DNA from: Rhizomicrobium sp.
GTDB lineage: Bacteria > Pseudomonadota > Alphaproteobacteria > Micropepsales > Micropepsaceae
Reading direction: 5' to 3'
DNA: 64,000 bases
Assembly: GCA_036267995.1 (NCBI GenBank)
Contig: DATAUZ010000033.1
Span: 37,431-101,430 of the forward strand
The notes beneath the pieces were generated by a model. It was not told the DNA's origin and made no database searches. It was given only the letters and a program-made list of their open reading frames with translations. The position numbers and the translations under genes were made by a program. This document shows positions 1 through 64,000 of this stretch, one piece after another (position 1 is the first letter of the stretch; every line of letters starts with the position of its first letter).

Positions 1-1
1 A

Positions 2-871
2 TTGGTGACGCTGCTGGCCGGTGGCCACGGCTTGCTGATCGGCGTGCCCGGTTTGGCGAAAACACGGTTGGTGGAAACGCTGGGCATCGTGCTGGGGCTG
101 GACTGGAAACGCATCCAGTTCACACCGGACTTGATGCCCGCCGACATCGTTGGCTCTGAAGTTCTGGAAGAAGGCGAAGCGCATCGTAGAGCGTTCCGCT
201 TCATCAAAGGGCCGGTGTTCACGCAGTTGCTGATGGCCGATGAAATCAACCGCGCATCCCCGCGCACGCAAAGCGCGCTGCTGCAATCCATGCAGGAACG
301 CCATGTGACGGTGGCCGGCCAGCGTTACGATCTGCCCACGCCGTTTCATGTTCTGGCCACGCAAAATCCGCTGGAGCAGGAAGGCACCTATCCGCTGCCC
401 GAAGCGCAGCTTGACCGTTTCCTGTTGCAGATCGACGTCGGCTATCCCGACAAGGATTCCGAAAAGAAGATGCTCGTCTCCACCACCTTCGGCGATGAAG
501 CGGCGCCGGAACGCGTGTGCGATCCGGCGGCGTTGCTGGATGCGCAAGCCATCGTGCGCCATCTGCCGGTGGGCGAGAAAGTGGTGGATGCGATCCTGCG
601 TATCGTGCGCGCGGCGCGGCCGGACGATGGCGGCGCTGCGGACCTGCGCGGTTTCATTTCATGGGGTCCCGGCCCGCGTGCCAGCCAGGCCTTCATGCTG
701 GCGGTGCGTGCGCGTGCGCTGATCGACGGGCGGCTTGCGCCTTCCACCGACGATGTGGCGGCGCTGGCGCATCCCATTTTGCGCCACCGCATGGCGCTCA
801 ATTTTTCGGCGCGCGCCGAAGGCACGACGCTCGCCCAGGTCATCGACCGGCTGTGCGCGAGCAATCTTTGA
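2..871 (+). CDS. MoxR-family AAA+ ATPase (5' end outside window)
   Basis: Walker A GVPGLAKT and Walker B LLMADEINRA; typical MoxR C-terminal helical region; stop TGA 869-871 overlaps the next start. Confidence 0.9.
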   Translation: MVTLLAGGHGLLIGVPGLAKTRLVETLGIVLGLDWKRIQFTPDLMPADIVGSEVLEEGEAHRRAFRFIKGPVFTQLLMADEINRASPRTQSALLQSMQERHVTVAGQRYDLPTPFHVLATQNPLEQEGTYPLPEAQLDRFLLQIDVGYPDKDSEKKMLVSTTFGDEAAPERVCDPAALLDAQAIVRHLPVGEKVVDAILRIVRAARPDDGGAADLRGFISWGPGPRASQAFMLAVRARALIDGRLAPSTDDVAALAHPILRHRMALNFSARAEGTTLAQVIDRLCASNL

Positions 872-1782
872 CGGACACATTCAACGGCCAAAACGAAAAA
901 TGGAATCCGCTGCGCGAGCAGGCGGAAACCCTTGGCGCATCGCTGCCGCCGCTACTGGTGGCGGCCGAGCGTTTGTCGTCCGCCATCAGTCTTGGCGTGC
1001 ACGGGCGGCGCAAGGCCGGCATGGGCGAAACCTTCTGGCAATTCCGCCGCTATCAATCCGAAGATCCCGCCACCGCGATCGACTGGCGCCAATCGGCCAA
1101 GTCGCAACATCTGTTCGTGCGCCAGCGCGAATGGGAAGCCGCCGAAGCAGTGTGGCTGTGGCGCGATGGATCGCCCGGCATGCGGTTCAAATCCGATCAT
1201 TCCAAAGTCACGAAGATTGATCGCGCCAGCGTGCTGGCCGTCGCACTGGGTTCTCTGCTGACGCGCGGCGGCGAACGCGTCGCACTGTTGGGCGATGGAC
1301 ACGGCCCCGCCAACGGTCGCGCGCCGCTGCGCCGCATTGCGCATGAGTTGATCGAACTGACGCCCTCCGATGCGCGCCTGCCGCCCGATGCGCCCATGAC
1401 CAAGAACGCGCAGTTCGTTTGGTTCAGCGATTTTCTTTCGCCGTTTGCCGAAATCGAAAGCACCATCCGGCGCATTGCGCACGCGGGCCTCACCGGCCAT
1501 CTCGTTCACATCATCGATCCGGCGGAAGAGGATTTTCCCTATTCCGGCCGCGTGCGCTTTGAAGCGGTCAGCGGCAACGACAGCGAAATCCTGGGCCGCG
1601 CCGAAACGGTGCATGACTCCTATCGCGCGCGCTTCAAGGCCCATGCCGAAGCGCTTTCCGCTTTCGCGCGGCGATTGGGCTGGAGCTATCTGGCGCACCG
1701 CACCGACAAACGGCCGGAGCTTGCGCTGGTGGCGCTTTACACCGATCTCGGCGGCGCGCGCGCCAACCGCCAGCGTGCGTAA
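868..1782 (+). CDS. DUF58 domain protein (MoxR partner)
   Basis: FRRYQSEDPATAIDWRQSAK motif typical of DUF58. Only the part downstream of the MoxR stop is plausible. TTG at 868 overlaps the MoxR stop (TTGA); start is uncertain. Confidence 0.75.
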   Translation: MTDTFNGQNEKWNPLREQAETLGASLPPLLVAAERLSSAISLGVHGRRKAGMGETFWQFRRYQSEDPATAIDWRQSAKSQHLFVRQREWEAAEAVWLWRDGSPGMRFKSDHSKVTKIDRASVLAVALGSLLTRGGERVALLGDGHGPANGRAPLRRIAHELIELTPSDARLPPDAPMTKNAQFVWFSDFLSPFAEIESTIRRIAHAGLTGHLVHIIDPAEEDFPYSGRVRFEAVSGNDSEILGRAETVHDSYRARFKAHAEALSAFARRLGWSYLAHRTDKRPELALVALYTDLGGARANRQRA

Positions 1783-1794
1783 AGGCAACGGCGG

Positions 1795-4536
1795 ATGAAC
1801 CTCTTCGCGGGCCTTAGTTTCGGTGCACCCTGGATTCTCGCAGCACTCATTGTTCTGCCCGCGATCTATTGGCTGTTGCGCGTCACGCCGCCGTCGCCCA
1901 AGCGCGTGGTGTTTCCGCCGCTGCGGCTGTTGCTGGGCCTGACGGGAAAAGAAGAAACGCCGGCGCGCACGCCGCTGTGGCTTTTGTTGCTGCGCTTGGC
2001 TGTCGCCGCACTCATCATCGTAGCACTCGCGCAACCCACCATTGGCCAGCCGCCCAAGATGGCGGGCACAGGCCAGCTGGTTCTGTTCGTCGATAACGGC
2101 TGGACAGCGGCACATGCGTGGGATGCGCGCCAGGCCGCGATCGGCGACGCGCTGGCATCCGCCAATCGCGCAGGCCGCGCCGTTGCGATCGTTCCCACCG
2201 CATCCGCGCAATCGCCCGACACAAGCCTGCTGGATGCGGGCGCCGCCGAGCGCGTGGCGCGTGAGCTTGCGCCGCAGCCCTGGATGCCGGATCGCGCACG
2301 CGCGCTGAAAGCTCTGGCGAAAGCAAAGTTTCCATCGCGCCCGGAGATATTGTGGCTCAGCGACGGCGTCGATCAGAACGACACGCGCGCCACCGCCGAT
2401 GCGCTTTCCAAAATCGGCGACCTGCGCATTTATTCCGATGCGGCCGGCAAAGGCCCGCTGGCGCTGAAGCCGCCCGGCACCTCTGCCAACGGATTCACGC
2501 TGTCGGTTTTGCGCGCCGACGCCCGCGGCGAAGCCGGCGGCGAGATCGATGCGGTGGATGCACACGGCGCCAACCTTGCCGCCGCGCGCTTTCACTTTGC
2601 CGACGGCAAAGCGGTGACGGATGCTAAGCTCGCGTTGCCGCTGGAAGTGCGCAACGAAACCGCGCGGCTGGAAATCGCGGGCCAGAATTCAGCCGGCGGC
2701 GTGCAATTGCTCGACAGCAGCGCCAAGCGCCGCGCCGTGGGCCTCGTCTCCGCCAGCAACATGGAAGAAGAGCAGCCGCTTCTCTCCGACCTGTTTTATC
2801 TGGAGCGCGCGCTGCAGCCTTATGCCGATCTGCAGAAAGGCACGATTGCGAATGCGCTGGGCCACGGCGTTTCGGTGCTGCTGCTTTCGGACATCGGCAA
2901 AATCTCCGGCGCCGACCGCGACCGCGTGGCGAAGTTCGTCAGCGACGGCGGCGTGCTGATCCGCTTTGCCGGCGCGCGCATGACACAAGGCGTGGACGAT
3001 CTGGTGCCGGTGAAATTGCGCAGCGGTGGGCGCACGCTGGGCAGCGCGCTGTCCTGGGCCGCGCCGCAGCATCTGGCCGCGTTTCCCGACAACAGTCCGT
3101 TTCGCGGGCTGGCGGTGCCGCGCGAAGTTACCGTATCGCGGCAAATTCTCGCCGAACCGTCGGTCGAGCTTTCCGATCACACCTGGGCGCGGCTAACCGA
3201 CGGCACGCCGCTTGTTACCGCCGCACAGCGCGGCAAGGGTTGGATCGTTCTGTTTCACGTCACGGCAAGCCCGGCGTGGTCGTCGCTGCCGCTGTCCGGT
3301 CTTTACGTCGATATGCTGCGCCGCGTGATCGATCTTTCCAGCGGCACGCGTCCTGCCGATCTTGGCGCGGCAGCCGCCGTTTATCCGCCGTATGAAACGC
3401 TGGATGGCTTCGGCCACACGCGCAAGCCGCCGCCGGAAGCGTTGCCCATTCGCGGCGCCGAACTTTCCAAGGCAACGCCATCGCCAACGCATCCGCCCGG
3501 ACTCTATGGCAGCGAAGGTTCGCAAGTGGCGCTGAACGCGGTCGATGCGCGCGCGCTGCTTCTGCCGTTGCGCGGTGTTTCGGTTCAGCCCTATAGCGGC
3601 AGCGCATCCATGGCGCTGGAATATTGGCTGCTGGCAGCGGCGATCCTGCTGCTGCTGGCCGACAGCATCATCTCGCTCGTCTTGCGCGGGCATCTCGCCG
3701 TGCCGCGCCGCTTGCTGGGTGGTGCCGGCGCGGTGCTACTGGGCATCGCAATTCTGCATCCCAACGTCGCGCGCGCCGACGATGCCTTCGATATGAAAGC
3801 AGCGCTGGATACACGGCTGGCGTATGTCGTCACCGGCCTTCCCGATGTGGATGCGATGAGCAAGGCCGGCCTCACCGGCCTTGGCTTGGTGCTGAAAACG
3901 CGCACGACCTACGAACCGCAAGACCCCGTCGGCGTGAATCTGGAAACCGACAATCTCGCTTTCTTTCCGCTGCTATATTGGCCGATGGATCCGCGCGAGA
4001 AGGATTTGTCGCCCAGGGCGCTGGCCAAGATCGGCGAATATATGCGCAACGGCGGCACCGTGGTGTTCGACACGCGAGACCTCACGCTGGGTGCGGAGCG
4101 CGGCCCCAATTCGCCCGGCGAGCAAACGCTGCGCCGCCTCGTTTCCAAACTCGATCTGCCGCCGCTGCAGCCGATCCCCTCCGATCATGTGCTGACGAAA
4201 GCCTTTTATCTGTTGCAGGATTTTCCCGGCCGCTGGGATGGCGGAAAGGTTTGGGTGGAAGCCCTGCCGCCGCCCGATCCCGATGCGGGGCCGGCGCCCG
4301 CGCGCGGCGGCGATGAAGTTTCACCCGTCATCATCGGCAGCAACGATTGGGCCGCGGCCTGGGCGGTTGACGATCAGGGCCGCCCGCTTGTGGCCTGCGT
4401 TCCCGGCGGCGACCAGCAGCATGAAATGGCCATGCGCTTCGGCGTGAACTTGGTGATGTATGCGCTGACCGGCAACTACAAGGCCGATCAGGTGCATGCG
4501 CCCGCCCTTCTGGAACGGATGGGCAAAGGCCAATGA
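1795..4536 (+). CDS. BatA-like N-terminal double-TM domain / DUF4159-type large membrane protein
   Basis: N-terminus MNLFAGLSFGAPWILAALIVLPAIYWLLR..PP matches the aerotolerance-type double-TM motif; internal TM; C-terminal NGGTVVFDTRD...LVMYALTGNYKADQVH block; third gene of the MoxR operon. Confidence 0.8.
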   Translation: MNLFAGLSFGAPWILAALIVLPAIYWLLRVTPPSPKRVVFPPLRLLLGLTGKEETPARTPLWLLLLRLAVAALIIVALAQPTIGQPPKMAGTGQLVLFVDNGWTAAHAWDARQAAIGDALASANRAGRAVAIVPTASAQSPDTSLLDAGAAERVARELAPQPWMPDRARALKALAKAKFPSRPEILWLSDGVDQNDTRATADALSKIGDLRIYSDAAGKGPLALKPPGTSANGFTLSVLRADARGEAGGEIDAVDAHGANLAAARFHFADGKAVTDAKLALPLEVRNETARLEIAGQNSAGGVQLLDSSAKRRAVGLVSASNMEEEQPLLSDLFYLERALQPYADLQKGTIANALGHGVSVLLLSDIGKISGADRDRVAKFVSDGGVLIRFAGARMTQGVDDLVPVKLRSGGRTLGSALSWAAPQHLAAFPDNSPFRGLAVPREVTVSRQILAEPSVELSDHTWARLTDGTPLVTAAQRGKGWIVLFHVTASPAWSSLPLSGLYVDMLRRVIDLSSGTRPADLGAAAAVYPPYETLDGFGHTRKPPPEALPIRGAELSKATPSPTHPPGLYGSEGSQVALNAVDARALLLPLRGVSVQPYSGSASMALEYWLLAAAILLLLADSIISLVLRGHLAVPRRLLGGAGAVLLGIAILHPNVARADDAFDMKAALDTRLAYVVTGLPDVDAMSKAGLTGLGLVLKTRTTYEPQDPVGVNLETDNLAFFPLLYWPMDPREKDLSPRALAKIGEYMRNGGTVVFDTRDLTLGAERGPNSPGEQTLRRLVSKLDLPPLQPIPSDHVLTKAFYLLQDFPGRWDGGKVWVEALPPPDPDAGPAPARGGDEVSPVIIGSNDWAAAWAVDDQGRPLVACVPGGDQQHEMAMRFGVNLVMYALTGNYKADQVHAPALLERMGKGQ

Positions 4537-6599
4537 ACACCAGCATTGCCTTTGCGCCGCATGTGCCGGACGCGTTTCTTTATCTGCTGATCGCGGCGGC
4601 TTTCATCATCACGCTTTATGCCTTTCTGCGGCGCGCGCGCGGCTGGTGGGCGCGTGGCATTGCACTGGCGATTGCCATTGCGGCACTGGCCAATCCGCTG
4701 ATCGTGCGCGAAACCCGCGAAGGCCTGCCCGATGTCGTCGCCATCATCGTGGATCATTCACAAAGCATGAGCGTGGATGGCCGCCGCGCGCAGGCCGATG
4801 CGGCGGCGACGAAACTGAAAGCGCAGCTGGCCAAAGACAAATCGCTCGAAATCCGCATGGCGGACGTCACCACGCGCGCCACCGGCGACGATAACGGCAC
4901 GCAAGCGTTCGCGGCGCTGAACACCGCGCTGGCCGATGTGCCGCCGGATCGCGTGGCCGGCGCGATCATGCTCACCGACGGCGAAGTGCATGATGCACCG
5001 GCCGCGAACAAACTGACGCTGCATGCGCCGCTGCAGGTGTTGCTGGCGGGATCGCCGGGCGAACGCGACCGCAAGCTCACCATCATCAGCGCCGCGCGCT
5101 TTGCCATCGTGGGCCAGCAGGTTGAGATCGTGGTGCGGGCGGATGATTTCGGCAGCGCCAACACCGGCGATGCCGATGTCGATGTGCGCATCGATGGCGT
5201 GGACAAGGGCACCCGTGTCGTGCCCGTGGGCAAGCCCGCCACCATTAAAGTGCCGCTCACGCACGGCGGGGAGAATGTCATTGAGCTTGCCGCCAAGCCC
5301 GGCCCCGCCGAACTGACGTTGCAGAACAACCGCGCGGTAGTGACGGTGAGCGGCGTGCGCGATCGTTTGCGCGTGCTGCTGGTGTCCGGCGAACCGCATG
5401 CGGGCGAACGGGTGTGGCGCAGTCTTCTGAAATCCGATCCTTCCGTCGATCTGGTGCACTTCACCATTCTGCGGCCGCCGGACAAGCAGGACGCCACGCC
5501 GATCACCGAGCTTTCGCTGATCGCATTCCCCACGCGCGAACTGTTCGCGGAGAAGCTCAACTCGTTCGATCTGGTGATCTTCGATCGCTATCGCGAGCGC
5601 GGGATTCTGCCGCTGGCCTATTTCGACAATATCGCCCGCTATGTGGAAAACGGCGGCGCGCTTCTTGTGTCGTCCGGTCCGGAATTTGCCGAGCCGCTCA
5701 GCATCTATCGCACGCCGCTGGCCGCCGTGTTGCCGGCGCGGCCAACTGGCAACGTGGTGACGCAAGGCTTCAAGCCGATGGTGACGGCGAAGGGATTGGC
5801 GCACCCGGTAACGCGCGATCTTCCCGGCGCCAACACGGCGGACGGCAAACAGCCCACATGGGGCCGCTGGTTTCGCCTGATCGGCGCCGACACGGTGCAC
5901 GGCGAAACGCTGATGTCCGGTCCCAACGATGGCCCGCTTCTGGTTCTCGACACCGTGGGCAAAGGCCGCGTGGCGGAAATCCTTTCCGATCATAGCTGGC
6001 TGTGGGCGCGCGGTTACGAAGGCGGCGGCCCGGTGCAGGAACTGCTGCGGCGCATCGCGCATTGGGCTATGAAAGAACCGGAGCTGGAAGAAGAACGGCT
6101 CACCGCCTCCATCGGCAACGGCGAAATCGTTGTCGAGCGCGCCACCATGGCAGACAGTGCCAAGCCCGTGACGCTGACCTATCCTTCCGGCAAGCACACC
6201 ACACTGACCTTGAACAAAACCGCGCCGGGAATTTTTCGTGGCACCGCCAAGGCCGACGAGCTTGGACTTTATCGCCTGAGCGATGGTGCGCTGAACGCGG
6301 TGGCGGCGGCAGGCCCGCTCAATCCCAAAGAAGTTGCCGACATGCGCGCGACCGATGCGATCCTCAAACCGCTGGCCGATGCCACCAAAGGTTCCGTGCA
6401 CTGGATCAAGGACGGGCTGCCCTCCATTCGCCGCGTGCCGCCGGATCGCATCGCGGGCGGCAGCGACTGGATCGGCTTGCGGCAGAACGGAACCTATCGC
6501 GTCACCAGCGTGGATCAGCAAACATTGTTGCCGCCGTGGCTAGCGCTGGTTCTGCTGCTGGGCACGCTTCTCGCCGCATGGCGGTTTGAAGGCCGTTAA
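4533..6599 (+). CDS. membrane-anchored protein, 4th gene of MoxR/DUF58 operon (function unknown)
   Basis: ATGA overlap with upstream gene; N-terminal TM pair and C-terminal TM (LLPPWLALVLLLGTLLAAW); coding-like composition over 688 aa. Confidence 0.75.
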   Translation: MNTSIAFAPHVPDAFLYLLIAAAFIITLYAFLRRARGWWARGIALAIAIAALANPLIVRETREGLPDVVAIIVDHSQSMSVDGRRAQADAAATKLKAQLAKDKSLEIRMADVTTRATGDDNGTQAFAALNTALADVPPDRVAGAIMLTDGEVHDAPAANKLTLHAPLQVLLAGSPGERDRKLTIISAARFAIVGQQVEIVVRADDFGSANTGDADVDVRIDGVDKGTRVVPVGKPATIKVPLTHGGENVIELAAKPGPAELTLQNNRAVVTVSGVRDRLRVLLVSGEPHAGERVWRSLLKSDPSVDLVHFTILRPPDKQDATPITELSLIAFPTRELFAEKLNSFDLVIFDRYRERGILPLAYFDNIARYVENGGALLVSSGPEFAEPLSIYRTPLAAVLPARPTGNVVTQGFKPMVTAKGLAHPVTRDLPGANTADGKQPTWGRWFRLIGADTVHGETLMSGPNDGPLLVLDTVGKGRVAEILSDHSWLWARGYEGGGPVQELLRRIAHWAMKEPELEEERLTASIGNGEIVVERATMADSAKPVTLTYPSGKHTTLTLNKTAPGIFRGTAKADELGLYRLSDGALNAVAAAGPLNPKEVADMRATDAILKPLADATKGSVHWIKDGLPSIRRVPPDRIAGGSDWIGLRQNGTYRVTSVDQQTLLPPWLALVLLLGTLLAAWRFEGR

Positions 6600-6671
6600 A
6601 GCCGCTATTCCGCCATCGCATCGGCACATTCTGCGTTACAATATCCACGGGATGAATTTGTGGAGACGCAT

Positions 6672-6917
6672 ATGTCGCTGTCGGGATTTCTGAAAGCCGG
6701 CCTGTTCACCGCGCTTGGCGTGATCGCCACGCTGCTCTTGTTCGAGACAAATCTTTTCGCGCAACAGCAGACCAACCCCACGCAGGTTGATGGCTTGAAG
6801 GGCTATGTGCTGCGCGTGATCCATCCCGGCGAAGTGGTAACAATGGAATACCGCGAAGGCCGCGTGAACGTGACCGTCGGCAAAGACGGCAAGATCACGG
6901 ACGTGAAGTTTTATTAG
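6672..6917 (+). CDS. small exported protein, peptidase-inhibitor I78-like
   Basis: Signal/TM segment, then LRVIHPGEVVTMEYREGRVNVTVGKDGKITDVKF, resembling the I78 family. GGAGA lies 5 nt before ATG 6672; the track ORF starts at GTG 6660. Confidence 0.55.
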   Translation: MSLSGFLKAGLFTALGVIATLLLFETNLFAQQQTNPTQVDGLKGYVLRVIHPGEVVTMEYREGRVNVTVGKDGKITDVKFY

Positions 6918-7771
6918 GCCAGGACCGGCGCGGGAAGTTCGCCACGCCGTCTCCAGAACCAGATCGCCGCGATCGCCGTCGTTACAACCAGTCCGATTCC
7001 GAATTCGGTCGTGACGTATAGAACGTGCCCCTTCTGCGCCGTCATGGGATCGAAGATGTCCTGAATGAACTGGTTGTGGCTCGCGTGCAGCATGGCGCAG
7101 GGCCACAGGCTTTGCGATTTCAGCCGCAGCCAGCCGAACACGAAACTGGACGCCACGATCATCGCCGTGAAACACACAAGCTCGTAGATTTTATCCGTGC
7201 CCGCGCCATAGCCGCCGCCGATGATGAGCGGATAGTGCCACAGCGCCCAGATGGCGCCGCTCGCCAAACAGCCGAGCGTGAAGCCGAAGCGCGTGGTCAG
7301 GCGCGGCAGCAGAAAGCCACGCCAGCCGATCTCCTCGCCCAGTGCGGCTGTCAGGCTTTCGAGCATGCCGACCGTTGCCAACCCCGGAATCGATAACAGC
7401 AAGGTCGCAAGATTGGGCCACGCGGAATATCCCCACAGCGCGGCCTTTGTTTTTGCGAAGGCATCGTAGGTGAACGAGTCTTTGATCAGCAGCCACGCGA
7501 CGATATAGACCGGCAGCACATAGAGCAGCGGCACGATATAGCCCAGCCATTCATACTTCAGCGGACGCCAGCTCCAACCCAATGTCGCGATGTCGATTTT
7601 GAAAAGATATGAGGTCGCGAAGGCTGCCAGCGCCGGGCACCACATCAGAATGAGAACCGTGCTGCCTGCTCCAATACCGGCCGTGCTGAACGCCATGATC
7701 GTTTCGGGAACAAGGCTGAAGACGAAAGCCAGAACGATGAAAGTGACGATTTCCCGCGTGAGACGCGTCAT
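6914..7771 (-). CDS. CPBP-family intramembrane glutamic endopeptidase (CAAX/Abi type)
   Basis: Multi-TM protein with the EEIGWRGFL, WALWH and HASHN motifs. Confidence 0.8.
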   Translation of the reverse strand: MTRLTREIVTFIVLAFVFSLVPETIMAFSTAGIGAGSTVLILMWCPALAAFATSYLFKIDIATLGWSWRPLKYEWLGYIVPLLYVLPVYIVAWLLIKDSFTYDAFAKTKAALWGYSAWPNLATLLLSIPGLATVGMLESLTAALGEEIGWRGFLLPRLTTRFGFTLGCLASGAIWALWHYPLIIGGGYGAGTDKIYELVCFTAMIVASSFVFGWLRLKSQSLWPCAMLHASHNQFIQDIFDPMTAQKGHVLYVTTEFGIGLVVTTAIAAIWFWRRRGELPAPVLA

Positions 7772-7855
7772 GCCGGCTTCTCCAAAAAGTTTCCCGGTGC
7801 GTCGGTTATGTTATCCGCCAAGCGGCGCGCCTTCGGCGTATACCTTAAATTGGCT

Positions 7856-8389
7856 CTAGTCGCGAGAGAACGAAATCAGCGCGCTCTGAGACCGGGACCT
7901 TGGGTAGCGCCGCAATTTATACCCGAACTTCGGATAGGTCACAGTCAGCGACTCGTATTCGGCAACCGCGCTGGCGAATATGTGCCGCCGCTCACGATCA
8001 GCCCCGAAGATTTCTTCCCATGGCGGCGCAAGAAATACATGCGAATAATAGCGGCAGCCTTCCGTAGCATCTGAAAAATGCTTTGGCATGGCCAAGCCAT
8101 ATTGCAGGAAATAATTGACCGCATCTATGACACCGCGATCAAAAAAGACGGGCTCCGACATTTCAACAGCGGCGCGATAGTTGGCAACGGATCGCGACAA
8201 TGCCAGTTCGATAAAAGCGTGAGTATCTTGCCATGGCAGCGCGGCTCCGCCAGATTGAAGCTGCTCGCGGACAATCTGCCGCCCAGGCTCCTCAAACACG
8301 GCAACGCCGCGACGTTTTAATTCGGCAAGCAGGGTAGTTTTCCCCCCTCCGGAACAGCCGGAAAGAACGACAAGTTTCTTTGCGTTCAA
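7856..8389 (-). CDS. small P-loop ATPase (AAA_28-like)
   Basis: Walker A GCSGGGKTT near the N-terminus; TTG start overlaps the stop of the upstream GNAT gene (TTGA). Confidence 0.7.
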   Translation of the reverse strand: MNAKKLVVLSGCSGGGKTTLLAELKRRGVAVFEEPGRQIVREQLQSGGAALPWQDTHAFIELALSRSVANYRAAVEMSEPVFFDRGVIDAVNYFLQYGLAMPKHFSDATEGCRYYSHVFLAPPWEEIFGADRERRHIFASAVAEYESLTVTYPKFGYKLRRYPRSRSQSALISFSRD

Positions 8390-8940
8390 GCTTGTCTGCC
8401 CAGCGGCGCGCCGTCTGCGCAGACCGGCTCGTCGATCCGCGCGCGGCGCACCGGCCCTTCCAGCGTTTCCAGCGCGCCGTCCGCCAGCGCCAATCCCAAT
8501 ATGCGCGCAGGGTTCACCGGCCCGAAGAATTTCACGGTGCCGGATTTGATCGCCTTGAAACCAACCCGCGCATAATAAGGCTCGTCGCCCACCAAAATCA
8601 CGGCGCGATAATTCGTCTTCTTCGCGTCCGCGATGCCCTTCTGCATCAGCGCAATGCCGATACCGCGGCCGCGCTGGTCGCTCTGCACCGCCAGCGGGCC
8701 CAGCAGCAGCGCCGCATCACGCCCCACGAATACCGGCCAGAAACGCACCGAGCCGCGCAGGATGCCGTCTTCAATGGCAACGAAGCTCAACCCCGCCTCT
8801 GGCGCCACGCCATCGCGCAACCGGTATGCGGATTTGGCGAAACGGCCGGGGCCAAAGCTGGCCGCGACAAGCGCCTCCACCAGCGGCGCATCGTCCGCGC
8901 GCTCGGGCCTGATTTCCCAGCTCATATCCGCCTCTTTCAA
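8386..8940 (-). CDS. GNAT-family N-acetyltransferase
   Basis: Acetyl-CoA motif QRGRGIGIALM; typical GNAT length. Confidence 0.8.
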   Translation of the reverse strand: MKEADMSWEIRPERADDAPLVEALVAASFGPGRFAKSAYRLRDGVAPEAGLSFVAIEDGILRGSVRFWPVFVGRDAALLLGPLAVQSDQRGRGIGIALMQKGIADAKKTNYRAVILVGDEPYYARVGFKAIKSGTVKFFGPVNPARILGLALADGALETLEGPVRRARIDEPVCADGAPLGRQA

Positions 8941-8994
8941 GCCCCGATGCGCGCGCGCTAAGTTCGCGCCCGAACAATATCAGGAGATAAGCCC

Positions 8995-9912
8995 ATGGGT
9001 GTTCTGGATGGCAAGGTCGTGCTGGTCACGGGCGGCGCGAACGGCATCGGCAAGGAATGTGCGCTGCTGGCGGCGCGCGAAGGCGCCAAGGTTGTGGTCA
9101 ACGATCTGGGCGGCGCGGTGTCCGGCGGTGACGAAGGCTCGGCCGGCCCCGCAGAACAGGTGGCGCATGAAATCCGCAAAGCTGGCGGCGAAGCGGTGTC
9201 CAATTCCGACAGCGTGACCAGCCGCGAAGGCGTCGCGCGCATGATCGAACAGGCAATGGACAGTTTCAAAGGCCTGCACGCCATCATCAATCCGGCCGGC
9301 ATCCTGCGCGACGGCATGTTTCACAAGATGAGCGAGCAGGATTGGGATCAGGTGATCGATGTCCACCTGCAAGGCACCTTCAACGTCTGCAAAGCAGCGA
9401 TCAATCATTTCCGCGAACAGCAGGAAGGTTCGTTCGTCCTGTTCACTTCCACGTCCGGCCTCATCGGCAATATCGGCCAGGCCAATTACGCCGCCGCCAA
9501 GATGGGCATTGTCGGCCTGTCGCGCATCATCGCGATGGAGGGGCTGTCCAAGAACGTGCGCGCCAACACCATCGCGCCGTTTGCCTGGACGCGCATGATC
9601 GCAACCATCCCGGTGAAAGACGAAGCCTCCGCCAAGCGCGTGGAGCGGATGAAGAACATGATGCGCCCCGATCAGGTGGCGCAGCTTGCGGTGTCGCTCG
9701 CTTCGCCGGCTTGCAAGGATGTGTCGGGGCAAATCTTCGTGGCGCGCGGCAACGAGATTTTCCTGATGAGCCAGCCCCGTCCCATTCGCGGCATGGGCAA
9801 GGTGGAAGGCTGGACGCCGGAAACCATCGCCAACCACTGCATGCCCGCGATGAAGCCTAGCTTCACTGAGCTTGGCGCCACCACAAGCGTGTTCGGCTGG
9901 GATCCGGTTTAA
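8995..9912 (+). CDS. SDR-family oxidoreductase (MFE-2 / 3-hydroxyacyl-CoA dehydrogenase-like)
   Basis: TGGANGIG cofactor motif; catalytic YAAAK. Confidence 0.85.
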   Translation: MGVLDGKVVLVTGGANGIGKECALLAAREGAKVVVNDLGGAVSGGDEGSAGPAEQVAHEIRKAGGEAVSNSDSVTSREGVARMIEQAMDSFKGLHAIINPAGILRDGMFHKMSEQDWDQVIDVHLQGTFNVCKAAINHFREQQEGSFVLFTSTSGLIGNIGQANYAAAKMGIVGLSRIIAMEGLSKNVRANTIAPFAWTRMIATIPVKDEASAKRVERMKNMMRPDQVAQLAVSLASPACKDVSGQIFVARGNEIFLMSQPRPIRGMGKVEGWTPETIANHCMPAMKPSFTELGATTSVFGWDPV

Positions 9913-9913
9913 C

Positions 9914-10393
9914 TCACCAATAATGGCTGCGCGGCGCGCCGGTCAGTTCGGCCAGGCGCCGTCGCGTGCCATCCGTGGTGCCCGGCGGCGGCGCACCCGG
10001 ATCGCAGAACAGCACTTCGCGGATTTCAAAATTCGGTTTGAAATCGATTGTGGCTTCAGACACGCGATAGAGAGCGATCACATTCGTCGTCCAGCCAAGC
10101 TTGCGGGTATAAAGTCCGAACAGCTCCGGCGCTGTGTCAGATCGAAGGCCGACCTCTTCTTGCAATTCCCGCATCACCGCTTGGGCTGGGGGCTCCCGGC
10201 GCGCGACGCCGCCGCCCGGTAGCGCCCAACCGTGGATATAGCTGTGCCGGACAAGGAGAACCTGCCCGCTCCCGTTTTCCACCATTGCACTGGCGCCAAA
10301 TGCGACCGGCGACGCGGCAGCCCGAAGGCCGGCCAGCCCGCCCAGCGCAATACGTTGGTAAAACGGCGGCCGGTCGCCCATCTCAAAGCCCAT
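9914..10393 (-). CDS. NUDIX hydrolase
   Basis: Nudix box GGGVARREPPAQAVMRELQEEVGL. Confidence 0.8.
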   Translation of the reverse strand: MGFEMGDRPPFYQRIALGGLAGLRAAASPVAFGASAMVENGSGQVLLVRHSYIHGWALPGGGVARREPPAQAVMRELQEEVGLRSDTAPELFGLYTRKLGWTTNVIALYRVSEATIDFKPNFEIREVLFCDPGAPPPGTTDGTRRRLAELTGAPRSHYW

Positions 10394-10509
10394 CCAAGCT
10401 GCGTCGTAAGGAAATTCTAACCATATCGTCTTAGCTTGACTTGGCCTTTACACCAACGGATCGGCCCGTCCCAACCGGTCCTGCGCGCAGCACCTGAGTC
10501 CGGCCAGCC

Positions 10510-11025
10510 ATGAGCGCTCCCACCTTCGACCATCTCAAGGCCCTCGTTGTCGAGGACAATCCACAATTGCGTTCGTTGTTGCGTTCGTTGCTGCACGCGT
10601 TGGGCATCAAAACTGTGTTCGAAGCCGCCGATGGCGAAAGCGGCTTTGCCGAGATGCGCGAAAAGAAGCCCGATTTCGTACTGACCGATCTTTCGATGGA
10701 GCCGATGAACGGGCTGGATTTCACCCGCATGGTGCGCACCGCCGAAGGCAGCCCCAACCCTTATGTGCCGATCGTGATGGTGACGGGCCATACCGAGCGC
10801 CACCGCGTGGAAGGCGCGCGCGATGCCGGCGTCACGGAATTTCTCGCCAAGCCGATCACGACACAAAATCTCTTCCTGCGCATCACGGAAATCGTGGACA
10901 GGCCACGCCCCTTTGTGCGCAGCGAAACCTATTTCGGGCCGGATCGCCGCCGCCGCAGGGCGCCGGACTTCACCGGCCCGTGGCGCCGCCGCGAAGACAA
11001 GGCCGGCGGAATCGAAATCCAGTAG
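10510..11025 (+). CDS. single-domain CheY-like response regulator with Arg-rich C-terminal extension
   Basis: Receiver residues E15/D16, D60, T92 and K114 are all present; about 40-aa tail PFVRSETYFGPDRRRRRAPDFTGPWRRRED. Confidence 0.85.
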   Translation: MSAPTFDHLKALVVEDNPQLRSLLRSLLHALGIKTVFEAADGESGFAEMREKKPDFVLTDLSMEPMNGLDFTRMVRTAEGSPNPYVPIVMVTGHTERHRVEGARDAGVTEFLAKPITTQNLFLRITEIVDRPRPFVRSETYFGPDRRRRRAPDFTGPWRRREDKAGGIEIQ

Positions 11026-11040
11026 AGGAAAAAGAAGGCG

Positions 11041-11526
11041 ATGACGCTCAAACCCAATCTCTTGGCAGACATGACGATCACTCCCGTCAGCGCCTATCCG
11101 CAGCCGGTATCCGGCATCGTCAAAACACAACTGCGCCATGCGCTCAGCAGCCGCGAAACGCTGAAAGCCGCCGAGAAGGTGATGCAGGAAAAAAGCGGCG
11201 ACATGCGCGAAGCCGTCTTGAGCTATGTCGCCAAACTGGAAGCCGCGAAAAATTCCGGCGACGCCGGTTTGCTGTTTGCGCAGGCGCATGAAATTCGCGG
11301 CCTTGCGGCCAACGCCGGTCTGGTGTCGGCCGGGCGCATCGCCGACGGGCTTTGCCGCTATCTGGATGAAGCCGGCCGCCGCGAAGCCACCGTGGACCGG
11401 GCCGTGACTTCGCTGTTCGTGGATGCGGTATCGCGCGCGAGCCACGCCACCGACGACGCCACCAAGCTTGGCGATACCGTGGCGCGCGAACTGAACGCGC
11501 TGGCCGCGCGCAAGCTCGCCGGCTAG
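11041..11526 (+). CDS. hypothetical protein, possible Hpt (histidine phosphotransfer)-like
   Basis: AHEIRGLAANAGL resembles the Hpt HxxKGxxxxxG motif; all-helical-looking; 15 nt downstream of the RR gene. Confidence 0.45.
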   Translation: MTLKPNLLADMTITPVSAYPQPVSGIVKTQLRHALSSRETLKAAEKVMQEKSGDMREAVLSYVAKLEAAKNSGDAGLLFAQAHEIRGLAANAGLVSAGRIADGLCRYLDEAGRREATVDRAVTSLFVDAVSRASHATDDATKLGDTVARELNALAARKLAG

Positions 11527-11701
11527 CAAGACAAAGTTAAGAATTGCAGCGCTCAACCGGGCTTAAATTGCCTGAAATTGCTGGTTTTGCTGGCTGTGAC
11601 GCACCCAACCTTCACGGCTCTTTAAGCCCTTCCCTTAATACTGATCGCGGCAGAAACGTCCGTTTTCCGCGGGCGTTGGCGCGGGGTTTCAGAGTTCATC
11701 C

Positions 11702-12574
11702 ATGCTCCAGATCGGCGGCATAGTCTTTTTGTTCGTGATGGTGTTCGGCGGCTTCCTGATTTCAGGCGGCTCCGTCGGCGTCATCGGCGAAGCCTTGCCG
11801 CATGAGATGATGACCATCGGCGGCGCCGCGATTGCGGCACTTCTCATCGGCGGCTCGATCTATTCGCTGAAGCAAATCGGCGGTGAACTGAAAAAAGTCG
11901 TCACCGGACCAAAATGGAAACCGTCCGATTATCGCGATCTTCTGGCGCTGTTGTTTCTGCTCACCAAGACGATGAAATCCAAAGGCCTGATCGCGCTGGA
12001 ACAGCATATCGAACGCCCCGAAGAATCCGGAATCTTCAAGCGTTTCCCCCGCATCTGCCACGATCACTTCGCCCTGCCTTTCATTTGCGACACGCTGCGC
12101 ATGATGACCATGAGCCTGGAAGATCCGCATCAGGTGGAATCGGCCATGGAAAAGCAGCTCGACAAGCATCACGCCGAAGCGCTCGGCCCTGCCAACGCGC
12201 TGCAAACGATGGCTGACGGATTGCCCGCGCTGGGCATCGTGGCGGCGGTTCTGGGCGTGATCAAAACCATGGGTGCTATTTCCGAACCGCCGGAAGTTCT
12301 GGGCCGCATGATCGGCTCGGCGCTGGTCGGCACATTCATGGGCGTGTTTCTGGCGTACGGAATCGTCGGCCCCATCGCCACGCGCCTGAAAATGATCGTG
12401 GACGATGAGGCGCAGTTCTATCACGTCATCCGCGACGTGCTGGTAGCGCATCTGCATGGCAATGCGGCGCAGGTTTCTGTGGAAATCGGGCGCGGCAGCG
12501 TGCCGACCGAAGCGCAACCGAGCTTTCAGGAACTGGAAGCAGCGCTCGACAATATCCCGCCGGAAAAAGCCTAG
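11702..12574 (+). CDS. motA: flagellar motor stator protein MotA
   Basis: Four-TM MotA/TolQ/ExbB architecture; N-terminus MLQIGGIVFLFVMVFGGFLISGG; conserved C-terminal PALGIVAAVLGVI...VGTFMGVFLAYG block. Confidence 0.9.
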   Translation: MLQIGGIVFLFVMVFGGFLISGGSVGVIGEALPHEMMTIGGAAIAALLIGGSIYSLKQIGGELKKVVTGPKWKPSDYRDLLALLFLLTKTMKSKGLIALEQHIERPEESGIFKRFPRICHDHFALPFICDTLRMMTMSLEDPHQVESAMEKQLDKHHAEALGPANALQTMADGLPALGIVAAVLGVIKTMGAISEPPEVLGRMIGSALVGTFMGVFLAYGIVGPIATRLKMIVDDEAQFYHVIRDVLVAHLHGNAAQVSVEIGRGSVPTEAQPSFQELEAALDNIPPEKA

Positions 12575-12741
12575 TTCTTCGCTTTCACCAAAACGCGCTC
12601 ATCGGATAGCGCCACGAAATATGTCGCCAGCGCGCCAGCGAATATGCCCAGCGGCACCGCATACAGAACATCGAGATCGCAACCGAGCACAATGATAGTG
12701 GTCACGACCAAACCGGTCCACTGCCCCACGTTTTTCGGCAT
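12571..12741 (-). CDS. possible 56-aa small membrane protein (below the ORF-track threshold)
   Basis: I translated MPKNVGQWTGLVVTTIIVLGCDLDVLYAVPLGIFAGALATYFVALSDERVLVKAKN. It has two hydrophobic segments. RBS spacing is poor (AAGG abuts the ATG). Confidence 0.25.
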   Translation of the reverse strand: MPKNVGQWTGLVVTTIIVLGCDLDVLYAVPLGIFAGALATYFVALSDERVLVKAKN

Positions 12742-12828
12742 CCTTGAGACTCACCCCAGATAACGCGCCAAGCCTGACGCTTGGGTGCGCGCGAGTGAAG
12801 CAAATGCCTAATGAAAGGTTAATTTGTC

Positions 12829-14316
12829 TCAGGGGGCGATTTCGAACTCGATTCCCTGCGCCAGCGGCAGCGCATCGGAATAATTGATGGTCGCGGTCTG
12901 GCGGCGCATATAGGCCTTCCAGCTATCCGAGCCGCTTTCGCGCCCGCCGCCGGTTTCCTTTTCACCGCCAAACGCACCGCCGATTTCCGCACCGCTCGGC
13001 CCAATGTTCACATTGGCGATGCCGCAATCCGAGCCCGAAGCCGCGATGAACTTTTCGGCTTCCTGCATGTCGGTGGTGAAGATGCAGGATGACAAACCCT
13101 GCGGCACCGCATTGTGCAGCCGCAGAACATCAGCGAAATCCTTGTAGCGAAGCACATAAAGAATCGGCGCGAAGGTTTCGTGGGCGACGGTGGCGGTTTG
13201 CTCCGGCATTTCCACGATCGCCGGCTTCACATAGTAAGCGCCGGACGCTTTGTCTTCGTTCACGCGGTTGCCACCGGTAACTTTGCCGCCTTCGTCTTTG
13301 GCGGACGCCAGCGCGCGCTCCATGCCGTCATAGGCATGCTTGTCGATCAGCGGCCCAACAAGCGTGCCCTTCTCCAGCGGATTGCCGATGGGAAGGTTCG
13401 CGTAGGTCTTCTTCAGCGCCGGGACCAGGGTGTCATAGATGGAGTCATGCACGAACAGGCGGCGCAAACTTGTGCAGCGCTGTCCGGCGGTGCCGACAGC
13501 GGAAAAGATGATCGCGCGCTGGGCGAGATCTAGCTTCGCTGACGGCGTGACGATCATGCCGTTGTTGCCACCAAGTTCCAGAATGGATTTGCCGAAACGG
13601 GCAGCCACAACCGGCGAAAGCTCGCGGCCCATGCGCGTGGAGCCTGTCGCACTCACCACCGGGATGCGCGCGTCTTTGGCCAGCGCTTCGCCGGCTTCGC
13701 GCACGCCCAGAACCACTTGCGAAAGATTGGCCGGCGCATCGCCGAATTTCTTTGCCGCGCGCTCGAACAGCGCCAGCGTGGCAAGCGCGGTCAGCGGCGT
13801 TTTCTCGCTGGGCTTCCAGATCACGCTGTCGCCGCAGATCAGCGCCAGCGCCGCGTTCCACGCCCACACCGCCACCGGAAAATTGAACGCCGAAATCACC
13901 GCGACCGGACCGGCCGGATGCCAAGTTTCCATCATGCGATGGCCGGGACGTTCCGAAGCGATGGTCAGGCCATAAATCTGGCGCGAAAGACCGACCGCGA
14001 AATCGCAGATGTCGATCATCTCCTGAACTTCGCCCAGGCCTTCCTGAACGATCTTGCCAGCTTCCAGCGTGACCAGCTTGCCCAGCGCATCCTTGTTGGC
14101 GCGCAATTCCTCGCCCAGCAATCGCACCAGCTCACCGCGCCGCGGCGCCGGCACATTGCGCCAGACCTTGAACGCCTCAACGCTGGCGCCGACCTTCTTC
14201 TCGATGCTTTTCACATCGTCGTAAGCGACACGGCCAATTTCCGCGCCGTCGATGGGCGAGCGGATGGCGTGATCGCCGGAAGGCTTGATGCCGAAATGCG
14301 CGAGAAGATCGTTCAT
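12829..14316 (-). CDS. aldehyde dehydrogenase, ALDH7 / piperideine-6-carboxylate (aminoadipate-semialdehyde) dehydrogenase-like
   Basis: ELGGNN and catalytic-Cys context GTAGQRCTSLRR; ALDH7-like N-terminal region EVQEMIDICDFAVGLSRQ. Confidence 0.85.
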   Translation of the reverse strand: MNDLLAHFGIKPSGDHAIRSPIDGAEIGRVAYDDVKSIEKKVGASVEAFKVWRNVPAPRRGELVRLLGEELRANKDALGKLVTLEAGKIVQEGLGEVQEMIDICDFAVGLSRQIYGLTIASERPGHRMMETWHPAGPVAVISAFNFPVAVWAWNAALALICGDSVIWKPSEKTPLTALATLALFERAAKKFGDAPANLSQVVLGVREAGEALAKDARIPVVSATGSTRMGRELSPVVAARFGKSILELGGNNGMIVTPSAKLDLAQRAIIFSAVGTAGQRCTSLRRLFVHDSIYDTLVPALKKTYANLPIGNPLEKGTLVGPLIDKHAYDGMERALASAKDEGGKVTGGNRVNEDKASGAYYVKPAIVEMPEQTATVAHETFAPILYVLRYKDFADVLRLHNAVPQGLSSCIFTTDMQEAEKFIAASGSDCGIANVNIGPSGAEIGGAFGGEKETGGGRESGSDSWKAYMRRQTATINYSDALPLAQGIEFEIAP

Positions 14317-14328
14317 CGGTGCTTTTCC

Positions 14329-15396
14329 TTACGCGTAATATTTGCCGAAGCGGTTGCCCAGGAAATCACTGAGCTTCACGTCTTCCTGCTTCACGAAACC
14401 TTTTTGCGGCAGCTTGCCGGTGGCCAGAAGATCGGCCACGGCGCAAATGCCGGCAGCGGTGGTGATCTGGATGGCGGTCATGAACATCTCGCCCACCTGC
14501 TGGGCGTAGATTTTCTTGGCGTAGCTTTCCTGCGTGAGCTTGCCGTCGATCCAGCCCGACACCGTCACAAACACCAGCACCACATCCTGCTTGGTCGCGG
14601 GAATAGACGTCTCAAGCATCGTCTTGAAAACATCGCGGTTGTTGGCGAGGCCCAGATCGCGCACCAGCAGCTTCACCATATCGCGGTGACCGGGATAACG
14701 CGCGGTCTTGTAGTTCAGGTTCTCAACCTTGCCGTCCAGCGTTTCGGTCAGCGTACCAAGCCCGCCGGAGGTGTTGAAGGCTTCGTATTCGATGCCGTCC
14801 AGCGAGAAAAGCTCAAGCTCTTCCAGCGCCGGCACTTCGGTCTTGCGGCCGTCGCGCACCGCTTCGCACGGATTGCAATATTCGTTGATCAGGCCATCGG
14901 TGGACCAGGTGAGATTGTATTTCAGCGCGTTGTGCGGATAGACCGGCAGCGCGCCCACACGCATCTGCACATCTTTCAGCTTGTCGAATTTCTTGGCGAG
15001 ATCGTAAGCCACGATGGAGATAAAGCCCGGCGCCAATCCACATTGCGGAATGAACGCGGTGTCCGCGCCCTTCGCCAGCTTCTTCACCACGCGCGTGGAT
15101 TCCACGTCCTCGGTGAGATCCAGGTAATGCGCGTTCGCCTTCTTGGCGGCTTCCGCCACCAGATAGGTGAGATTGTAGGGCATGGCCGAAAGCACGATGT
15201 CCTGGCCTTCCAGCTCCTTGGCGAAACCGGGTGAGGCAATATCCACCTTGCGCACTTCCACGTTCTTGCGCGGCAGGCGCTCAAGGTTCGCCACATCGCG
15301 ATCGACCACGGTGACCTTGTAGTCGCCGGTCGATGACAGAAGCTCGGTAATGGCGACACCAATTTTGCCGCCGCCGGCCAGCATGACGTTCTTCAT
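14329..15396 (-). CDS. saccharopine dehydrogenase-family protein (lysine catabolism; possibly lysine 6-dehydrogenase)
   Basis: Rossmann N-terminus MKNVMLAGGGKIG. Only the last 355 aa of the 667-aa track ORF are plausible. 12-nt gap to the ALDH7 gene. Confidence 0.8.
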   Translation of the reverse strand: MKNVMLAGGGKIGVAITELLSSTGDYKVTVVDRDVANLERLPRKNVEVRKVDIASPGFAKELEGQDIVLSAMPYNLTYLVAEAAKKANAHYLDLTEDVESTRVVKKLAKGADTAFIPQCGLAPGFISIVAYDLAKKFDKLKDVQMRVGALPVYPHNALKYNLTWSTDGLINEYCNPCEAVRDGRKTEVPALEELELFSLDGIEYEAFNTSGGLGTLTETLDGKVENLNYKTARYPGHRDMVKLLVRDLGLANNRDVFKTMLETSIPATKQDVVLVFVTVSGWIDGKLTQESYAKKIYAQQVGEMFMTAIQITTAAGICAVADLLATGKLPQKGFVKQEDVKLSDFLGNRFGKYYA

Positions 15397-15525
15397 GGAC
15401 GTTCTCCCCGAAAATCTGAGGTTTTCTAGGCTTTCGCGGGTCCGAAAAGGAGGCGGCGAAACGCCGGAAAGTGCGCTATGGTCCGGCAAAGTGCCGGATT
15501 TTCCGGCGAAACGCCGGGTTCTCGC

Positions 15526-15951
15526 ATGCGCGAAAAAGATGCCGAACTGATTTCGCTCCTCAAATCCAACGCGCGCGAGCCCACCGCGTCGCTCGCCCGC
15601 AAGCTGGGGCTGGCCCGTTCCACCGTGCAGGAGCGTATCGCGCGGCTGGAACGCGAGGGCATGATTCAGGGCTATGGCGTGCGCTTGTCCGACGCCGCGG
15701 ACACGCGCGCTTTGCGCGCCATCGTGATGATCGCCGCCGATCCCAAACAGGCCGAACGCGTGGCTGCGGAGTTGAAGAAGATTCCCGATGTGCGCGCGCT
15801 CTCCGCTGTGTCCGGCGCGTTCGACATGATGGCGGTGGTGGAAGCCGAAACCACCGCGCAGATGGATTCGACGCTGGATCGCATCGGTGCTGCCAACGGC
15901 GTGGCCCGCACCGTCTCCTCCATTATCCTTTCCGAAAAGTTCTCGCGCTGA
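15526..15951 (+). CDS. Lrp/AsnC-family transcriptional regulator
   Basis: HTH N-terminus (DAELISLLKSNAREPTASLARKLGLARSTVQERIARLE) plus an RAM/ACT-like C-terminus; divergent from the lysine-catabolic pair; the alternative start at 15478 is less likely. Confidence 0.85.
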   Translation: MREKDAELISLLKSNAREPTASLARKLGLARSTVQERIARLEREGMIQGYGVRLSDAADTRALRAIVMIAADPKQAERVAAELKKIPDVRALSAVSGAFDMMAVVEAETTAQMDSTLDRIGAANGVARTVSSIILSEKFSR

Positions 15952-16077
15952 ATCCGCGCTTTTGCGGTGAACGCGGGATGAAGATTCCTGATTTTGACGC
16001 CTATTAGCAGCTGCTGCGGCTTCTTCCACACGTTTTCCGCGTGATAGTCTCGCGCCGCCATCGGGGGTTTGGTGTCC

Positions 16078-17574
16078 ATGAACGCGGCAGAGGTAACACA
16101 GTCGCGAACGCGCGTCGGCCGCGCAATCGCGCGCGCGCGCAAGCCCAACCGAGATCACATGGAAGCGCTGAAGAAGCGTATGCCGTTCTGGTTTGTGTTC
16201 ACGACGCTGTTCGTACTTGCTGCCTGGCAGATCCTGCTTAACCCCTTCGGCTTCTCCAGCGTGATCCAGCGCTACACGCAGGATATTTCCGACCTGTTGA
16301 TTACCGGACCGTTCTATCCCACCTCCGGTCACGATCAGATTTCCGTGGCGCTCACCGAAGAAGACACATTACAGGCGCTGAACGAACCGTGGCCCTGGAG
16401 TTATGGCGCGCATGCGCGCCTGCTGGATGCGCTGCTGGCTTACAAGCCGCGCGCGGTGATCGTGGATTATCTCTTTGTCGACAATCGCAACGACGACACG
16501 CTGGCCGATCTTGTCACAGAAATCCACCGCTATCAGGCGGCGCACATTCCCATCTATTTCGAAGGCGGCCGCGATGTACCGTTCGGCGAAGCGCCGCTGC
16601 GTCCGGAAATCGCCGCCACCGGCGTGCCGGTGCTGGATCCTTCCATTCTCGTGAACAACGGGGTCGTGCGGCAGTACCCGACAACGGGAGAATGTTTCGG
16701 GCTGCACCGCGCAGGCAAGCAATGCTTGTCACTGGCGCTCTCGGTTTATCGCAGCCTCGCCAAGCGCGACGCGCATATACCGCCACTGCAGGTGAACACC
16801 GACGGCTTAATGGAACTGGTGTGGGGCACCAACACCGATCCCTACAATCGCAAATGGCGCACGGTGACAGGCGAAAACGGCGCAACGCTTTCCTGCGACG
16901 ATCATATGGGCTTCTTCAGCCGCATCTTCGCCGCCTTTTTCGATGCGGATTCGGTGCGCCAGCGCTGCCCCTACGCCACGATCCTTCCAGTCGAAGAACT
17001 GGTAAAAGGCGTCAACGATCCGGACTTTCCAAAAATCATCCCCGGCCGCGTGATCTTCTACGGCGCGGCGCTGGAAGGCGCGCAGGATAAATCCTTCACG
17101 CCGGTCAGCGGATTGCAGGCCAATGTCTTTGTGCATGCAATGGCGCTGGACAACCTTCTCACCTACGGCGGCAAGCCGGAGCAGGATGTCGTCACGCTCT
17201 TCGGAAAAACTTATGAAAGCGATCCGGTACAAGTGGCGGCGATCGCGCCCGTTATTCTGATTCTTTCGTGGCTGCATATGCGGCGCAAACGGCGCGCGGA
17301 AACAAAAAACGCCAAACATCACGACGTCAGTGCCACCGTCGAATATTTTCTCGATAAGGGGCTGGAAATGGCCTGGCACTGGCTCGCCTTCTTTCTGGCG
17401 CTGGGCGCGGGATTGGCGCTTACGCTGGCAGTTGGCCTTTCGGTGGCCAACTGGGTCGAAGTCGTTTTCGTGTCGGTGGAATTGGCGGCTATGCTGCTGA
17501 TCGGCGTACCCGATGCGCTTTGGGGTTATCTGCATCACGTGGCCGGGGGCGTTCCCGACCTTCAGCAAACTTGA
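16078..17574 (+). CDS. CHASE2 domain membrane protein without recognisable output domain
   Basis: N-terminal TM; CHASE2-like block ISVALTEEDTLQALNEPWPWSYGAHARLLDALLAYKPRAVIVDYLFVD; three C-terminal TMs, then the protein ends. Start is uncertain (TTG 16069 / ATG 16078). Confidence 0.75.
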   Translation: MNAAEVTQSRTRVGRAIARARKPNRDHMEALKKRMPFWFVFTTLFVLAAWQILLNPFGFSSVIQRYTQDISDLLITGPFYPTSGHDQISVALTEEDTLQALNEPWPWSYGAHARLLDALLAYKPRAVIVDYLFVDNRNDDTLADLVTEIHRYQAAHIPIYFEGGRDVPFGEAPLRPEIAATGVPVLDPSILVNNGVVRQYPTTGECFGLHRAGKQCLSLALSVYRSLAKRDAHIPPLQVNTDGLMELVWGTNTDPYNRKWRTVTGENGATLSCDDHMGFFSRIFAAFFDADSVRQRCPYATILPVEELVKGVNDPDFPKIIPGRVIFYGAALEGAQDKSFTPVSGLQANVFVHAMALDNLLTYGGKPEQDVVTLFGKTYESDPVQVAAIAPVILILSWLHMRRKRRAETKNAKHHDVSATVEYFLDKGLEMAWHWLAFFLALGAGLALTLAVGLSVANWVEVVFVSVELAAMLLIGVPDALWGYLHHVAGGVPDLQQT

Positions 17575-17586
17575 GAGGAGAGGATC

Positions 17587-17991
17587 ATGAAAAGACTTTC
17601 GATTGTGTTGGGCGGCGCATTGGCGCTCGCATTTGTTTCCGCACCTGCCTTTGCCGCAAGCGACACCTGCCCTGGCAACGGCGACATGGTGACATCGGCC
17701 AAGACGCCGCAAGTCGATCTCTTCGACGGCGCCAACGGCAAACGCGTGAAATCCATCGATCAGGATCAATTCCCCACCTGCCTGCCCGTGGCAGCGCATG
17801 CGGGCAACGGCATGATGGAAGTGAGCATCGACGGCACCAATTATTGGGTCGAACCGCACATGGTCAACGCACGCGTGGCCGCCAGCGGCAAACCCATCTG
17901 CCGCAAGCTGGCGATGGGCGGCGATCAGGCGAAGGTCGGTGCCACACGCGGCCTTGGTGAAGGTTGCCCCAAAACGGGTGACGCACAATGA
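17587..17991 (+). CDS. secreted 4-Cys hypothetical protein
   Basis: GAGAGGAGAGGA RBS; signal peptide MKRLSIVLGGALALAFVSAPAFA; ATGA overlap with the next gene. Confidence 0.6.
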   Translation: MKRLSIVLGGALALAFVSAPAFAASDTCPGNGDMVTSAKTPQVDLFDGANGKRVKSIDQDQFPTCLPVAAHAGNGMMEVSIDGTNYWVEPHMVNARVAASGKPICRKLAMGGDQAKVGATRGLGEGCPKTGDAQ

Positions 17992-19553
17992 TACGCACGG
18001 GTCTGCGACGCGCGCTTGCGGCGACCACCTTTCTTTGTGCCGTTGCGTTCACGATGCCAGCGGCGGATGCCGGCATGTTCGGCGGCGGCGGACAGGGCGA
18101 CGGCTATCCCGACAAAGGCAAAGCCATCGAACTGCTGAAGCCGGCCGCGGACTATAGCGGCATGCTGACGGACCGCACGCGCACGCTGGGCATCATGCGA
18201 TCGCGCGCGCAGGGCTTTGTGCCGTCACCGGAGCTGCATGACTATGTAAAGGGCGTGATGGTGAAGCTGCTGGCCGGCGTGCCGTTGCCGCCATCCTTCA
18301 ACCCCGATGTTCGCATTCTGGCGGCGCCGGAATTCGCCGGCGAATGCACGCCGGACGGCACGCTTATTCTCACCGTGGGCCTGCTGGAGAAACTCGACAA
18401 CGAAGATCAGCTTGCCTTCGTGATCGGCCATGAACTCAGCCATGCGATCTATCAGCATCGCGTCGCCGACTGGTACAAGAAATCGCAATACTATGCAGTG
18501 ATTAACGGCGCAGCGGTGGACCAGGGCGTGCTTAGCGTTTCGGTTGCGGCGGGCGCGAACTCCAACGATGTGATGCGCGCCATCGATGTGGCGCAGCATG
18601 TGATGAAACTGTCCGCCAACGTGCTGGCCCCGCAATTTGAAAAGGGCCAGGAAGACGCTGCCGATGCGCTGGGCTTCGACATGATGGTCAAGGCCGGTTA
18701 CAGCACCGACGCCGCGAACGCCGTGCTCGACAAGCTGGCCGAGCAGGAAGCCGAAGCGAAAGCCGCGGCCGACGCGGCAAAGGCGGCCACCAGTTCCAGC
18801 GGCAGCGGCATGGCGGACGATCTGTTTCACAAAGTTGGCGGCGTCACCGGCTTGATGAATCTGGCGCAAGGCCATGTCGATCGCGAAACCGTCACCAACA
18901 TCTCTATCTTCGCGTTCGACAGCGCGGTGGACAATATGTCGGAAGATGCCACCACCCATCATCCCGCGAAGGAGCGCGAGAAGCTGCTGGCGGCTTATGA
19001 GTTCCGCGAATATCGCGACACGCTTCCTGCCACGCCCAAGCCGCTGCCATGGCAGGGCAAGCCCAAGGGTGCCGATGCGAAGAAAATGGCGGAAGTGATG
19101 GCGCACTATTCCGATGCGGAAGACGCCGCCGAAGTGCTGGCGCAGACGGGCGGCAATCTTTCCGGCGCACAGGGCGCGGTCGGCAAAGCCATAACGGTGC
19201 CGACCACCGACCACGCCTACACGGAATATGTGGCGGCGGAATATTACGACCAGAAGAAAATGGGTCCGCAAACCGAAGCTGCGCTGCAGAAGGCGGTGAA
19301 CGGGCCGGAGCCTTCGTGGGCCGTCTATTCCAAACTCGCGAGCATCTATATCGCGCGCGGCGATTGGGCGAAGGCGCAATCGCTGATGGATCAGGCCGAC
19401 GCGCGGTTCGACAATTCGCCGGTGCTTTATCCCAAGCGCATTGAAGTGGCCAAGGGTGCCGGCCGCGATACCGGCGATCTGGTCTCGCAATGCAAAGGCG
19501 CCGGCATCGACGAGCTGACGGCGGAGTGCAAGAAGGCGGCCGGCGAAAGCTGA
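17988..19553 (+). CDS. M48-family zinc metalloprotease with C-terminal TPR-like region
   Basis: HELSH (HExxH) with downstream EDAADALG; signal-like N-terminus; C-terminal YIARGDWAKAQSLMDQA TPR-like helices. Confidence 0.8.
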   Translation: MIRTGLRRALAATTFLCAVAFTMPAADAGMFGGGGQGDGYPDKGKAIELLKPAADYSGMLTDRTRTLGIMRSRAQGFVPSPELHDYVKGVMVKLLAGVPLPPSFNPDVRILAAPEFAGECTPDGTLILTVGLLEKLDNEDQLAFVIGHELSHAIYQHRVADWYKKSQYYAVINGAAVDQGVLSVSVAAGANSNDVMRAIDVAQHVMKLSANVLAPQFEKGQEDAADALGFDMMVKAGYSTDAANAVLDKLAEQEAEAKAAADAAKAATSSSGSGMADDLFHKVGGVTGLMNLAQGHVDRETVTNISIFAFDSAVDNMSEDATTHHPAKEREKLLAAYEFREYRDTLPATPKPLPWQGKPKGADAKKMAEVMAHYSDAEDAAEVLAQTGGNLSGAQGAVGKAITVPTTDHAYTEYVAAEYYDQKKMGPQTEAALQKAVNGPEPSWAVYSKLASIYIARGDWAKAQSLMDQADARFDNSPVLYPKRIEVAKGAGRDTGDLVSQCKGAGIDELTAECKKAAGES

Positions 19554-19595
19554 CCGTTGTTGAGTGTCGTTTCAAACTTTCGGGGAGTTTTTTCC

Positions 19596-20093
19596 ATGAA
19601 GCATTTTTTGATGGCCGCGCTCGCGGCAGCCGTTCTGTTACCGTTGCCCGCGCTGGCAACAGTCAAAGTCAACTGGAGTACGGACAAGGGCGACGGCGCC
19701 GTTCAATGGCTTTACGGCCAGCCGGACGAAGAAGAATCCGATCAGGTTCTTGCCGCCGCCTGCCGCAAGGATGGACGCATCGATGTGCATGCCGGCGCAT
19801 ATGACGACGTGGGCGAAGGCAAAGGTGAAGCGGTTTCCGTCACGTTGTCCAGCGGCGGCAAGAGCGCCGTGCTGAACGGCAAATCGCAGAACAGCGAGAA
19901 CTTCGAAATGACCGGCGGAACGGAATTGTTCACCACGGTAGGCCGCGACGATGCGCTGTTCGCCGTGCTGGCAACCGGTAAGCCGATCACCGCAACCGGC
20001 GTCGGCAATCCGAAGAAGCCGGATACCTGGGGTGTGACAGGCCTTCAGAAAAGCGCGGCAGCCTTTCTGGCGGCCTGCCCGGCGAAAAAGTAG
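19596..20093 (+). CDS. secreted hypothetical protein
   Basis: GGGGAG RBS; signal peptide MKHFLMAALAAAVLLPLPALA; 42 nt after the M48 gene. Confidence 0.6.
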   Translation: MKHFLMAALAAAVLLPLPALATVKVNWSTDKGDGAVQWLYGQPDEEESDQVLAAACRKDGRIDVHAGAYDDVGEGKGEAVSVTLSSGGKSAVLNGKSQNSENFEMTGGTELFTTVGRDDALFAVLATGKPITATGVGNPKKPDTWGVTGLQKSAAAFLAACPAKK

Positions 20094-20097
20094 GCGC

Positions 20098-21378
20098 TTA
20101 ATAAAACGCGGAGCTGCTGGGCGCGTCACTGCGCGCCAGCGGCCCGCCGCTTTGCGAGCGCAGCACAAAGCCTTCCGCTTCCAGCTTGTGGCGGATTTCG
20201 GCGGCGTGCGCGGCATCGCGTGCTTCGATGGTCATGCCGAGGTCGGCGGATTTCGCGCTCATGTTGGTGATCATGCGGTTGTGCGAAACTTCCAGCACAT
20301 TGCCGCCGGCTTCGGCCACGATGGTGGTGATCTTCGCCAGTAAGCCGGGGCGATCTTCGATCTCGATGACCAGCGACATGATGCGGCCCTCGCGTGAAAG
20401 CTCACGCAGGATCACGTTGGATAAAAGGCGCATGTCGATATTGCCGCCGGACAGCACAATGCCGACCTTGCGGCCCTTGAAGACATCCGGATTGGCCAGC
20501 ACGGCGGCGACGGCCGCGGCGCCCGCGCCTTCCACCACCGTCTTTTCGATTTCCAGCAGCGCAGCGATGGCGCTCTCGATCTGGTCCTCGCGCACGAGGA
20601 ACACGTCTTTCACCAGCGCCGCCACGATCTCGCGCGTGATGCCGCCCGGTTCCTTCACGGCGATGCCTTCGGCAATGGTCTGCCCCATGCAGGGCAGCGT
20701 TGCCTGTTTCACCGCGTCGTACATCGAAGGATAGGCGCGCGCCTGCACGCCGAAAATCTGGATGTCGGGCTTGATCGCTCTGGCCGCAACCGCGATACCG
20801 GAAATCAACCCGCCGCCGCCGATGGGAACAACCAGCGTGTCCACCTCCGGCGCATCTTCCAGAAGCTCCAGTGCAACCGTGCCCTGCCCGGCGATGATCT
20901 TGGGATCGTCGTAAGGATGCACGAAGGTCAGGTTCTTCTCTTTGGCGATTTCGAACGCCTTCTCGCGCGCCTCGCTCAGCGTGGCGCCGTGCAGGATCAC
21001 ATTGGCGCCGTAATCGCGGGTGTGTTTCACCTTCACGAAGGGCGTGTGCACCGGCATTACAATGGTGGCGGGTATACCCAGCCTTCCAGCGTGATACGCC
21101 ACACCTTGCGCGTGGTTGCCGGCGCTCATGGCGATCACGCCGCGCGCGCGTTCGTCCACCGTCAGCGACGACAGCTTGTTCAGCGCGCCGCGTTCTTTGA
21201 ACGACGCGGTAAATTGCAGATTCTCGAACTTCAGCCAGATCTCGCAGCCGGCCAGCCGCGAAAGCGTGTGCGAATGAAGCGTGGGTGTGCGCTCGATCGC
21301 GTCGGCGATCACGCCGGCGGCGGCGCGCACATCTGCGACTGTTACAGCGGTGATGGGATTGCCGGCGGTTTTATTCAA
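20098..21378 (-). CDS. ilvA: threonine ammonia-lyase (threonine dehydratase) with C-terminal ACT-like domain
   Basis: PLP-lysine motif FTASFKERGA and GGGGLISG glycine loop. Confidence 0.9.
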   Translation of the reverse strand: MNKTAGNPITAVTVADVRAAAGVIADAIERTPTLHSHTLSRLAGCEIWLKFENLQFTASFKERGALNKLSSLTVDERARGVIAMSAGNHAQGVAYHAGRLGIPATIVMPVHTPFVKVKHTRDYGANVILHGATLSEAREKAFEIAKEKNLTFVHPYDDPKIIAGQGTVALELLEDAPEVDTLVVPIGGGGLISGIAVAARAIKPDIQIFGVQARAYPSMYDAVKQATLPCMGQTIAEGIAVKEPGGITREIVAALVKDVFLVREDQIESAIAALLEIEKTVVEGAGAAAVAAVLANPDVFKGRKVGIVLSGGNIDMRLLSNVILRELSREGRIMSLVIEIEDRPGLLAKITTIVAEAGGNVLEVSHNRMITNMSAKSADLGMTIEARDAAHAAEIRHKLEAEGFVLRSQSGGPLARSDAPSSSAFY

Positions 21379-21410
21379 AGGAGTTGCCTCATTGGCATCC
21401 GCCTAAGGGC

Positions 21411-21485
21411 TGGTAGCAGCGGAGGGATTTGAACCCCCGACCAAGGGATTATGATTCCCCTGCTCTACCACTGAGCTACGCTGCC
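21411..21485 (-). tRNA. tRNA with CAU anticodon (Met, or Ile2 if lysidine-modified)
   Basis: Reverse complement GGCAGCGTAGCTCAGTGGTAGAGCAGGGGAATCATAATCCCTTGGTCGGGGGTTCAAATCCCTCCGCTGCTACCA folds by hand into a cloverleaf: 7-bp acceptor, GTTCAAATC T-loop, encoded CCA, anticodon loop AUCAUAA. Confidence 0.85.
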
Positions 21486-21580
21486 CAACCGGCCAAGGCG
21501 GGCGGTGTAAGGGCGAGGGCCGGGGGTGTCAAGCGAAGGCGCAGAGCGGCGATGACCGCCGTGCCGCCAAGATAAAGTGT

Positions 21581-22720
21581 CTATTCCGCAGCCAGCCGCG
21601 CGGGCTCGGCACGCACGATCCAGCCGCCGCCCAGAACGCGCGTGCCGCCTGTTTCGTAAAACACGCAAGCCTGCCCCGGCGCCACGGCATCTTCCGGCGA
21701 CAGCAATTCCACCGTCGCCGCGTTGTTCTCCAGTGGCGTCACCCGTGCCGCCACCGGCGCACGCGTGGAGCGCACTTTCACTTCGCAGTCGAAAGGCGCG
21801 CTGTGCGGCGCCAGCCAGTTCACATCGCGAAGCGCAATGGTGCGGCTTTGCAAAGCCTCGCGCGGGCCAACCACCACGCGCGCATTCGTGGCATCCAGCG
21901 TCACCACGAACAGCGGATCGGCATTGCCGGAAAGACCAAGCCCCTTGCGCTGGCCCACGGTGAAATGAATCACGCCATCGTGGCGGCCGATCACGCGGCC
22001 TTGCAGATCGACAATCTCGCCCGGCGTCACCGCATTGGGCTTCAGCTTTTCCACAATGCCGGCATAGCGGCCATCGGGCACAAAACAGATGTCCTGGCTA
22101 TCCGGCTTGTCCGCCACCAGCAATCCAAGCTCGCTTGCCACGCCGCGCACATCACGCTTGTCCATATCGCCCAGCGGAAAGCGCACGAAGGAAAGCTGCT
22201 CCGGCGTGGTGGCGAAGAGAAAGTAACTCTGGTCGCGGGATGCATCGGCGGGGCGATGCAACTCCGGCCCGGCAGCACCTTCCACTCTCTTTATATAGTG
22301 TCCGGTGGCGAGCGCCTCAGCGCCCAATTCCTTCGCCGTTTCCAGAAGGTCGGTGAACTTCACCGTCTGATTGCAACGCACACACGGGATCGGCGTTTCC
22401 CCGCGCGCATAGGTTTCCGCGAAATCGCGGATCACGCCTTCGCGGAAACGCTTTTCGTAATCCAGAACGTAATGCGGAATGCCCAGTGTCTCAGCCACGC
22501 GCTTGGCGTCATAGATGTCCTGCCCCGCGCAGCAGGCACCCTTTTTCTTCGCCGCGACACCCGCATCGTAAAGCTGCAGCGTGATGCCCACCACATCGTA
22601 GCCTTCGCGCTTCAGCAGCGCGGCCGTAACGGAGGAATCCACGCCGCCCGACATCGCCACGACAACGCGCGTGGCGGCAGGCGGCTTTGCGATCCCAAGA
22701 CTATTGCGGGGCTGGCTCAT
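21581..22720 (-). CDS. mnmA: tRNA 2-thiouridine(34) synthase MnmA
   Basis: PP-loop [10 protein letters not shown]; conserved Cys contexts (CCAGQD, PCVRCN). Confidence 0.9.
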
Positions 22721-22795
22721 GGCCGTGGCGTATAAGCCCCACGGCCTGTGGCTTCAAGTTTAACGGCTCCAGCCCGATTGGTCCGTGCCGGAACC

Positions 22796-23743
22796 TTAGC
22801 TGCTTGTGGTCGGCAGGTAATTCAGCAGCGAAAGCTGGTTCAGGCCGGACGTCACCTGAAGCGACGCCTGTAGGGCCACCTGGTTCTGGTTCAGCTGCTC
22901 GACCGCCTGGCCCATGTCCACGTTTTCGAGACTGGACAGGAAACCGGTGTAGGTCGTGTTGAGCGCGGTCTGCTGATCGGATGCGGCCTGCAACGCGCTG
23001 TAGGTGTAACCGTTCTGCGCCGCGGTGTTGTTGATGCCGGTGGCATCGTCCGTGACGTTTTGAATCTGTCCGGAAAGAAACGTGGATTGCGCGTCCGTCA
23101 GCGTGGAGCCGAAATTGCCGGTCGATCCGTTGTTGAAATTCGCGATGTCCTGAAACGTCTGCATCAGCTGCGATCCGATATCGGACGCCAGCAGCCCCAC
23201 ATTCTGGCTTTGCCCATCGGCCACCTGCACCGAATTGGTGATTGTGCCGTTGGCGAATGCGGCCGCCGCATTGGGCAGAGCGGCCAGATCGCTCAGCGTG
23301 TTCGCCGTTACCGGCGGCGTGGTGTTCTTATCGCCGCCGTAAAGGTAATTCCCGTTCGCATCCTTGGTATTCAGAATCTGCGTCACCTGCTCGTAGATGC
23401 CTTCGGCTTGCGTCATCAAGGTTGAGCCGTCGCCGTCCGCCACCGCTTTTGTCACCGCCTGGCGCAGGCTGTTGGCCAGATCCGAAAGCGACGAAAGCTG
23501 ACTGTCCTGCAGGTCGGCCTGATTGAGCGCCTGCGTGGTTGCGCTCTGGTATGCGGTGGCGCGGTTGGCGGCGGAGCGCGTGGCTTCCAGCAGCGCGGTC
23601 TTGTCGCCATAACCGCCATAGGTATCGGAAACCTTGCCGCTGGCGACCTGCTGCTCGCTGGTCGTCAGGGCATTGTTCGCCTTCATGATCTGGGCGAGAA
23701 AGATTTGTGTCTGGGCGTTGGTGCCGACCCGGTCGATCGTCAT
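22796..23743 (-). CDS. flgL: flagellar hook-associated protein 3 FlgL
   Basis: Flagellin-like N- and C-terminal helices; 11 nt downstream of flgK. Confidence 0.85.
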   Translation of the reverse strand: MTIDRVGTNAQTQIFLAQIMKANNALTTSEQQVASGKVSDTYGGYGDKTALLEATRSAANRATAYQSATTQALNQADLQDSQLSSLSDLANSLRQAVTKAVADGDGSTLMTQAEGIYEQVTQILNTKDANGNYLYGGDKNTTPPVTANTLSDLAALPNAAAAFANGTITNSVQVADGQSQNVGLLASDIGSQLMQTFQDIANFNNGSTGNFGSTLTDAQSTFLSGQIQNVTDDATGINNTAAQNGYTYSALQAASDQQTALNTTYTGFLSSLENVDMGQAVEQLNQNQVALQASLQVTSGLNQLSLLNYLPTTSS

Positions 23744-23754
23744 GGCTTTATCCT

Positions 23755-25893
23755 TCAGGTGCCGACTTGTAGCAGCGTGTCGTAAAGGCTCTGGACCACC
23801 GTCAGCATCCGCGCGCCGGCGGAATAGGCCTGCTGGTAGACCATCATGTTGGAAAGCTCTTCATCCAGATTGACGCCGGAGCTGGACGCCAGCTGCGATT
23901 GCGCTTCCGTCAGCCGGTCGTCCTGCGTGGTCTGGTTGGTTTGCGACGAGGCGGTGCGCGTGGAAACATCCTGGTAGTACATGCCGGCATAATCGCCCAG
24001 CGTTCCCGACTGCCCGTTCAGCCCGCCGGCGGCGGCGAAGTTCTGCGCGCTGCTCAGCATGGTTTCGAATGCCGCGATGCCGCGGCCATCGCCTGGCGTA
24101 ACGACGGAATCGCCGGCAACCGTTGTGGCGGTGATGGAAGGCTGCGCGAATGGCAGGTTGCTCACCGTCTTCATCGCCGAGGCCACGCTGAAGTTGGAAG
24201 CCTGCGCCGACTGTTGCTGTGTGCCGATGCCGAAGAGCTTGGTAAAGCTCATGCCGGTTGAGCCACGCTGTGTGGAATCTTCCGTAACATCGAGCGCGTA
24301 ACCGGCATTGGCGGCAGACGGCGTCATTGAAATCGAGCCGTCGGATTTGAGCTGGAACGTGCCGGCGCTGCCCATGGCGCCGTTCAGCGCGTTCACAACG
24401 TCGCCGATCGACATGCCGGCCGTCATCGTGACGCTGGCCTGCTTGGCGATCTGCCCATCCGGGCCGCGCAACACGAAGTCGATCTCGGAACCCGCGGCGA
24501 TGCCGCTATCGTCGCCAGCCGAAAGTCCGGTTGTCAGAACCGATGGCGCCGCGGACTGGAAAACATCGTTCAGCCCGAAGAATTGCGAGAAGCCGACGCC
24601 GCCGCGGCTGGAGGGCGTAGTGGCATCGTCCTGCACGACAACGCCGTTACCGGACGATCCGGAAATGGAAAGTTCGCCATTCGTGAAGCTGGCCGAACCA
24701 TTGCTGCCCAGCGCGCTGTTCAGCGCCGTGGCGAAATCGCCCATCGTGGCGCCGAGCGGCTGTGCCGCGCCGCCATCGACGGACAGCGTCCCGGCATCGA
24801 AATTCACATCCACGCGGCTGACGAGGTTGCCGCTGGAATCGGTGATGCCGATGGTCGTCTTCCCAGTGAAGTTCAGCGCGTCGGTAGAAAGCAGGCCGGT
24901 GTTGCGGCCATCGAGTTCTGTGGGCGGCGGATAGGCCGAATTGGCGTTCGACACTTTGTTGAATGCCAGCGCCGTTTTCTGCGCGAACTGGCCGAGTTCT
25001 GTCTGCAACTGGCCCAGCGTCTGATCGCGCATGTCGATCAGACCCTTGAGGCTACCCGAACCCAGATGCGAATCCAGCGTCTGCGCCTGCCCGATCACCT
25101 GTCCGGTGGCGGGGTTGATGTTGGTGTAGGTGATGGCGCCGAACGAACCGTTGGTGCTGCCGCCATCGTACGAAAGCTTGGCGTAGGTATCGCCCACCAG
25201 CGTGATGCCGTCCTGCGTCATCACGGTCATCGCGCCGTTGGACTGTGTGCCAGTGCGCACGCCCACATATTGCGAAAGGCTCTGGACCGCCAGATCGCGC
25301 TGATCGAGCAGGCCGCTGGAGGTGTTTCCGGTGGCTTCCTGCGTCTGGATCTGCTGGTTCAGATCGTAAATCTGCTTGACGAGATCGTTCACCGTGCCGA
25401 TGGACGACGACACCTGCTGATCGGTCTGCACTTGGAGATTGGCGACCGAACCGGACAGCGTCGAAACGGTCGAGGCCAGGCTCTGCATCGAGTTCAGCAC
25501 GCCCTGGCGGCTGGCATTGGACGAAGCGTCCAGCGACGCCGTGCTCAGCGACGACAGAACATTGTCGAGCTGCGAGGTCAGCGATGTGCCATCGCCCGGC
25601 TGGCCGAGCAAGGCGTTGAGCTGATTGTAAACGGTTCCTTCCGCATCGTATTGCGCGGAGGATGCGGAGGCCGACAGCGTCTCCGACTGATAATACTGAT
25701 CGACGACGCGCTGGATGCTGGAGATATCGACACCGGAAAGCTCGCCGCCGATGGTCTGGGTCTGCTGGTTCACCACACGGCGGGCATAGCCGGGCGTGTT
25801 GATATTGGCCACGTTCTGCGAAACCACGCGAAGCGCGGAGCTGTTGGTCTGAAGCGCGGTCAGCGCGCTCGACAGAATTCCATTCAGGCTCAC
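23755..25893 (-). CDS. flgK: flagellar hook-associated protein 1 FlgK
   Basis: N-terminus SLNGILSSALTALQTNSSALRVVSQNVANINTPGYARR; C-terminus EELSNMMVYQQAYSAGARMLTVVQSLYDTLL. GTG 25893 has GAGGAA 8 nt upstream. ATG 25929 lies between the -12 element and the predicted TSS, so I rejected it. Confidence 0.9.
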   Translation of the reverse strand: MSLNGILSSALTALQTNSSALRVVSQNVANINTPGYARRVVNQQTQTIGGELSGVDISSIQRVVDQYYQSETLSASASSAQYDAEGTVYNQLNALLGQPGDGTSLTSQLDNVLSSLSTASLDASSNASRQGVLNSMQSLASTVSTLSGSVANLQVQTDQQVSSSIGTVNDLVKQIYDLNQQIQTQEATGNTSSGLLDQRDLAVQSLSQYVGVRTGTQSNGAMTVMTQDGITLVGDTYAKLSYDGGSTNGSFGAITYTNINPATGQVIGQAQTLDSHLGSGSLKGLIDMRDQTLGQLQTELGQFAQKTALAFNKVSNANSAYPPPTELDGRNTGLLSTDALNFTGKTTIGITDSSGNLVSRVDVNFDAGTLSVDGGAAQPLGATMGDFATALNSALGSNGSASFTNGELSISGSSGNGVVVQDDATTPSSRGGVGFSQFFGLNDVFQSAAPSVLTTGLSAGDDSGIAAGSEIDFVLRGPDGQIAKQASVTMTAGMSIGDVVNALNGAMGSAGTFQLKSDGSISMTPSAANAGYALDVTEDSTQRGSTGMSFTKLFGIGTQQQSAQASNFSVASAMKTVSNLPFAQPSITATTVAGDSVVTPGDGRGIAAFETMLSSAQNFAAAGGLNGQSGTLGDYAGMYYQDVSTRTASSQTNQTTQDDRLTEAQSQLASSSGVNLDEELSNMMVYQQAYSAGARMLTVVQSLYDTLLQVGT

Positions 25894-25933
25894 GGGGCCA
25901 TTCCTCGAAAGCTTTGTCGCCGCAAGCATGGTC

Positions 25934-25948
25934 GCAAGCCTCGTGCCA
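25934..25948 (-). promoter_or_regulatory. sigma-54 (-24/-12) promoter for flgK-flgL
   Basis: Minus strand reads TGGCAC-GAGGC-TTGC, a perfect match to TGGCAC-N5-TTGC. Predicted TSS is near 25922, 29 nt upstream of GTG 25893. Confidence 0.75.
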
Positions 25949-26010
25949 GCCGCGCGTCTTATATATGGCGGAATTCCGCGCTTTCCTTTCGTGCGCAGCG
26001 CACGCGATGG

Positions 26011-26025
26011 CGGCAGTCTTTGCCG
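26011..26025. promoter_or_regulatory. inverted repeat CGGCA-N5-TGCCG, candidate FlbD (ftr-like) enhancer site
   Basis: Perfect 5+5 palindrome located between the two divergent sigma-54 promoters, about 65-100 bp from each. Confidence 0.4.
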
Positions 26026-26029
26026 GTCA

Positions 26030-26044
26030 TGGCAGTTCGTGCCC
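26030..26044. promoter_or_regulatory. second GGCA-N5-TGCC palindrome, candidate FlbD site
   Basis: TGGCA-GTTCG-TGCCC, 19 bp centre-to-centre from the first site. Confidence 0.35.
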
Positions 26045-26110
26045 ATGCGAAACGCGCGGCGTTAAGCGCGCCTTCACGCAGAAAATCGCGGAAGTCCGCC
26101 GCGCAGATGT

Positions 26111-26126
26111 TGGTCCGGCCCTTGCT
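26111..26126 (+). promoter_or_regulatory. sigma-54-like promoter for fliK-flgD-flgE
   Basis: TGGTCC-GGCCC-TTGCT has correct GG-N10-GC spacing. Predicted TSS is near 26137, 24 nt upstream of GTG 26161. Confidence 0.55.
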
Positions 26127-26160
26127 ACTGGCTTGTCGGATATTTGCGGATGCATCGAAC

Positions 26161-27633
26161 GTGGTGGCTCTTCCGGCCAGTGCAGCGGTAAGTGCGGTGT
26201 CAAACACGGCGGCGGCGAGCGCCACCGGTGCGTCGTCGCCGTTTGCTGCGCTCAAAGGCGCGCCACAGGGGTTGGACAATATCTTTGCCGCGCTGCTCGC
26301 GAACAACCAGGCACCTGCGCAACGCTTCACGCCCGGCATGTTCGCAAAAGACATTAAGGGAACACCGGCGACTTCACCGTCAAAGCCCGGTGGCGCAACC
26401 ATTCAGCCCGTCAAGAACGGCAAAACGGATAAAGACACCGCTTCAACCGATCCGATGGCAGCACTCGCCAGTGCGATGCTGGCGGCGGTTGCGCAGAAGA
26501 CAAATGCGGCACCGGTTTCCGCGGACGCCGATACCGCCGCGCCAACCGAGGCCGTGGGCAAAACCGGGGCCAATGGCGCGCAGCCGAATACACCCGTGCC
26601 GCCCGTGCCTGCGACCGCTCCGCAGACAACGCTGCCGCAGGCCGCGAATGCGCAAGCCGCGAACCAGCCTGCCGCGCAGCCGCAAACAATTGCCGATCCC
26701 GACGCGATTGCGGCGCAGCCCAAAGACACAAAGACAGCCGATGCCACCGCTACCGCGCGCACGGACGATGCCAAGAAAGTTGACACATTGCTGAGTGCGC
26801 TGACCGGCCACACGGCGCCGCCCGCGCAGGTGACGGAAGCCAAGGCCACACCCGTGCGCTTCGATGCTGCGACAGCTGCCGCCGACAAAGCCGCCACCGC
26901 TATCAGCAGCGATGCCAAGAACAAGAATGCGTCGGCGGATTCCGGCAACGGCGACGGCAAACAGGACTCGCAGACCTCGGGCACGGCACAGAAGCCCGAT
27001 GCCGCCAACGTTCTCGCGAAAGCGAACGATACGGCTCCCGCACAAACAGCGCCCGTCGCGCCGGCCGCGCAAGTGCCTGCGCAACCCGCACAGCATATCG
27101 CGAACACCGATGCGGCGAACGCCATCAACAGCGCCCAGCCAGCGCCACCGCAATCGCCGACGCAGCCTGCCATCGCCGTGGCGGTGCAGGCGCAGAGCCA
27201 TGCGCAGGCGGACGATGCGACCAACCTCGCGTCGCTCGCCGTCAGCATTGCCGTCAGGTCGAAAGACGGCGCAAAGCAGTTCGATATTCGCCTCGATCCG
27301 GCCGAACTCGGCCGCGTCGATGTGCGCCTGTCGATGGATGACACCGGCCGCGCGCAGGCGCATCTCTCCGCCGACAAGCCGCAGACACTCGATCTTCTGC
27401 AACGCGACCGGCCCGCGCTGGAACGTTCGCTGAAAGATGCCGGCGTTGATCTCACGAACAACGGTCTGAGTTTCTCGCTGAAAGGCCAGGAACGGCAGGG
27501 CGATGGCGGAACACCAGGCTGGAGCGGACGCGCGTTTTCCATGAAGGCGATCGAAGGCGACGGCACGCCGGCGACGGCACCAATTTTCCATCACAACGGA
27601 GGCGCCGATGCGCGCCTCGACATCCGCGTTTAG
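26161..27633 (+). CDS. fliK: flagellar hook-length control protein FliK
   Basis: Ala/Pro/Thr/Gln-rich body and C-terminal FliK domain (FDIRLDPAELGRVDVRLSMDDTGRAQAHLSADKPQTLDLLQRDRPALERSLKDAGV). Start is uncertain. I chose GTG 26161 because it lies downstream of the sigma-54-like promoter at 26111-26126. Alternatives are ATG 26107 and 26029. Confidence 0.7.
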   Translation: MVALPASAAVSAVSNTAAASATGASSPFAALKGAPQGLDNIFAALLANNQAPAQRFTPGMFAKDIKGTPATSPSKPGGATIQPVKNGKTDKDTASTDPMAALASAMLAAVAQKTNAAPVSADADTAAPTEAVGKTGANGAQPNTPVPPVPATAPQTTLPQAANAQAANQPAAQPQTIADPDAIAAQPKDTKTADATATARTDDAKKVDTLLSALTGHTAPPAQVTEAKATPVRFDAATAAADKAATAISSDAKNKNASADSGNGDGKQDSQTSGTAQKPDAANVLAKANDTAPAQTAPVAPAAQVPAQPAQHIANTDAANAINSAQPAPPQSPTQPAIAVAVQAQSHAQADDATNLASLAVSIAVRSKDGAKQFDIRLDPAELGRVDVRLSMDDTGRAQAHLSADKPQTLDLLQRDRPALERSLKDAGVDLTNNGLSFSLKGQERQGDGGTPGWSGRAFSMKAIEGDGTPATAPIFHHNGGADARLDIRV

Positions 27634-27648
27634 GCGAAGGATCGCAAG

Positions 27649-28335
27649 ATGACCACGACACCAGTGACCTCCACGACGACCCCGCCGGCAACGCAGGCGC
27701 CAACCGCGCAGCTCGACAATTCCTCGCAGCAGCTTGCGGGAAACTTCGACACCTTCCTGCAGTTGCTGACGACGCAGTTGCAGAACCAGGATCCGACAAG
27801 CCCGATGGACGCCAACCAGTTCACGCAGGAACTGGTGGAATTCTCCGGCGTCGAGCAGCAGATCAACACCAACACCAGCCTGCAATCGCTGATCTCGCTG
27901 GGCCAAGCCAACAGCGCGCTGAATACCGTGGGCTTCCTGGGCAAGGACGTCACTGTGCTGAACGGCAACGCCGCGCTGCAGAATGGCTCCGCCGATTGGA
28001 CTTACAATCTGGGCGCTGACAGCGCTTCGACCTTGCTGACCGTCACCAACGCCGCGGGCCAGACCGTTTATTCCGCGCCCGCCGAAACATCGTCCGGCGA
28101 CCACGATTTCAGCTGGGACGGCACGGACAATAACGGCAACACCGTTGCCGACGGCACCTACACACTGAACGTCGCGGCGAAAGCCTCCGACGGTTCGGCG
28201 GTGGTCAGCACCGTCAAGAGCCAGGGCACGGTGAATGCCGTGGACCTGGAGAACAACCAGCTTGAACTGATGATTGGACCGATGTCCGTGCCGCTCTCCG
28301 ACGTGGCGCTGATATCGACACCTGCCGCTTCGTAA
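27649..28335 (+). CDS. flgD: flagellar hook assembly/capping protein FlgD
   Basis: FLQLLTTQLQNQDPTSPMDANQFTQELVEFSGVEQ motif. Confidence 0.9.
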   Translation: MTTTPVTSTTTPPATQAPTAQLDNSSQQLAGNFDTFLQLLTTQLQNQDPTSPMDANQFTQELVEFSGVEQQINTNTSLQSLISLGQANSALNTVGFLGKDVTVLNGNAALQNGSADWTYNLGADSASTLLTVTNAAGQTVYSAPAETSSGDHDFSWDGTDNNGNTVADGTYTLNVAAKASDGSAVVSTVKSQGTVNAVDLENNQLELMIGPMSVPLSDVALISTPAAS

Positions 28336-28417
28336 AAACAGACCGGTGCCGAGAAACGGCGCCATCAACCGATCGGACGTGCAGCGCTGAAGCGCCAACG
28401 CCACAAAGGGAAATAAG

Positions 28418-29767
28418 ATGAGTCTCTATGGCGCACTCACAACCGGCGTAGCCGGTCTGAATGCCAACAGCACGGCGCTGAGCGTGGCGTCGGCCAACAT
28501 CGCGAACGTCAACACCGTCGGCTACAAGGCCGGCACCGCCAGCTTCTCCACCTTGCTCGCCTCCGCTATGGGCACGAGCGATGTGTCGAACGCCGGTGTT
28601 ACCGCCACAGCCGGACAGAACGTGACGCAGCAGGGCCTGCCGACCTCGACGTCATCGTCTACCGACATGGCAATCTCCGGCAACGGCATGTTCGTCGTCA
28701 CGCAGACGCCGACATCGCCGGGCGGCACCAGCTCGCTTTACTTCACGCGCGCCGGTTCGTTCGTGCCGGATTCAAACGGCAACCTGCAGAACGCGGCGGG
28801 TTATTACCTGATGGGCTGGCCGCTGGATTCCACCGGCAATGTGCCGACGGATCGCAACGATCTCACCGCCGTCAACATCAACCAGCTGTCCGGCAAGGCC
28901 GAAGCCACCACCACCATGAGCATTCAGGCCAACCTGCAGGCCAGCACGACGGCGGCGACCGGCTATACGGCCGGCGACATGTCGCTCGACCCCACCGATG
29001 CCAACTACGTGGCGCCGGCCTTCCAGCGCTCCACCAACGTCTATGACAGTCAGGGTGGCCAGCAGCCGCTTCAAATCTCGTATGTGAAGACCGGCGCAAA
29101 CGCCTGGTCATACGAAGTCAGCTATCAGGGCGATGACACAAACCTCTCCAGCGCCAATCCCATTGCCACGGGCAATCTCAGCTTCAACTCCGATGGCGCG
29201 CTGGTCGGCGTGACCGACACCACGACCGGCGGCACAACGCCGTCGGGTAGTGGCACGGTCGATGTCAATATCCCGTGGGATTCCACGACGTCCGGTTTGC
29301 AGCCGCAATCGATCGCGCTGAACTTCGGCACGCTCGGCGCCTCCGACGGCATCACCCAGTTCGACACCGACTCCACACAGACGTCTTCGAAAGTCGATGG
29401 CGCATTGTTCGGCAGCTTGTCGAGCGTCAGCGTCGATGCCAACGGTTATGTCACGGCCAACTTCTCCAACGGCCTGACACAGAAAATCTACAAGGTGCCG
29501 CTGGCAACCTTCGCCAACGAAGACGGCTTGAGCCAGGTTTCGGGCAACGCCTATCAGGTTTCCAACGCATCGGGCACGCCGACCATCGGCGAAGCCAACA
29601 CCGGCGGCGCCGGCAGCGTGGATTCCAAGGCGCTCGAAGGTTCCACCGTCGATCTGGCGACGGAATTCACCAACCTGATCACGACGCAGCGCGCTTATTC
29701 CGCTTCGGCGCGCATCATCACAACCGCATCGGATATGCTCGATCAGCTCTTGCAGATGTCGCATTAA
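28418..29767 (+). CDS. flgE: flagellar hook protein FlgE
   Basis: N-terminus ANIANVNTVGYK; C-terminus LITTQRAYSASARIITTASDMLDQLLQM. Confidence 0.9.
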   Translation: MSLYGALTTGVAGLNANSTALSVASANIANVNTVGYKAGTASFSTLLASAMGTSDVSNAGVTATAGQNVTQQGLPTSTSSSTDMAISGNGMFVVTQTPTSPGGTSSLYFTRAGSFVPDSNGNLQNAAGYYLMGWPLDSTGNVPTDRNDLTAVNINQLSGKAEATTTMSIQANLQASTTAATGYTAGDMSLDPTDANYVAPAFQRSTNVYDSQGGQQPLQISYVKTGANAWSYEVSYQGDDTNLSSANPIATGNLSFNSDGALVGVTDTTTGGTTPSGSGTVDVNIPWDSTTSGLQPQSIALNFGTLGASDGITQFDTDSTQTSSKVDGALFGSLSSVSVDANGYVTANFSNGLTQKIYKVPLATFANEDGLSQVSGNAYQVSNASGTPTIGEANTGGAGSVDSKALEGSTVDLATEFTNLITTQRAYSASARIITTASDMLDQLLQMSH

Positions 29768-29773
29768 CGGATA

Positions 29774-29810
29774 AGCGCGGCGGTGTGGTCCAAACGCATC
29801 GCCGCGCTTT
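29774..29810 (+). terminator. hairpin after flgE
   Basis: 9-bp stem AGCGCGGCG/CGCCGCGCT with a 17-nt loop, followed by TTTCC (weak U-tract). Confidence 0.4.
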
Positions 29811-29925
29811 CCACATTCGGGACAAGTGGAACTGTGAAATTACGACTCCATTTACCGTGGTTGTTCGCCGTTTCTTTAAGCGCGCCGGATTACCTTTGCG
29901 CAAGAGTAATGGAGCGTGGAGCACG

Positions 29926-30207
29926 ATGAGCATGGCGGAAGATCGAAGGGGACGCGTTAGTTACGTCATCGGCCCGGACGGCAGCCCGCTCACGCTTGCG
30001 GATCTGCCGCCGCCGGGAACCAAGCGCTGGGTGATCCGGCGCAAGGCGGAAGTTGTTGCAGCCGTGCGCGGCGGATTGCTGAGCCTGGACGATGCGTGCA
30101 AGCGCTATACGCTTACGGTGGAAGAATTCCTTGCTTGGCAGCGCGCCATCGAGCGCTTTGGCCTGGCAGGACTGCGCGCCACGCGCGTGCAGCAGTACCG
30201 GAACTGA
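29926..30207 (+). CDS. sciP: DUF1153 protein, CtrA inhibitor SciP homologue
   Basis: YVIGPDGSPLTLADLPPPGTKRWVIRRKAEVVAAVRGGLLSLDDACKRYTLTVEEFLAWQRA closely matches my memory of Caulobacter SciP. Position between flgE and fliF matches Caulobacter. Only the last 93 aa of the 310-aa track ORF are used. Confidence 0.8.
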   Translation: MSMAEDRRGRVSYVIGPDGSPLTLADLPPPGTKRWVIRRKAEVVAAVRGGLLSLDDACKRYTLTVEEFLAWQRAIERFGLAGLRATRVQQYRN

Positions 30208-30267
30208 AATCGGAAAGTATTTGTTTACTTTTGAAATCCGATTTCTGCCTGCGGATTCACGCGGCCA

Positions 30268-30283
30268 TTAAGGCCGCCTTTAC
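30268..30283 (+). promoter_or_regulatory. CtrA-box-like motif upstream of fliF
   Basis: TTAA-GGCCGCC-TTTAC, one mismatch to TTAA-N7-TTAAC; GATTC (GANTC) site at 30254-30258. Confidence 0.35.
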
Positions 30284-30291
30284 CTAAACAC

Positions 30292-30305
30292 CGGCAATGT
30301 TTGCC
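30292..30305. promoter_or_regulatory. GGCA-N5-TGCC palindrome at the predicted fliF promoter/TSS (ftr4-like repressor-site candidate)
   Basis: CGGCA-ATGTT-TGCC, the same core as the two sites in the flgK/fliK intergenic region. Confidence 0.35.
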
Positions 30306-30357
30306 TACCAGGGGCGGGGCGCGAAGTTTCGCGTGCTCCCGAAGCGGAGGGCATGCG

Positions 30358-32001
30358 TTGCCAAGCATTATTAAAGCGATAGGCGCTGCGCGCTTTGGCG
30401 TCATGGCCGGCATTGCCGCCGCGCTGACCGCGTTCTTCCTTTATGTCGCCGGCGTGATCTCCGAACCGCCCAAGACCATTCTCTATGCCGGGCTGGACCC
30501 GCGCGATGCCGCTTCCGTCACCGCCAAGCTCGACGCCATGCAGGTGCCTTATGACGCCAAGGGCGACGGCGGCACCATCCTGGTGCCCGCCGATCAGGTG
30601 ACCAAGCTGCGCATGTCGCTGGCGGCGCAGAACCTGCCGGCCGCCGGTGTGGGTTACGAAATCTTCGACAAGTCCGATGCCTTCGGCACCACCGCCTTCG
30701 TCCAGAACATCAATTCGCTACGCGCGCTGGAAGGCGAACTCGCCCGCTCCATCCAGACCATCGACGGCATCGACGCCGCGCGCGTGCATCTTGTTGTGCC
30801 GGAGCGTCAGATTTTCAGCCACGACCAGCAAACCCCCAGCGCCTCCATTGTCTTGCGCACCAACGGTTCGCTGGATCACGGTCAGGTGCAGGCTATCCAG
30901 CATCTCGTTGCCGCCGCCGTTACCGGCCTCAATCCCGAACGCGTCGCCATCGTGGACGACAAGGGCACCCTGCTGGCCGGCGGCGATGAAAAGACGGGGT
31001 CCGCCGCCACCACCGCCGATCAGGAACAGCACACCACCGACGTGGAAGACCGCATGCGCCAGCGCATCGAATCCATCGTCGCCAGCATTGTCGGCGCGGG
31101 CCATGTCCGCGTGCAGGTGGCCGCGGACCTGAACTACAACCAGAGCAGCGAGACGTCGGAGATCTTCGATCCCGACAGCAAAGTCGTGCGCTCGCTGCAA
31201 ACCGTTGAGCAGAACGCCAACGAAGTGAATGGCAGCACTAACACCAACGCCGTGTCGGTTGCCAATGCGGTGCCGAATGCGCAAGCGCCCGCGGCGCCGG
31301 CGGCAGACGGTGGCCGCAAATCCGACAGCGGCCGCACCGAAGAAACCACCAACTACGAAATCAACAAAACGGTGCGCACCAGCACAGTTGCGGGCGGCGA
31401 CATCAAGCGCATTTCGGTGGCCGTCGCCGTGGATGGAACGAGCGTGACCGACGCCAACGGCAAGACCACCTATACGCCGCGCAGCAAGCAGGAACTGGCG
31501 CAGATCGAAAGCCTTGTGCGTTCGGCTATCGGCTTCGACAAGAAACGCGGCGACCAGGTGGAAGTCGTGAACATGCCCTTCGCGCGGCTCGATGCCGGCC
31601 CGATCACGCCCGCGCCGGAACCTTTCCTCGGTCTCGACGGCGCCTATTGGTTCAAGATCATCGAGGCGGCGCTGCTTTGCATCACCGCATTGCTGATCGG
31701 CTTCTTCGTAGCGCGTCCGCTGATCGCGCGCATGTTCGCGCCGCTTTCGATGAACGCCGGTGCGCTTCCCGCGCCTGTCATGGGCCAGTTGCCCGCGCCG
31801 TCGCATGCGAGCCAGCCGCAGCAACAGGCATCCGGCGAAGCCACGGCGCTTTTGGCCGCGCCGAAGGAAAGCATGATCGATATCCAGCGCATCGAAGGTC
31901 AGGTGCGCGAATCTTCCGTCCGCAAGGTCGGCGAAGTTGTGCAGTCGCATCCCGAAGAGGCGCTCGCAATTCTCCGCACCTGGCTCCATCAACCGGTGTA
32001 A
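30358..32001 (+). CDS. fliF: flagellar M-ring protein FliF
   Basis: Two-TM MS-ring architecture with conserved periplasmic core. TTG 30358 is preceded by GGAGGG; track start TTG 30301 is less likely because it overlaps the predicted promoter. Confidence 0.9.
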   Translation: MPSIIKAIGAARFGVMAGIAAALTAFFLYVAGVISEPPKTILYAGLDPRDAASVTAKLDAMQVPYDAKGDGGTILVPADQVTKLRMSLAAQNLPAAGVGYEIFDKSDAFGTTAFVQNINSLRALEGELARSIQTIDGIDAARVHLVVPERQIFSHDQQTPSASIVLRTNGSLDHGQVQAIQHLVAAAVTGLNPERVAIVDDKGTLLAGGDEKTGSAATTADQEQHTTDVEDRMRQRIESIVASIVGAGHVRVQVAADLNYNQSSETSEIFDPDSKVVRSLQTVEQNANEVNGSTNTNAVSVANAVPNAQAPAAPAADGGRKSDSGRTEETTNYEINKTVRTSTVAGGDIKRISVAVAVDGTSVTDANGKTTYTPRSKQELAQIESLVRSAIGFDKKRGDQVEVVNMPFARLDAGPITPAPEPFLGLDGAYWFKIIEAALLCITALLIGFFVARPLIARMFAPLSMNAGALPAPVMGQLPAPSHASQPQQQASGEATALLAAPKESMIDIQRIEGQVRESSVRKVGEVVQSHPEEALAILRTWLHQPV

Positions 32002-32004
32002 TTC

Positions 32005-33039
32005 ATGTCACGCGCAGTCAAACCGCAGGCCAAAGAAGACATCCGCCAGCTCACGGGCCCGGAACGCTCCGCCGTTCTGATGCTGGCGCTAGGCGAAGAG
32101 CACGGCAAGCAGGTCTGGACCCTCCTGGACGACGATGAGGTCAAGGAAATCTCGCAGGCGATGTCGGCGCTGGGCACCGTCAATTCCAGCGTCGTGGAAA
32201 AGCTGCTGGTGGATTTCGTCTCGCAAATGTCGGCCACCGGTTCGCTGATGGGTTCGTATGAATCCACCGAGCGGCTGATCTCCAGCTTCATGCCGCACGA
32301 CCGCGTTGCCCAGATCATGGAAGAAATCCGTGGCCCCGCCGGCCGCACCATGTGGGACAAGCTTGCCAACGTGAACGAGTCGGTTCTGGCCAACTACCTG
32401 AAGAACGAATACCCGCAGACCGTTGCGGTGGTGCTGTCCAAGATCAAGCCGGAACATGCCGCCCGCGTGCTGGGCGCGCTGCCGGAAGAATTCGCGCTGG
32501 AAGTGGTGCAGCGCATGTTGCGCATGGAAAGCGTGCAGAAGGACATTCTCGACAAGGTGGAAAAAACCTTGCGCGTGGAATTCATGTCCAACCTTGCCCG
32601 CACCTCCAAGCGCGATGCGCATGAGATGATCGCGGAAATCTTCAACAATTTCGACCGCCAGACCGAAGGCCGCTTCATGACAGCGCTGGAAGAACGCGCC
32701 CGTGATGCCGCCGAACGCATCAAGGCGCTGATGTTCACCTTCGAGGATCTTTCCAAGCTCGATCCCGGCTCTATCCAGACGCTTCTGCGCAACGTGGAAA
32801 AAGACAAACTCGGCATCGCACTCAAAGGCGCCACCGATTCCCTGCGCGATACTTTCTTCTCCAACATGAGCGAGCGCGCCGGCAAAATCCTGCGCGAAGA
32901 CATGGAAGCGATGGGCCCGGTGCGCCTGAAAGACGTGGATGAAGCGCAGATGCGCATGGTCAACGTCGCCAAGGATCTCGCCAACAAGGGTGAAATCATG
33001 ATCGCCAACAAGCAGGGCGAAGACGAGTTGGTCTACTGA
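32005..33039 (+). CDS. fliG: flagellar motor switch protein FliG
   Basis: MFTFEDL motif; conserved charged C-terminal torque helix region. Confidence 0.95.
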
Positions 33040-33686
33040 TGAACGCCAAGAAATTCACATTCGACGTGGAGTTTCGCCCTGATGGCGATCTCATTTCCAA
33101 TGCGGCCCGCGCGCGCCAGCGCAAGAGCTACACCCAGGAAGAGATCGACATCATGTGCGCGAAATACCGTGCCGAAGGCGCCAAGGCCGGTCAGGTCCGC
33201 GCCGCCGATGCGGTCGCCACCGGCGCCGAACAGGCCGCACAAGCCATCCGCGAAGCGCTTGCCAGCGCGCACGATCTGATCGATGCGGTGCGCGGCGAAG
33301 CCGCCGATCTCGCCTTCGCGCTCGCCAAGAAGATGGCGCGCGCAGCCCTTGCCGCCCTGCCCGCACAGGAAGTTGAACTCGCGTTGCGCGAAGCCCTGCA
33401 TCAGGCCATCGGCGAGCCGCGCATCGTTCTGCGCGCCGCGCCAAAAGTCGCTGAAGCGCTTGAACCGCGCGCCGCCGAAATCGCGCACGAAGAAGGCTTT
33501 GAAGGCCGCGTTCAGGTGACAGCCGATGCGTCGCTCACCAATGCCGATTGCCGCATCGAATGGCGCGGCGGCGGTGCGGAACGCAGCGAAGCGGCCATCG
33601 AAACAGCTTTGGAAAAACTCATTACACGGCGTTTTGCCGCTCAAGGCCAACGCCCCCTGACGGAGGATATCGCCAATGGCGGGTAA
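33039..33686 (+). CDS. fliH: flagellar assembly protein FliH (FlbE-position gene)
   Basis: Position between fliG and fliN; coiled-coil Ala/Glu-rich centre; 1-nt TGATG overlap with fliG. Confidence 0.7.
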   Translation: MNAKKFTFDVEFRPDGDLISNAARARQRKSYTQEEIDIMCAKYRAEGAKAGQVRAADAVATGAEQAAQAIREALASAHDLIDAVRGEAADLAFALAKKMARAALAALPAQEVELALREALHQAIGEPRIVLRAAPKVAEALEPRAAEIAHEEGFEGRVQVTADASLTNADCRIEWRGGGAERSEAAIETALEKLITRRFAAQGQRPLTEDIANGG

Positions 33687-34035
33687 CGACGAAGTCGATC
33701 TGCCGGATCTCAGCCACGATGCGCCCGCAGGCCCCGGCCCTGCGCTGCTCGAAGGCGACGACTCCGCGGATATGGATCAAAAGCGCACGGCGTCCGATCT
33801 GGAGGCGGTATTCGACGTTCCGGTCACGGTCTCGGCCGTGCTGGGCAAATCCGCGATGGAAGTGAGCGATCTGCTGAAGCTCGGCAAAGGCACGATCGTG
33901 GAGTTGGACCGAAAGGTCGGCGAAGCCATCGACATCTATGTGAACAACCGGCTCGTCGCCCGCGGCGAAGTGGTGCTGGTCGAGGATCGCCTCGGCGTCA
34001 CCATGACGGAAATCATCAAAGCCGGCCAGTCCTAA
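33676..34035 (+). CDS. fliN: flagellar motor switch protein FliN
   Basis: SpoA domain LGKGTIVELDRKVGEAIDIYVNNRLVARGEVVLVEDRLGVTMTEI. Confidence 0.9.
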   Translation: MAGNDEVDLPDLSHDAPAGPGPALLEGDDSADMDQKRTASDLEAVFDVPVTVSAVLGKSAMEVSDLLKLGKGTIVELDRKVGEAIDIYVNNRLVARGEVVLVEDRLGVTMTEIIKAGQS

Positions 34036-34049
34036 AAGGAAAAAGTGTC

Positions 34050-35423
34050 ATGCGGTTACTGATAGTCGGTTCGCTTCAAGGCCAGATCGGCGCGGCCACA
34101 AAGATCGCGATGGATCGCGGCGCCAAGGTCACGCACGCCACCGATATCGACCAGGCGATGGCCGAGTTGCGCGGCGGCAAAGGCGCGGACCTTGTGTTCT
34201 GCGACGTCACGTTTGACATCGGCCGCCTTGTGCGCGGCATGGCCAGCGAACGCATCTGCACGCCGGTCGTGGCTTGCGGCATCGGCACCGACACGCGCGC
34301 GGCGGTGGATGCCATCCGCGCCGGCGCCAAAGAATATCTCCCCCTGCCCCCCGATCCGGAATTGATCGCGGCGGTGCTGGCGGCGGTGGCCGACGAAAGC
34401 CATCAGCTCATTTATGAAGACGATGCGATGGCCGCCGTTATCGCGCTGGCCGATCAGGTGGCGGGCAGCGACGCTTCCATCCTCATCACCGGCGAATCCG
34501 GCACGGGTAAGGAAGTGCTGGCGCGTTACGTTCACCGCAAGTCTTCGCGCGCCGACCGGCCGTTCATTTCGGTGAACTGCGCCGCCATTCCGGAAAACCT
34601 GCTGGAATCCGAATTGTTCGGCCATGAGAAAGGCTCCTTCACCGGCGCCATTGCGCGGCGTATCGGCAAGTTCGAGGAAGCCAACGGCGGCACGCTGCTG
34701 CTGGACGAAATCAGCGAAATGGATGTGCGCCTGCAAGCCAAACTGCTCCGCGCCATTCAGGAACGCGAGATCGATCGCGTCGGCGGCACCAAGCCGGTGA
34801 AAGTCGATATCCGCATCGTCGCCACTTCCAACCGCGATCTCGCGGATGCCGCCAAGCGCGGCACCTTCCGCGAAGACCTTCTCTACCGCTTGAACGTCGT
34901 GAACCTGCGCCTGCCGGCCTTGCGCGAACGCCCGAAGGATATTCTGGCGCTGGCGCGGCACTTCGCCCACAAATATGCCGAAGCCAACGGCGCGCCTTAC
35001 CGGCCCATCGCTTCCACCACCGAGCGTTTGCTGATCGCGCATGCCTGGCGCGGCAACGTGCGCGAACTGGAAAACACCATCCATCGTTCGGTGCTGCTGG
35101 CCAGTGGTGCAGAGATTTCGCCCGAAGCCATCCGCCTGCCCGATGGTTCACAGGTCGGCAACACGGTTTATGCCGATGTTCCCGGCAGTGTGAAGGTTGC
35201 CGTGGACGCTGCCACCGCTGTCACCCGTGGCCTCGTCGGCCGCACGGTGTCCGATGTCGAACGCGACCTTATTCTGGACACGCTCGATCATTGCTTGGGC
35301 AACCGCACGCATGCGGCGAACATCCTGGGCATCTCGATCCGCACACTGCGCAACAAGCTGCGCGAATATTCGCAATCCGGTCTCGCCATTCCGTTGCACG
35401 GCGAATCCCGGATGGCGGGCTAA
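34050..35423 (+). CDS. flbD: sigma-54-dependent flagellar transcriptional regulator FlbD
   Basis: N-terminus MRLLIVGSLQGQIGAATKIAMDRGAKV matches my recollection of Caulobacter FlbD. AAA+ GESGTGKE, GSFTGA (GAFTGA variant), ESELFGHEKG; C-terminal Fis-type HTH AANILGISIRTLRNKLREY. Confidence 0.9.
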   Translation: MRLLIVGSLQGQIGAATKIAMDRGAKVTHATDIDQAMAELRGGKGADLVFCDVTFDIGRLVRGMASERICTPVVACGIGTDTRAAVDAIRAGAKEYLPLPPDPELIAAVLAAVADESHQLIYEDDAMAAVIALADQVAGSDASILITGESGTGKEVLARYVHRKSSRADRPFISVNCAAIPENLLESELFGHEKGSFTGAIARRIGKFEEANGGTLLLDEISEMDVRLQAKLLRAIQEREIDRVGGTKPVKVDIRIVATSNRDLADAAKRGTFREDLLYRLNVVNLRLPALRERPKDILALARHFAHKYAEANGAPYRPIASTTERLLIAHAWRGNVRELENTIHRSVLLASGAEISPEAIRLPDGSQVGNTVYADVPGSVKVAVDAATAVTRGLVGRTVSDVERDLILDTLDHCLGNRTHAANILGISIRTLRNKLREYSQSGLAIPLHGESRMAG

Positions 35424-35439
35424 GAGCAGCTAACGCACC

Positions 35440-37557
35440 ATGAGCGACACAACCAGCGCATTGCCGGGCGACGTTCCAGCCTTCGGCTTCAACGTTGCAA
35501 CGCTTCAGGGTTACCTGAAGCGCAGCGATCTTGCGCTCGCCATCGGCATCATGGCGATTTTGGTGGTGCTGCTGTTGCCGCTGCCGCCGTGGTTGCTCGA
35601 TATCTGCCTCGCCTTCTCGCTGTCGTTCTCGATCTTGATCCTGATGACGGCGGTGTTCATCCGCAAACCGCTGGAATTTTCATCCTTCCCCGCCATCCTG
35701 CTCATCACAACCATGATGCGGCTGGCGCTGAACCTTGCGTCCACGCGCCTTATCCTGGGTCACGGCAACGAAGGCACTGCGGCCTCCGGTTACGTCATTC
35801 AGGCATTCGGCAAGCTGATCATGCAAGGCAACTTCGTGATCGGCCTGATCGTGTTCGCCATTCTGGTGATCGTGAACTTCGTGGTCATCACCAAGGGTTC
35901 GGGCCGTATCGCCGAAGTGGCGGCGCGTTTCAGCTTGGACGCCATGCCCGGCAAACAGATGGCGATCGACGCCGATCTTTCCGCCGGGCTGATTGACGAG
36001 AAAGACGCACGCGAACGCCGCAAGACGCTGGAATCGGAATCCAACTTCTTTGGCGCCATGGACGGCGCTTCCAAATTCGTTCGCGGCGACGCCATTGCCG
36101 GCCTTCTCATCGTGGCCATCAACGTGGTCGGCGGCATCATCATCGCGGTGGCGCAAAAAGGCATGAGCTTCGCCGACGCCTCGCAAACCTTCACCCTGCT
36201 CACGGTCGGCGACGGTCTTGTCAGCCAGATGCCAGCGCTGATTGTGTCCACCGCCGCCGGTCTTATGGTGTCGAAAGCCGGCGTCGAAGGCGCCACCGAC
36301 AAAGCCTTTATTGGCCAGCTTTCATTCTATCCGCAGGCACTGGGCATGGTTGCCGCCGTCATGGGCGTGCTGGCGGTTCTGCCGGGCATGCCGACATTTG
36401 TTTTCGCGCTGCTCGCCGCCGGTTGCGGCAGCCTCGCCTTCTTCGCCTGGAAGCGCAAAGACGCCGCTGCCGCCAAGGAAGTCGCGCAGGAAGAAAAAGC
36501 GCGCGAGGACGCCGCGCCGAAAGAAGAACCTATCGCCACCGCGCTGGCGCTGGATCTTCTGCGCATCGAACTGGGTTACGGCCTGCTGCCGCTGATCAAC
36601 GATGTGAAGGGCCATCGCATCACCGATCAGATCAAGGCGCTGCGCCGTCAGCTTGCGCAGGAAATGGGTTTTGTGATGCCGCAGGTGCGCATCCTCGACA
36701 ATATGCAGCTCGGCGCCAACGATTACTCCATCCGCGTCAAAGAAGTGGAAGCAGGGCACGGCCAGATTTTCCCCGGCCAGTTTCTTGTCATGGATCCGCA
36801 AGGCCGCCCCATCACCCTGCCCGGCACACACACCACCGAACCCGCGTTCGGCCTGCCGGCGACATGGGTCAATCAAAGCCTGCGCGACGAAGCCTCGTTC
36901 CGCGGCCTCACCGTTGTCGATCCCGGCACGGTGCTGACCACGCACCTGACCGAAGTTCTGAAATCGCAAATGGCGGAGCTTCTGTCTTACGCCGAAACCA
37001 AAAAGCTGCTCGACGATCTTCCCGCCGAACACAAGAAGCTGGTGGACGAACTCATCCCCTCGCAGATCGCCGTCACCGGCGTGCAGCGCGTGCTGCAATC
37101 GCTGCTGGCCGAGCGTGTGTCCATCCGCGACCTGCCGTCTATTCTGGAAGGCATCGCCGAAGCCGTCGGTCACACCAAGAACGCGCTTTATATTACCGAG
37201 CATGTGCGCGCGCGGCTGGCACGCCAGATCTGCAACCAGAATCTGGCGCCGGGCGGTTATCTTCCGCTCATCGCCATGTCGCCGGCCTGGGAACAGGCGT
37301 TTGCGGAAGCCATCGTCGGCCAGGGCGAAGAACGCCAGCTTGCGATGGCGCCATCGCAGCTTCAGCAATTTATCCAGATCGTGCGCGACCGCTTCGACGA
37401 AGCGGGCCAGAAAGGCGATGTGCCGGTGCTGCTCACCAGCCCGCAAATCCGCCCCTTCGTGCGCTCCATCGTGGAGCGTTTCCGCTCGCAAACCGTGGTC
37501 ATGTCGCAGAACGAAATCCACGCCAGCGTGCGTTTGAGAACGCTGGGACAAGTCTGA
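35440..37557 (+). CDS. flhA: flagellar type III export protein FlhA
   Basis: Conserved TM domain with FVRGDAIAGL loop; large cytoplasmic C-domain. Confidence 0.95.
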   Translation: MSDTTSALPGDVPAFGFNVATLQGYLKRSDLALAIGIMAILVVLLLPLPPWLLDICLAFSLSFSILILMTAVFIRKPLEFSSFPAILLITTMMRLALNLASTRLILGHGNEGTAASGYVIQAFGKLIMQGNFVIGLIVFAILVIVNFVVITKGSGRIAEVAARFSLDAMPGKQMAIDADLSAGLIDEKDARERRKTLESESNFFGAMDGASKFVRGDAIAGLLIVAINVVGGIIIAVAQKGMSFADASQTFTLLTVGDGLVSQMPALIVSTAAGLMVSKAGVEGATDKAFIGQLSFYPQALGMVAAVMGVLAVLPGMPTFVFALLAAGCGSLAFFAWKRKDAAAAKEVAQEEKAREDAAPKEEPIATALALDLLRIELGYGLLPLINDVKGHRITDQIKALRRQLAQEMGFVMPQVRILDNMQLGANDYSIRVKEVEAGHGQIFPGQFLVMDPQGRPITLPGTHTTEPAFGLPATWVNQSLRDEASFRGLTVVDPGTVLTTHLTEVLKSQMAELLSYAETKKLLDDLPAEHKKLVDELIPSQIAVTGVQRVLQSLLAERVSIRDLPSILEGIAEAVGHTKNALYITEHVRARLARQICNQNLAPGGYLPLIAMSPAWEQAFAEAIVGQGEERQLAMAPSQLQQFIQIVRDRFDEAGQKGDVPVLLTSPQIRPFVRSIVERFRSQTVVMSQNEIHASVRLRTLGQV

Positions 37558-37560
37558 CCC

Positions 37561-38607
37561 ATGCAACTGCGCACCTTCACAGCCCGCGACATGAAGGCCG
37601 CGCTTGCTCTTGTGCGCGCGGAGATGGGCGCCGAGGCGGTAATCGTGGCCAGCGAACGCGGCAGGAACGGCGTCATGGTGCGCGCAGCCGCTGACCAGCC
37701 GGATATCGAACCTGAACCGCCAAAGCCTATCGCGGCGCTTGAGCCCGCGGCGTTGCTGTCTTTTGAATCGCGCTGCCGCGAAGGCCTGATGCGCCGCGTG
37801 CGCGCGGAGCAACCCGCTGCAGCCGCCGAACCGCTTGGCTTCAACCGCGCCGAACTATTGACCATTCTGGGCCGTCATCGCCTCGCCGACGCGCTTTCAT
37901 ACGCGCTGGCCGAGGCTGCTGAAAAGACCGCGCTCACCGACATGACATTGGCGCTGGCGTCGGCGCTCGACAAGCGCATGGAAATCGCGCCGCTCGATCT
38001 GAACAAGACAACCGGTATTCTGCTGGCCGGCATGCCCGGTGCGGGCAAAAGCGCCGTCGCCGCAAAGATCGCCGCGCACGCCAAACTCTGCGGTCGCGAC
38101 GTGCGGCTGATCGCGGCCGATGCCACCGGTGCTGGCGCTATCGCGCGGCTGGAAAGTTTCGCGGGCCATATCGGCGCAAAATTCGCCGTCGCCGAAACCG
38201 CCGACGCGTGGCTGGAAGAATTCTCGAAAGCCGAACAGGAAAAAACCCTGGCGGTGATCGATACCGCCGGCATCGATCCGCGCAACGCCAAGGTGCGCAC
38301 CGCCTTCTCCGCGCTGGGCAAACTTTCCGGCGTTACCAAGCTGGGTGTCGTCTCTGCCATGGGCGATGCGGAAGAAACCGCCGATATCGCCGATGGTCTG
38401 CGCAAGCTTGGCGCGCACGGTCTGATTGTTTCCGGCGTCGATCTGGCACAGCGGCTTGGCGCGCTCGCGTCGGCCGCAACGCAAAACGTACCGTTGGCGC
38501 ACGTCACCCGTTCGCCGTTCGTGGCCGCCGGGCTCGAGACCATGACGCCGCTTTCGCTGGCGCGCGCGCTGATCGCGGCCGATGCCGACCGCAGGAGCGC
38601 ACAATGA
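37561..38607 (+). CDS. flhF: flagellar biosynthesis SRP-type GTPase FlhF (short form)
   Basis: N-terminal B-domain motif FTARDMKAALALVRAEMGAEAVIV; G1 GMPGAGKS; G3 DTAG; position after flhA. Confidence 0.75.
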   Translation: MQLRTFTARDMKAALALVRAEMGAEAVIVASERGRNGVMVRAAADQPDIEPEPPKPIAALEPAALLSFESRCREGLMRRVRAEQPAAAAEPLGFNRAELLTILGRHRLADALSYALAEAAEKTALTDMTLALASALDKRMEIAPLDLNKTTGILLAGMPGAGKSAVAAKIAAHAKLCGRDVRLIAADATGAGAIARLESFAGHIGAKFAVAETADAWLEEFSKAEQEKTLAVIDTAGIDPRNAKVRTAFSALGKLSGVTKLGVVSAMGDAEETADIADGLRKLGAHGLIVSGVDLAQRLGALASAATQNVPLAHVTRSPFVAAGLETMTPLSLARALIAADADRRSAQ

Positions 38608-39389
38608 AAACACCACGTCTCACGGCCATCGCATCGGGCAAGGGGGGCACCGGCAAAACCTTTCTCGCGATCAATCTGGCCCATGCGTTGGCGCGAGAGG
38701 GGGAACGAGTTCTGCTCTGCGATGCCGACCTGGGTCTTTCCAACACCGGCGTGCATCTGGGCCTTTCCGAAGCAGGCGATCTGCCGGCGCTCCTTTCCGG
38801 CAAAAGGGCGCTTTCGCATTGCGTCACGCGCATCACGACGGGTCGCAGAGGTTTGTTCGATCTTCTCGCCGCGCCAGCAGGGTCCGGCTCGCTCGCCGAT
38901 GCGGACGAACCCACCTTGCGCTTTCTCGCATCCGAGCTTCGCTTCGCATCCGGTTACGACCGCGTGCTGCTCGATCTCGGTGCTGGCGTGGACACTATCG
39001 TGCAAAGCTTGGCGCTCGCGGCGGATGAGCTTGTGCTGCTGCTGACCCCCGATCCCGCGTCGCTGACCGATGCTTATGCGCTGGCCAAACTGGTCGCGCG
39101 CCGCGGCGCGCGCACGCCGTCGCTTGTCGTGAACATGACATCCAGCGATAGCGAGGGCCGCCGCACCGCCGATGCGCTTATCGCCGCCGCCCGCAATTTC
39201 CTGAAAATCTCGCCCGAATATCTCGGCTGCATTCCGCGCGACCCGCAGGTCTGCGAAGCCGTCCGCCACCAGGCCGCGCTGATCGCCGCGCAATCCTGCG
39301 CCCCCGCCGCGCGCGCTATTTCTCTGCTTGGCGAAAAACTGCATTCCCGGCTGCAACCGATTGCCAAGCTGGCGGCAAGTATTCGTTAA
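38604..39389 (+). CDS. flhG: MinD/ParA-family ATPase FlhG-like
   Basis: Deviant Walker A SGKGGTGKT; DADLGLSN; ATGA overlap with flhF. Confidence 0.75.
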   Translation: MKTPRLTAIASGKGGTGKTFLAINLAHALAREGERVLLCDADLGLSNTGVHLGLSEAGDLPALLSGKRALSHCVTRITTGRRGLFDLLAAPAGSGSLADADEPTLRFLASELRFASGYDRVLLDLGAGVDTIVQSLALAADELVLLLTPDPASLTDAYALAKLVARRGARTPSLVVNMTSSDSEGRRTADALIAAARNFLKISPEYLGCIPRDPQVCEAVRHQAALIAAQSCAPAARAISLLGEKLHSRLQPIAKLAASIR

Positions 39390-39393
39390 CCAT
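39386..39393 (+). promoter_or_regulatory. CtrA 8-mer motif TTAACCAT overlapping the flhG stop codon
   Basis: Exact TTAACCAT, 176 nt upstream of the small-TM/lemA/DUF2207 operon. Confidence 0.35.
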
Positions 39394-39568
39394 ACGGTTA
39401 CCCCAGTCCCGCGGAAATCGCACGCTTCCGCGCGCTCAGGGAGCCTCGTGCCGCGCCGTAACTTGGTATATAAAGTGTTAACAGGGACCGGCGCCGGCCC
39501 CGCGCTTACGCCGAGTGCGGGATTAGAATGACGGTCCTCGTAACGCGTGTGCGCTTCAGGGGGATGTG

Positions 39569-39907
39569 ATGGATTGGCTCACGGACATCTGGAATTCGAT
39601 CTACGCCATTTTCGCGACGGCCGACTGGATCACACTCCTGATCATCGGGGTCGTTGTGCTCGGCGTCGGCTTCATGACGGAAAGCCTCGCCACCATCATC
39701 ACGTCCACATTCATCGCGCTGGTGGTTTATGCGGTGGCGCAATTTGTGCGGGCCATCGCCACGGGCGGCGCCAATGCCTCCGCGCTGGCGCAGGCCGACT
39801 GGCACACGTTCCTCGCTTGGCCGATGCAAGGCTTCATCGCCTATGCCATCGCCTTTGCGGTTCTGATCGCCATTGTCAGCCTCCTGCGCACGCTGGTTCT
39901 GCGCTAA
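39569..39907 (+). CDS. small 3-TM membrane protein, unknown function
   Basis: GGGGGA RBS before ATG 39569; hydrophobic segments throughout. Confidence 0.55.
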   Translation: MDWLTDIWNSIYAIFATADWITLLIIGVVVLGVGFMTESLATIITSTFIALVVYAVAQFVRAIATGGANASALAQADWHTFLAWPMQGFIAYAIAFAVLIAIVSLLRTLVLR

Positions 39908-40015
39908 GTCCAAAAGCGCAAACGGAAATCGCGCACGCGCGGCGGGTCGCCGGGAGCCCAGCCAATGTCGCTGCGGGCGTAGACTGGCGGTTGCAGACCG
40001 GTTAGTTTCACGCCC

Positions 40016-40572
40016 ATGAGCGCACTCTGGATCGTCGTCGGCATCGTAGTCCTTATCGGACTGTGGGCCATGTTCACCTTCAACGGGCTTGTCCGCCGCA
40101 AAAACGTGACAGCAGAAGCCTGGAGCGGCATCGACGCGCAGCTTAAACGCCGCGCCGATCTCATCCCCAACCTCGTGGAGTCCGTGAAGGGCTACGCCAC
40201 GCACGAACAAACCACGTTCGACGACTTGGCGAAGCTGCGTAGCCAAAGCGCGGCCCAGACCGATCCCACGCAGCGCGCGCAGACCGAAACCGCCATCACC
40301 GCCGCCATCGGCAAGATCATGGCGGTAGCGGAAGCCTATCCGCAGCTGCGCGCCACCGAGAATTTCCAGATGCTGCAGAAGGATCTGGCGGATATCGAAG
40401 ACCAGATTCAGCTGGCGCGGCGCTACTACAACGGCGCGGTGCGCGATTTCAACACGATGATCCAGAGCTTTCCGTCGAACTTCATCGCCGGCATGGGCGG
40501 CTTCGCCGCGGCGCCGTTCTTCCAGATCGACAACGAAGCGGATCGCGCCGTTCCGAAGGTTTCGTTTTCCTG

Positions 40573-40573
<1 letters not shown>
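40016..40573 (+). CDS. lemA: LemA-family protein
   Basis: N-terminal TM plus conserved AYPQLRATENFQMLQKDLADIEDQIQLARRYYNGAVRDFN block. Confidence 0.9.
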
Positions 40574-42507
<1,934 letters not shown>

Positions 42508-42522
42508 CGCCGCGCATCGCGC

Positions 42523-43707
42523 ATGACAATTCAAACGCTTCTCTCCGACAGGCCGACACTCGCCGTTCTGACCGGCCTCGCCGTTATCATCCTCTATTTC
42601 GCGTTCGCGTGGTGGCGCGTTGGGCGCAACCCGAATTCCGGCCCCGTCATCGCGCTGTTCGCGCCGCCGCCCGGCATGTCGGCCGCAGGCATGCGCTATG
42701 TGGAACAGAACGGCTGCGACGACACCGCCTTCACCGCAACGTTGGTCGCGCTGGCGGTCAAAGGTATCCTCACCATCAGGGAAGACGATTACGGCGATCT
42801 CAAAATCTACACCGTCACGCGCACCGCCGCCGATTATACCGCCGCCGGCCTTACCGCCGATGAAGATGCGACCGCGCGCGCGCTGTTCGCCAAGAAAAAC
42901 GAGATCGAGCTTTCCGCGCAAGACTATCGTTTCGTGCACGGCGCGCAGGCCACACTGAAAAACGCGCTCACCGCGCAATATGGCAAAGGCTTTCTGATAA
43001 AGAACTGGGCCTGGTTCCGGCCGCTTCTGGCGATTGCCGCGCTCAGCTTGATCGCGATGATTGCACTCTCGCACGATCCGCTTACTGCTGTACCCACATT
43101 TGTGTGGTCCTGCATGACGCTTGGCACCGCAGTATTGCTGGGCGGGATCGACCTCTTTCTCTGGAAGAATATCGCGTCTTCCGGTCAGAGACTGTTTTCG
43201 CTATTCGGCGGCCTTGTCATGCTTGCGCCGACCGTTTGCATGGTCAGCGTCACCTATATTGTCCTCTATCAGGGCTTCGATGATGTGCCGCGCAACGCCA
43301 TCATGTTGTTCTTCGTGCTGATGGCGCTGGTGGCAGTCTTTCACCATCTGCTGCTGACCTTCACGCCAACCGGCGCCAAAACGATGGCGCAGATCGACGG
43401 CTTCAAACTCTTCCTCAACGCCACCGAAGCGGACCGCCTGAAAACCCTGAACGCGCCCACCATAACGCGCGCGATGTATGAGCGTTTCCTGCCTTTCGCG
43501 ATGGCGCTGGATTGCGAAACGCCCTGGACTGCGAACTTTCAGGCGCAAGCAGCAAGCGTGCAGCCCTTGAATGTGGGTGGCTATCAGCCGGATTGGATGG
43601 CGGGCAAAGCCTTTAGCGATCTTGGCCCCGCCCTGTTCAAATCGTCGCTCGGCACATCGCTCGCCAACGCACAAACCATCAGCACACATTCCAATTCGGA
43701 CGATTAG
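42523..43707 (+). CDS. DUF2207-family paralogue 2, membrane/C-terminal module only
   Basis: Starts at the segment equivalent to TM1 of paralogue 1 (AFAWWRVGRNPNSGPVIALFAPPPGMSAAGMRYV vs MIAWVRFGRDPQHGTIIPLFSPPKDFSPSAVRYV). Retains DRLKTLNAPTITRAMYERFLPFAMALDCETPW. Has no ectodomain and no poly-Gly tail. Confidence 0.75.
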   Translation: MTIQTLLSDRPTLAVLTGLAVIILYFAFAWWRVGRNPNSGPVIALFAPPPGMSAAGMRYVEQNGCDDTAFTATLVALAVKGILTIREDDYGDLKIYTVTRTAADYTAAGLTADEDATARALFAKKNEIELSAQDYRFVHGAQATLKNALTAQYGKGFLIKNWAWFRPLLAIAALSLIAMIALSHDPLTAVPTFVWSCMTLGTAVLLGGIDLFLWKNIASSGQRLFSLFGGLVMLAPTVCMVSVTYIVLYQGFDDVPRNAIMLFFVLMALVAVFHHLLLTFTPTGAKTMAQIDGFKLFLNATEADRLKTLNAPTITRAMYERFLPFAMALDCETPWTANFQAQAASVQPLNVGGYQPDWMAGKAFSDLGPALFKSSLGTSLANAQTISTHSNSDD

Positions 43708-43720
43708 CGGGGGAAAGCCC

Positions 43721-45661
43721 ATGCGCATGTTTCGGATACTGGCGGCGGCAATATGTTTGGCTTTTACAGCGCTTGCGTCGGCGCACGCGGCGCCGGCCGA
43801 CGATGTCGAACACATCACCGATTACCGCAGCGATATCACCGTACAGCGCGATGGCGTGCTGGCGGTGCGCGAGACCATCACGGTCAATGCGCTGGGCGAT
43901 GAAATCTCCCACGGCATCTTTCGCGACTTCCCCACGCTTGGGCAGAACGGCGTGCACGCGAGTTTCAACGTCAGCGCCGTCACGCGCGACGGAAAGCCCG
44001 AGCCGTTTGAAATCGACCGCCTCGATGGCGGCAAGCGGGTGAAGATCGGCGACGCCGATACCGAACTGTCCCACGGCACGCACACCTATACGATCGCCTA
44101 CACGACAGACCGGCAGATCCATTTCTTCCCCACCTACGATGAGTTCTATTGGAACGTCACCGGCAACGGTTGGGATTTCCATATCGAGCGAGCGGAGGCG
44201 ACCGTTCACTTGCCACCGGGCGCGCGCATTCTGCAATCGGCCTTCTATACCGGCACATTGGGCGAGACACTGAAGGAAGCGGCGTCCGAACAGCTAACCC
44301 CCAACACCATCCGCTTCGTCACCACCGACCGGCTTTCCTATCATTCCGGCCTCACCATTGCGCTCGGCTTCACAAAAGGCGCGGTGCCGCCGCCAACGCA
44401 AAGTCAGCTCACCGCCTATTTTTTGCGCGATCATCTTTCCATCTTCGTGATGCTCGCGGGCGTTATCTTGATGGCGCTTTATTATCTGATCGCGTGGCTT
44501 CGGGTCGGCATCGATCCCAGCGACGGCACCGTGGTGCCGCTGTTCGAGGCGCCCAACGGCATGTCGGCGGCGGAAGTGCGGTTCCTGCGCAAGCATCTCA
44601 ACTACGACAACAAGATGTTTGCTGCCGCTCTGGTTTCGCTGGCCGTGAAAGGCGCGCTGAAAATCACACAGGAAAAAGACGAAACCTACACGCTGACCCG
44701 TACCAGTGAAGGCGAGGATCTTTCGCCGGATGAAAGCGCCGTCGAAAGAACCATCTTCGTCGAAAGCCACACCGTCACGCTGACGCAGGCCGATCATTTC
44801 AGCATCTCGCTGGCCGTCGGCGCCCAAACGAAAAAGTTGTCGGATGCTTATGGCGACGGATACGAGATCGGCAATTGGTCGTGGTTCTGGCCGGGGCTCG
44901 TCATCCTGCTGCTGGCAGCGATTGCCATGATCTTCTGTTCGGCTTCGCCGGGCGACATGGCGCTGACGATATTGTGGACAAGCCTTTGCGGCGGCGCCAC
45001 AGCAGGCTTCGCCTATATGGATTTTTCCATGTGGCGTAATGCTTACACCACGCGCAGCGGACGCATCGGAAATCTTTTCGCCGCGTTCTTCATGCTGTTC
45101 CCTGCCTTCCTCTTCGGCGCGATGACATCGGGCGCTCTGCTTGAGACCTACGATACCGCTTCACCCATCGCCGTCGGCGTGTTGCTGGCGGGCGTGGCGC
45201 TCGCAGCCCTGTTCCACCGCCTGTTGCGCAAGCCCACGCCACGTGCCGCAAAGCTGCTCGCGGCCATCGAAGGCTTGCGCCTGTTCCTCACCACCGCCGA
45301 ACAGGATCGGCTGGAAAAACTTAACCCGCCGCAGATCACGCCCGAAGTGTTTGAAAAATTCCTGCCCTATGCCATCGCGCTGGATTGCGAGAACCAGTGG
45401 AGCAAGCGCTTCGAGGCAGAGGCCGCGCGCGCGGGTGCGTCCGTGGATGTGCAAAACTATCGACCAATCTGGTTCCACGGCGACTTCGGCCAGCTTGGCA
45501 CCGCGGCCCTTGCCGCCTCCATCGGATCGACGTTGACCACGGCGGCAACCGCCGCATCCTTCACCGCATCCTCCGGCGGATCGGGCGGCTTCAGCTCCGG
45601 CTCGTTCGGCGGCGGATTTTCCGGCGGCGGCGGCGGTGGCGGTGGTGGCGGCGGCTGGTAG
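43721..45661 (+). CDS. DUF2207-family membrane protein, paralogue 3
   Basis: Signal peptide MRMFRILAAAICLAFTALASAHA; same conserved blocks as paralogue 1; Gly11-Trp C-terminus. The track ORF's upstream extension (43571) overlaps paralogue 2 and is rejected. Confidence 0.85.
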   Translation: MRMFRILAAAICLAFTALASAHAAPADDVEHITDYRSDITVQRDGVLAVRETITVNALGDEISHGIFRDFPTLGQNGVHASFNVSAVTRDGKPEPFEIDRLDGGKRVKIGDADTELSHGTHTYTIAYTTDRQIHFFPTYDEFYWNVTGNGWDFHIERAEATVHLPPGARILQSAFYTGTLGETLKEAASEQLTPNTIRFVTTDRLSYHSGLTIALGFTKGAVPPPTQSQLTAYFLRDHLSIFVMLAGVILMALYYLIAWLRVGIDPSDGTVVPLFEAPNGMSAAEVRFLRKHLNYDNKMFAAALVSLAVKGALKITQEKDETYTLTRTSEGEDLSPDESAVERTIFVESHTVTLTQADHFSISLAVGAQTKKLSDAYGDGYEIGNWSWFWPGLVILLLAAIAMIFCSASPGDMALTILWTSLCGGATAGFAYMDFSMWRNAYTTRSGRIGNLFAAFFMLFPAFLFGAMTSGALLETYDTASPIAVGVLLAGVALAALFHRLLRKPTPRAAKLLAAIEGLRLFLTTAEQDRLEKLNPPQITPEVFEKFLPYAIALDCENQWSKRFEAEAARAGASVDVQNYRPIWFHGDFGQLGTAALAASIGSTLTTAATAASFTASSGGSGGFSSGSFGGGFSGGGGGGGGGGGW

Positions 45662-46075
45662 TCAGCCCTTCTTGCCGGTGTTGTCGAGCGCGAAGCGCCC
45701 GGGTCCCATGCCGACCAGCAAAAGCAGCCCGCCGGCAATCGCAATGTTGCGCGCATACAGCGCATAGAACAGCCCACGCCGCGCCGGATCGGAGACGTTC
45801 CAGTAATTGTCAGCGAGCACCGTCATAATGATCGTGAAGGCAAACAGCAGCATGGCGCCCTGCCGCGTGTGAAAGCCCAAAATCAGCGCCAGCCCGCCCA
45901 GAAGAACGATGAAAAGGATCAATGCCAGCAGCAGTACGGCGGCCGGATAACCGGCTTTCGTCAGAGCGGCGACATTGCCATGCCAGTCCTGCACGCAAAA
46001 CCACGCCTCGCTGAGGAAAAACCAGGCCAGCACCCAGCGGCCAACCAACGGCGAAATCTGTTCGGAAATAGACAA
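45662..46075 (-). CDS. DoxX-family membrane protein
   Basis: Four hydrophobic helices with a DoxX-like pattern (LLLALILFIVLLGGLALILGFHTRQGAMLL); its stop abuts the stop of paralogue 3. Confidence 0.75.
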   Translation of the reverse strand: MSISEQISPLVGRWVLAWFFLSEAWFCVQDWHGNVAALTKAGYPAAVLLLALILFIVLLGGLALILGFHTRQGAMLLFAFTIIMTVLADNYWNVSDPARRGLFYALYARNIAIAGGLLLLVGMGPGRFALDNTGKKG

Positions 46076-46128
46076 GACGCGCCCCCGCGCGAAGCAACCG
46101 CTTCAGCTTAGCACAAGTCGAGTGAGTC

Positions 46129-46557
46129 TCAGGCCTGCCGCAGCGCGTGTTTGCGCAGGTGGCGCACGATGGCCATTTCGTCCAGACGCGATTGGGCGCG
46201 GCGGGCTTCGGTTTCGGCCACGCGCTTGGCTTCATGCTCGGTCGCCAGTTCCAGGCTTTTCAGGTCCTGATAGGCGGTGGTGAGATCGAGTTGCACGCTT
46301 TCGCGCTCGCGTTCGATTTCCTTCAGCGTGGCGCGAAGATTTTCGCGGCGCACATCGATGGAACGCAGGAACGACGGAAAGGCCAAACGGCCGATATCGG
46401 AATCGTTGGCGCGCTGGCGTTCGCGCGCCACGCTCTCTTCAAGGTCGGAAAGCTTGCGCTCGCAATCGGCTTTCATGCCGTCGAGCGTTCCCATGCGCCG
46501 CTTCAGGTCGTCCACCCGAAAGCGCTTCAAGCGCAAAAGCGTGTCGCGCCGTTTCAT
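46129..46557 (-). CDS. fliJ: flagellar export chaperone FliJ-like
   Basis: 142-aa charged coiled-coil protein immediately downstream of fliI, overlapping it by 4 nt. Confidence 0.7.
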   Translation of the reverse strand: MKRRDTLLRLKRFRVDDLKRRMGTLDGMKADCERKLSDLEESVARERQRANDSDIGRLAFPSFLRSIDVRRENLRATLKEIERERESVQLDLTTAYQDLKSLELATEHEAKRVAETEARRAQSRLDEMAIVRHLRKHALRQA

Positions 46558-47891
46558 ACCGGCCTACCCTTCCCCTTGCCGCCCAGAATTTCGTCCAGTG
46601 CGGTATAGCCATCGCCCAAATTCGCCCGTTCGTTCTTCTTCTGCGCGAGGAACGCTTCGAGCTGCGGATGCAATTTCACGGCGGCATCGACCTCTGCGCT
46701 CGTGCCGGCCTTGTAAGCGCCAAGGCGGATAAGCTCCGCCATATCTTCATAGACCGCAAGCGGCGCGCGCGCGCCGGCCACCACAGCCTGTTCGCTTTCG
46801 CTGTTGCACGAAGGCATGACGCGCGAAACCGATTTGAGAATGTTGATGGCGGGAAAGCGCCCACGCTCGGCGATGGCGCGGTCCAGCACGATATGGCCGT
46901 CCAGAATGCCGCGCACCGCATCGGCCACCGGCTCGTTCATGTCGTCGCCTTCCACCAGCACGGTGAAGAGCCCGGTGATCGAACCGTAAGCGCCTTGTTG
47001 TCCCGGCCCGGCACGCTCCAGAAGGCGCGGCAGTTCCGCGAACACGGTGGGCGTATAGCCTTTGCTGGCCGGCGGCTCTCCGGCGGAGAGGCCGATCTCG
47101 CGCTGTGCCATTGCGAAACGGGTCACGCTGTCCATAAGCAGCAGCACATGCAAGCCTTGGTCCCGAAGTTGTTCGGCCACGGTCATGGCCACATAAGCCG
47201 CCTGGCGGCGCACAAGTGCCGGCTCGTCCGACGTGGCGGCAACCACCACGCTGCGCTTCAGGCCTTCTTCGCCCAGATCGTCTTCAATGAATTCTTTCAG
47301 CTCGCGTCCGCGTTCGCCCACCAGCCCGATCACGATGGCATCGGCATCGGTGTAGCGCGCCAGCATGGCGAGCAATGTCGATTTGCCGACGCCGGAGCCT
47401 GAGAAGATGCCCATGCGCTGGCCTTTGCAGCAGGTCACGAACTGGTTCAGCGCGCGCACGCCCAGATCCAGCTTGCCGGAAACCCGCGCGCGGGTGTGTG
47501 CGGACGGTGGCGAAGCCTTGATGGGATAGCCAATCTGGCCTTGCGGCAGCGCGCCTTTGCCATCCGTGGGCCGGCCGAAAGCATCGACCACGCGGCCAAG
47601 CCAAGCCTCGCAGGGAAAGATCACCCCCGCCCGGTCATCGAAGTCGGCGCGGGCCCCAAGGCTCACGCCGGACAGTTCGCCCAGCGGCATTCCCAGCGCC
47701 CGGCCGTCGCGAAAGCCGACCACCTCACACGGAATTTGCTTGCCGCCAGAACCAGTTATGCTTAACTGGCCGCCCAGGCTGATCGCCCCTGCAGCGCCCG
47801 TCACTTCGACGAGCAGGCCTTCGATGCGCGCCACGCGCCCGAAGCGCCGCAGAGCCGGAACAGCCTCAATATCTTTGATCAGAGCGTGCAT
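46554..47891 (-). CDS. fliI: flagellum-specific ATPase FliI
   Basis: Walker A GSGVGKST; Walker B HVLLLMDSVTRFA; F1/T3SS-ATPase architecture. Confidence 0.95.
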   Translation of the reverse strand: MHALIKDIEAVPALRRFGRVARIEGLLVEVTGAAGAISLGGQLSITGSGGKQIPCEVVGFRDGRALGMPLGELSGVSLGARADFDDRAGVIFPCEAWLGRVVDAFGRPTDGKGALPQGQIGYPIKASPPSAHTRARVSGKLDLGVRALNQFVTCCKGQRMGIFSGSGVGKSTLLAMLARYTDADAIVIGLVGERGRELKEFIEDDLGEEGLKRSVVVAATSDEPALVRRQAAYVAMTVAEQLRDQGLHVLLLMDSVTRFAMAQREIGLSAGEPPASKGYTPTVFAELPRLLERAGPGQQGAYGSITGLFTVLVEGDDMNEPVADAVRGILDGHIVLDRAIAERGRFPAINILKSVSRVMPSCNSESEQAVVAGARAPLAVYEDMAELIRLGAYKAGTSAEVDAAVKLHPQLEAFLAQKKNERANLGDGYTALDEILGGKGKGRPV

Positions 47892-48062
47892 TCTGGCCCC
47901 TCGAATGGCCCAAAAATGCGGACCCTGGACGGCATATTGCCTGGAAGGATTTAAGTGGCGGTAAACTTAACAAAGCGAATCAAGGGGATGGGGAACCCCG
48001 GCCGGATGCCGTTAAGGCCTGTTCGTGCCCTATGAAGGGGCACCCGGGAAAGCAAGCGGATG

Positions 48063-48070
48063 TTAACCAT
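48063..48070 (+). promoter_or_regulatory. CtrA 8-mer motif TTAACCAT upstream of ctrA
   Basis: Exact TTAACCAT 66 nt upstream of the ctrA ATG; further TTAA half-sites at 48083 and 48096. Confidence 0.45.
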
Positions 48071-48135
48071 TTCCGCTTACCGTTAAGCCGCTTGATTAAC
48101 CACGTCCGTCACAGGACGCCAAAGGGGTCTGAGCT

Positions 48136-48828
48136 ATGCGCGTTCTGCTGATCGAAGACGACAGCGCTATGGCGCGCAGCATCGAGTTGATGCTGCGGTC
48201 TGAGGGTTTCAACGTTTACACCACCGATCTCGGCGAAGAAGGGATCGATCTGGGCAAGCTCTACGATTACGACATCATCGTTCTGGATCTTCAGCTTCCG
48301 GACATGAGCGGCTTTGAAGTTCTTAAGACGCTGCGTCTCGCCAAGGTACAGACGCCGGTCTTAATTCTTTCGGGCAACGCGATCGTCGAAGCAAAGGTTA
48401 AGGCGCTGGGTTTCGGCGCCGACGATTACATGACCAAGCCCTTCCACAAAGATGAACTGGTCGCGCGCATTTCCGCCGTCGTGCGCCGTTCCAAGGGCCA
48501 TTCGCAGTCGGTCATCACCACCGGCAAGCTCACCGTCAACCTCGACGCCAAAACCGTCGAAGTCGATGGCAGCCGCGTGCATTTGACCGGCAAGGAATAT
48601 CAGATGTTGGAGCTGCTTAGCTTGCGCAAGGGCACCACGCTGACGAAAGAAATGTTCCTGAACCACCTTTACGGCGGCATGGACGAACCGGAACTGAAAA
48701 TTATCGACGTCTTCATCTGCAAGCTGCGCAAGAAACTGGCGGCGGCAACAGCCGGCGACAACTACATCGAAACGGTGTGGGGCCGCGGTTATGTGCTGCG
48801 CGATCCGGTGGAAGAAGCCGCCGCATAA
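48136..48828 (+). CDS. ctrA: cell-cycle master response regulator CtrA
   Basis: OmpR-family protein; near-identical to my memory of CtrA over MRVLLIEDD...[14 protein letters not shown]...[12 protein letters not shown]...[15 protein letters not shown]. Confidence 0.95.
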
Positions 48829-48857
48829 ATTTCTTTGGACGGAAACGCTTGCGAAAA

Positions 48858-48884
48858 GGGCGGCCCCGGCCGCCCTTTTTGTTT
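48858..48884 (+). terminator. Rho-independent terminator after ctrA (bidirectional-looking)
   Basis: GGGCGGCC-CC-GGCCGCCC stem followed by TTTTTGTTT. The complement strand also ends in a T-run, facing the antitoxin gene. Confidence 0.7.
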
Positions 48885-48902
48885 GCGCGCCGCAACCCCG
48901 CG

Positions 48903-49289
48903 TCAGGCTTTCTCCATCGTCTTATTGAGCGCCCGCTGTGTGCCCTTGGGATCGCCGGCAATCACCGCAAGATAGGCGCGCGCCGGTTGATCGGGCTCGC
49001 TTCGCCCCTGTTCCCAGTCGCGCAGCGTTCCGAGCGGTATCCGGTAACGGGACGAAAACTCTTCCTGCGTGAGATTCAAGCTGCGCCGCAATGTCTTGAC
49101 GCGCGCAACCTTTCGCATTTTCGATACGTCATGCGGCGGATTGCCGGGATCGCTTTGCGCTGCTTTCTCGATTTCATCGTCGGATATGGGCCGCGGCGGC
49201 CGCGCTTTGAGCCTTTCCTCGCGTCCATCCTTGTGAACCCGCACGAGCTTGCCGTCAGTTTTGCGAATTTTCGCGGTAATAAGCGTCAT
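48903..49289 (-). CDS. antitoxin-like protein (DUF4415-like N-part plus XRE-type HTH)
   Basis: DDEIEKAAQSDPGNPP segment and C-terminal HTH LNLTQEEFSSRYRIPLGTLRDWEQGRSEP; directly downstream of the BrnT gene and overlapping it. Confidence 0.7.
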   Translation of the reverse strand: MTLITAKIRKTDGKLVRVHKDGREERLKARPPRPISDDEIEKAAQSDPGNPPHDVSKMRKVARVKTLRRSLNLTQEEFSSRYRIPLGTLRDWEQGRSEPDQPARAYLAVIAGDPKGTQRALNKTMEKA

Positions 49290-49557
49290 GCTCTTTCCTT
49301 GTTGCCCGCCGGGCTGAGATCAACCGGATATTCTCGCCGCGCTCAGTATAAACAACCGCCAGCACCAGCAATTCAGCCTGCCCGATAATAACGAAACGGT
49401 CCTCGCCGCTATCGGGATCGAAGATTTCCATCGCGAGAGGATCATGAAACACCGCGACCGCCATTTCGAAAGCAATGCCGTGCTTTCGATAGTTGGCCTG
49501 AGCTTTCTCATCATCCCATTCGAAGGTCAGCATATACGGGTAACCCGTAGTTGGCAA
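49255..49557 (-). CDS. brnT: BrnT-family (DUF497) toxin
   Basis: FEWDDEKAQANYRKHGIAFEMAVAVFHDP...IRLISARRATRKE signature. Confidence 0.8.
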   Translation of the reverse strand: MPTTGYPYMLTFEWDDEKAQANYRKHGIAFEMAVAVFHDPLAMEIFDPDSGEDRFVIIGQAELLVLAVVYTERGENIRLISARRATRKEHDAYYRENSQN

Positions 49558-49565
49558 GTGGCGCG

Positions 49566-51386
49566 TCAGCCCGCCAGCGCCACGCCCTGATTGAACTGCA
49601 GGTTCGCGAGGCGGGCATACAATCCGCCGCGCGCCACAAGTTCGGCATGGCTGCCCTCGCCCACCACCTTGCCGCGATCCATCACCACAATGCGTTTCAG
49701 TTTCTGGATGGTCGCCAGCCTATGCGCGATCACGATGGTGGTGCGTCCCGCCATCAGGTTGGCGAGCCCCTTCTGCACAAGCTGTTCGTTTTCCGCATCC
49801 AGCGCGCTGGTGGCTTCATCTAGCAGCAGCAGCGGCGCATCGCGCAAAATCGCGCGCGCGATGGCGATGCGCTGGCGCTGGCCGCCCGATAGCGTCACGC
49901 CCCGCTCGCCCAACTGCGTCTCATAGCCTTGCGGCAACTGGTCGATGAATTCCGATGCGGCGGCGCCGTCGGCAGCGCGGTGCACATCATCGTCGCTGGC
50001 GCCCACGCGGCCATAGCGGATGTTGTCGGCGATGGTGCCCGAAAAAATCACAGGTTCCTGCGCCACGATGGAGATATGCCGGCGCACATCTTCCGGATCG
50101 GCTTTGGCGGTATCCACGCCGTCGAACAAAATCTCTCCGTCCTGCGGTGCATAAAAGCGCAGCAGCAACTGGAACACAGTGGATTTTCCCGCACCCGATG
50201 GCCCCACCAGCGCAATCGCCTCGCCGGATTTCACATCGAGCGAGAAATTATCCAGCGCCGCGAAGTCCGGCCGCGAGGGATAGCGGAAGGTCACATCGCG
50301 AAACGCAATCGCGCCATGCGAAGGTTCCGCCAGCGCCACCGGATGATCCGGCGCTTTCACATCGGGCTCGGCATACAGCAGTTCCGTCAGCCGCTCGGAT
50401 GCTCCCGCTGCGCGCTGCAGGTCGCCCCAGGTTTCCGAAAGCGCGCCAACACCCGTCGCCACGATCACGCCGTAAGCCACGAACTGCAGCAGCAAGCCGC
50501 CCGTCATGCGCCCGGCAACCACGTCCTGCGCGCCGGCCCACAGCACGCCCACCATGCAGCCGAAGATTCCGAAAATCACCACCGCCGTCATCACCGCGCG
50601 CGCGCGCGTGCGCAATACCGCGACGTCGAACGAGCGTTCCACCGCCTGGCCAAACCGCCCGCGTTCGAATTCCTCGTGCGTAAAGGCCTGCACCGTCTGC
50701 ACCGCGTTCAGCGTTTCGGAAGCGTGCGCGCTGGTATCGGCAATGCGATCCTGACTCTTGCGGCTCAGTGTTCGCACCCAGCGGCCAAAAAGGATCAGCG
50801 GCACCATCACCAGCAGCACCGCCAGAAGCACAAGCCCGGAAAGTTTCAGGCTGGTCACCACCAGAAGGATCGTGCCGCCCGTCAGCATCACCACGTTGCG
50901 CATGGCGACGGATGCCGAAGAACCAATCACCGTCTGGATCAGCGTGGTGTCGGCGGTCAGCCGCGACAGCACTTCGCCGGTGCGCGTCACTTCAAAGAAC
51001 GAAGGCGTCATCACCAGCACATGATCGAACACTGCCTTGCGCACGTCCGCGATCACGCGCTCGCCAAGCCACGTCACATAATAAAAGCGAATGGCGGTCG
51101 AGATGCCCAGAAGCGCCGCCACCCCGATCAGCGCCAGAAAATAGTGCCCGATAAGCTCGACGTTATGCTTGTCGAAGCCGTGATCGACGATGCCTTTCAG
51201 CGCCGGCGGAATCAGAAGGCTGGCGGAGGACGAAATGATCAGCGCTATCGCCGCGAAGGCGATGGTCCAACCATAGGGCTTCAGGAACGGCAGAAGCTGG
51301 CGCAGCGGCCGAAGCGACCGCGCCTTGGGCCGCGCCCCTGCCACCCTTTGAACCTCGCTTGCGAATTCTTCGCCGGATTGGGCCAT
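49566..51386 (-). CDS. ABC exporter, fused permease/ATPase (ABCB/MsbA-like)
   Basis: Six-TM N-domain; Walker A GPSGAGKST; signature LSGGQRQRIAIARA; Walker B LLLLDEATSALD. Confidence 0.9.
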   Translation of the reverse strand: MAQSGEEFASEVQRVAGARPKARSLRPLRQLLPFLKPYGWTIAFAAIALIISSSASLLIPPALKGIVDHGFDKHNVELIGHYFLALIGVAALLGISTAIRFYYVTWLGERVIADVRKAVFDHVLVMTPSFFEVTRTGEVLSRLTADTTLIQTVIGSSASVAMRNVVMLTGGTILLVVTSLKLSGLVLLAVLLVMVPLILFGRWVRTLSRKSQDRIADTSAHASETLNAVQTVQAFTHEEFERGRFGQAVERSFDVAVLRTRARAVMTAVVIFGIFGCMVGVLWAGAQDVVAGRMTGGLLLQFVAYGVIVATGVGALSETWGDLQRAAGASERLTELLYAEPDVKAPDHPVALAEPSHGAIAFRDVTFRYPSRPDFAALDNFSLDVKSGEAIALVGPSGAGKSTVFQLLLRFYAPQDGEILFDGVDTAKADPEDVRRHISIVAQEPVIFSGTIADNIRYGRVGASDDDVHRAADGAAASEFIDQLPQGYETQLGERGVTLSGGQRQRIAIARAILRDAPLLLLDEATSALDAENEQLVQKGLANLMAGRTTIVIAHRLATIQKLKRIVVMDRGKVVGEGSHAELVARGGLYARLANLQFNQGVALAG

Positions 51387-51646
51387 GGCAGCTATCTAAT
51401 GTCCCGCGGGCCTGTACGCCACGCCCGATGGCAAAAAGCCGCCACACGCCACCCGGACGATCTGGCCTTCTCGCGCGCGGTGCTCAAAGCCACAATGGAC
51501 AGAGACCGCTCCGTGTCGGAAGAGTTTACATTTACCAAACCCCTCGGCGCGAGAATCCAGCAATATCAAGGGCCTGATGAGTGGCGCTTTCTTTGCATGA
51601 TTACTTGCGTTAATATTGTAGTTCTTCTTGGGAAGTGGATCGGGCC

Positions 51647-52255
51647 ATGAAAGTTTACCTTGCCTTCGCCGCGGCGGCTGTTCTTCTGACGGCATCGCCC
51701 GCGTTTGCAGACTCACTTTTCCAGAACAATTTTAACGGCGAGAACGGCGGCAACGGCGTGCTTAATTATGCCGGCTTCCAGAATTTCAGCGTTTCAAGCG
51801 GCTCGGTCGATCTCATCGGCAATGGCTTCTACAACTTCAACTCCGATTCCAATCTTTACGTCGATATGGCCGGCACCACCGAGCAGTACGGCGCGATCAC
51901 CACGGACACGGTTTTTGGGCCCGGCACCTATCAGATTACGCTCGATGTCGGCGGCTCGATCTATTCGGGCATCGCCGACGGCGTGGCACTGACCTGGGCC
52001 GGATGCGGCTCCAGTTGCTTCAGCACCGGCGCCATCGCCGGGCTGACGTCCGAAACTCTCACCTTCAACGTGACGCTTGCCTCCGCCAGCGCCTTCACGC
52101 TCGCCGATCTGCAGCTTTCGGGGAACCCCGACATCGGGGCCACGCTCTTCGGGGTGGAGATTCAGCCGGTGCCCGAACCCATCAGCATCGCCCTTCTGGG
52201 CAGCGGCTTGTTCGGGTTCGGCGTTTTCGGGCGGCGCAAGAAGCGCGGTTCCTGA
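51647..52255 (+). CDS. PEP-CTERM sorting-domain secreted protein
   Basis: Signal peptide MKVYLAFAAAAVLLTASPAFA; C-terminal VPEP-ISIALLGSGLFGFGVFG-RRKKR. Confidence 0.75.
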   Translation: MKVYLAFAAAAVLLTASPAFADSLFQNNFNGENGGNGVLNYAGFQNFSVSSGSVDLIGNGFYNFNSDSNLYVDMAGTTEQYGAITTDTVFGPGTYQITLDVGGSIYSGIADGVALTWAGCGSSCFSTGAIAGLTSETLTFNVTLASASAFTLADLQLSGNPDIGATLFGVEIQPVPEPISIALLGSGLFGFGVFGRRKKRGS

Positions 52256-52272
52256 GACCTTTATCCAGCCTG

Positions 52273-52301
52273 TTGCAAGGCTTTGAGCGATCCTCTATAA
52301 G
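52273..52301 (+). promoter_or_regulatory. sigma-70-like promoter for rpmE
   Basis: TTGCAA-N17-TATAAG, about 40 nt upstream of the ATG. Confidence 0.4.
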
Positions 52302-52340
52302 CCGCGGCCTCTAAAACGCGCGTTCCGAAAGGCCTGAGCC

Positions 52341-52562
52341 ATGAAAAAGGGCATCCACCCCGGCTACCACTTCGTCAATGTCGTCCTCAATGACGGCAGC
52401 ACCTATCGCACGCGCACGACCTGGGGCGAAGAAGGCCAGAAGCTGACTTTGGACATCGATCCCACCACGCACCCCGCCTGGACCGGCGGTCAGCAGCAGC
52501 TGATGGATCGCGGCGGCCGCTTGACCCGCTTCAACAAAAAGTTCGCCGATTTCGTAAAATAA
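52341..52562 (+). CDS. rpmE: 50S ribosomal protein L31 (Cys-less form)
   Basis: [10 protein letters not shown]...HPAWTG...RFNKKF signature. Confidence 0.95.
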
Positions 52563-52580
52563 GGGCCATCATCCTGAGGT

Positions 52581-52597
52581 GCTCGCGCAACGCGAGC
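52581..52597. terminator. hairpin between convergent rpmE and rcdA
   Basis: GCTCGCG-CAA-CGCGAGC perfect 7-bp stem; no U-tract. Confidence 0.3.
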
Positions 52598-52606
52598 CAC
52601 GAAGGA

Positions 52607-53116
52607 TCAGCCCGCCTCGCCGAACGCCTGTTCCAGGCGGTCGAAATGCGCCTGCACGCCGGGGCTATGAGCGCCACCGAACAGCAGATCGTCCAGCCGC
52701 GCGATGCGCCGGTAAAGGCTATCGCTGCGGCCAAGCAGATCCTGCAGCATCTTGGGCAGAAGTTCGCAGCCGTCCTGCCGCCCGCCAAAACAGATTTCCT
52801 TTGAGCCAAGCCGGTAGCGTTCGCTGGCCGCATCGGCCGCACTCATATCGCCCTCCTGCACCGCGCGCTGGATAAGCAGCCAACTTGCCGCCTGCATCAG
52901 CCGCGTGGTCACGCGCATGCTTTCGCCGGCGTAAAGAAGGGCTGCCTTGCGCGGCAGATCGCGCGATTCCTCGCGGCCACGGCCATCAAGATAACGCGAA
53001 GTTTCTTCCACCAGCGCCATGCCTTCATCGAAGGTGCGCTCGAACAGGGCGGAACCGGCAAATGTTTCTAGATTGACGCCGCACAAGCCGTCTTCGTCCG
53101 TTGCCGGATTAGCCAT
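52607..53116 (-). CDS. rcdA: DUF1465 protein, RcdA-like regulator of CtrA degradation
   Basis: Family recognised from TFDEGMALVEETSRYLDG...MRVTTRLMQAASWLLIQRAV. Confidence 0.75.
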   Translation of the reverse strand: MANPATDEDGLCGVNLETFAGSALFERTFDEGMALVEETSRYLDGRGREESRDLPRKAALLYAGESMRVTTRLMQAASWLLIQRAVQEGDMSAADAASERYRLGSKEICFGGRQDGCELLPKMLQDLLGRSDSLYRRIARLDDLLFGGAHSPGVQAHFDRLEQAFGEAG

Positions 53117-53313
53117 TGTGCATTGCCCCAGAAATTCGTGTCCCGCGCCGTGACGCTATCAATTTCAGGCCCGCACGCAAAGCCAATTACGCACAATGGT
53201 TAGGCGTAAACCACATAGCCGGTGGCAATGCTGCAACGGTGTAAAGGCGCGCCACGAACATCTGTGGAAATTAATCATTACGGCAACGCGCAAGTTCCAT
53301 CACAACCGGAACG

Positions 53314-53511
53314 TCATCGCTTGAAGAAGGAATCCGCAGCGGAGCGTGTCGCCTGCCGCGCTGCAATCGCTTCGCGACAGCGCACGATCTCGCTTTCCAG
53401 CATGGCAATGCGCGCGGCAAGCTCATGCTCCGACTTCGCCGACAAATCCTCGCCGATGACAACCTCCGGCGCTTTCTTTTTCGGCTGCAATTCCTCGGGA
53501 TCGATTGGCAT
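53314..53511 (-). CDS. DUF1192 small coiled-coil protein
   Basis: 65 aa, IGEDLSAKSEHELAARIAMLESEIVRCREAIAARQATRSAADSFFK. Only the C-terminal part of the 223-aa track ORF is used. Confidence 0.7.
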   Translation of the reverse strand: MPIDPEELQPKKKAPEVVIGEDLSAKSEHELAARIAMLESEIVRCREAIAARQATRSAADSFFKR

Positions 53512-53613
53512 ATGCGCCTCGCGTGACCGGCAATCGCATTTTGTCATGGCCAGCGAATGCGGGCCACCCAGGTGACGCCCTTGCGAGCCATGCCGGATGG
53601 GGGAGAATGCATC

Positions 53614-54591
53614 ATGAAAGCCATTCGCGTTGAAAACCCCGGCCCGGACTATCGCCTTGTTCTGGCGGATATCCCGACACCTTCGCCAAAACCCGGCGAA
53701 ATCCTCATCAAAGTGGCGGCGGCCGGCCTGAACCACGCCGATATGAACCAGGCGCAAGGCCGATATCCGCCGCCGCCCGGCGCGCCCGATACGCTGGGCA
53801 TGGAAGTCTCCGGCACCGTCGCGGAAATCGGCGAAGGCGTTACGCAATTCAAAATCGGTGACGAGGTTTGCGCGCTGGTTCCCGGCGGCGGTTACGCGGA
53901 ATTCTGCGCTGCATCGCAGTTGAGTGTTCTGCCGCTGCCCAAAGGCGTGTCGCTGGTCGATGCCGCCGCGTTGCCCGAAGCGCATTTCACCGTCTGGACA
54001 AATCTGATGGATGCCGCGCGGTTAAAACCCGGCGAAACCGTTTTGATCCACGGTGGCTCCAGCGGCATCGGCACCGCCGCCATCCAGATGCTGGCGGCGC
54101 GCGGCCACACCGTCTTCACCACCGCCGGCAGCGCGGAAAAATGCGCCGCCTGCGAAAAGCTCGGCGCCACGCGCGCCATCAATTACAAAAACGAAGACTT
54201 CGTAGAAGTGGTGAAAGCCGCCACGAACGGCAAAGGCGTCAACGTCATCCTCGACATGGTCGGCGGCGATTATATCGAGCGCAATTTCCACGCCGCCAGC
54301 ATCTGGGGCCGCATCGTCAACATCGCCTTCATGAGCGGCATGAAAGCGAATGTGAACTTCGCCCTCATGCTGATGAAGCGTCTCTCGCACATGGCCACCA
54401 CCCTGCGCGCCCGCAGCAACGAAGAAAAAGGCGCCATCCGCGATGCCCTGGCCCGCGAAGTCTGGCCGCTCATCGCTGCCGGAAAAATCAAACCGGTCAT
54501 CGACAGCACCTTCCCCCTGTCCCAAGCCCAACAAGCCCACGCCCGCATGGCCAAAAGCGCCCATATCGGCAAGATTTTGCTGGTTTTGTAG
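53614..54591 (+). CDS. NAD(P)H:quinone oxidoreductase (zeta-crystallin/PIG3-type MDR)
   Basis: GGGGAG RBS before ATG 53614; MDR fold with GGSSGIGTAAIQ nucleotide motif. Confidence 0.85.
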   Translation: MKAIRVENPGPDYRLVLADIPTPSPKPGEILIKVAAAGLNHADMNQAQGRYPPPPGAPDTLGMEVSGTVAEIGEGVTQFKIGDEVCALVPGGGYAEFCAASQLSVLPLPKGVSLVDAAALPEAHFTVWTNLMDAARLKPGETVLIHGGSSGIGTAAIQMLAARGHTVFTTAGSAEKCAACEKLGATRAINYKNEDFVEVVKAATNGKGVNVILDMVGGDYIERNFHAASIWGRIVNIAFMSGMKANVNFALMLMKRLSHMATTLRARSNEEKGAIRDALAREVWPLIAAGKIKPVIDSTFPLSQAQQAHARMAKSAHIGKILLVL

Positions 54592-54703
54592 AAAACCCTT
54601 TCCCGGCGCGCCCCCGCCCGCTAAAAGACCCGCCTTCCTCGAACCTCCAACAATCGAGCGAAGGGACGGGGTCTGAAAGCCTCGCCCGGGAAAGGAAAGA
54701 CTT

Positions 54704-55447
54704 ATGGCCGTCGAACTGAAGCCGCTGATGCCGAAGGCAACCGCCGTCTGGCTCGTGGACAATACCTCGCTCACCTTCGAGCAGATTGCCGATTTCTGCG
54801 GGCTGCATCCGCTGGAAGTGAAAGGCATCGCCGACGAAGACGTCGCCAAGGGCATCAAGGGCCAGGACCCGGTGACGAGCGGCCAGCTCACGCGCGACCA
54901 GATCGTGGAAGCCGAAGCCGACCCCAAGAAGCGCCTCAAGATGGCGCCGCCCAAACACAAAATGCCGGCGGTGAAACAGAAGAAGGCGCCGCGCTACACG
55001 CCCGTCTCAAAGCGCCAGGACAAGCCGGATGCGGTTTACTGGATCATCCGCAACCATCCCGAATTCACCGACGCCGACATCGTGCGCCTGATCGGCACGA
55101 CAAAAGCCACCATCCAGAAAATCCGCGAGCGTTCGCACTGGAACGCCACCAACATCAAGGCCGTCGATCCGGTGACGCTGGGGCTTTGCTCACAGCTTGA
55201 ACTGGATCTGGCGGTGACGCGCGCCAACCAGAAGCGCGAACGCGCGCTCAAGCGCGCCGCCAAGAAAGGCGCCACGCTGAAACCGGTTTCGGAAACCACC
55301 GGCGAAGACCAGCCCGCTGCGGAAGACGCTGTTGCTTCGACGGAAGAAGCGCCTGCTGAAGACTCGCAGACCGAAGAATCTGTCAGCGGCGAAGAAGACA
55401 TGAGCGCCGCCACCGGCGACGTCGAAAGCGAAGACGAAGCGCTTTGA
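54704..55447 (+). CDS. DUF1013 domain protein with acidic C-terminal tail
   Basis: Conserved alphaproteobacterial N-terminus LMPKATAVWLVDNTSLTFEQIADFCGLHPLEVKGIADE and RNHPEFTDADIVRLIGTTKATIQKIRERSHWN. Confidence 0.8.
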   Translation: MAVELKPLMPKATAVWLVDNTSLTFEQIADFCGLHPLEVKGIADEDVAKGIKGQDPVTSGQLTRDQIVEAEADPKKRLKMAPPKHKMPAVKQKKAPRYTPVSKRQDKPDAVYWIIRNHPEFTDADIVRLIGTTKATIQKIRERSHWNATNIKAVDPVTLGLCSQLELDLAVTRANQKRERALKRAAKKGATLKPVSETTGEDQPAAEDAVASTEEAPAEDSQTEESVSGEEDMSAATGDVESEDEAL

Positions 55448-55451
55448 AGAA

Positions 55452-56711
55452 CTAGGCCGCCTGCGCGGGCTCGTTCCCGCGCGGGTCCAGTTCCAGCGAT
55501 GTAGGCGAGCCCTGCTGCGTCAGCGGCTCGAACCTGTCGCGGGTTTCTTCGGGCGGCGCGCGCATCACCGTCAACCGCACGATGGTGAAAACCGCAAGGC
55601 ACACATGCACCGCTGCGGTGTAGGCGAACAGCGCCGGCGATCCGAACCGTGTCATCGCGAAAGCGCCGATCACCGGCCCGATCACCGACGCCAGCGCGTT
55701 GATCAACAACAGCGTGGCGGAGGCTTCCACAAACATTTCGCGCGGCAGCCGGTCGTTGGCATGCGCCACCGACAATCCATAAAGCGGCAACGCCGTCAGC
55801 CCGAACACCGCCACCAGGACAAGCGCCATGGTGTGGCTTTGCGCGCCGAACAGATACAGCGCGATGCCCGAACACGCCGCGGCCACCGAAACACCTGCGA
55901 TCACAATGCGCCGGTCCAGATGATCGGACAGCCGCCCCATCGGCACCTGAATCAGCGCGCCGCCCAGCGTGAAGGCGCTCATGAAAGCCGCCAGCAAACT
56001 CTTGGTCAGGTGATTGTCGTGCGCGTAAACCGGCGCCAGCGACCACACCGCGCCATTGGCAAATCCCACCGCGATGCAGCCGGCCACGCCCACCGGCGAA
56101 ATGCGAAACAGCCGCCACGGGCGCAACACCGGCACCGGCGTGGGCTTCGGTTGCGGCAGCCGCGTCAATCCCACCGGGATCAAACACAGCGCATAAAGAA
56201 TTGCCGATTGCACGAACAGCGAATAGCTCGACGCGCGCCCGGTGGAATAAAGCCACTGCCCCGCCACCATCGCGCCATAGGTCACCGTCATGTAAGCGGA
56301 GAAAATCCGCCCGCGCGTTTCGTTGGTGGCGCGGTCGTTCAGCCAGCTTTCGATCACCATATAAAGATTGGCGGCGGCAAAACCGATCAGCCCGCGCACG
56401 CTGATCCACACAAACTCGCTGGTCGATAGCGATTGCAGCAGCGGGGAGACCGTCGCCAACCCGGCCGCCACCGCAAAAGTGCGGCTATAGCCCACGCGCA
56501 CCAGAAGTCGCGGCCCCACAAAACAGCCCAGCACGAAGCCGGCGTAATAAGCCGAGCCGATCACGCCCACAATCACATCGGAAAAGCCCAGGATATGCGC
56601 GCGCACCGGCGTCAGCGTACCCAGCAGGCCCTGGCCCATCAGGAAGATGAGAACCGAAAGCAGAATGGCGGCAATCGACAGAAGCTGCTTGCGCATGGCA
56701 CCCGCGCTCAA
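55452..56711 (-). CDS. MFS transporter
   Basis: 12-TM pattern; MFS loop motifs. Confidence 0.85.
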   Translation of the reverse strand: MSAGAMRKQLLSIAAILLSVLIFLMGQGLLGTLTPVRAHILGFSDVIVGVIGSAYYAGFVLGCFVGPRLLVRVGYSRTFAVAAGLATVSPLLQSLSTSEFVWISVRGLIGFAAANLYMVIESWLNDRATNETRGRIFSAYMTVTYGAMVAGQWLYSTGRASSYSLFVQSAILYALCLIPVGLTRLPQPKPTPVPVLRPWRLFRISPVGVAGCIAVGFANGAVWSLAPVYAHDNHLTKSLLAAFMSAFTLGGALIQVPMGRLSDHLDRRIVIAGVSVAAACSGIALYLFGAQSHTMALVLVAVFGLTALPLYGLSVAHANDRLPREMFVEASATLLLINALASVIGPVIGAFAMTRFGSPALFAYTAAVHVCLAVFTIVRLTVMRAPPEETRDRFEPLTQQGSPTSLELDPRGNEPAQAA

Positions 56712-56723
56712 TGCAAACCGGCG

Positions 56724-57341
56724 CTAGTGAAACAGATGCCGCGCCAGCAAATAACCGAACACAACCACAACCAGAAATCCCACGACCACGATTTCCAGAT
56801 ATTTCTCGATCAGAATCCGCATCGGCTCGCCGAACCAGTAGAGCAGCGCCGAAACCAGCGTGAAGCGGATGGTGCGGGTGATCGCCGAAAGCCCGATGAA
56901 CAGCGGCAGCCCAAGCCCCGCAAAGCCCGATGCGATGGCCACGATCTTGTAGGGGATCGGCGTCATGCCCTGCAGCACGATCCAGTAGCCGTATTTGTGA
57001 TAGGCCACGCGGAACGCCGCGATGTCGCCGCCCATGCCATAGGCCTGGATGAGCCAATGGCCGACCGAATTATAAAGAAGGGCACCGATCTCGTAGCCCA
57101 GCACGCCGCCGATCACCGACCATAGCGCGCACCAGCCGGCCAGAATGAAGGCGCGGTGGCGGTTCCGCAGAACCATGGGAATCAGCATGATGTCCGGCGG
57201 CATGGGAAAGAACGAGCTTTCCGCGAACGACAGCAGCGCCAGAATGGCCCAGGCATGCGGCCCCTCGGCGTGGCGCATCACCCAGGCGTAAAGGTTGCGA
57301 AGGGGATTCCATCGCGCCCGCACTTGCGTCTCGTTCGACAT
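56724..57341 (-). CDS. YqaA/DedA-superfamily membrane protein
   Basis: FAESSFFPMPPDIMLIPM motif. Confidence 0.8.
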   Translation of the reverse strand: MSNETQVRARWNPLRNLYAWVMRHAEGPHAWAILALLSFAESSFFPMPPDIMLIPMVLRNRHRAFILAGWCALWSVIGGVLGYEIGALLYNSVGHWLIQAYGMGGDIAAFRVAYHKYGYWIVLQGMTPIPYKIVAIASGFAGLGLPLFIGLSAITRTIRFTLVSALLYWFGEPMRILIEKYLEIVVVGFLVVVVFGYLLARHLFH

Positions 57342-57463
57342 ACTGGCTCCGGCGCTATCGCCGCTTTCCTAGCAATGCGCGCATCGCGCGTCCATCGTCA
57401 TCCGGCTTGCCGTTAACCGGCCCATTTACTAGCTTTTGCGCGGGCCGGATGAAGATCGTGTGA

Positions 57464-59305
57464 ATGGCAAAGCGAAAGAAAGCCGTGAAATCCGGCAAAA
57501 CCAAGACGCGCAAACGCGCGATCAAATCTGCGCCCAAATCGGGGGCCAAAAAAAGAAAGCCGTCCGCGCCCAAGCCCCAACCCAAACCAAAGCCCGCACC
57601 CGCCTTGCGCGCGCGCAAAGCCAGCACGCGCCGCGCCAACACCGCACCGCGCCCCGCCCCGCGCCTGAAGGCCGCCAGCTTCAATCCCTTCGCCCGCGAT
57701 CTGGACAAGACCGCCGCCAACTATCAGCCGCTCACGCCGTTGAGTTTTCTGGAACGCGCCGCTTCGGTGTTCCCCGATCGGCTCGCCATCGTTCACGGCG
57801 CATTGCGCCAGAACTACCGCGACTTTTACATCCGCGCCCGCAAGCTAGCGTCGGCGCTCTCCAAACGCGGCATCGGCAAAGGCGACACGGTGGCCGCCAT
57901 GCTGCCCAACGTGCCGCCCATGCTGGAAGCGCATTACGGCGTGCCGATGTCGGGTGCGGTCCTCAACACGCTCAACACCCGCCTCGATGCGGCGGCTTTG
58001 GCGTTCATGCTTGATCACGGCGAAGCCAAAGTGCTGATCGCCGATCGCGAATTCGCCGCTGTCGTGAAGGAAACGCTGAAGCTGGCGAAAGTGAAGCCGC
58101 TTGTCATCGATTGCGACGACAAGGAATTTCCTCAAACCGGCGAGCTGCTGGGCGAAATGGAATACGAGGATTTCATCGCCGCCGGCGATCCGGAGTTCGC
58201 TTGGAAGCCGCCCGCCGATGAATGGGATGCGATCTCGCTGAACTACACGTCCGGTACCACCGGCAATCCCAAAGGCGTGGTGTTTCACCATCGCGGTGCA
58301 GCCCTGATGGGCTACGGCAACGTGCTGGCCGCCGGCATGGGCAAGCATCCGGTGTATCTGTGGACGGTGCCGATGTTTCATTGCAACGGTTGGTGCTTTC
58401 CCTGGTCACTATCCGTCGTCGCGGGCACGCACGTTTGTCTGCGCTGGGTGCGCGCCAAGCCGATGTTCGATCTCATTGCTGAGCACAAAGTCACCCACCT
58501 GTGCGGCGCGCCTATCGTGATGTCCACGCTGATCAACGCACAGCCCGAAGAACGCCGCGCACTTCCGCACCGCGTGGAATTCATCACCGCCGCCGCCCCG
58601 CCGCCCGAAGCAGTGCTGGCCGCAATGGGGGACGCCGGCTTCAACGTCACCCACGTTTACGGCCTCACCGAAACCTACGGCCCCGCCGTGGTGAACGAAT
58701 GGCAGGCGGGCTGGGACGAACTGGAACGCGACGAACGCGCGGCCAAGAAAGCGCGGCAAGGCGTGCGCTATCACGCGCTGGATGCGCTGACCGTGATGGA
58801 TCCCGAAACCATGGAGACGGTGCCGGCAGATGGGCAAACCATCGGCGAAGTCATGTTCCGCGGCAACATCGTGATGAAAGGCTATCTGAAAAATCCCAAC
58901 GCCACGCGCGAAGCCTTTTCCGGCGGCTGGTTTCACTCCGGCGATCTGGGCGTGCTGCACCCGGACGGTTACATCCAGATCAAGGACCGTTCCAAAGACA
59001 TCATCATCTCCGGCGGCGAAAACATTTCCTCCATCGAAGTGGAAGATGTGCTGAACAATCATCCCGCCGTGATGTTTGTGGGCGTGGTGGCGAAGGACGA
59101 CGAGAAATGGGGCGAAACACCGTGCGCCTTCATCGAACTGAAGCCCGGAAAATCCGCCAGCCAGGAAGAGCTGATCGAATATTGCCGCGCCAATCTCGCG
59201 CGCTTCAAATGCCCGCGCCACATCGTCTTCGCCGAAATCCCCAAAACCGCCACCGGCAAAATCCAGAAATACAAACTGCGCGAAATGGCCAAAGCGGTAA
59301 CGTAA
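57464..59305 (+). CDS. acyl-CoA synthetase (AMP-forming) with Lys/Pro-rich N-terminal extension
   Basis: AMP motif YTSGTTGNPKGV; GYGLTE-type YGLTETYG; C-terminal PKTATGKIQK. The enzyme core begins near NPFARDLDK. Alternative TTG start at 57605. Confidence 0.85.
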   Translation: MAKRKKAVKSGKTKTRKRAIKSAPKSGAKKRKPSAPKPQPKPKPAPALRARKASTRRANTAPRPAPRLKAASFNPFARDLDKTAANYQPLTPLSFLERAASVFPDRLAIVHGALRQNYRDFYIRARKLASALSKRGIGKGDTVAAMLPNVPPMLEAHYGVPMSGAVLNTLNTRLDAAALAFMLDHGEAKVLIADREFAAVVKETLKLAKVKPLVIDCDDKEFPQTGELLGEMEYEDFIAAGDPEFAWKPPADEWDAISLNYTSGTTGNPKGVVFHHRGAALMGYGNVLAAGMGKHPVYLWTVPMFHCNGWCFPWSLSVVAGTHVCLRWVRAKPMFDLIAEHKVTHLCGAPIVMSTLINAQPEERRALPHRVEFITAAAPPPEAVLAAMGDAGFNVTHVYGLTETYGPAVVNEWQAGWDELERDERAAKKARQGVRYHALDALTVMDPETMETVPADGQTIGEVMFRGNIVMKGYLKNPNATREAFSGGWFHSGDLGVLHPDGYIQIKDRSKDIIISGGENISSIEVEDVLNNHPAVMFVGVVAKDDEKWGETPCAFIELKPGKSASQEELIEYCRANLARFKCPRHIVFAEIPKTATGKIQKYKLREMAKAVT

Positions 59306-59308
59306 GCG

Positions 59309-59545
59309 TCACACGTCCGGCTTGAATGCGTCCTTGCTGCCCACGATGCGCCGAAACACGACGCGCGGCATTTCCACCGCGATCTTTTCCAGCTTTGCGT
59401 CGTGAATCTCCTTGGCCACGCCGTCCTTAAACAGGTTTGGCTTGGCGCCCCACGCTTCCAGCGCCGCCTTCATGGAAGATGCCGCAACGATGGTGTCGTA
59501 AAAGCCCCGCGTCGCACGAAAAACTTTCAGCTTGCGCAAAGGCAT
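59309..59545 (-). CDS. conserved-looking small hypothetical protein
   Basis: ORF MPLRKLKVFRATRGFYDTIVAASSMKAALEAWG...; no family assigned; an upstream alternative start at 59578 exists. Confidence 0.45.
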   Translation of the reverse strand: MPLRKLKVFRATRGFYDTIVAASSMKAALEAWGAKPNLFKDGVAKEIHDAKLEKIAVEMPRVVFRRIVGSKDAFKPDV

Positions 59546-59612
59546 TTGCCTAGGCCGCTGTTGAACGCCGCGCGGCAAAAGAAAATGCCCCCGCCATGCT
59601 TTTCAACAACAT

Positions 59613-59628
59613 GGTCATGGCCATGACC
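59613..59628. promoter_or_regulatory. perfect 16-bp palindrome GGTCATGGCCATGACC in a divergent intergenic region (candidate operator)
   Basis: Self-complementary as read; lies between the minus-strand gene starting at 59545 and the plus-strand gene starting at 59871. Confidence 0.35.
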
Positions 59629-59870
59629 GGCCCATCTTTTTTAACGGCCGGCGAAGGCGCCCGCACAGCCGGTGCCCGCGCCACTTGCAGATGCTCCTGC
59701 TGGGCCAGTTCCAGACACACAACGGCCATCCCTCTCAACCCGGCGTCAATTACCGGCTGGATCGTAAAGCGCCCAGCCAGAACAAAGTTCCCTTGGGCCG
59801 TCGCAGATCGTTAGGGCGCGTGATAAAAACCTTGGCGCCGGGTCATCGCCGCAAGAGAGCAGGACAATCC

Positions 59871-60335
59871 GTGTATCTCATCTCCATCATCCTTCTGCTG
59901 CTGGTCTTTCCCACCGCTTCGGTCTGGGCGGATCACACCTATTTCAACACCGCGGCCCCGCTTCTGTGGCTGGTGGGAAAATGGTTCGTGTTCTGGGCGG
60001 CCGGCGTGCGGCTGTTGCTGGCGGGCTTGCGCCAGTTCTTCCAGCCGCGCTTCACCGCGCAAGAGATTTTCAAGATGCAGGGCGAAGAAGCCTTCCCCGT
60101 GGTGCGCGAACTTGGCATGGCCAATTTCGCCACCGGCTTGGTGGGCATGCTCTCGCTGGCGCGGCCGGATTTCACCTTGCCCGTCGCCATCGCCGCCGGC
60201 CTTTTCTACGGCATCGCCGGCGTCGGCCACATCGCCCAGCACGGCAAAAGCACCAACGAAAATATCGCCATGGTCAGCGACCTGCTGATCTTCCTCGTCT
60301 TCGTGGCCTATGTGGCTTATGTCTTTCTGGGGTAA
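59871..60335 (+). CDS. hypothetical 4-TM membrane protein
   Basis: GTG 59871 preceded by GAGAGCAGGA; hydrophobic helices. The upstream part of the track ORF (59685) looks non-coding. Confidence 0.5.
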   Translation: MYLISIILLLLVFPTASVWADHTYFNTAAPLLWLVGKWFVFWAAGVRLLLAGLRQFFQPRFTAQEIFKMQGEEAFPVVRELGMANFATGLVGMLSLARPDFTLPVAIAAGLFYGIAGVGHIAQHGKSTNENIAMVSDLLIFLVFVAYVAYVFLG

Positions 60336-60445
60336 AAACAGCCAGAGTTCGTCATCGCCAGCATTATTGATGGCGGACACTGTGCCGGCTGGATGCGCAG
60401 ACGCTATGATGGATTCGGCATCGGCGCTTCCAGCAACAGAAACCC

Positions 60446-61789
60446 ATGATGGAACAGGACAGTGACGGAGCGTGCACGGGGGTAACCCATCCGCTCGCCG
60501 ATGCACCGCTGGCCACGGCGCAGAATTACGCGCTTCTGACATCGCCAACCGAGCGCAAGCGCGCGCTGGTTATTCTGTTCTGCAGCCTGATGTGCGTTGG
60601 CGCGGGCCAATCGGTTCTCTTCGCCATCCTGCCGCCGATCTCACGCAAGCTTGGCATTTCCGAAATTCAGGTCACCACGATCTTTGCGGTGTCTGCCGCC
60701 ATCTGGGTGTTCTCCAGTCCCTTTTGGGGCGCCAGAAGCGATCACGTTGGCCGCAAGCCCATCATGCTGATGGGCCTCATCGCCTTCGCGGTGTCGTTCG
60801 GTTCTTTCGCCAGCGTGATGCTCGCGGGCCTCAATCATCTGCTGCCGATGTTTCTAATCTTCCCGCTGATGATCGCCACGCGTTCCATCTATGGCCTACT
60901 CGGCTCCGGCACCTTTGTCTCGGCGGAAGCCTATGTCGCTGATCGCACCACGCGCGCCGAACGCACGCGCTGGGTGGCCACAATTGCCGCCGCGTTCGGG
61001 CTGGGCACCACGGTCGGCCCAGGTATTGGTTCGGCGCTGGTGGTGTTCGGGTTGTTCGCGCCGTTCTATTTCATCTCCGCCGCCGCCGTCATCAGTGCCG
61101 CGGCGATCTGGTATTTCCTGCCCGAACGCTCGCGCCCGCGCTCCAAACATCCCATCGAGAAACGGCTGAAGTGGCACGACAAGCGTATGCGGCCGTTTCT
61201 GATCTTCGGATTCTTCCTCAGTGTTGCGGGAACGGTACCGATCCAGACGGTGGCATTCTTCTTTATGGATGTGCTGCACCTGAAGGAAAGTGCTGCCGCG
61301 CAATATGTCGGCATCAGCCTCATGGCGTCTTCGATGGCGGCACTGTTCGCGCAGCTTGGGCTGGTGCAGCAGTTCAACCCTTCCGCGCGCACCTTGATGC
61401 GCTGGGGAACGGTGATCGCGGTATTTTCCAACGTGATCTTCCTGATCTCGCACAGCTACGGCCCGCTGGTGTTCGCCATGGCTTTGTCGGGGCTCGGTTT
61501 CGGCATGGCACGGCCGGGTTACGCGGCAGCCGCATCGCTCTCGGTTTCGCCCGATGAACAAGGCGCGGTTGCCGGCGTGATCGGCGCCACAAGCGCCACC
61601 GGCTTCATCGTCGGTCCGATCATCGGCGCGCTCTATGAAATGTCACCGCTGGCGCCTTATGCGCTGGCGGGGGCGATCATGGCGGGGTTGTTTGTCTATG
61701 CCCGCTTCGCGCCCGCCCTGCGGTATGCCGGTTTGGTGACGGCGGATGCCGGCGACGAAATCCCTGAAACCCAAGTGCCGAATGCTTAG
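60446..61789 (+). CDS. MFS transporter
   Basis: 12-TM pattern; loop motif WGARSDHVGRKPIM. Confidence 0.8.
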   Translation: MMEQDSDGACTGVTHPLADAPLATAQNYALLTSPTERKRALVILFCSLMCVGAGQSVLFAILPPISRKLGISEIQVTTIFAVSAAIWVFSSPFWGARSDHVGRKPIMLMGLIAFAVSFGSFASVMLAGLNHLLPMFLIFPLMIATRSIYGLLGSGTFVSAEAYVADRTTRAERTRWVATIAAAFGLGTTVGPGIGSALVVFGLFAPFYFISAAAVISAAAIWYFLPERSRPRSKHPIEKRLKWHDKRMRPFLIFGFFLSVAGTVPIQTVAFFFMDVLHLKESAAAQYVGISLMASSMAALFAQLGLVQQFNPSARTLMRWGTVIAVFSNVIFLISHSYGPLVFAMALSGLGFGMARPGYAAAASLSVSPDEQGAVAGVIGATSATGFIVGPIIGALYEMSPLAPYALAGAIMAGLFVYARFAPALRYAGLVTADAGDEIPETQVPNA

Positions 61790-63060
61790 CCGTTCTTCGC
61801 TTTCACATCGGCGTCGAGACGGTTGAGAATACTTTGCGTGGCGAAACCGTCCGCGGGCAATCCCTTCGCCTTCTGATATTGCCGCAACGCCGCGCGCACG
61901 CCGCGCCCCAGTACGCCGTCAATCGCGCCGGGATCGTAGCCCAGCACTTTCAAATCGGTTTGAAACTGGATTCGCTGATCGTGCGTCAGCGTCACTTCAC
62001 TACGCGGCCAGCTTGCCGTCACGCCGCTTTTGCCGGCCAGTTGATCGGAAAGCAGGCAAATGCCGAGCGCGTAATTGATAGAGTTGTTGTACTTCATCAC
62101 GTTGCGGAAATTTTCCAGCACCAGGAACGCCGGTCCATGCGCGCCGCCAGGCGTCAGGATCGTGGCCTGCGTGTCGCCACCCGTCAGTGCCGCGCCGCTG
62201 GCTTTTGTCACACCCAGCATGCGCCACTCTGAAAGCGCCTTCTTCTGGTCCAGTTCGGCCTGGGCATAATCGAAGTTCGCCGGCAACGTCACTTCATAGC
62301 CCCAGACCTGTCCGGGCACCCAGCCCTGGGAGGAAAGATGCGAGGCGGTTGAGGCCAATGCGTCCGGCGGAGAATTCCACAAATCAATTTTGCCGTCGCC
62401 GTCGCCATCCACGGCATAGGCAAGGAACGCGGAGGGAATGAATTGTGTGTTGCCGAACGCGCCGGCCCATGACGACGTCATGTTTGAAGGCGCATAACCT
62501 TCCTTCTCCTCCATCTTCATCGCCGCGATCAGCTCGCGCTTGCCGAAATCGGCACGCGGGCCATCGTAAGCCAGCGTCGCCAGCGCATCGAAGATTTCGT
62601 AATTGCCCATCTGCGCGCCGTAGTTGGATTCCAGTCCCCAGATGGCGACGAGAATTTCCTTGGGCACGCCATATTTGTTCTCGCTGGCGGCAAGCTGCGT
62701 GGCGTAAGTGGCCAGCATCTGCTGGCCCTTGGAAATGCGCGCGGGCGAAACGGCGGTATCCAGATAGCTCCACACGGGTTTCAGAAATTCCGGCTGCGCC
62801 AGATTGGCGGCTTCCACGTCGGGATCGCGCCTGAGGTTCGCCATGGCGCGGTCGTAGGTTTCGGGCCTGATTCCGGCGGCCAGCGCCGTGGGACGAAAGC
62901 TCACCAGAAAGGCGGCGAACTTCTGGTCTTGCACCACCGGGTCTGCCACCGGCTGGGACATGACCACGCCGGGAATCGCCGGGGTCTGGGCCAAGGCCGG
63001 TCCGGCCATCAAGATTAGGGCCGCGACAGAAAGCTTCAATTTATGGGTCAAAAGTGACAT
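61786..63060 (-). CDS. lytic murein transglycosylase (MltB-like) with C-terminal peptidoglycan-binding domain
   Basis: Signal peptide; SLT_2-like core (ILVAIWGLESNYG, GAFGNTQFIP); PG-binding repeat GVLGRGVRAALRQYQKAKGLPADG. Confidence 0.85.
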   Translation of the reverse strand: MSLLTHKLKLSVAALILMAGPALAQTPAIPGVVMSQPVADPVVQDQKFAAFLVSFRPTALAAGIRPETYDRAMANLRRDPDVEAANLAQPEFLKPVWSYLDTAVSPARISKGQQMLATYATQLAASENKYGVPKEILVAIWGLESNYGAQMGNYEIFDALATLAYDGPRADFGKRELIAAMKMEEKEGYAPSNMTSSWAGAFGNTQFIPSAFLAYAVDGDGDGKIDLWNSPPDALASTASHLSSQGWVPGQVWGYEVTLPANFDYAQAELDQKKALSEWRMLGVTKASGAALTGGDTQATILTPGGAHGPAFLVLENFRNVMKYNNSINYALGICLLSDQLAGKSGVTASWPRSEVTLTHDQRIQFQTDLKVLGYDPGAIDGVLGRGVRAALRQYQKAKGLPADGFATQSILNRLDADVKAKNG

Positions 63061-63116
63061 AGGCGCTCCGGCGCAAAGGGCTCCCCGAGCCTTCTTAACA
63101 CGGCTTTTCCCAGCCG

Positions 63117-63145
63117 TTGACAGGGGTTAGCCTGCCGCATAGGTT
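63117..63145 (+). promoter_or_regulatory. sigma-70-like promoter for rpmJ
   Basis: TTGACA-N17-TAGGTT, about 35 nt upstream of the ATG. Confidence 0.4.
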
Positions 63146-63179
63146 CCGCGCCTCAAATTTCTGCCGAAGGCCAGTCCCC

Positions 63180-63305
63180 ATGAAGATCCGCAATTCGCTG
63201 CGCTCGCTGAAGAAGCGCGACAAGGACTGCCGCGTCATCCGCCGCCGTGGCCGCACCTACGTCATCAACAAGAAGAACCCCCGCTTCAAGGCGCGTCAGG
63301 GTTAA
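63180..63305 (+). CDS. rpmJ: 50S ribosomal protein L36 (YkgO-like, non-zinc-ribbon form)
   Basis: 41 aa [41 protein letters not shown]. Confidence 0.9.
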
Positions 63306-63351
63306 GCCCCGCATCGTGACGCAGACCCGCGTTTTGCGCTAAAATCCGCGC

Positions 63352-63918
63352 ATGCGTTTTGCCGTCTTCACCTTCGCATTGATCGTGCCCGCAGCGGCTG
63401 TGGCCGCGGTGCCGGCCAGCCTGCCGCTCAAGGCGGCGCCAACATCCATCGACAAGCTCTTCTCGCAGCTGGCGCAGGCAAGCTCGAGCGAAGAAGCCAA
63501 ACCGATCGAAGACAAGATCGAAGCGCAGTTCCTGCAATCGCAAAGCCCCACGGTCGATCTGCTGATGACACGCGCCGCCGCCAGCGAGCAGGCGCAGGAC
63601 ATGAAAACAGCGCGCACCCTGCTCAATTCCATCGTTACGATTGCGCCGGATTATGCCGAGGGCTGGCGGCGGCTCGGCAATCTGCAGGCGGCCCAGAACG
63701 ACGACGCGGGCGCCATGCTCAGCCTGCAGCGTGCGGTGCAGCTCAACCCACGCCATTTCGCAGCGATGAGCGAGCTTGCCGACATGCTGGAAGACTACGG
63801 CGACAAGAAAGCCGCGCTGATGTTTTATCGCAAGGCGCTGGCGCTGGATCCGCAAATGGACGGCGCCGCACGCCACTTGCGCGCTCTGGAAAAAGAAATC
63901 GAAGGCGTGCCGACCTAG
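63352..63918 (+). CDS. secreted TPR-repeat protein
   Basis: Signal peptide; TPR-like helices (AEGWRRLGNLQAAQNDDAGAMLSLQRAVQLNPRHFAAMSELADMLEDYGDKKAALMFYRKALALDP). Confidence 0.75.
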   Translation: MRFAVFTFALIVPAAAVAAVPASLPLKAAPTSIDKLFSQLAQASSSEEAKPIEDKIEAQFLQSQSPTVDLLMTRAAASEQAQDMKTARTLLNSIVTIAPDYAEGWRRLGNLQAAQNDDAGAMLSLQRAVQLNPRHFAAMSELADMLEDYGDKKAALMFYRKALALDPQMDGAARHLRALEKEIEGVPT

Positions 63919-64000
63919 CCCTGCTTTTTTCCAACGAAGGCCACGCGCAGCAGATTCGTCGATCCCGATGTGCGCAGCGGCACACCGGCGGTGATCACGA
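63915..64000 (-). CDS. 3' end of a pyruvate kinase-like gene (partial)
   Basis: My translation of the minus strand gives ...VITAGVPLRTSGSTNLLRVAFVGKKQG*, resembling the pyruvate kinase C-terminus. Only 28 codons are visible. Confidence 0.45.
   Translation of the reverse strand, partial: VITAGVPLRTSGSTNLLRVAFVGKKQG

Follow-up and report, generated by a model that had tools for sequence, protein, structure and literature searches.

A lemA-DUF2207 block with expanded DUF2207 paralogues between flagellar operons of a Rhizomicrobium genome

Background

Does a lemA-DUF2207 block that sits inside a flagellar supercluster belong to the flagellum, or is it an operon with its own control? The question is raised by a 64,000-nucleotide stretch of a Rhizomicrobium sp. 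contig (DATAUZ010000033.1; the window), in which lemA and three DUF2207 genes lie between flagellar operons. The lineage is uncultured, and its genome GC content is 62%. The conservation patterns described below suggest that lemA-DUF2207 is transcribed from a promoter of its own and does not belong to the flagellum, and a flagellar reading of the block appears weakly supported. On this view the block would be a self-contained envelope operon, of a type that is known but has not been characterised, combined with a lineage-specific expansion of paralogues.

Results

The open reading frames reported by an initial sequence-only reading of the window were all recovered with the same sizes, order and coordinates. 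On the plus strand, a gene for a 113-aa protein with three hydrophobic segments (39566-39907) is followed by lemA (40016-40573) and three DUF2207 genes, here named D1 (644 aa, 40573-42507), D2 (394 aa, 42523-43707) and D3 (646 aa, 43721-45661). The junctions are also as described there, with a TGATG overlap that couples D1 translationally to lemA and gaps of 15 nt between D1 and D2 and 13 nt between D2 and D3. A gene for a DoxX-family membrane protein (45662-46075, minus strand; PF07681 and PF02077 (SURF4)) is convergent, and the TAG stop of D3 runs straight into the doxX stop, read as TCA on the plus strand, with 0 bases between them. The identities of the flanking genes bear out a flagellar supercluster on both sides: flgL, flgK, flgD, flgE, fliF, fliG, fliH, fliN, flbD, flhA, flhF and flhG (38604-39389, plus strand) lie upstream, while fliJ (46129-46557, minus strand), fliI (46554-47891, minus strand) and ctrA, 2 kb away, lie downstream.

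The LemA and DUF2207 assignments and the topology held in profile searches of the encoded proteins. LemA matched PF04011 (E 2.6e-58, 196.5 bits against a cutoff of 26.2), and its residues 25-184 matched PDB 2ETD with E 2.8e-35. A single transmembrane (TM) segment at residues 4-22 is followed by RRK, and the positive-inside rule would place the helical domain in the cytoplasm. D1, a full-length A-type protein, and D3, a full-length B-type protein, carry both the N and C domains (PF09972 and PF20990) and have the C-terminus G11-W in common. D2 matched PF20990 (DUF2207_C) only (E 3.8e-26). The 113-aa protein had no Pfam or NCBIfam match.

D1 and D3 are 49% identical, and D2 is 36% identical to each. 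The long identical blocks that had been pointed out in D1 and D3 are indeed shared, but they are mostly family-wide motifs, as judged against a consensus of 77 homologues, and give no sign of recent duplication. The two genes have no exact nucleotide match longer than 20 bases, and third-position identity, taken over the residues that agree, has a mean of about 0.55. By these comparisons and by the split of the DUF2207 tree into A and B clades, the three paralogues are old, with no sign of gene conversion. In the DUF2207 tree, D1, whose identity to P0021, a protein of a 'Rhizomicrobium sp.' MAG, is 99%, groups with the first-position copies of L002 and L082-L084 and the single copies of L085-L087 (P0025, P0033, P0038). 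D3 groups with the downstream copies of L082 and L083, and D2 branches off at the base of the B-type clade and has the tree's longest branch. An old tandem duplication would have produced the A-type copy beside lemA (D1) and the B-type copies (D3). D2 would then be a further, fast-evolving B-derived copy of this genome that lost its signal peptide, periplasmic domain and poly-Gly-Trp tail and kept the membrane and cytoplasmic core.

The alignment of D2 begins at the first TM segment, so that, as first described, it has no signal peptide, N-domain or Gly tail; the 15-nt gap after D1 leaves no room for a hidden N-domain. D2 could be a duplicate in decay, on its way to becoming a pseudogene, in which case the full, truncated, full pattern would be meaningless and only lemA-D1, and perhaps D3, would matter. 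We regard this as unlikely, but it is the alternative that survives best. Besides its long branch, D2 has lost the ectodomain, two invariant prolines and the poly-Gly-Trp tail, which is otherwise almost always present. No Shine-Dalgarno sequence lies upstream of its ATG; the D3 ATG at 43721 is preceded by the Shine-Dalgarno sequence GGGGGAAAG. No orthologue was found in related loci or large protein databases, where the window's own sequence was the only one above 39% identity among 5.8 billion and 1.8 billion proteins, and the L082 array has three full-length DUF2207 copies instead. Against decay, the 394-codon frame is uninterrupted with a native GC3 of 0.74, like its neighbours, the Pfam match spans the whole C-domain, and 15 of the 17 invariant C-domain core residues are kept. 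The AF2 model is very confident (pLDDT 88.4, pTM 0.85; for D1, 82.9 and 0.72). The deletion is clean, with the start exactly at TM1 and the N-out topology signal preserved, and C-domain-only DUF2207 proteins recur elsewhere (P0159, P0208/P0004, P0280).

A second alternative makes the block an envelope module linked to the flagellum or cell cycle, co-transcribed or co-regulated with flagellar genes through a CtrA-type site and acting at the flagellated pole, where it might for instance shape the membrane around the basal body. Its placement is consistent with this: lemA with 1 to 3 DUF2207 genes occupies the same spot in 7/7 loci that have fliI in view and a FliI at least 80% identical (L002, L082-L086 and L096, the last showing the fliJ side only). 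A position between flhG and fliJ is true of the window and its close relatives. It does not extend to all relatives with the same flagellar layout, as the synteny comparison suggested by the sequence-only reading revealed. The next relatives, L003-L005, whose FliI is 75-78% identical to that of the window, lack the insert, as do about 70 other alphaproteobacteria that share the ctrA/fliI-fliJ/flhG-flhA layout; L006-L081 have no insert.

More distant bacteria have lemA-DUF2207 elsewhere, which argues against a flagellar tie. The pair occurs in Acetobacteraceae, Aestuariivirga and three loci on unrelated metagenome contigs, none of them with a flagellar-gene match nearby: L088 and L089 are non-flagellar loci, and nothing in L090-L092 matched the flagellar proteins of the window. 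L087 keeps lemA-DUF2207-doxX where flgL through flhG and fliI are absent, although this is one locus and flagellar genes could lie elsewhere. The family is also common in non-flagellated bacteria, both Bacteroidota (PMC12631010) and streptococci (PMC10457818). Within the block-carrying clade, DUF2207 proteins have diverged to about 55-60% identity, and the persistence of the block at its exact site fits simple synteny and also selection for position.

The genes bordering the block point to where it entered. Orthologues of the 113-aa gene, which has a strong, conserved AGGGGG Shine-Dalgarno sequence, are found in L082-L086 and in L003, L012 and L013. In these last three it adjoins doxX with no lemA or DUF2207 between them, and the 113-aa gene is therefore older than the insertion. 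doxX in turn adjoins fliJ without lemA or DUF2207 in L003, L005, L012, L013 and L044, and the convergent DUF2207/doxX junction stays tight: in L002, L085 and L086 the two stops are 0-3 nt apart. This gene order marks the 113-aa gene and doxX as the longer-standing residents of the locus, with the block inserted between the two. The insertion would have taken place in the ancestor of one Micropepsales/Rhizomicrobium-like subclade (soil alphaproteobacteria), at a convergent junction with flhA-flhF-flhG running one way and fliI-fliJ the other, and the block would then have been inherited vertically.

A promoter-like element precedes lemA at 39980..40009 on the plus strand, comprising a -35 TAGAC (39980-39984), a 17-nt spacer and a -10 TTAGTTTC (40002-40009), 6 nt before the ATG. 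The pattern [TG][ATG]GAC-N17-YTAGNNTY ends 5-6 nt before the lemA ATG in 7/8 loci, with L084 having a one-base variant; the loci with the pattern include L002 and L087, both without the 113-aa gene. It occurs only twice in the window when both strands are searched. It contains no TTAA element and resembles the Caulobacter sigma-73 consensus. A -10 that ends this close to the ATG implies a leaderless lemA transcript. Judged by conservation, lemA would have its own conserved sigma-70-type promoter with a leaderless start, and lemA-D1-D2-D3 would form one leaderless message independent of flagellar promoters.

A hint of flagellar co-regulation had been seen in a CtrA-type motif. An exact match to TTAACCAT, a CtrA half-site-like motif, does overlap the flhG TAA stop at 39386..39393 on the plus strand, 173 nt upstream of the 113-aa gene and not adjoining lemA. 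The window has two matches against 0.35 expected, a count reached in 4/100 shuffles, and the only other copy, at 48063, is in the ctrA promoter region. At the flhG stop, GCGTTAACC(A) is kept in L082-L086, and the conservation of TTAACC(A) there persists although it calls for a rare CGT codon and for TAA as the stop at a genome GC content of 62%. However, L003, which has no lemA or DUF2207, carries the similar form CGTTAAGCAT. An alignment of six flhG-to-p113 intergenic regions has a second conserved island at 39465..39483 (plus strand; GTGTATCAT..TAACA in relatives, GGTATATAAAGTGTTAACA here). L003 has this island too, and it is a candidate for the -10 of the 113-aa gene. No full CtrA box was found in the window, and no sigma-54 consensus or TTAA-N7-TTAA box in the intergenic regions. 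The motif and its conservation stand, but they belong upstream of the older 113-aa gene, whereas lemA has a promoter-like element of its own. Read-through from the 113-aa gene may still bring CtrA input to lemA. Taken with the distribution of the pair, we give a flagellar module little credence.

A recent, chance arrival of the block in the flagellar cluster, as a mobile island or by horizontal transfer, is very improbable. GC content dips slightly across D2-D3 (0.59-0.60 vs 0.62-0.65 in the flanks) and fliJ-flhG gap content varies widely among alphaproteobacteria, but no integrase, transposase or tRNA gene is present among the block ORFs, GC3 is native, and the site is shared by diverged relatives whose first-position copies cluster in the tree, so the insertion is old and vertically inherited.

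Discussion

The account we favour, and consider reasonably likely, is that of a common lemA-DUF2207 envelope operon that was inserted once, inherited vertically and expanded in its DUF2207 genes, that runs from its own promoter, and whose products work as an inner-membrane complex. The pair (PF04011 with PF09972/PF20990; COG names LemA and 'YgcG-like membrane protein') has been noted in Bacteroidota (PMC12631010). The block has the same gene order, with overlapping or tight stop-start spacing, and the same architecture of signal peptide, N-domain, TM core and poly-Gly-Trp tail. It differs from the usual pair in carrying three DUF2207 genes instead of a single one, with ectodomain and tail missing from one of the three, in its location between flagellar operons, and in a promoter implying a leaderless transcript that is conserved only within the clade.

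The earlier statement that the LemA/DUF2207 pair has no established function is roughly right, but two relatives qualify it. A mutant of the DUF2207 gene SMU.243 in Streptococcus mutans has reduced acid and oxidative stress tolerance and forms poorer biofilm (PMC10457818). By analogy, this phenotype points to envelope or stress physiology. SMU.243 is of the same family, but it comes from a Gram-positive organism, is distant in sequence and is described with no mention of an adjacent lemA (PMC10457818); it has no known biochemical activity and therefore offers a phenotype, not a mechanism. The second relative, the LemA-family protein MamQ, is required for magnetosome membrane formation, and its action in membrane invagination is a point in favour of the basal-body role considered above (PMC4902198). 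LemA shares the plan of an N-terminal anchor and helical bundle with MamQ and with Thermotoga maritima LemA (PDB 2ETD). MamQ, however, is not paired with DUF2207, and no magnetosome genes are present here. The identification of LemA as MamQ was rejected because its score against the MamQ model (95.7 bits, E 2.7e-27) is far below the equivalog cutoff of 250.

No solved structure comes close to the DUF2207 C-domain (best Foldseek E 0.36), and the mechanism is therefore conjecture. Foldseek superposes the periplasmic N-domain of D1 on the beta-sandwich domains of ribophorin I (OST1) and of the M1 aminopeptidase N-terminus (E about 1e-6 to 1e-5, probability 1.0), and in ribophorin I, as in D1, a beta-sandwich outside the cytoplasm is followed by a TM helix. 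About 220 of the 644 residues align, at 10-13% identity and a whole-model TM-score of about 0.2, D1 has no catalytic domain, and no sequence-level link to either family appeared even at E up to 10. The likeness is one of fold and gives no evidence of shared function.

For the favoured envelope operon, each full-length DUF2207 protein would comprise a periplasmic ribophorin-I-like beta-sandwich, five TM helices, a cytoplasmic winged-helix-like insert and a conserved helical C-domain. LemA would hold a four-helix bundle at the cytoplasmic face by its one TM anchor, and a scaffold role at the membrane face has been predicted for a LemA-like domain (bioRxiv 10.64898/2026.07.15.738315). LemA and DUF2207 would probably form one inner-membrane complex, in which a periplasmic binding or sensing domain is linked to a cytoplasmic membrane scaffold, and which would serve envelope homeostasis or stress tolerance. 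D2 would be a subunit without the sensing domain, mixing into these assemblies or modulating them.

Gene content of the block and its flanks

The block lies between flhG (38604-39389; ORF list and Pfam scan) and the minus-strand genes fliJ (46129-46557) and fliI (46554-47891), beyond which a gene for a CtrA-like response regulator (ctrA, 48136-48828) is 82-99% identical to the same-position gene in most related loci. It comprises a gene for a 113-aa protein with three transmembrane (TM) segments and no family match (39566-39907), lemA (40016-40573; PF04011, E 2.6e-58), three tandem DUF2207 paralogues, and a minus-strand DoxX gene (45662-46075; PF07681 at 43.8 bits against a cutoff of 23.6, and SURF4 at 46.8 bits against 27). 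The first and third paralogues, D1 (40573-42507, 644 aa) and D3 (43721-45661, 646 aa), have both the N- and C-terminal DUF2207 domains, and the middle one, D2 (42523-43707, 394 aa), has DUF2207_C only. lemA and D1 overlap at TGATG, the following two spacers are 15 nt and 13 nt, and the stop codons of D3 and the DoxX gene abut, 0 nt apart. The gene map, junctions, and domain layout of the sequence-only reading were thus reproduced by the ORF list, Pfam scan, junction sequences, and alignment. Its label of a flagellar supercluster is also accurate, since the Pfam scan confirmed the upstream ORFs as flgL, flgK, flgD, flgE, fliF, and fliH.

LemA and the DUF2207 proteins

Profile searches placed LemA and all three paralogues above threshold in the families first proposed for them, D2 for the C-domain only. 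LemA scored 196.5 bits against PF04011 (cutoff 26.2) and covered profile positions 1-149 of 149. It has one N-terminal TM anchor (residues 4-22) followed by a helical domain of ~150 aa, and residues 25-184 match PDB 2ETD with E 2.8e-35. Because RRK follows the single TM helix, the positive-inside rule places the helical bundle on the cytoplasmic side. A scaffold role has been predicted for a LemA-like domain (bioRxiv 10.64898/2026.07.15.738315), and MamQ is a LemA-family magnetosome protein with published work (PMC4902198). The LemA studied here is not MamQ, scoring 95.7 bits against a cutoff of 250 for the NCBIfam equivalog NF040966. Literature searches found nothing relevant on a link between LemA and CtrA or on Rhizomicrobium flagellar genetics, and no LemA paper was found among the matches listed for LemA with ESCRT-III/PspA.

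D1 and D3 each have a hydrophobic N-terminus and 4-5 TM segments, with PF09972 at 113.3 and 107.9 bits and PF20990 at 117 and 102.5 bits, respectively, all above threshold. In the AF2 model of D1 (pLDDT 82.9), a signal peptide and a beta-sandwich (residues 28-219) precede a helical TM core. TM1 comes first, then an alpha/beta insert (residues 284-355) that we read as winged-helix-like, then a long helix and four more TM helices. The model ends with a helical C-domain, which has the most conserved motif, a Ser/Gly linker that is disordered, and a short terminal strand. As the signal peptide is followed by five TM helices, the C-terminal half falls on the cytoplasmic side together with the tail. 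Foldseek matched the D1 N-domain to ribophorin I and the M1 aminopeptidase N-domain (E ~1e-6), while no sequence link to ribophorin or peptidase M1 was found at E up to 10, nor any link between other segments and any family at the same limit. A search for a solved DUF2207 structure gave no PDB sequence match, and the C-domain, taken from the D2 model, had no significant neighbor among PDB folds (best Foldseek E 0.36).

In a three-way alignment, D1 and D3 both end in G11-W. Across 77 DUF2207 homologues (alignment A3), the final Trp is invariant and the poly-Gly run is at least 90% conserved. In the AF2 tail of D1 (residues 619-644), the last three residues form a strand, with confidence above that of the disordered linker. 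The poly-Gly-Trp tail, which D2 does not have, is a strongly selected feature.

D2 is a member of the DUF2207 C-domain family only (PF20990, 92.7 bits), without N-domain, signal peptide, or Gly tail, and the three-way alignment puts its start at the first TM helix. An N-domain hidden upstream or in another frame was ruled out, with only 15 nt between the D1 stop and the D2 start. Its GC3 of 0.74 is that of the neighboring genes, and its model is confident (pLDDT 88.4, pTM 0.85). Among 76 full-length homologues, 17 core residues never vary; D2 has 15 of them and lacks two prolines as well as the complete tail. A search of 5.8 billion clustered proteins and 1.8 billion representatives returned no D2 orthologue and, the window's own sequence aside, nothing more than 39% identical. 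Short forms made up ~13 of the best 150 representatives, and some are clearly fragments. A few of these short forms (P0159, P0208/P0004, and P0280) look like genuine C-domain-only proteins, so the architecture of D2 recurs.

History of the paralogues

D1 and D3 are 49% identical to each other, and D2 is 36% identical to either. D1 is 60% identical to the single copy of L002, a comparison locus from another genome, and 99% identical to a homologue from a "Rhizomicrobium sp." MAG (P0021). A neighbor-joining tree of the shared C-domain separated an A-type clade from a B-type clade. The former contains D1, the first-position copies of L002 and L082-L084, and the single copies of L085-L087 (P0025, P0033, and P0038). 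D3 and the downstream copies of L082 and L083 form the latter, with D2 on a long branch at its base (bootstrap 71). The paralogue expansion is therefore old, and it includes one unusual truncated copy.

Neither recent duplication nor gene conversion accounts for D1 and D3: their longest stretch of exact nucleotide identity spans 20 bases, and conversion tracts are absent. Third-position identity at identical residues averages ~0.55, which we judged to be near saturation for this GC3. The long blocks shared by D1 and D3, singled out in the sequence-only reading, are indeed present, yet the 77-homologue consensus shows them to be mostly family-wide motifs.

Distribution of the block across loci

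The window proteins were mapped onto 80 fliI-centered loci and onto further loci reached via DUF2207 homologues. The window is from an alphaproteobacterium of Micropepsales-like affinity that has not been cultured. Its nearest named relatives are Rhizomicrobium sp. MAGs, and FliI identity to species-representative genomes reaches 80% at best. The general layout is widespread in Alphaproteobacteria: ctrA and fliI-fliJ diverge, and fliI-fliJ converges on ...flbD-flhA-flhF-flhG. Between fliJ and flhG lies a gap of ~0.5 kb to ~9 kb, which holds lemA-DUF2207 only where FliI is at least 80% identical to that of the window. Copy number differs within this group: L002 (which has no 113-aa gene), L085, and L086 have one DUF2207 copy each, L083 and L084 have two, and L096, on a partial contig, has at least two. 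Three copies are found in L082, all full length, and in the window, with the middle one truncated. Apparent frameshifts break or fuse lemA in L002 (12278-14770) and the second DUF2207 gene in L084 (10001-12068), whose contig name (contig_31987_np1212) suggests a nanopore assembly; both probably stem from indel errors in assembly, not from true gene decay.

Had the block belonged to the flagellar gene set, the two would be expected together. We found instead that the block is absent from the next relatives L003-L005 (FliI 75-78% identical) and from all more distant loci (L003-L081 in total), which have the same flagellar layout. Because a homologue of the 113-aa protein is encoded directly beside doxX in L003, L012, and L013, the most economical history has lemA-DUF2207 inserted once between these two older genes. 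lemA is directly upstream of DUF2207 on the same strand in the window, L002, L082-L087, and L088-L092, across unrelated taxa. Two of these loci, from an Acetobacteraceae MAG and an Aestuariivirga genome (L088/L089), are non-flagellar, and in three metagenome contigs (L090-L092) no match to the window's flagellar proteins was found nearby. A metagenome scan with the family alignment confirmed at least six loci, these three pairs among them, with the poly-Gly pattern dominating the matches. LemA-DUF2207 pairs are common and are present in non-flagellated Bacteroidota (PMC12631010), and streptococci have a member of the family (PMC10457818).

In a further relative, the locus L087 (ENA ERZ25039537, contig_39381; locus coordinates 7059-12162) reads mnmA-DUF1153-lemA-DUF2207-doxX-fliJ-ctrA. 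After mnmA, the window has the whole flagellar block; L087 lacks all of flgL through flhG as well as the 113-aa gene and fliI, which leaves fliJ on its own. From this gene content, the envelope block outlived the neighboring flagellar genes at that locus, which suggests loss or relocation of the flagellar cluster. An intermediate state is seen in L085, where flhF and flhG are retained.

Regulatory signals

The proposal of co-regulation with the flagellar and cell-cycle program came from a CtrA-type motif at the flhG stop. The motif TTAACCAT occurs in two exact copies in the window, against 0.35 expected. The second copy (48063-48070, plus strand) lies between the end of fliI (47891) and the start of ctrA (48136), 66 nt upstream of ctrA, and the same 8-mer is found in the equivalent spacer of L003, L004, and L005. 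CtrA autoregulation is known in Caulobacter, and the placement of this copy would fit it.

The first copy, at 39386, overlaps the flhG stop, where GCGTTAACC(A), with its TTAACC(A) element, is kept in L082-L086. As the genome is GC-rich and this requires a TAA stop and CGT, a rare codon for Arg, its retention points to selection acting directly on the DNA. Only in this genome does the motif extend to an inverted repeat, TAACC-ATAC-GGTTA (39386-39400), which is not kept in relatives. A second conserved block (GTGTATCAT...TAACA) follows ~80 nt downstream, then a strong Shine-Dalgarno sequence, then the 113-aa gene. L003 has a like layout (CGTTAAGCAT, then GTGTATAGT..TAACAA), yet no lemA-DUF2207, and therefore these elements belong to the older 113-aa gene. 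From the half-site at 39386, the candidate -10 of the 113-aa gene is ~75 nt downstream, and lemA is 630 nt downstream.

A flagellar-type promoter for lemA was not borne out at the level of pattern searches. No full CtrA box (TTAA-N7-TTAA) was matched in the whole window, and in 39390-40015 the sigma-54 consensus gave nothing beyond chance-level two-mismatch matches inside coding sequence. The region upstream of lemA has a sigma-70-like -35/-10 pair instead, and the TTAA element is absent from it. In all eight loci, this pair reads [TG][ATG]GAC, a 17-nt spacer, and YTAGNNTY, ending 5-6 nt before the ATG, with a one-base variant in L084. It is present also in L002 and L087, both without the 113-aa gene, and with both strands counted the 64-kb window contains it just twice. 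We take it to resemble the alphaproteobacterial housekeeping consensus (Caulobacter sigma-73: TTGACGS / GCTANAWC). The position of this putative promoter implies that the lemA mRNA is leaderless, which would explain its missing Shine-Dalgarno sequence.

Interpretation of the locus

The block is a member of a known lemA-DUF2207 operon type, and the flagellar/CtrA reading of it is mostly not upheld. Judging by gene order and sequence, the locus appears to be an envelope operon that is autonomous, was inherited vertically, and sits at a tolerant junction between operons, and its position inside the flagellar cluster can simply reflect insertion there. The most likely mechanism is that LemA and DUF2207 would act as an inner-membrane complex, with an anatomy taken from the models and an interaction that we infer. 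Such a complex would connect a binding domain in the periplasm with a cytoplasmic scaffold on the membrane face and could serve envelope homeostasis. This proposal draws on the models, on the stress phenotype of the one DUF2207 mutant found in the literature, from S. mutans (PMC10457818), and on the precedents of MamQ and ML0451c.

A more elaborate alternative holds that LemA and the three DUF2207 proteins form a mixed inner-membrane assembly in which D2, without ectodomain or tail, is a built-in modulator (of stoichiometry, or as a cap), and that this module was recruited to the flagellar and cell-cycle program by read-through from a CtrA-controlled 113-aa promoter. We consider it very improbable. 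If true, it would give a first functional context for a very widespread uncharacterized envelope system. LemA and DUF2207 are among the commoner bacterial membrane-protein families without a known mechanism. The clade offers a natural series of one-, two-, and three-copy arrays, plus one copy with only the membrane/cytoplasmic core, and experiments to find the interacting parts and any mixed assemblies could be designed from it. In other respects, the locus is an unremarkable example of a known operon, from an organism that is uncultured.

Other genes in and near the cluster

Several lineages of Alphaproteobacteria (L082-L086, L003, L012, and L013) have a conserved protein of the 113-aa type encoded beside flhG or flhA. 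It belongs to no Pfam or NCBIfam family and has its own conserved upstream elements, and the L012 and L013 versions have Gly/His-rich C-terminal tails. The gene may be an unrecognized member of the flagellar cluster.

An exact sigma-54 consensus, TGGCACGAGGCTTGC, was observed at 25934-25948 (minus strand), inside the 5' end of the ORF called as flgK (23755-26046, minus), and one-mismatch sites were found at 26558 and 27688. flgK may thus start downstream of its first start codon, behind a putative sigma-54 promoter. Downstream of ctrA, and before an ABC transporter, two small overlapping minus-strand ORFs of 100 aa and 128 aa (48903-49557) are likely a BrnT/BrnA toxin-antitoxin pair. Genes at the same position in L082 are annotated as a BrnT toxin and an HTH_3 antitoxin, and L085 and L086 have no such pair.
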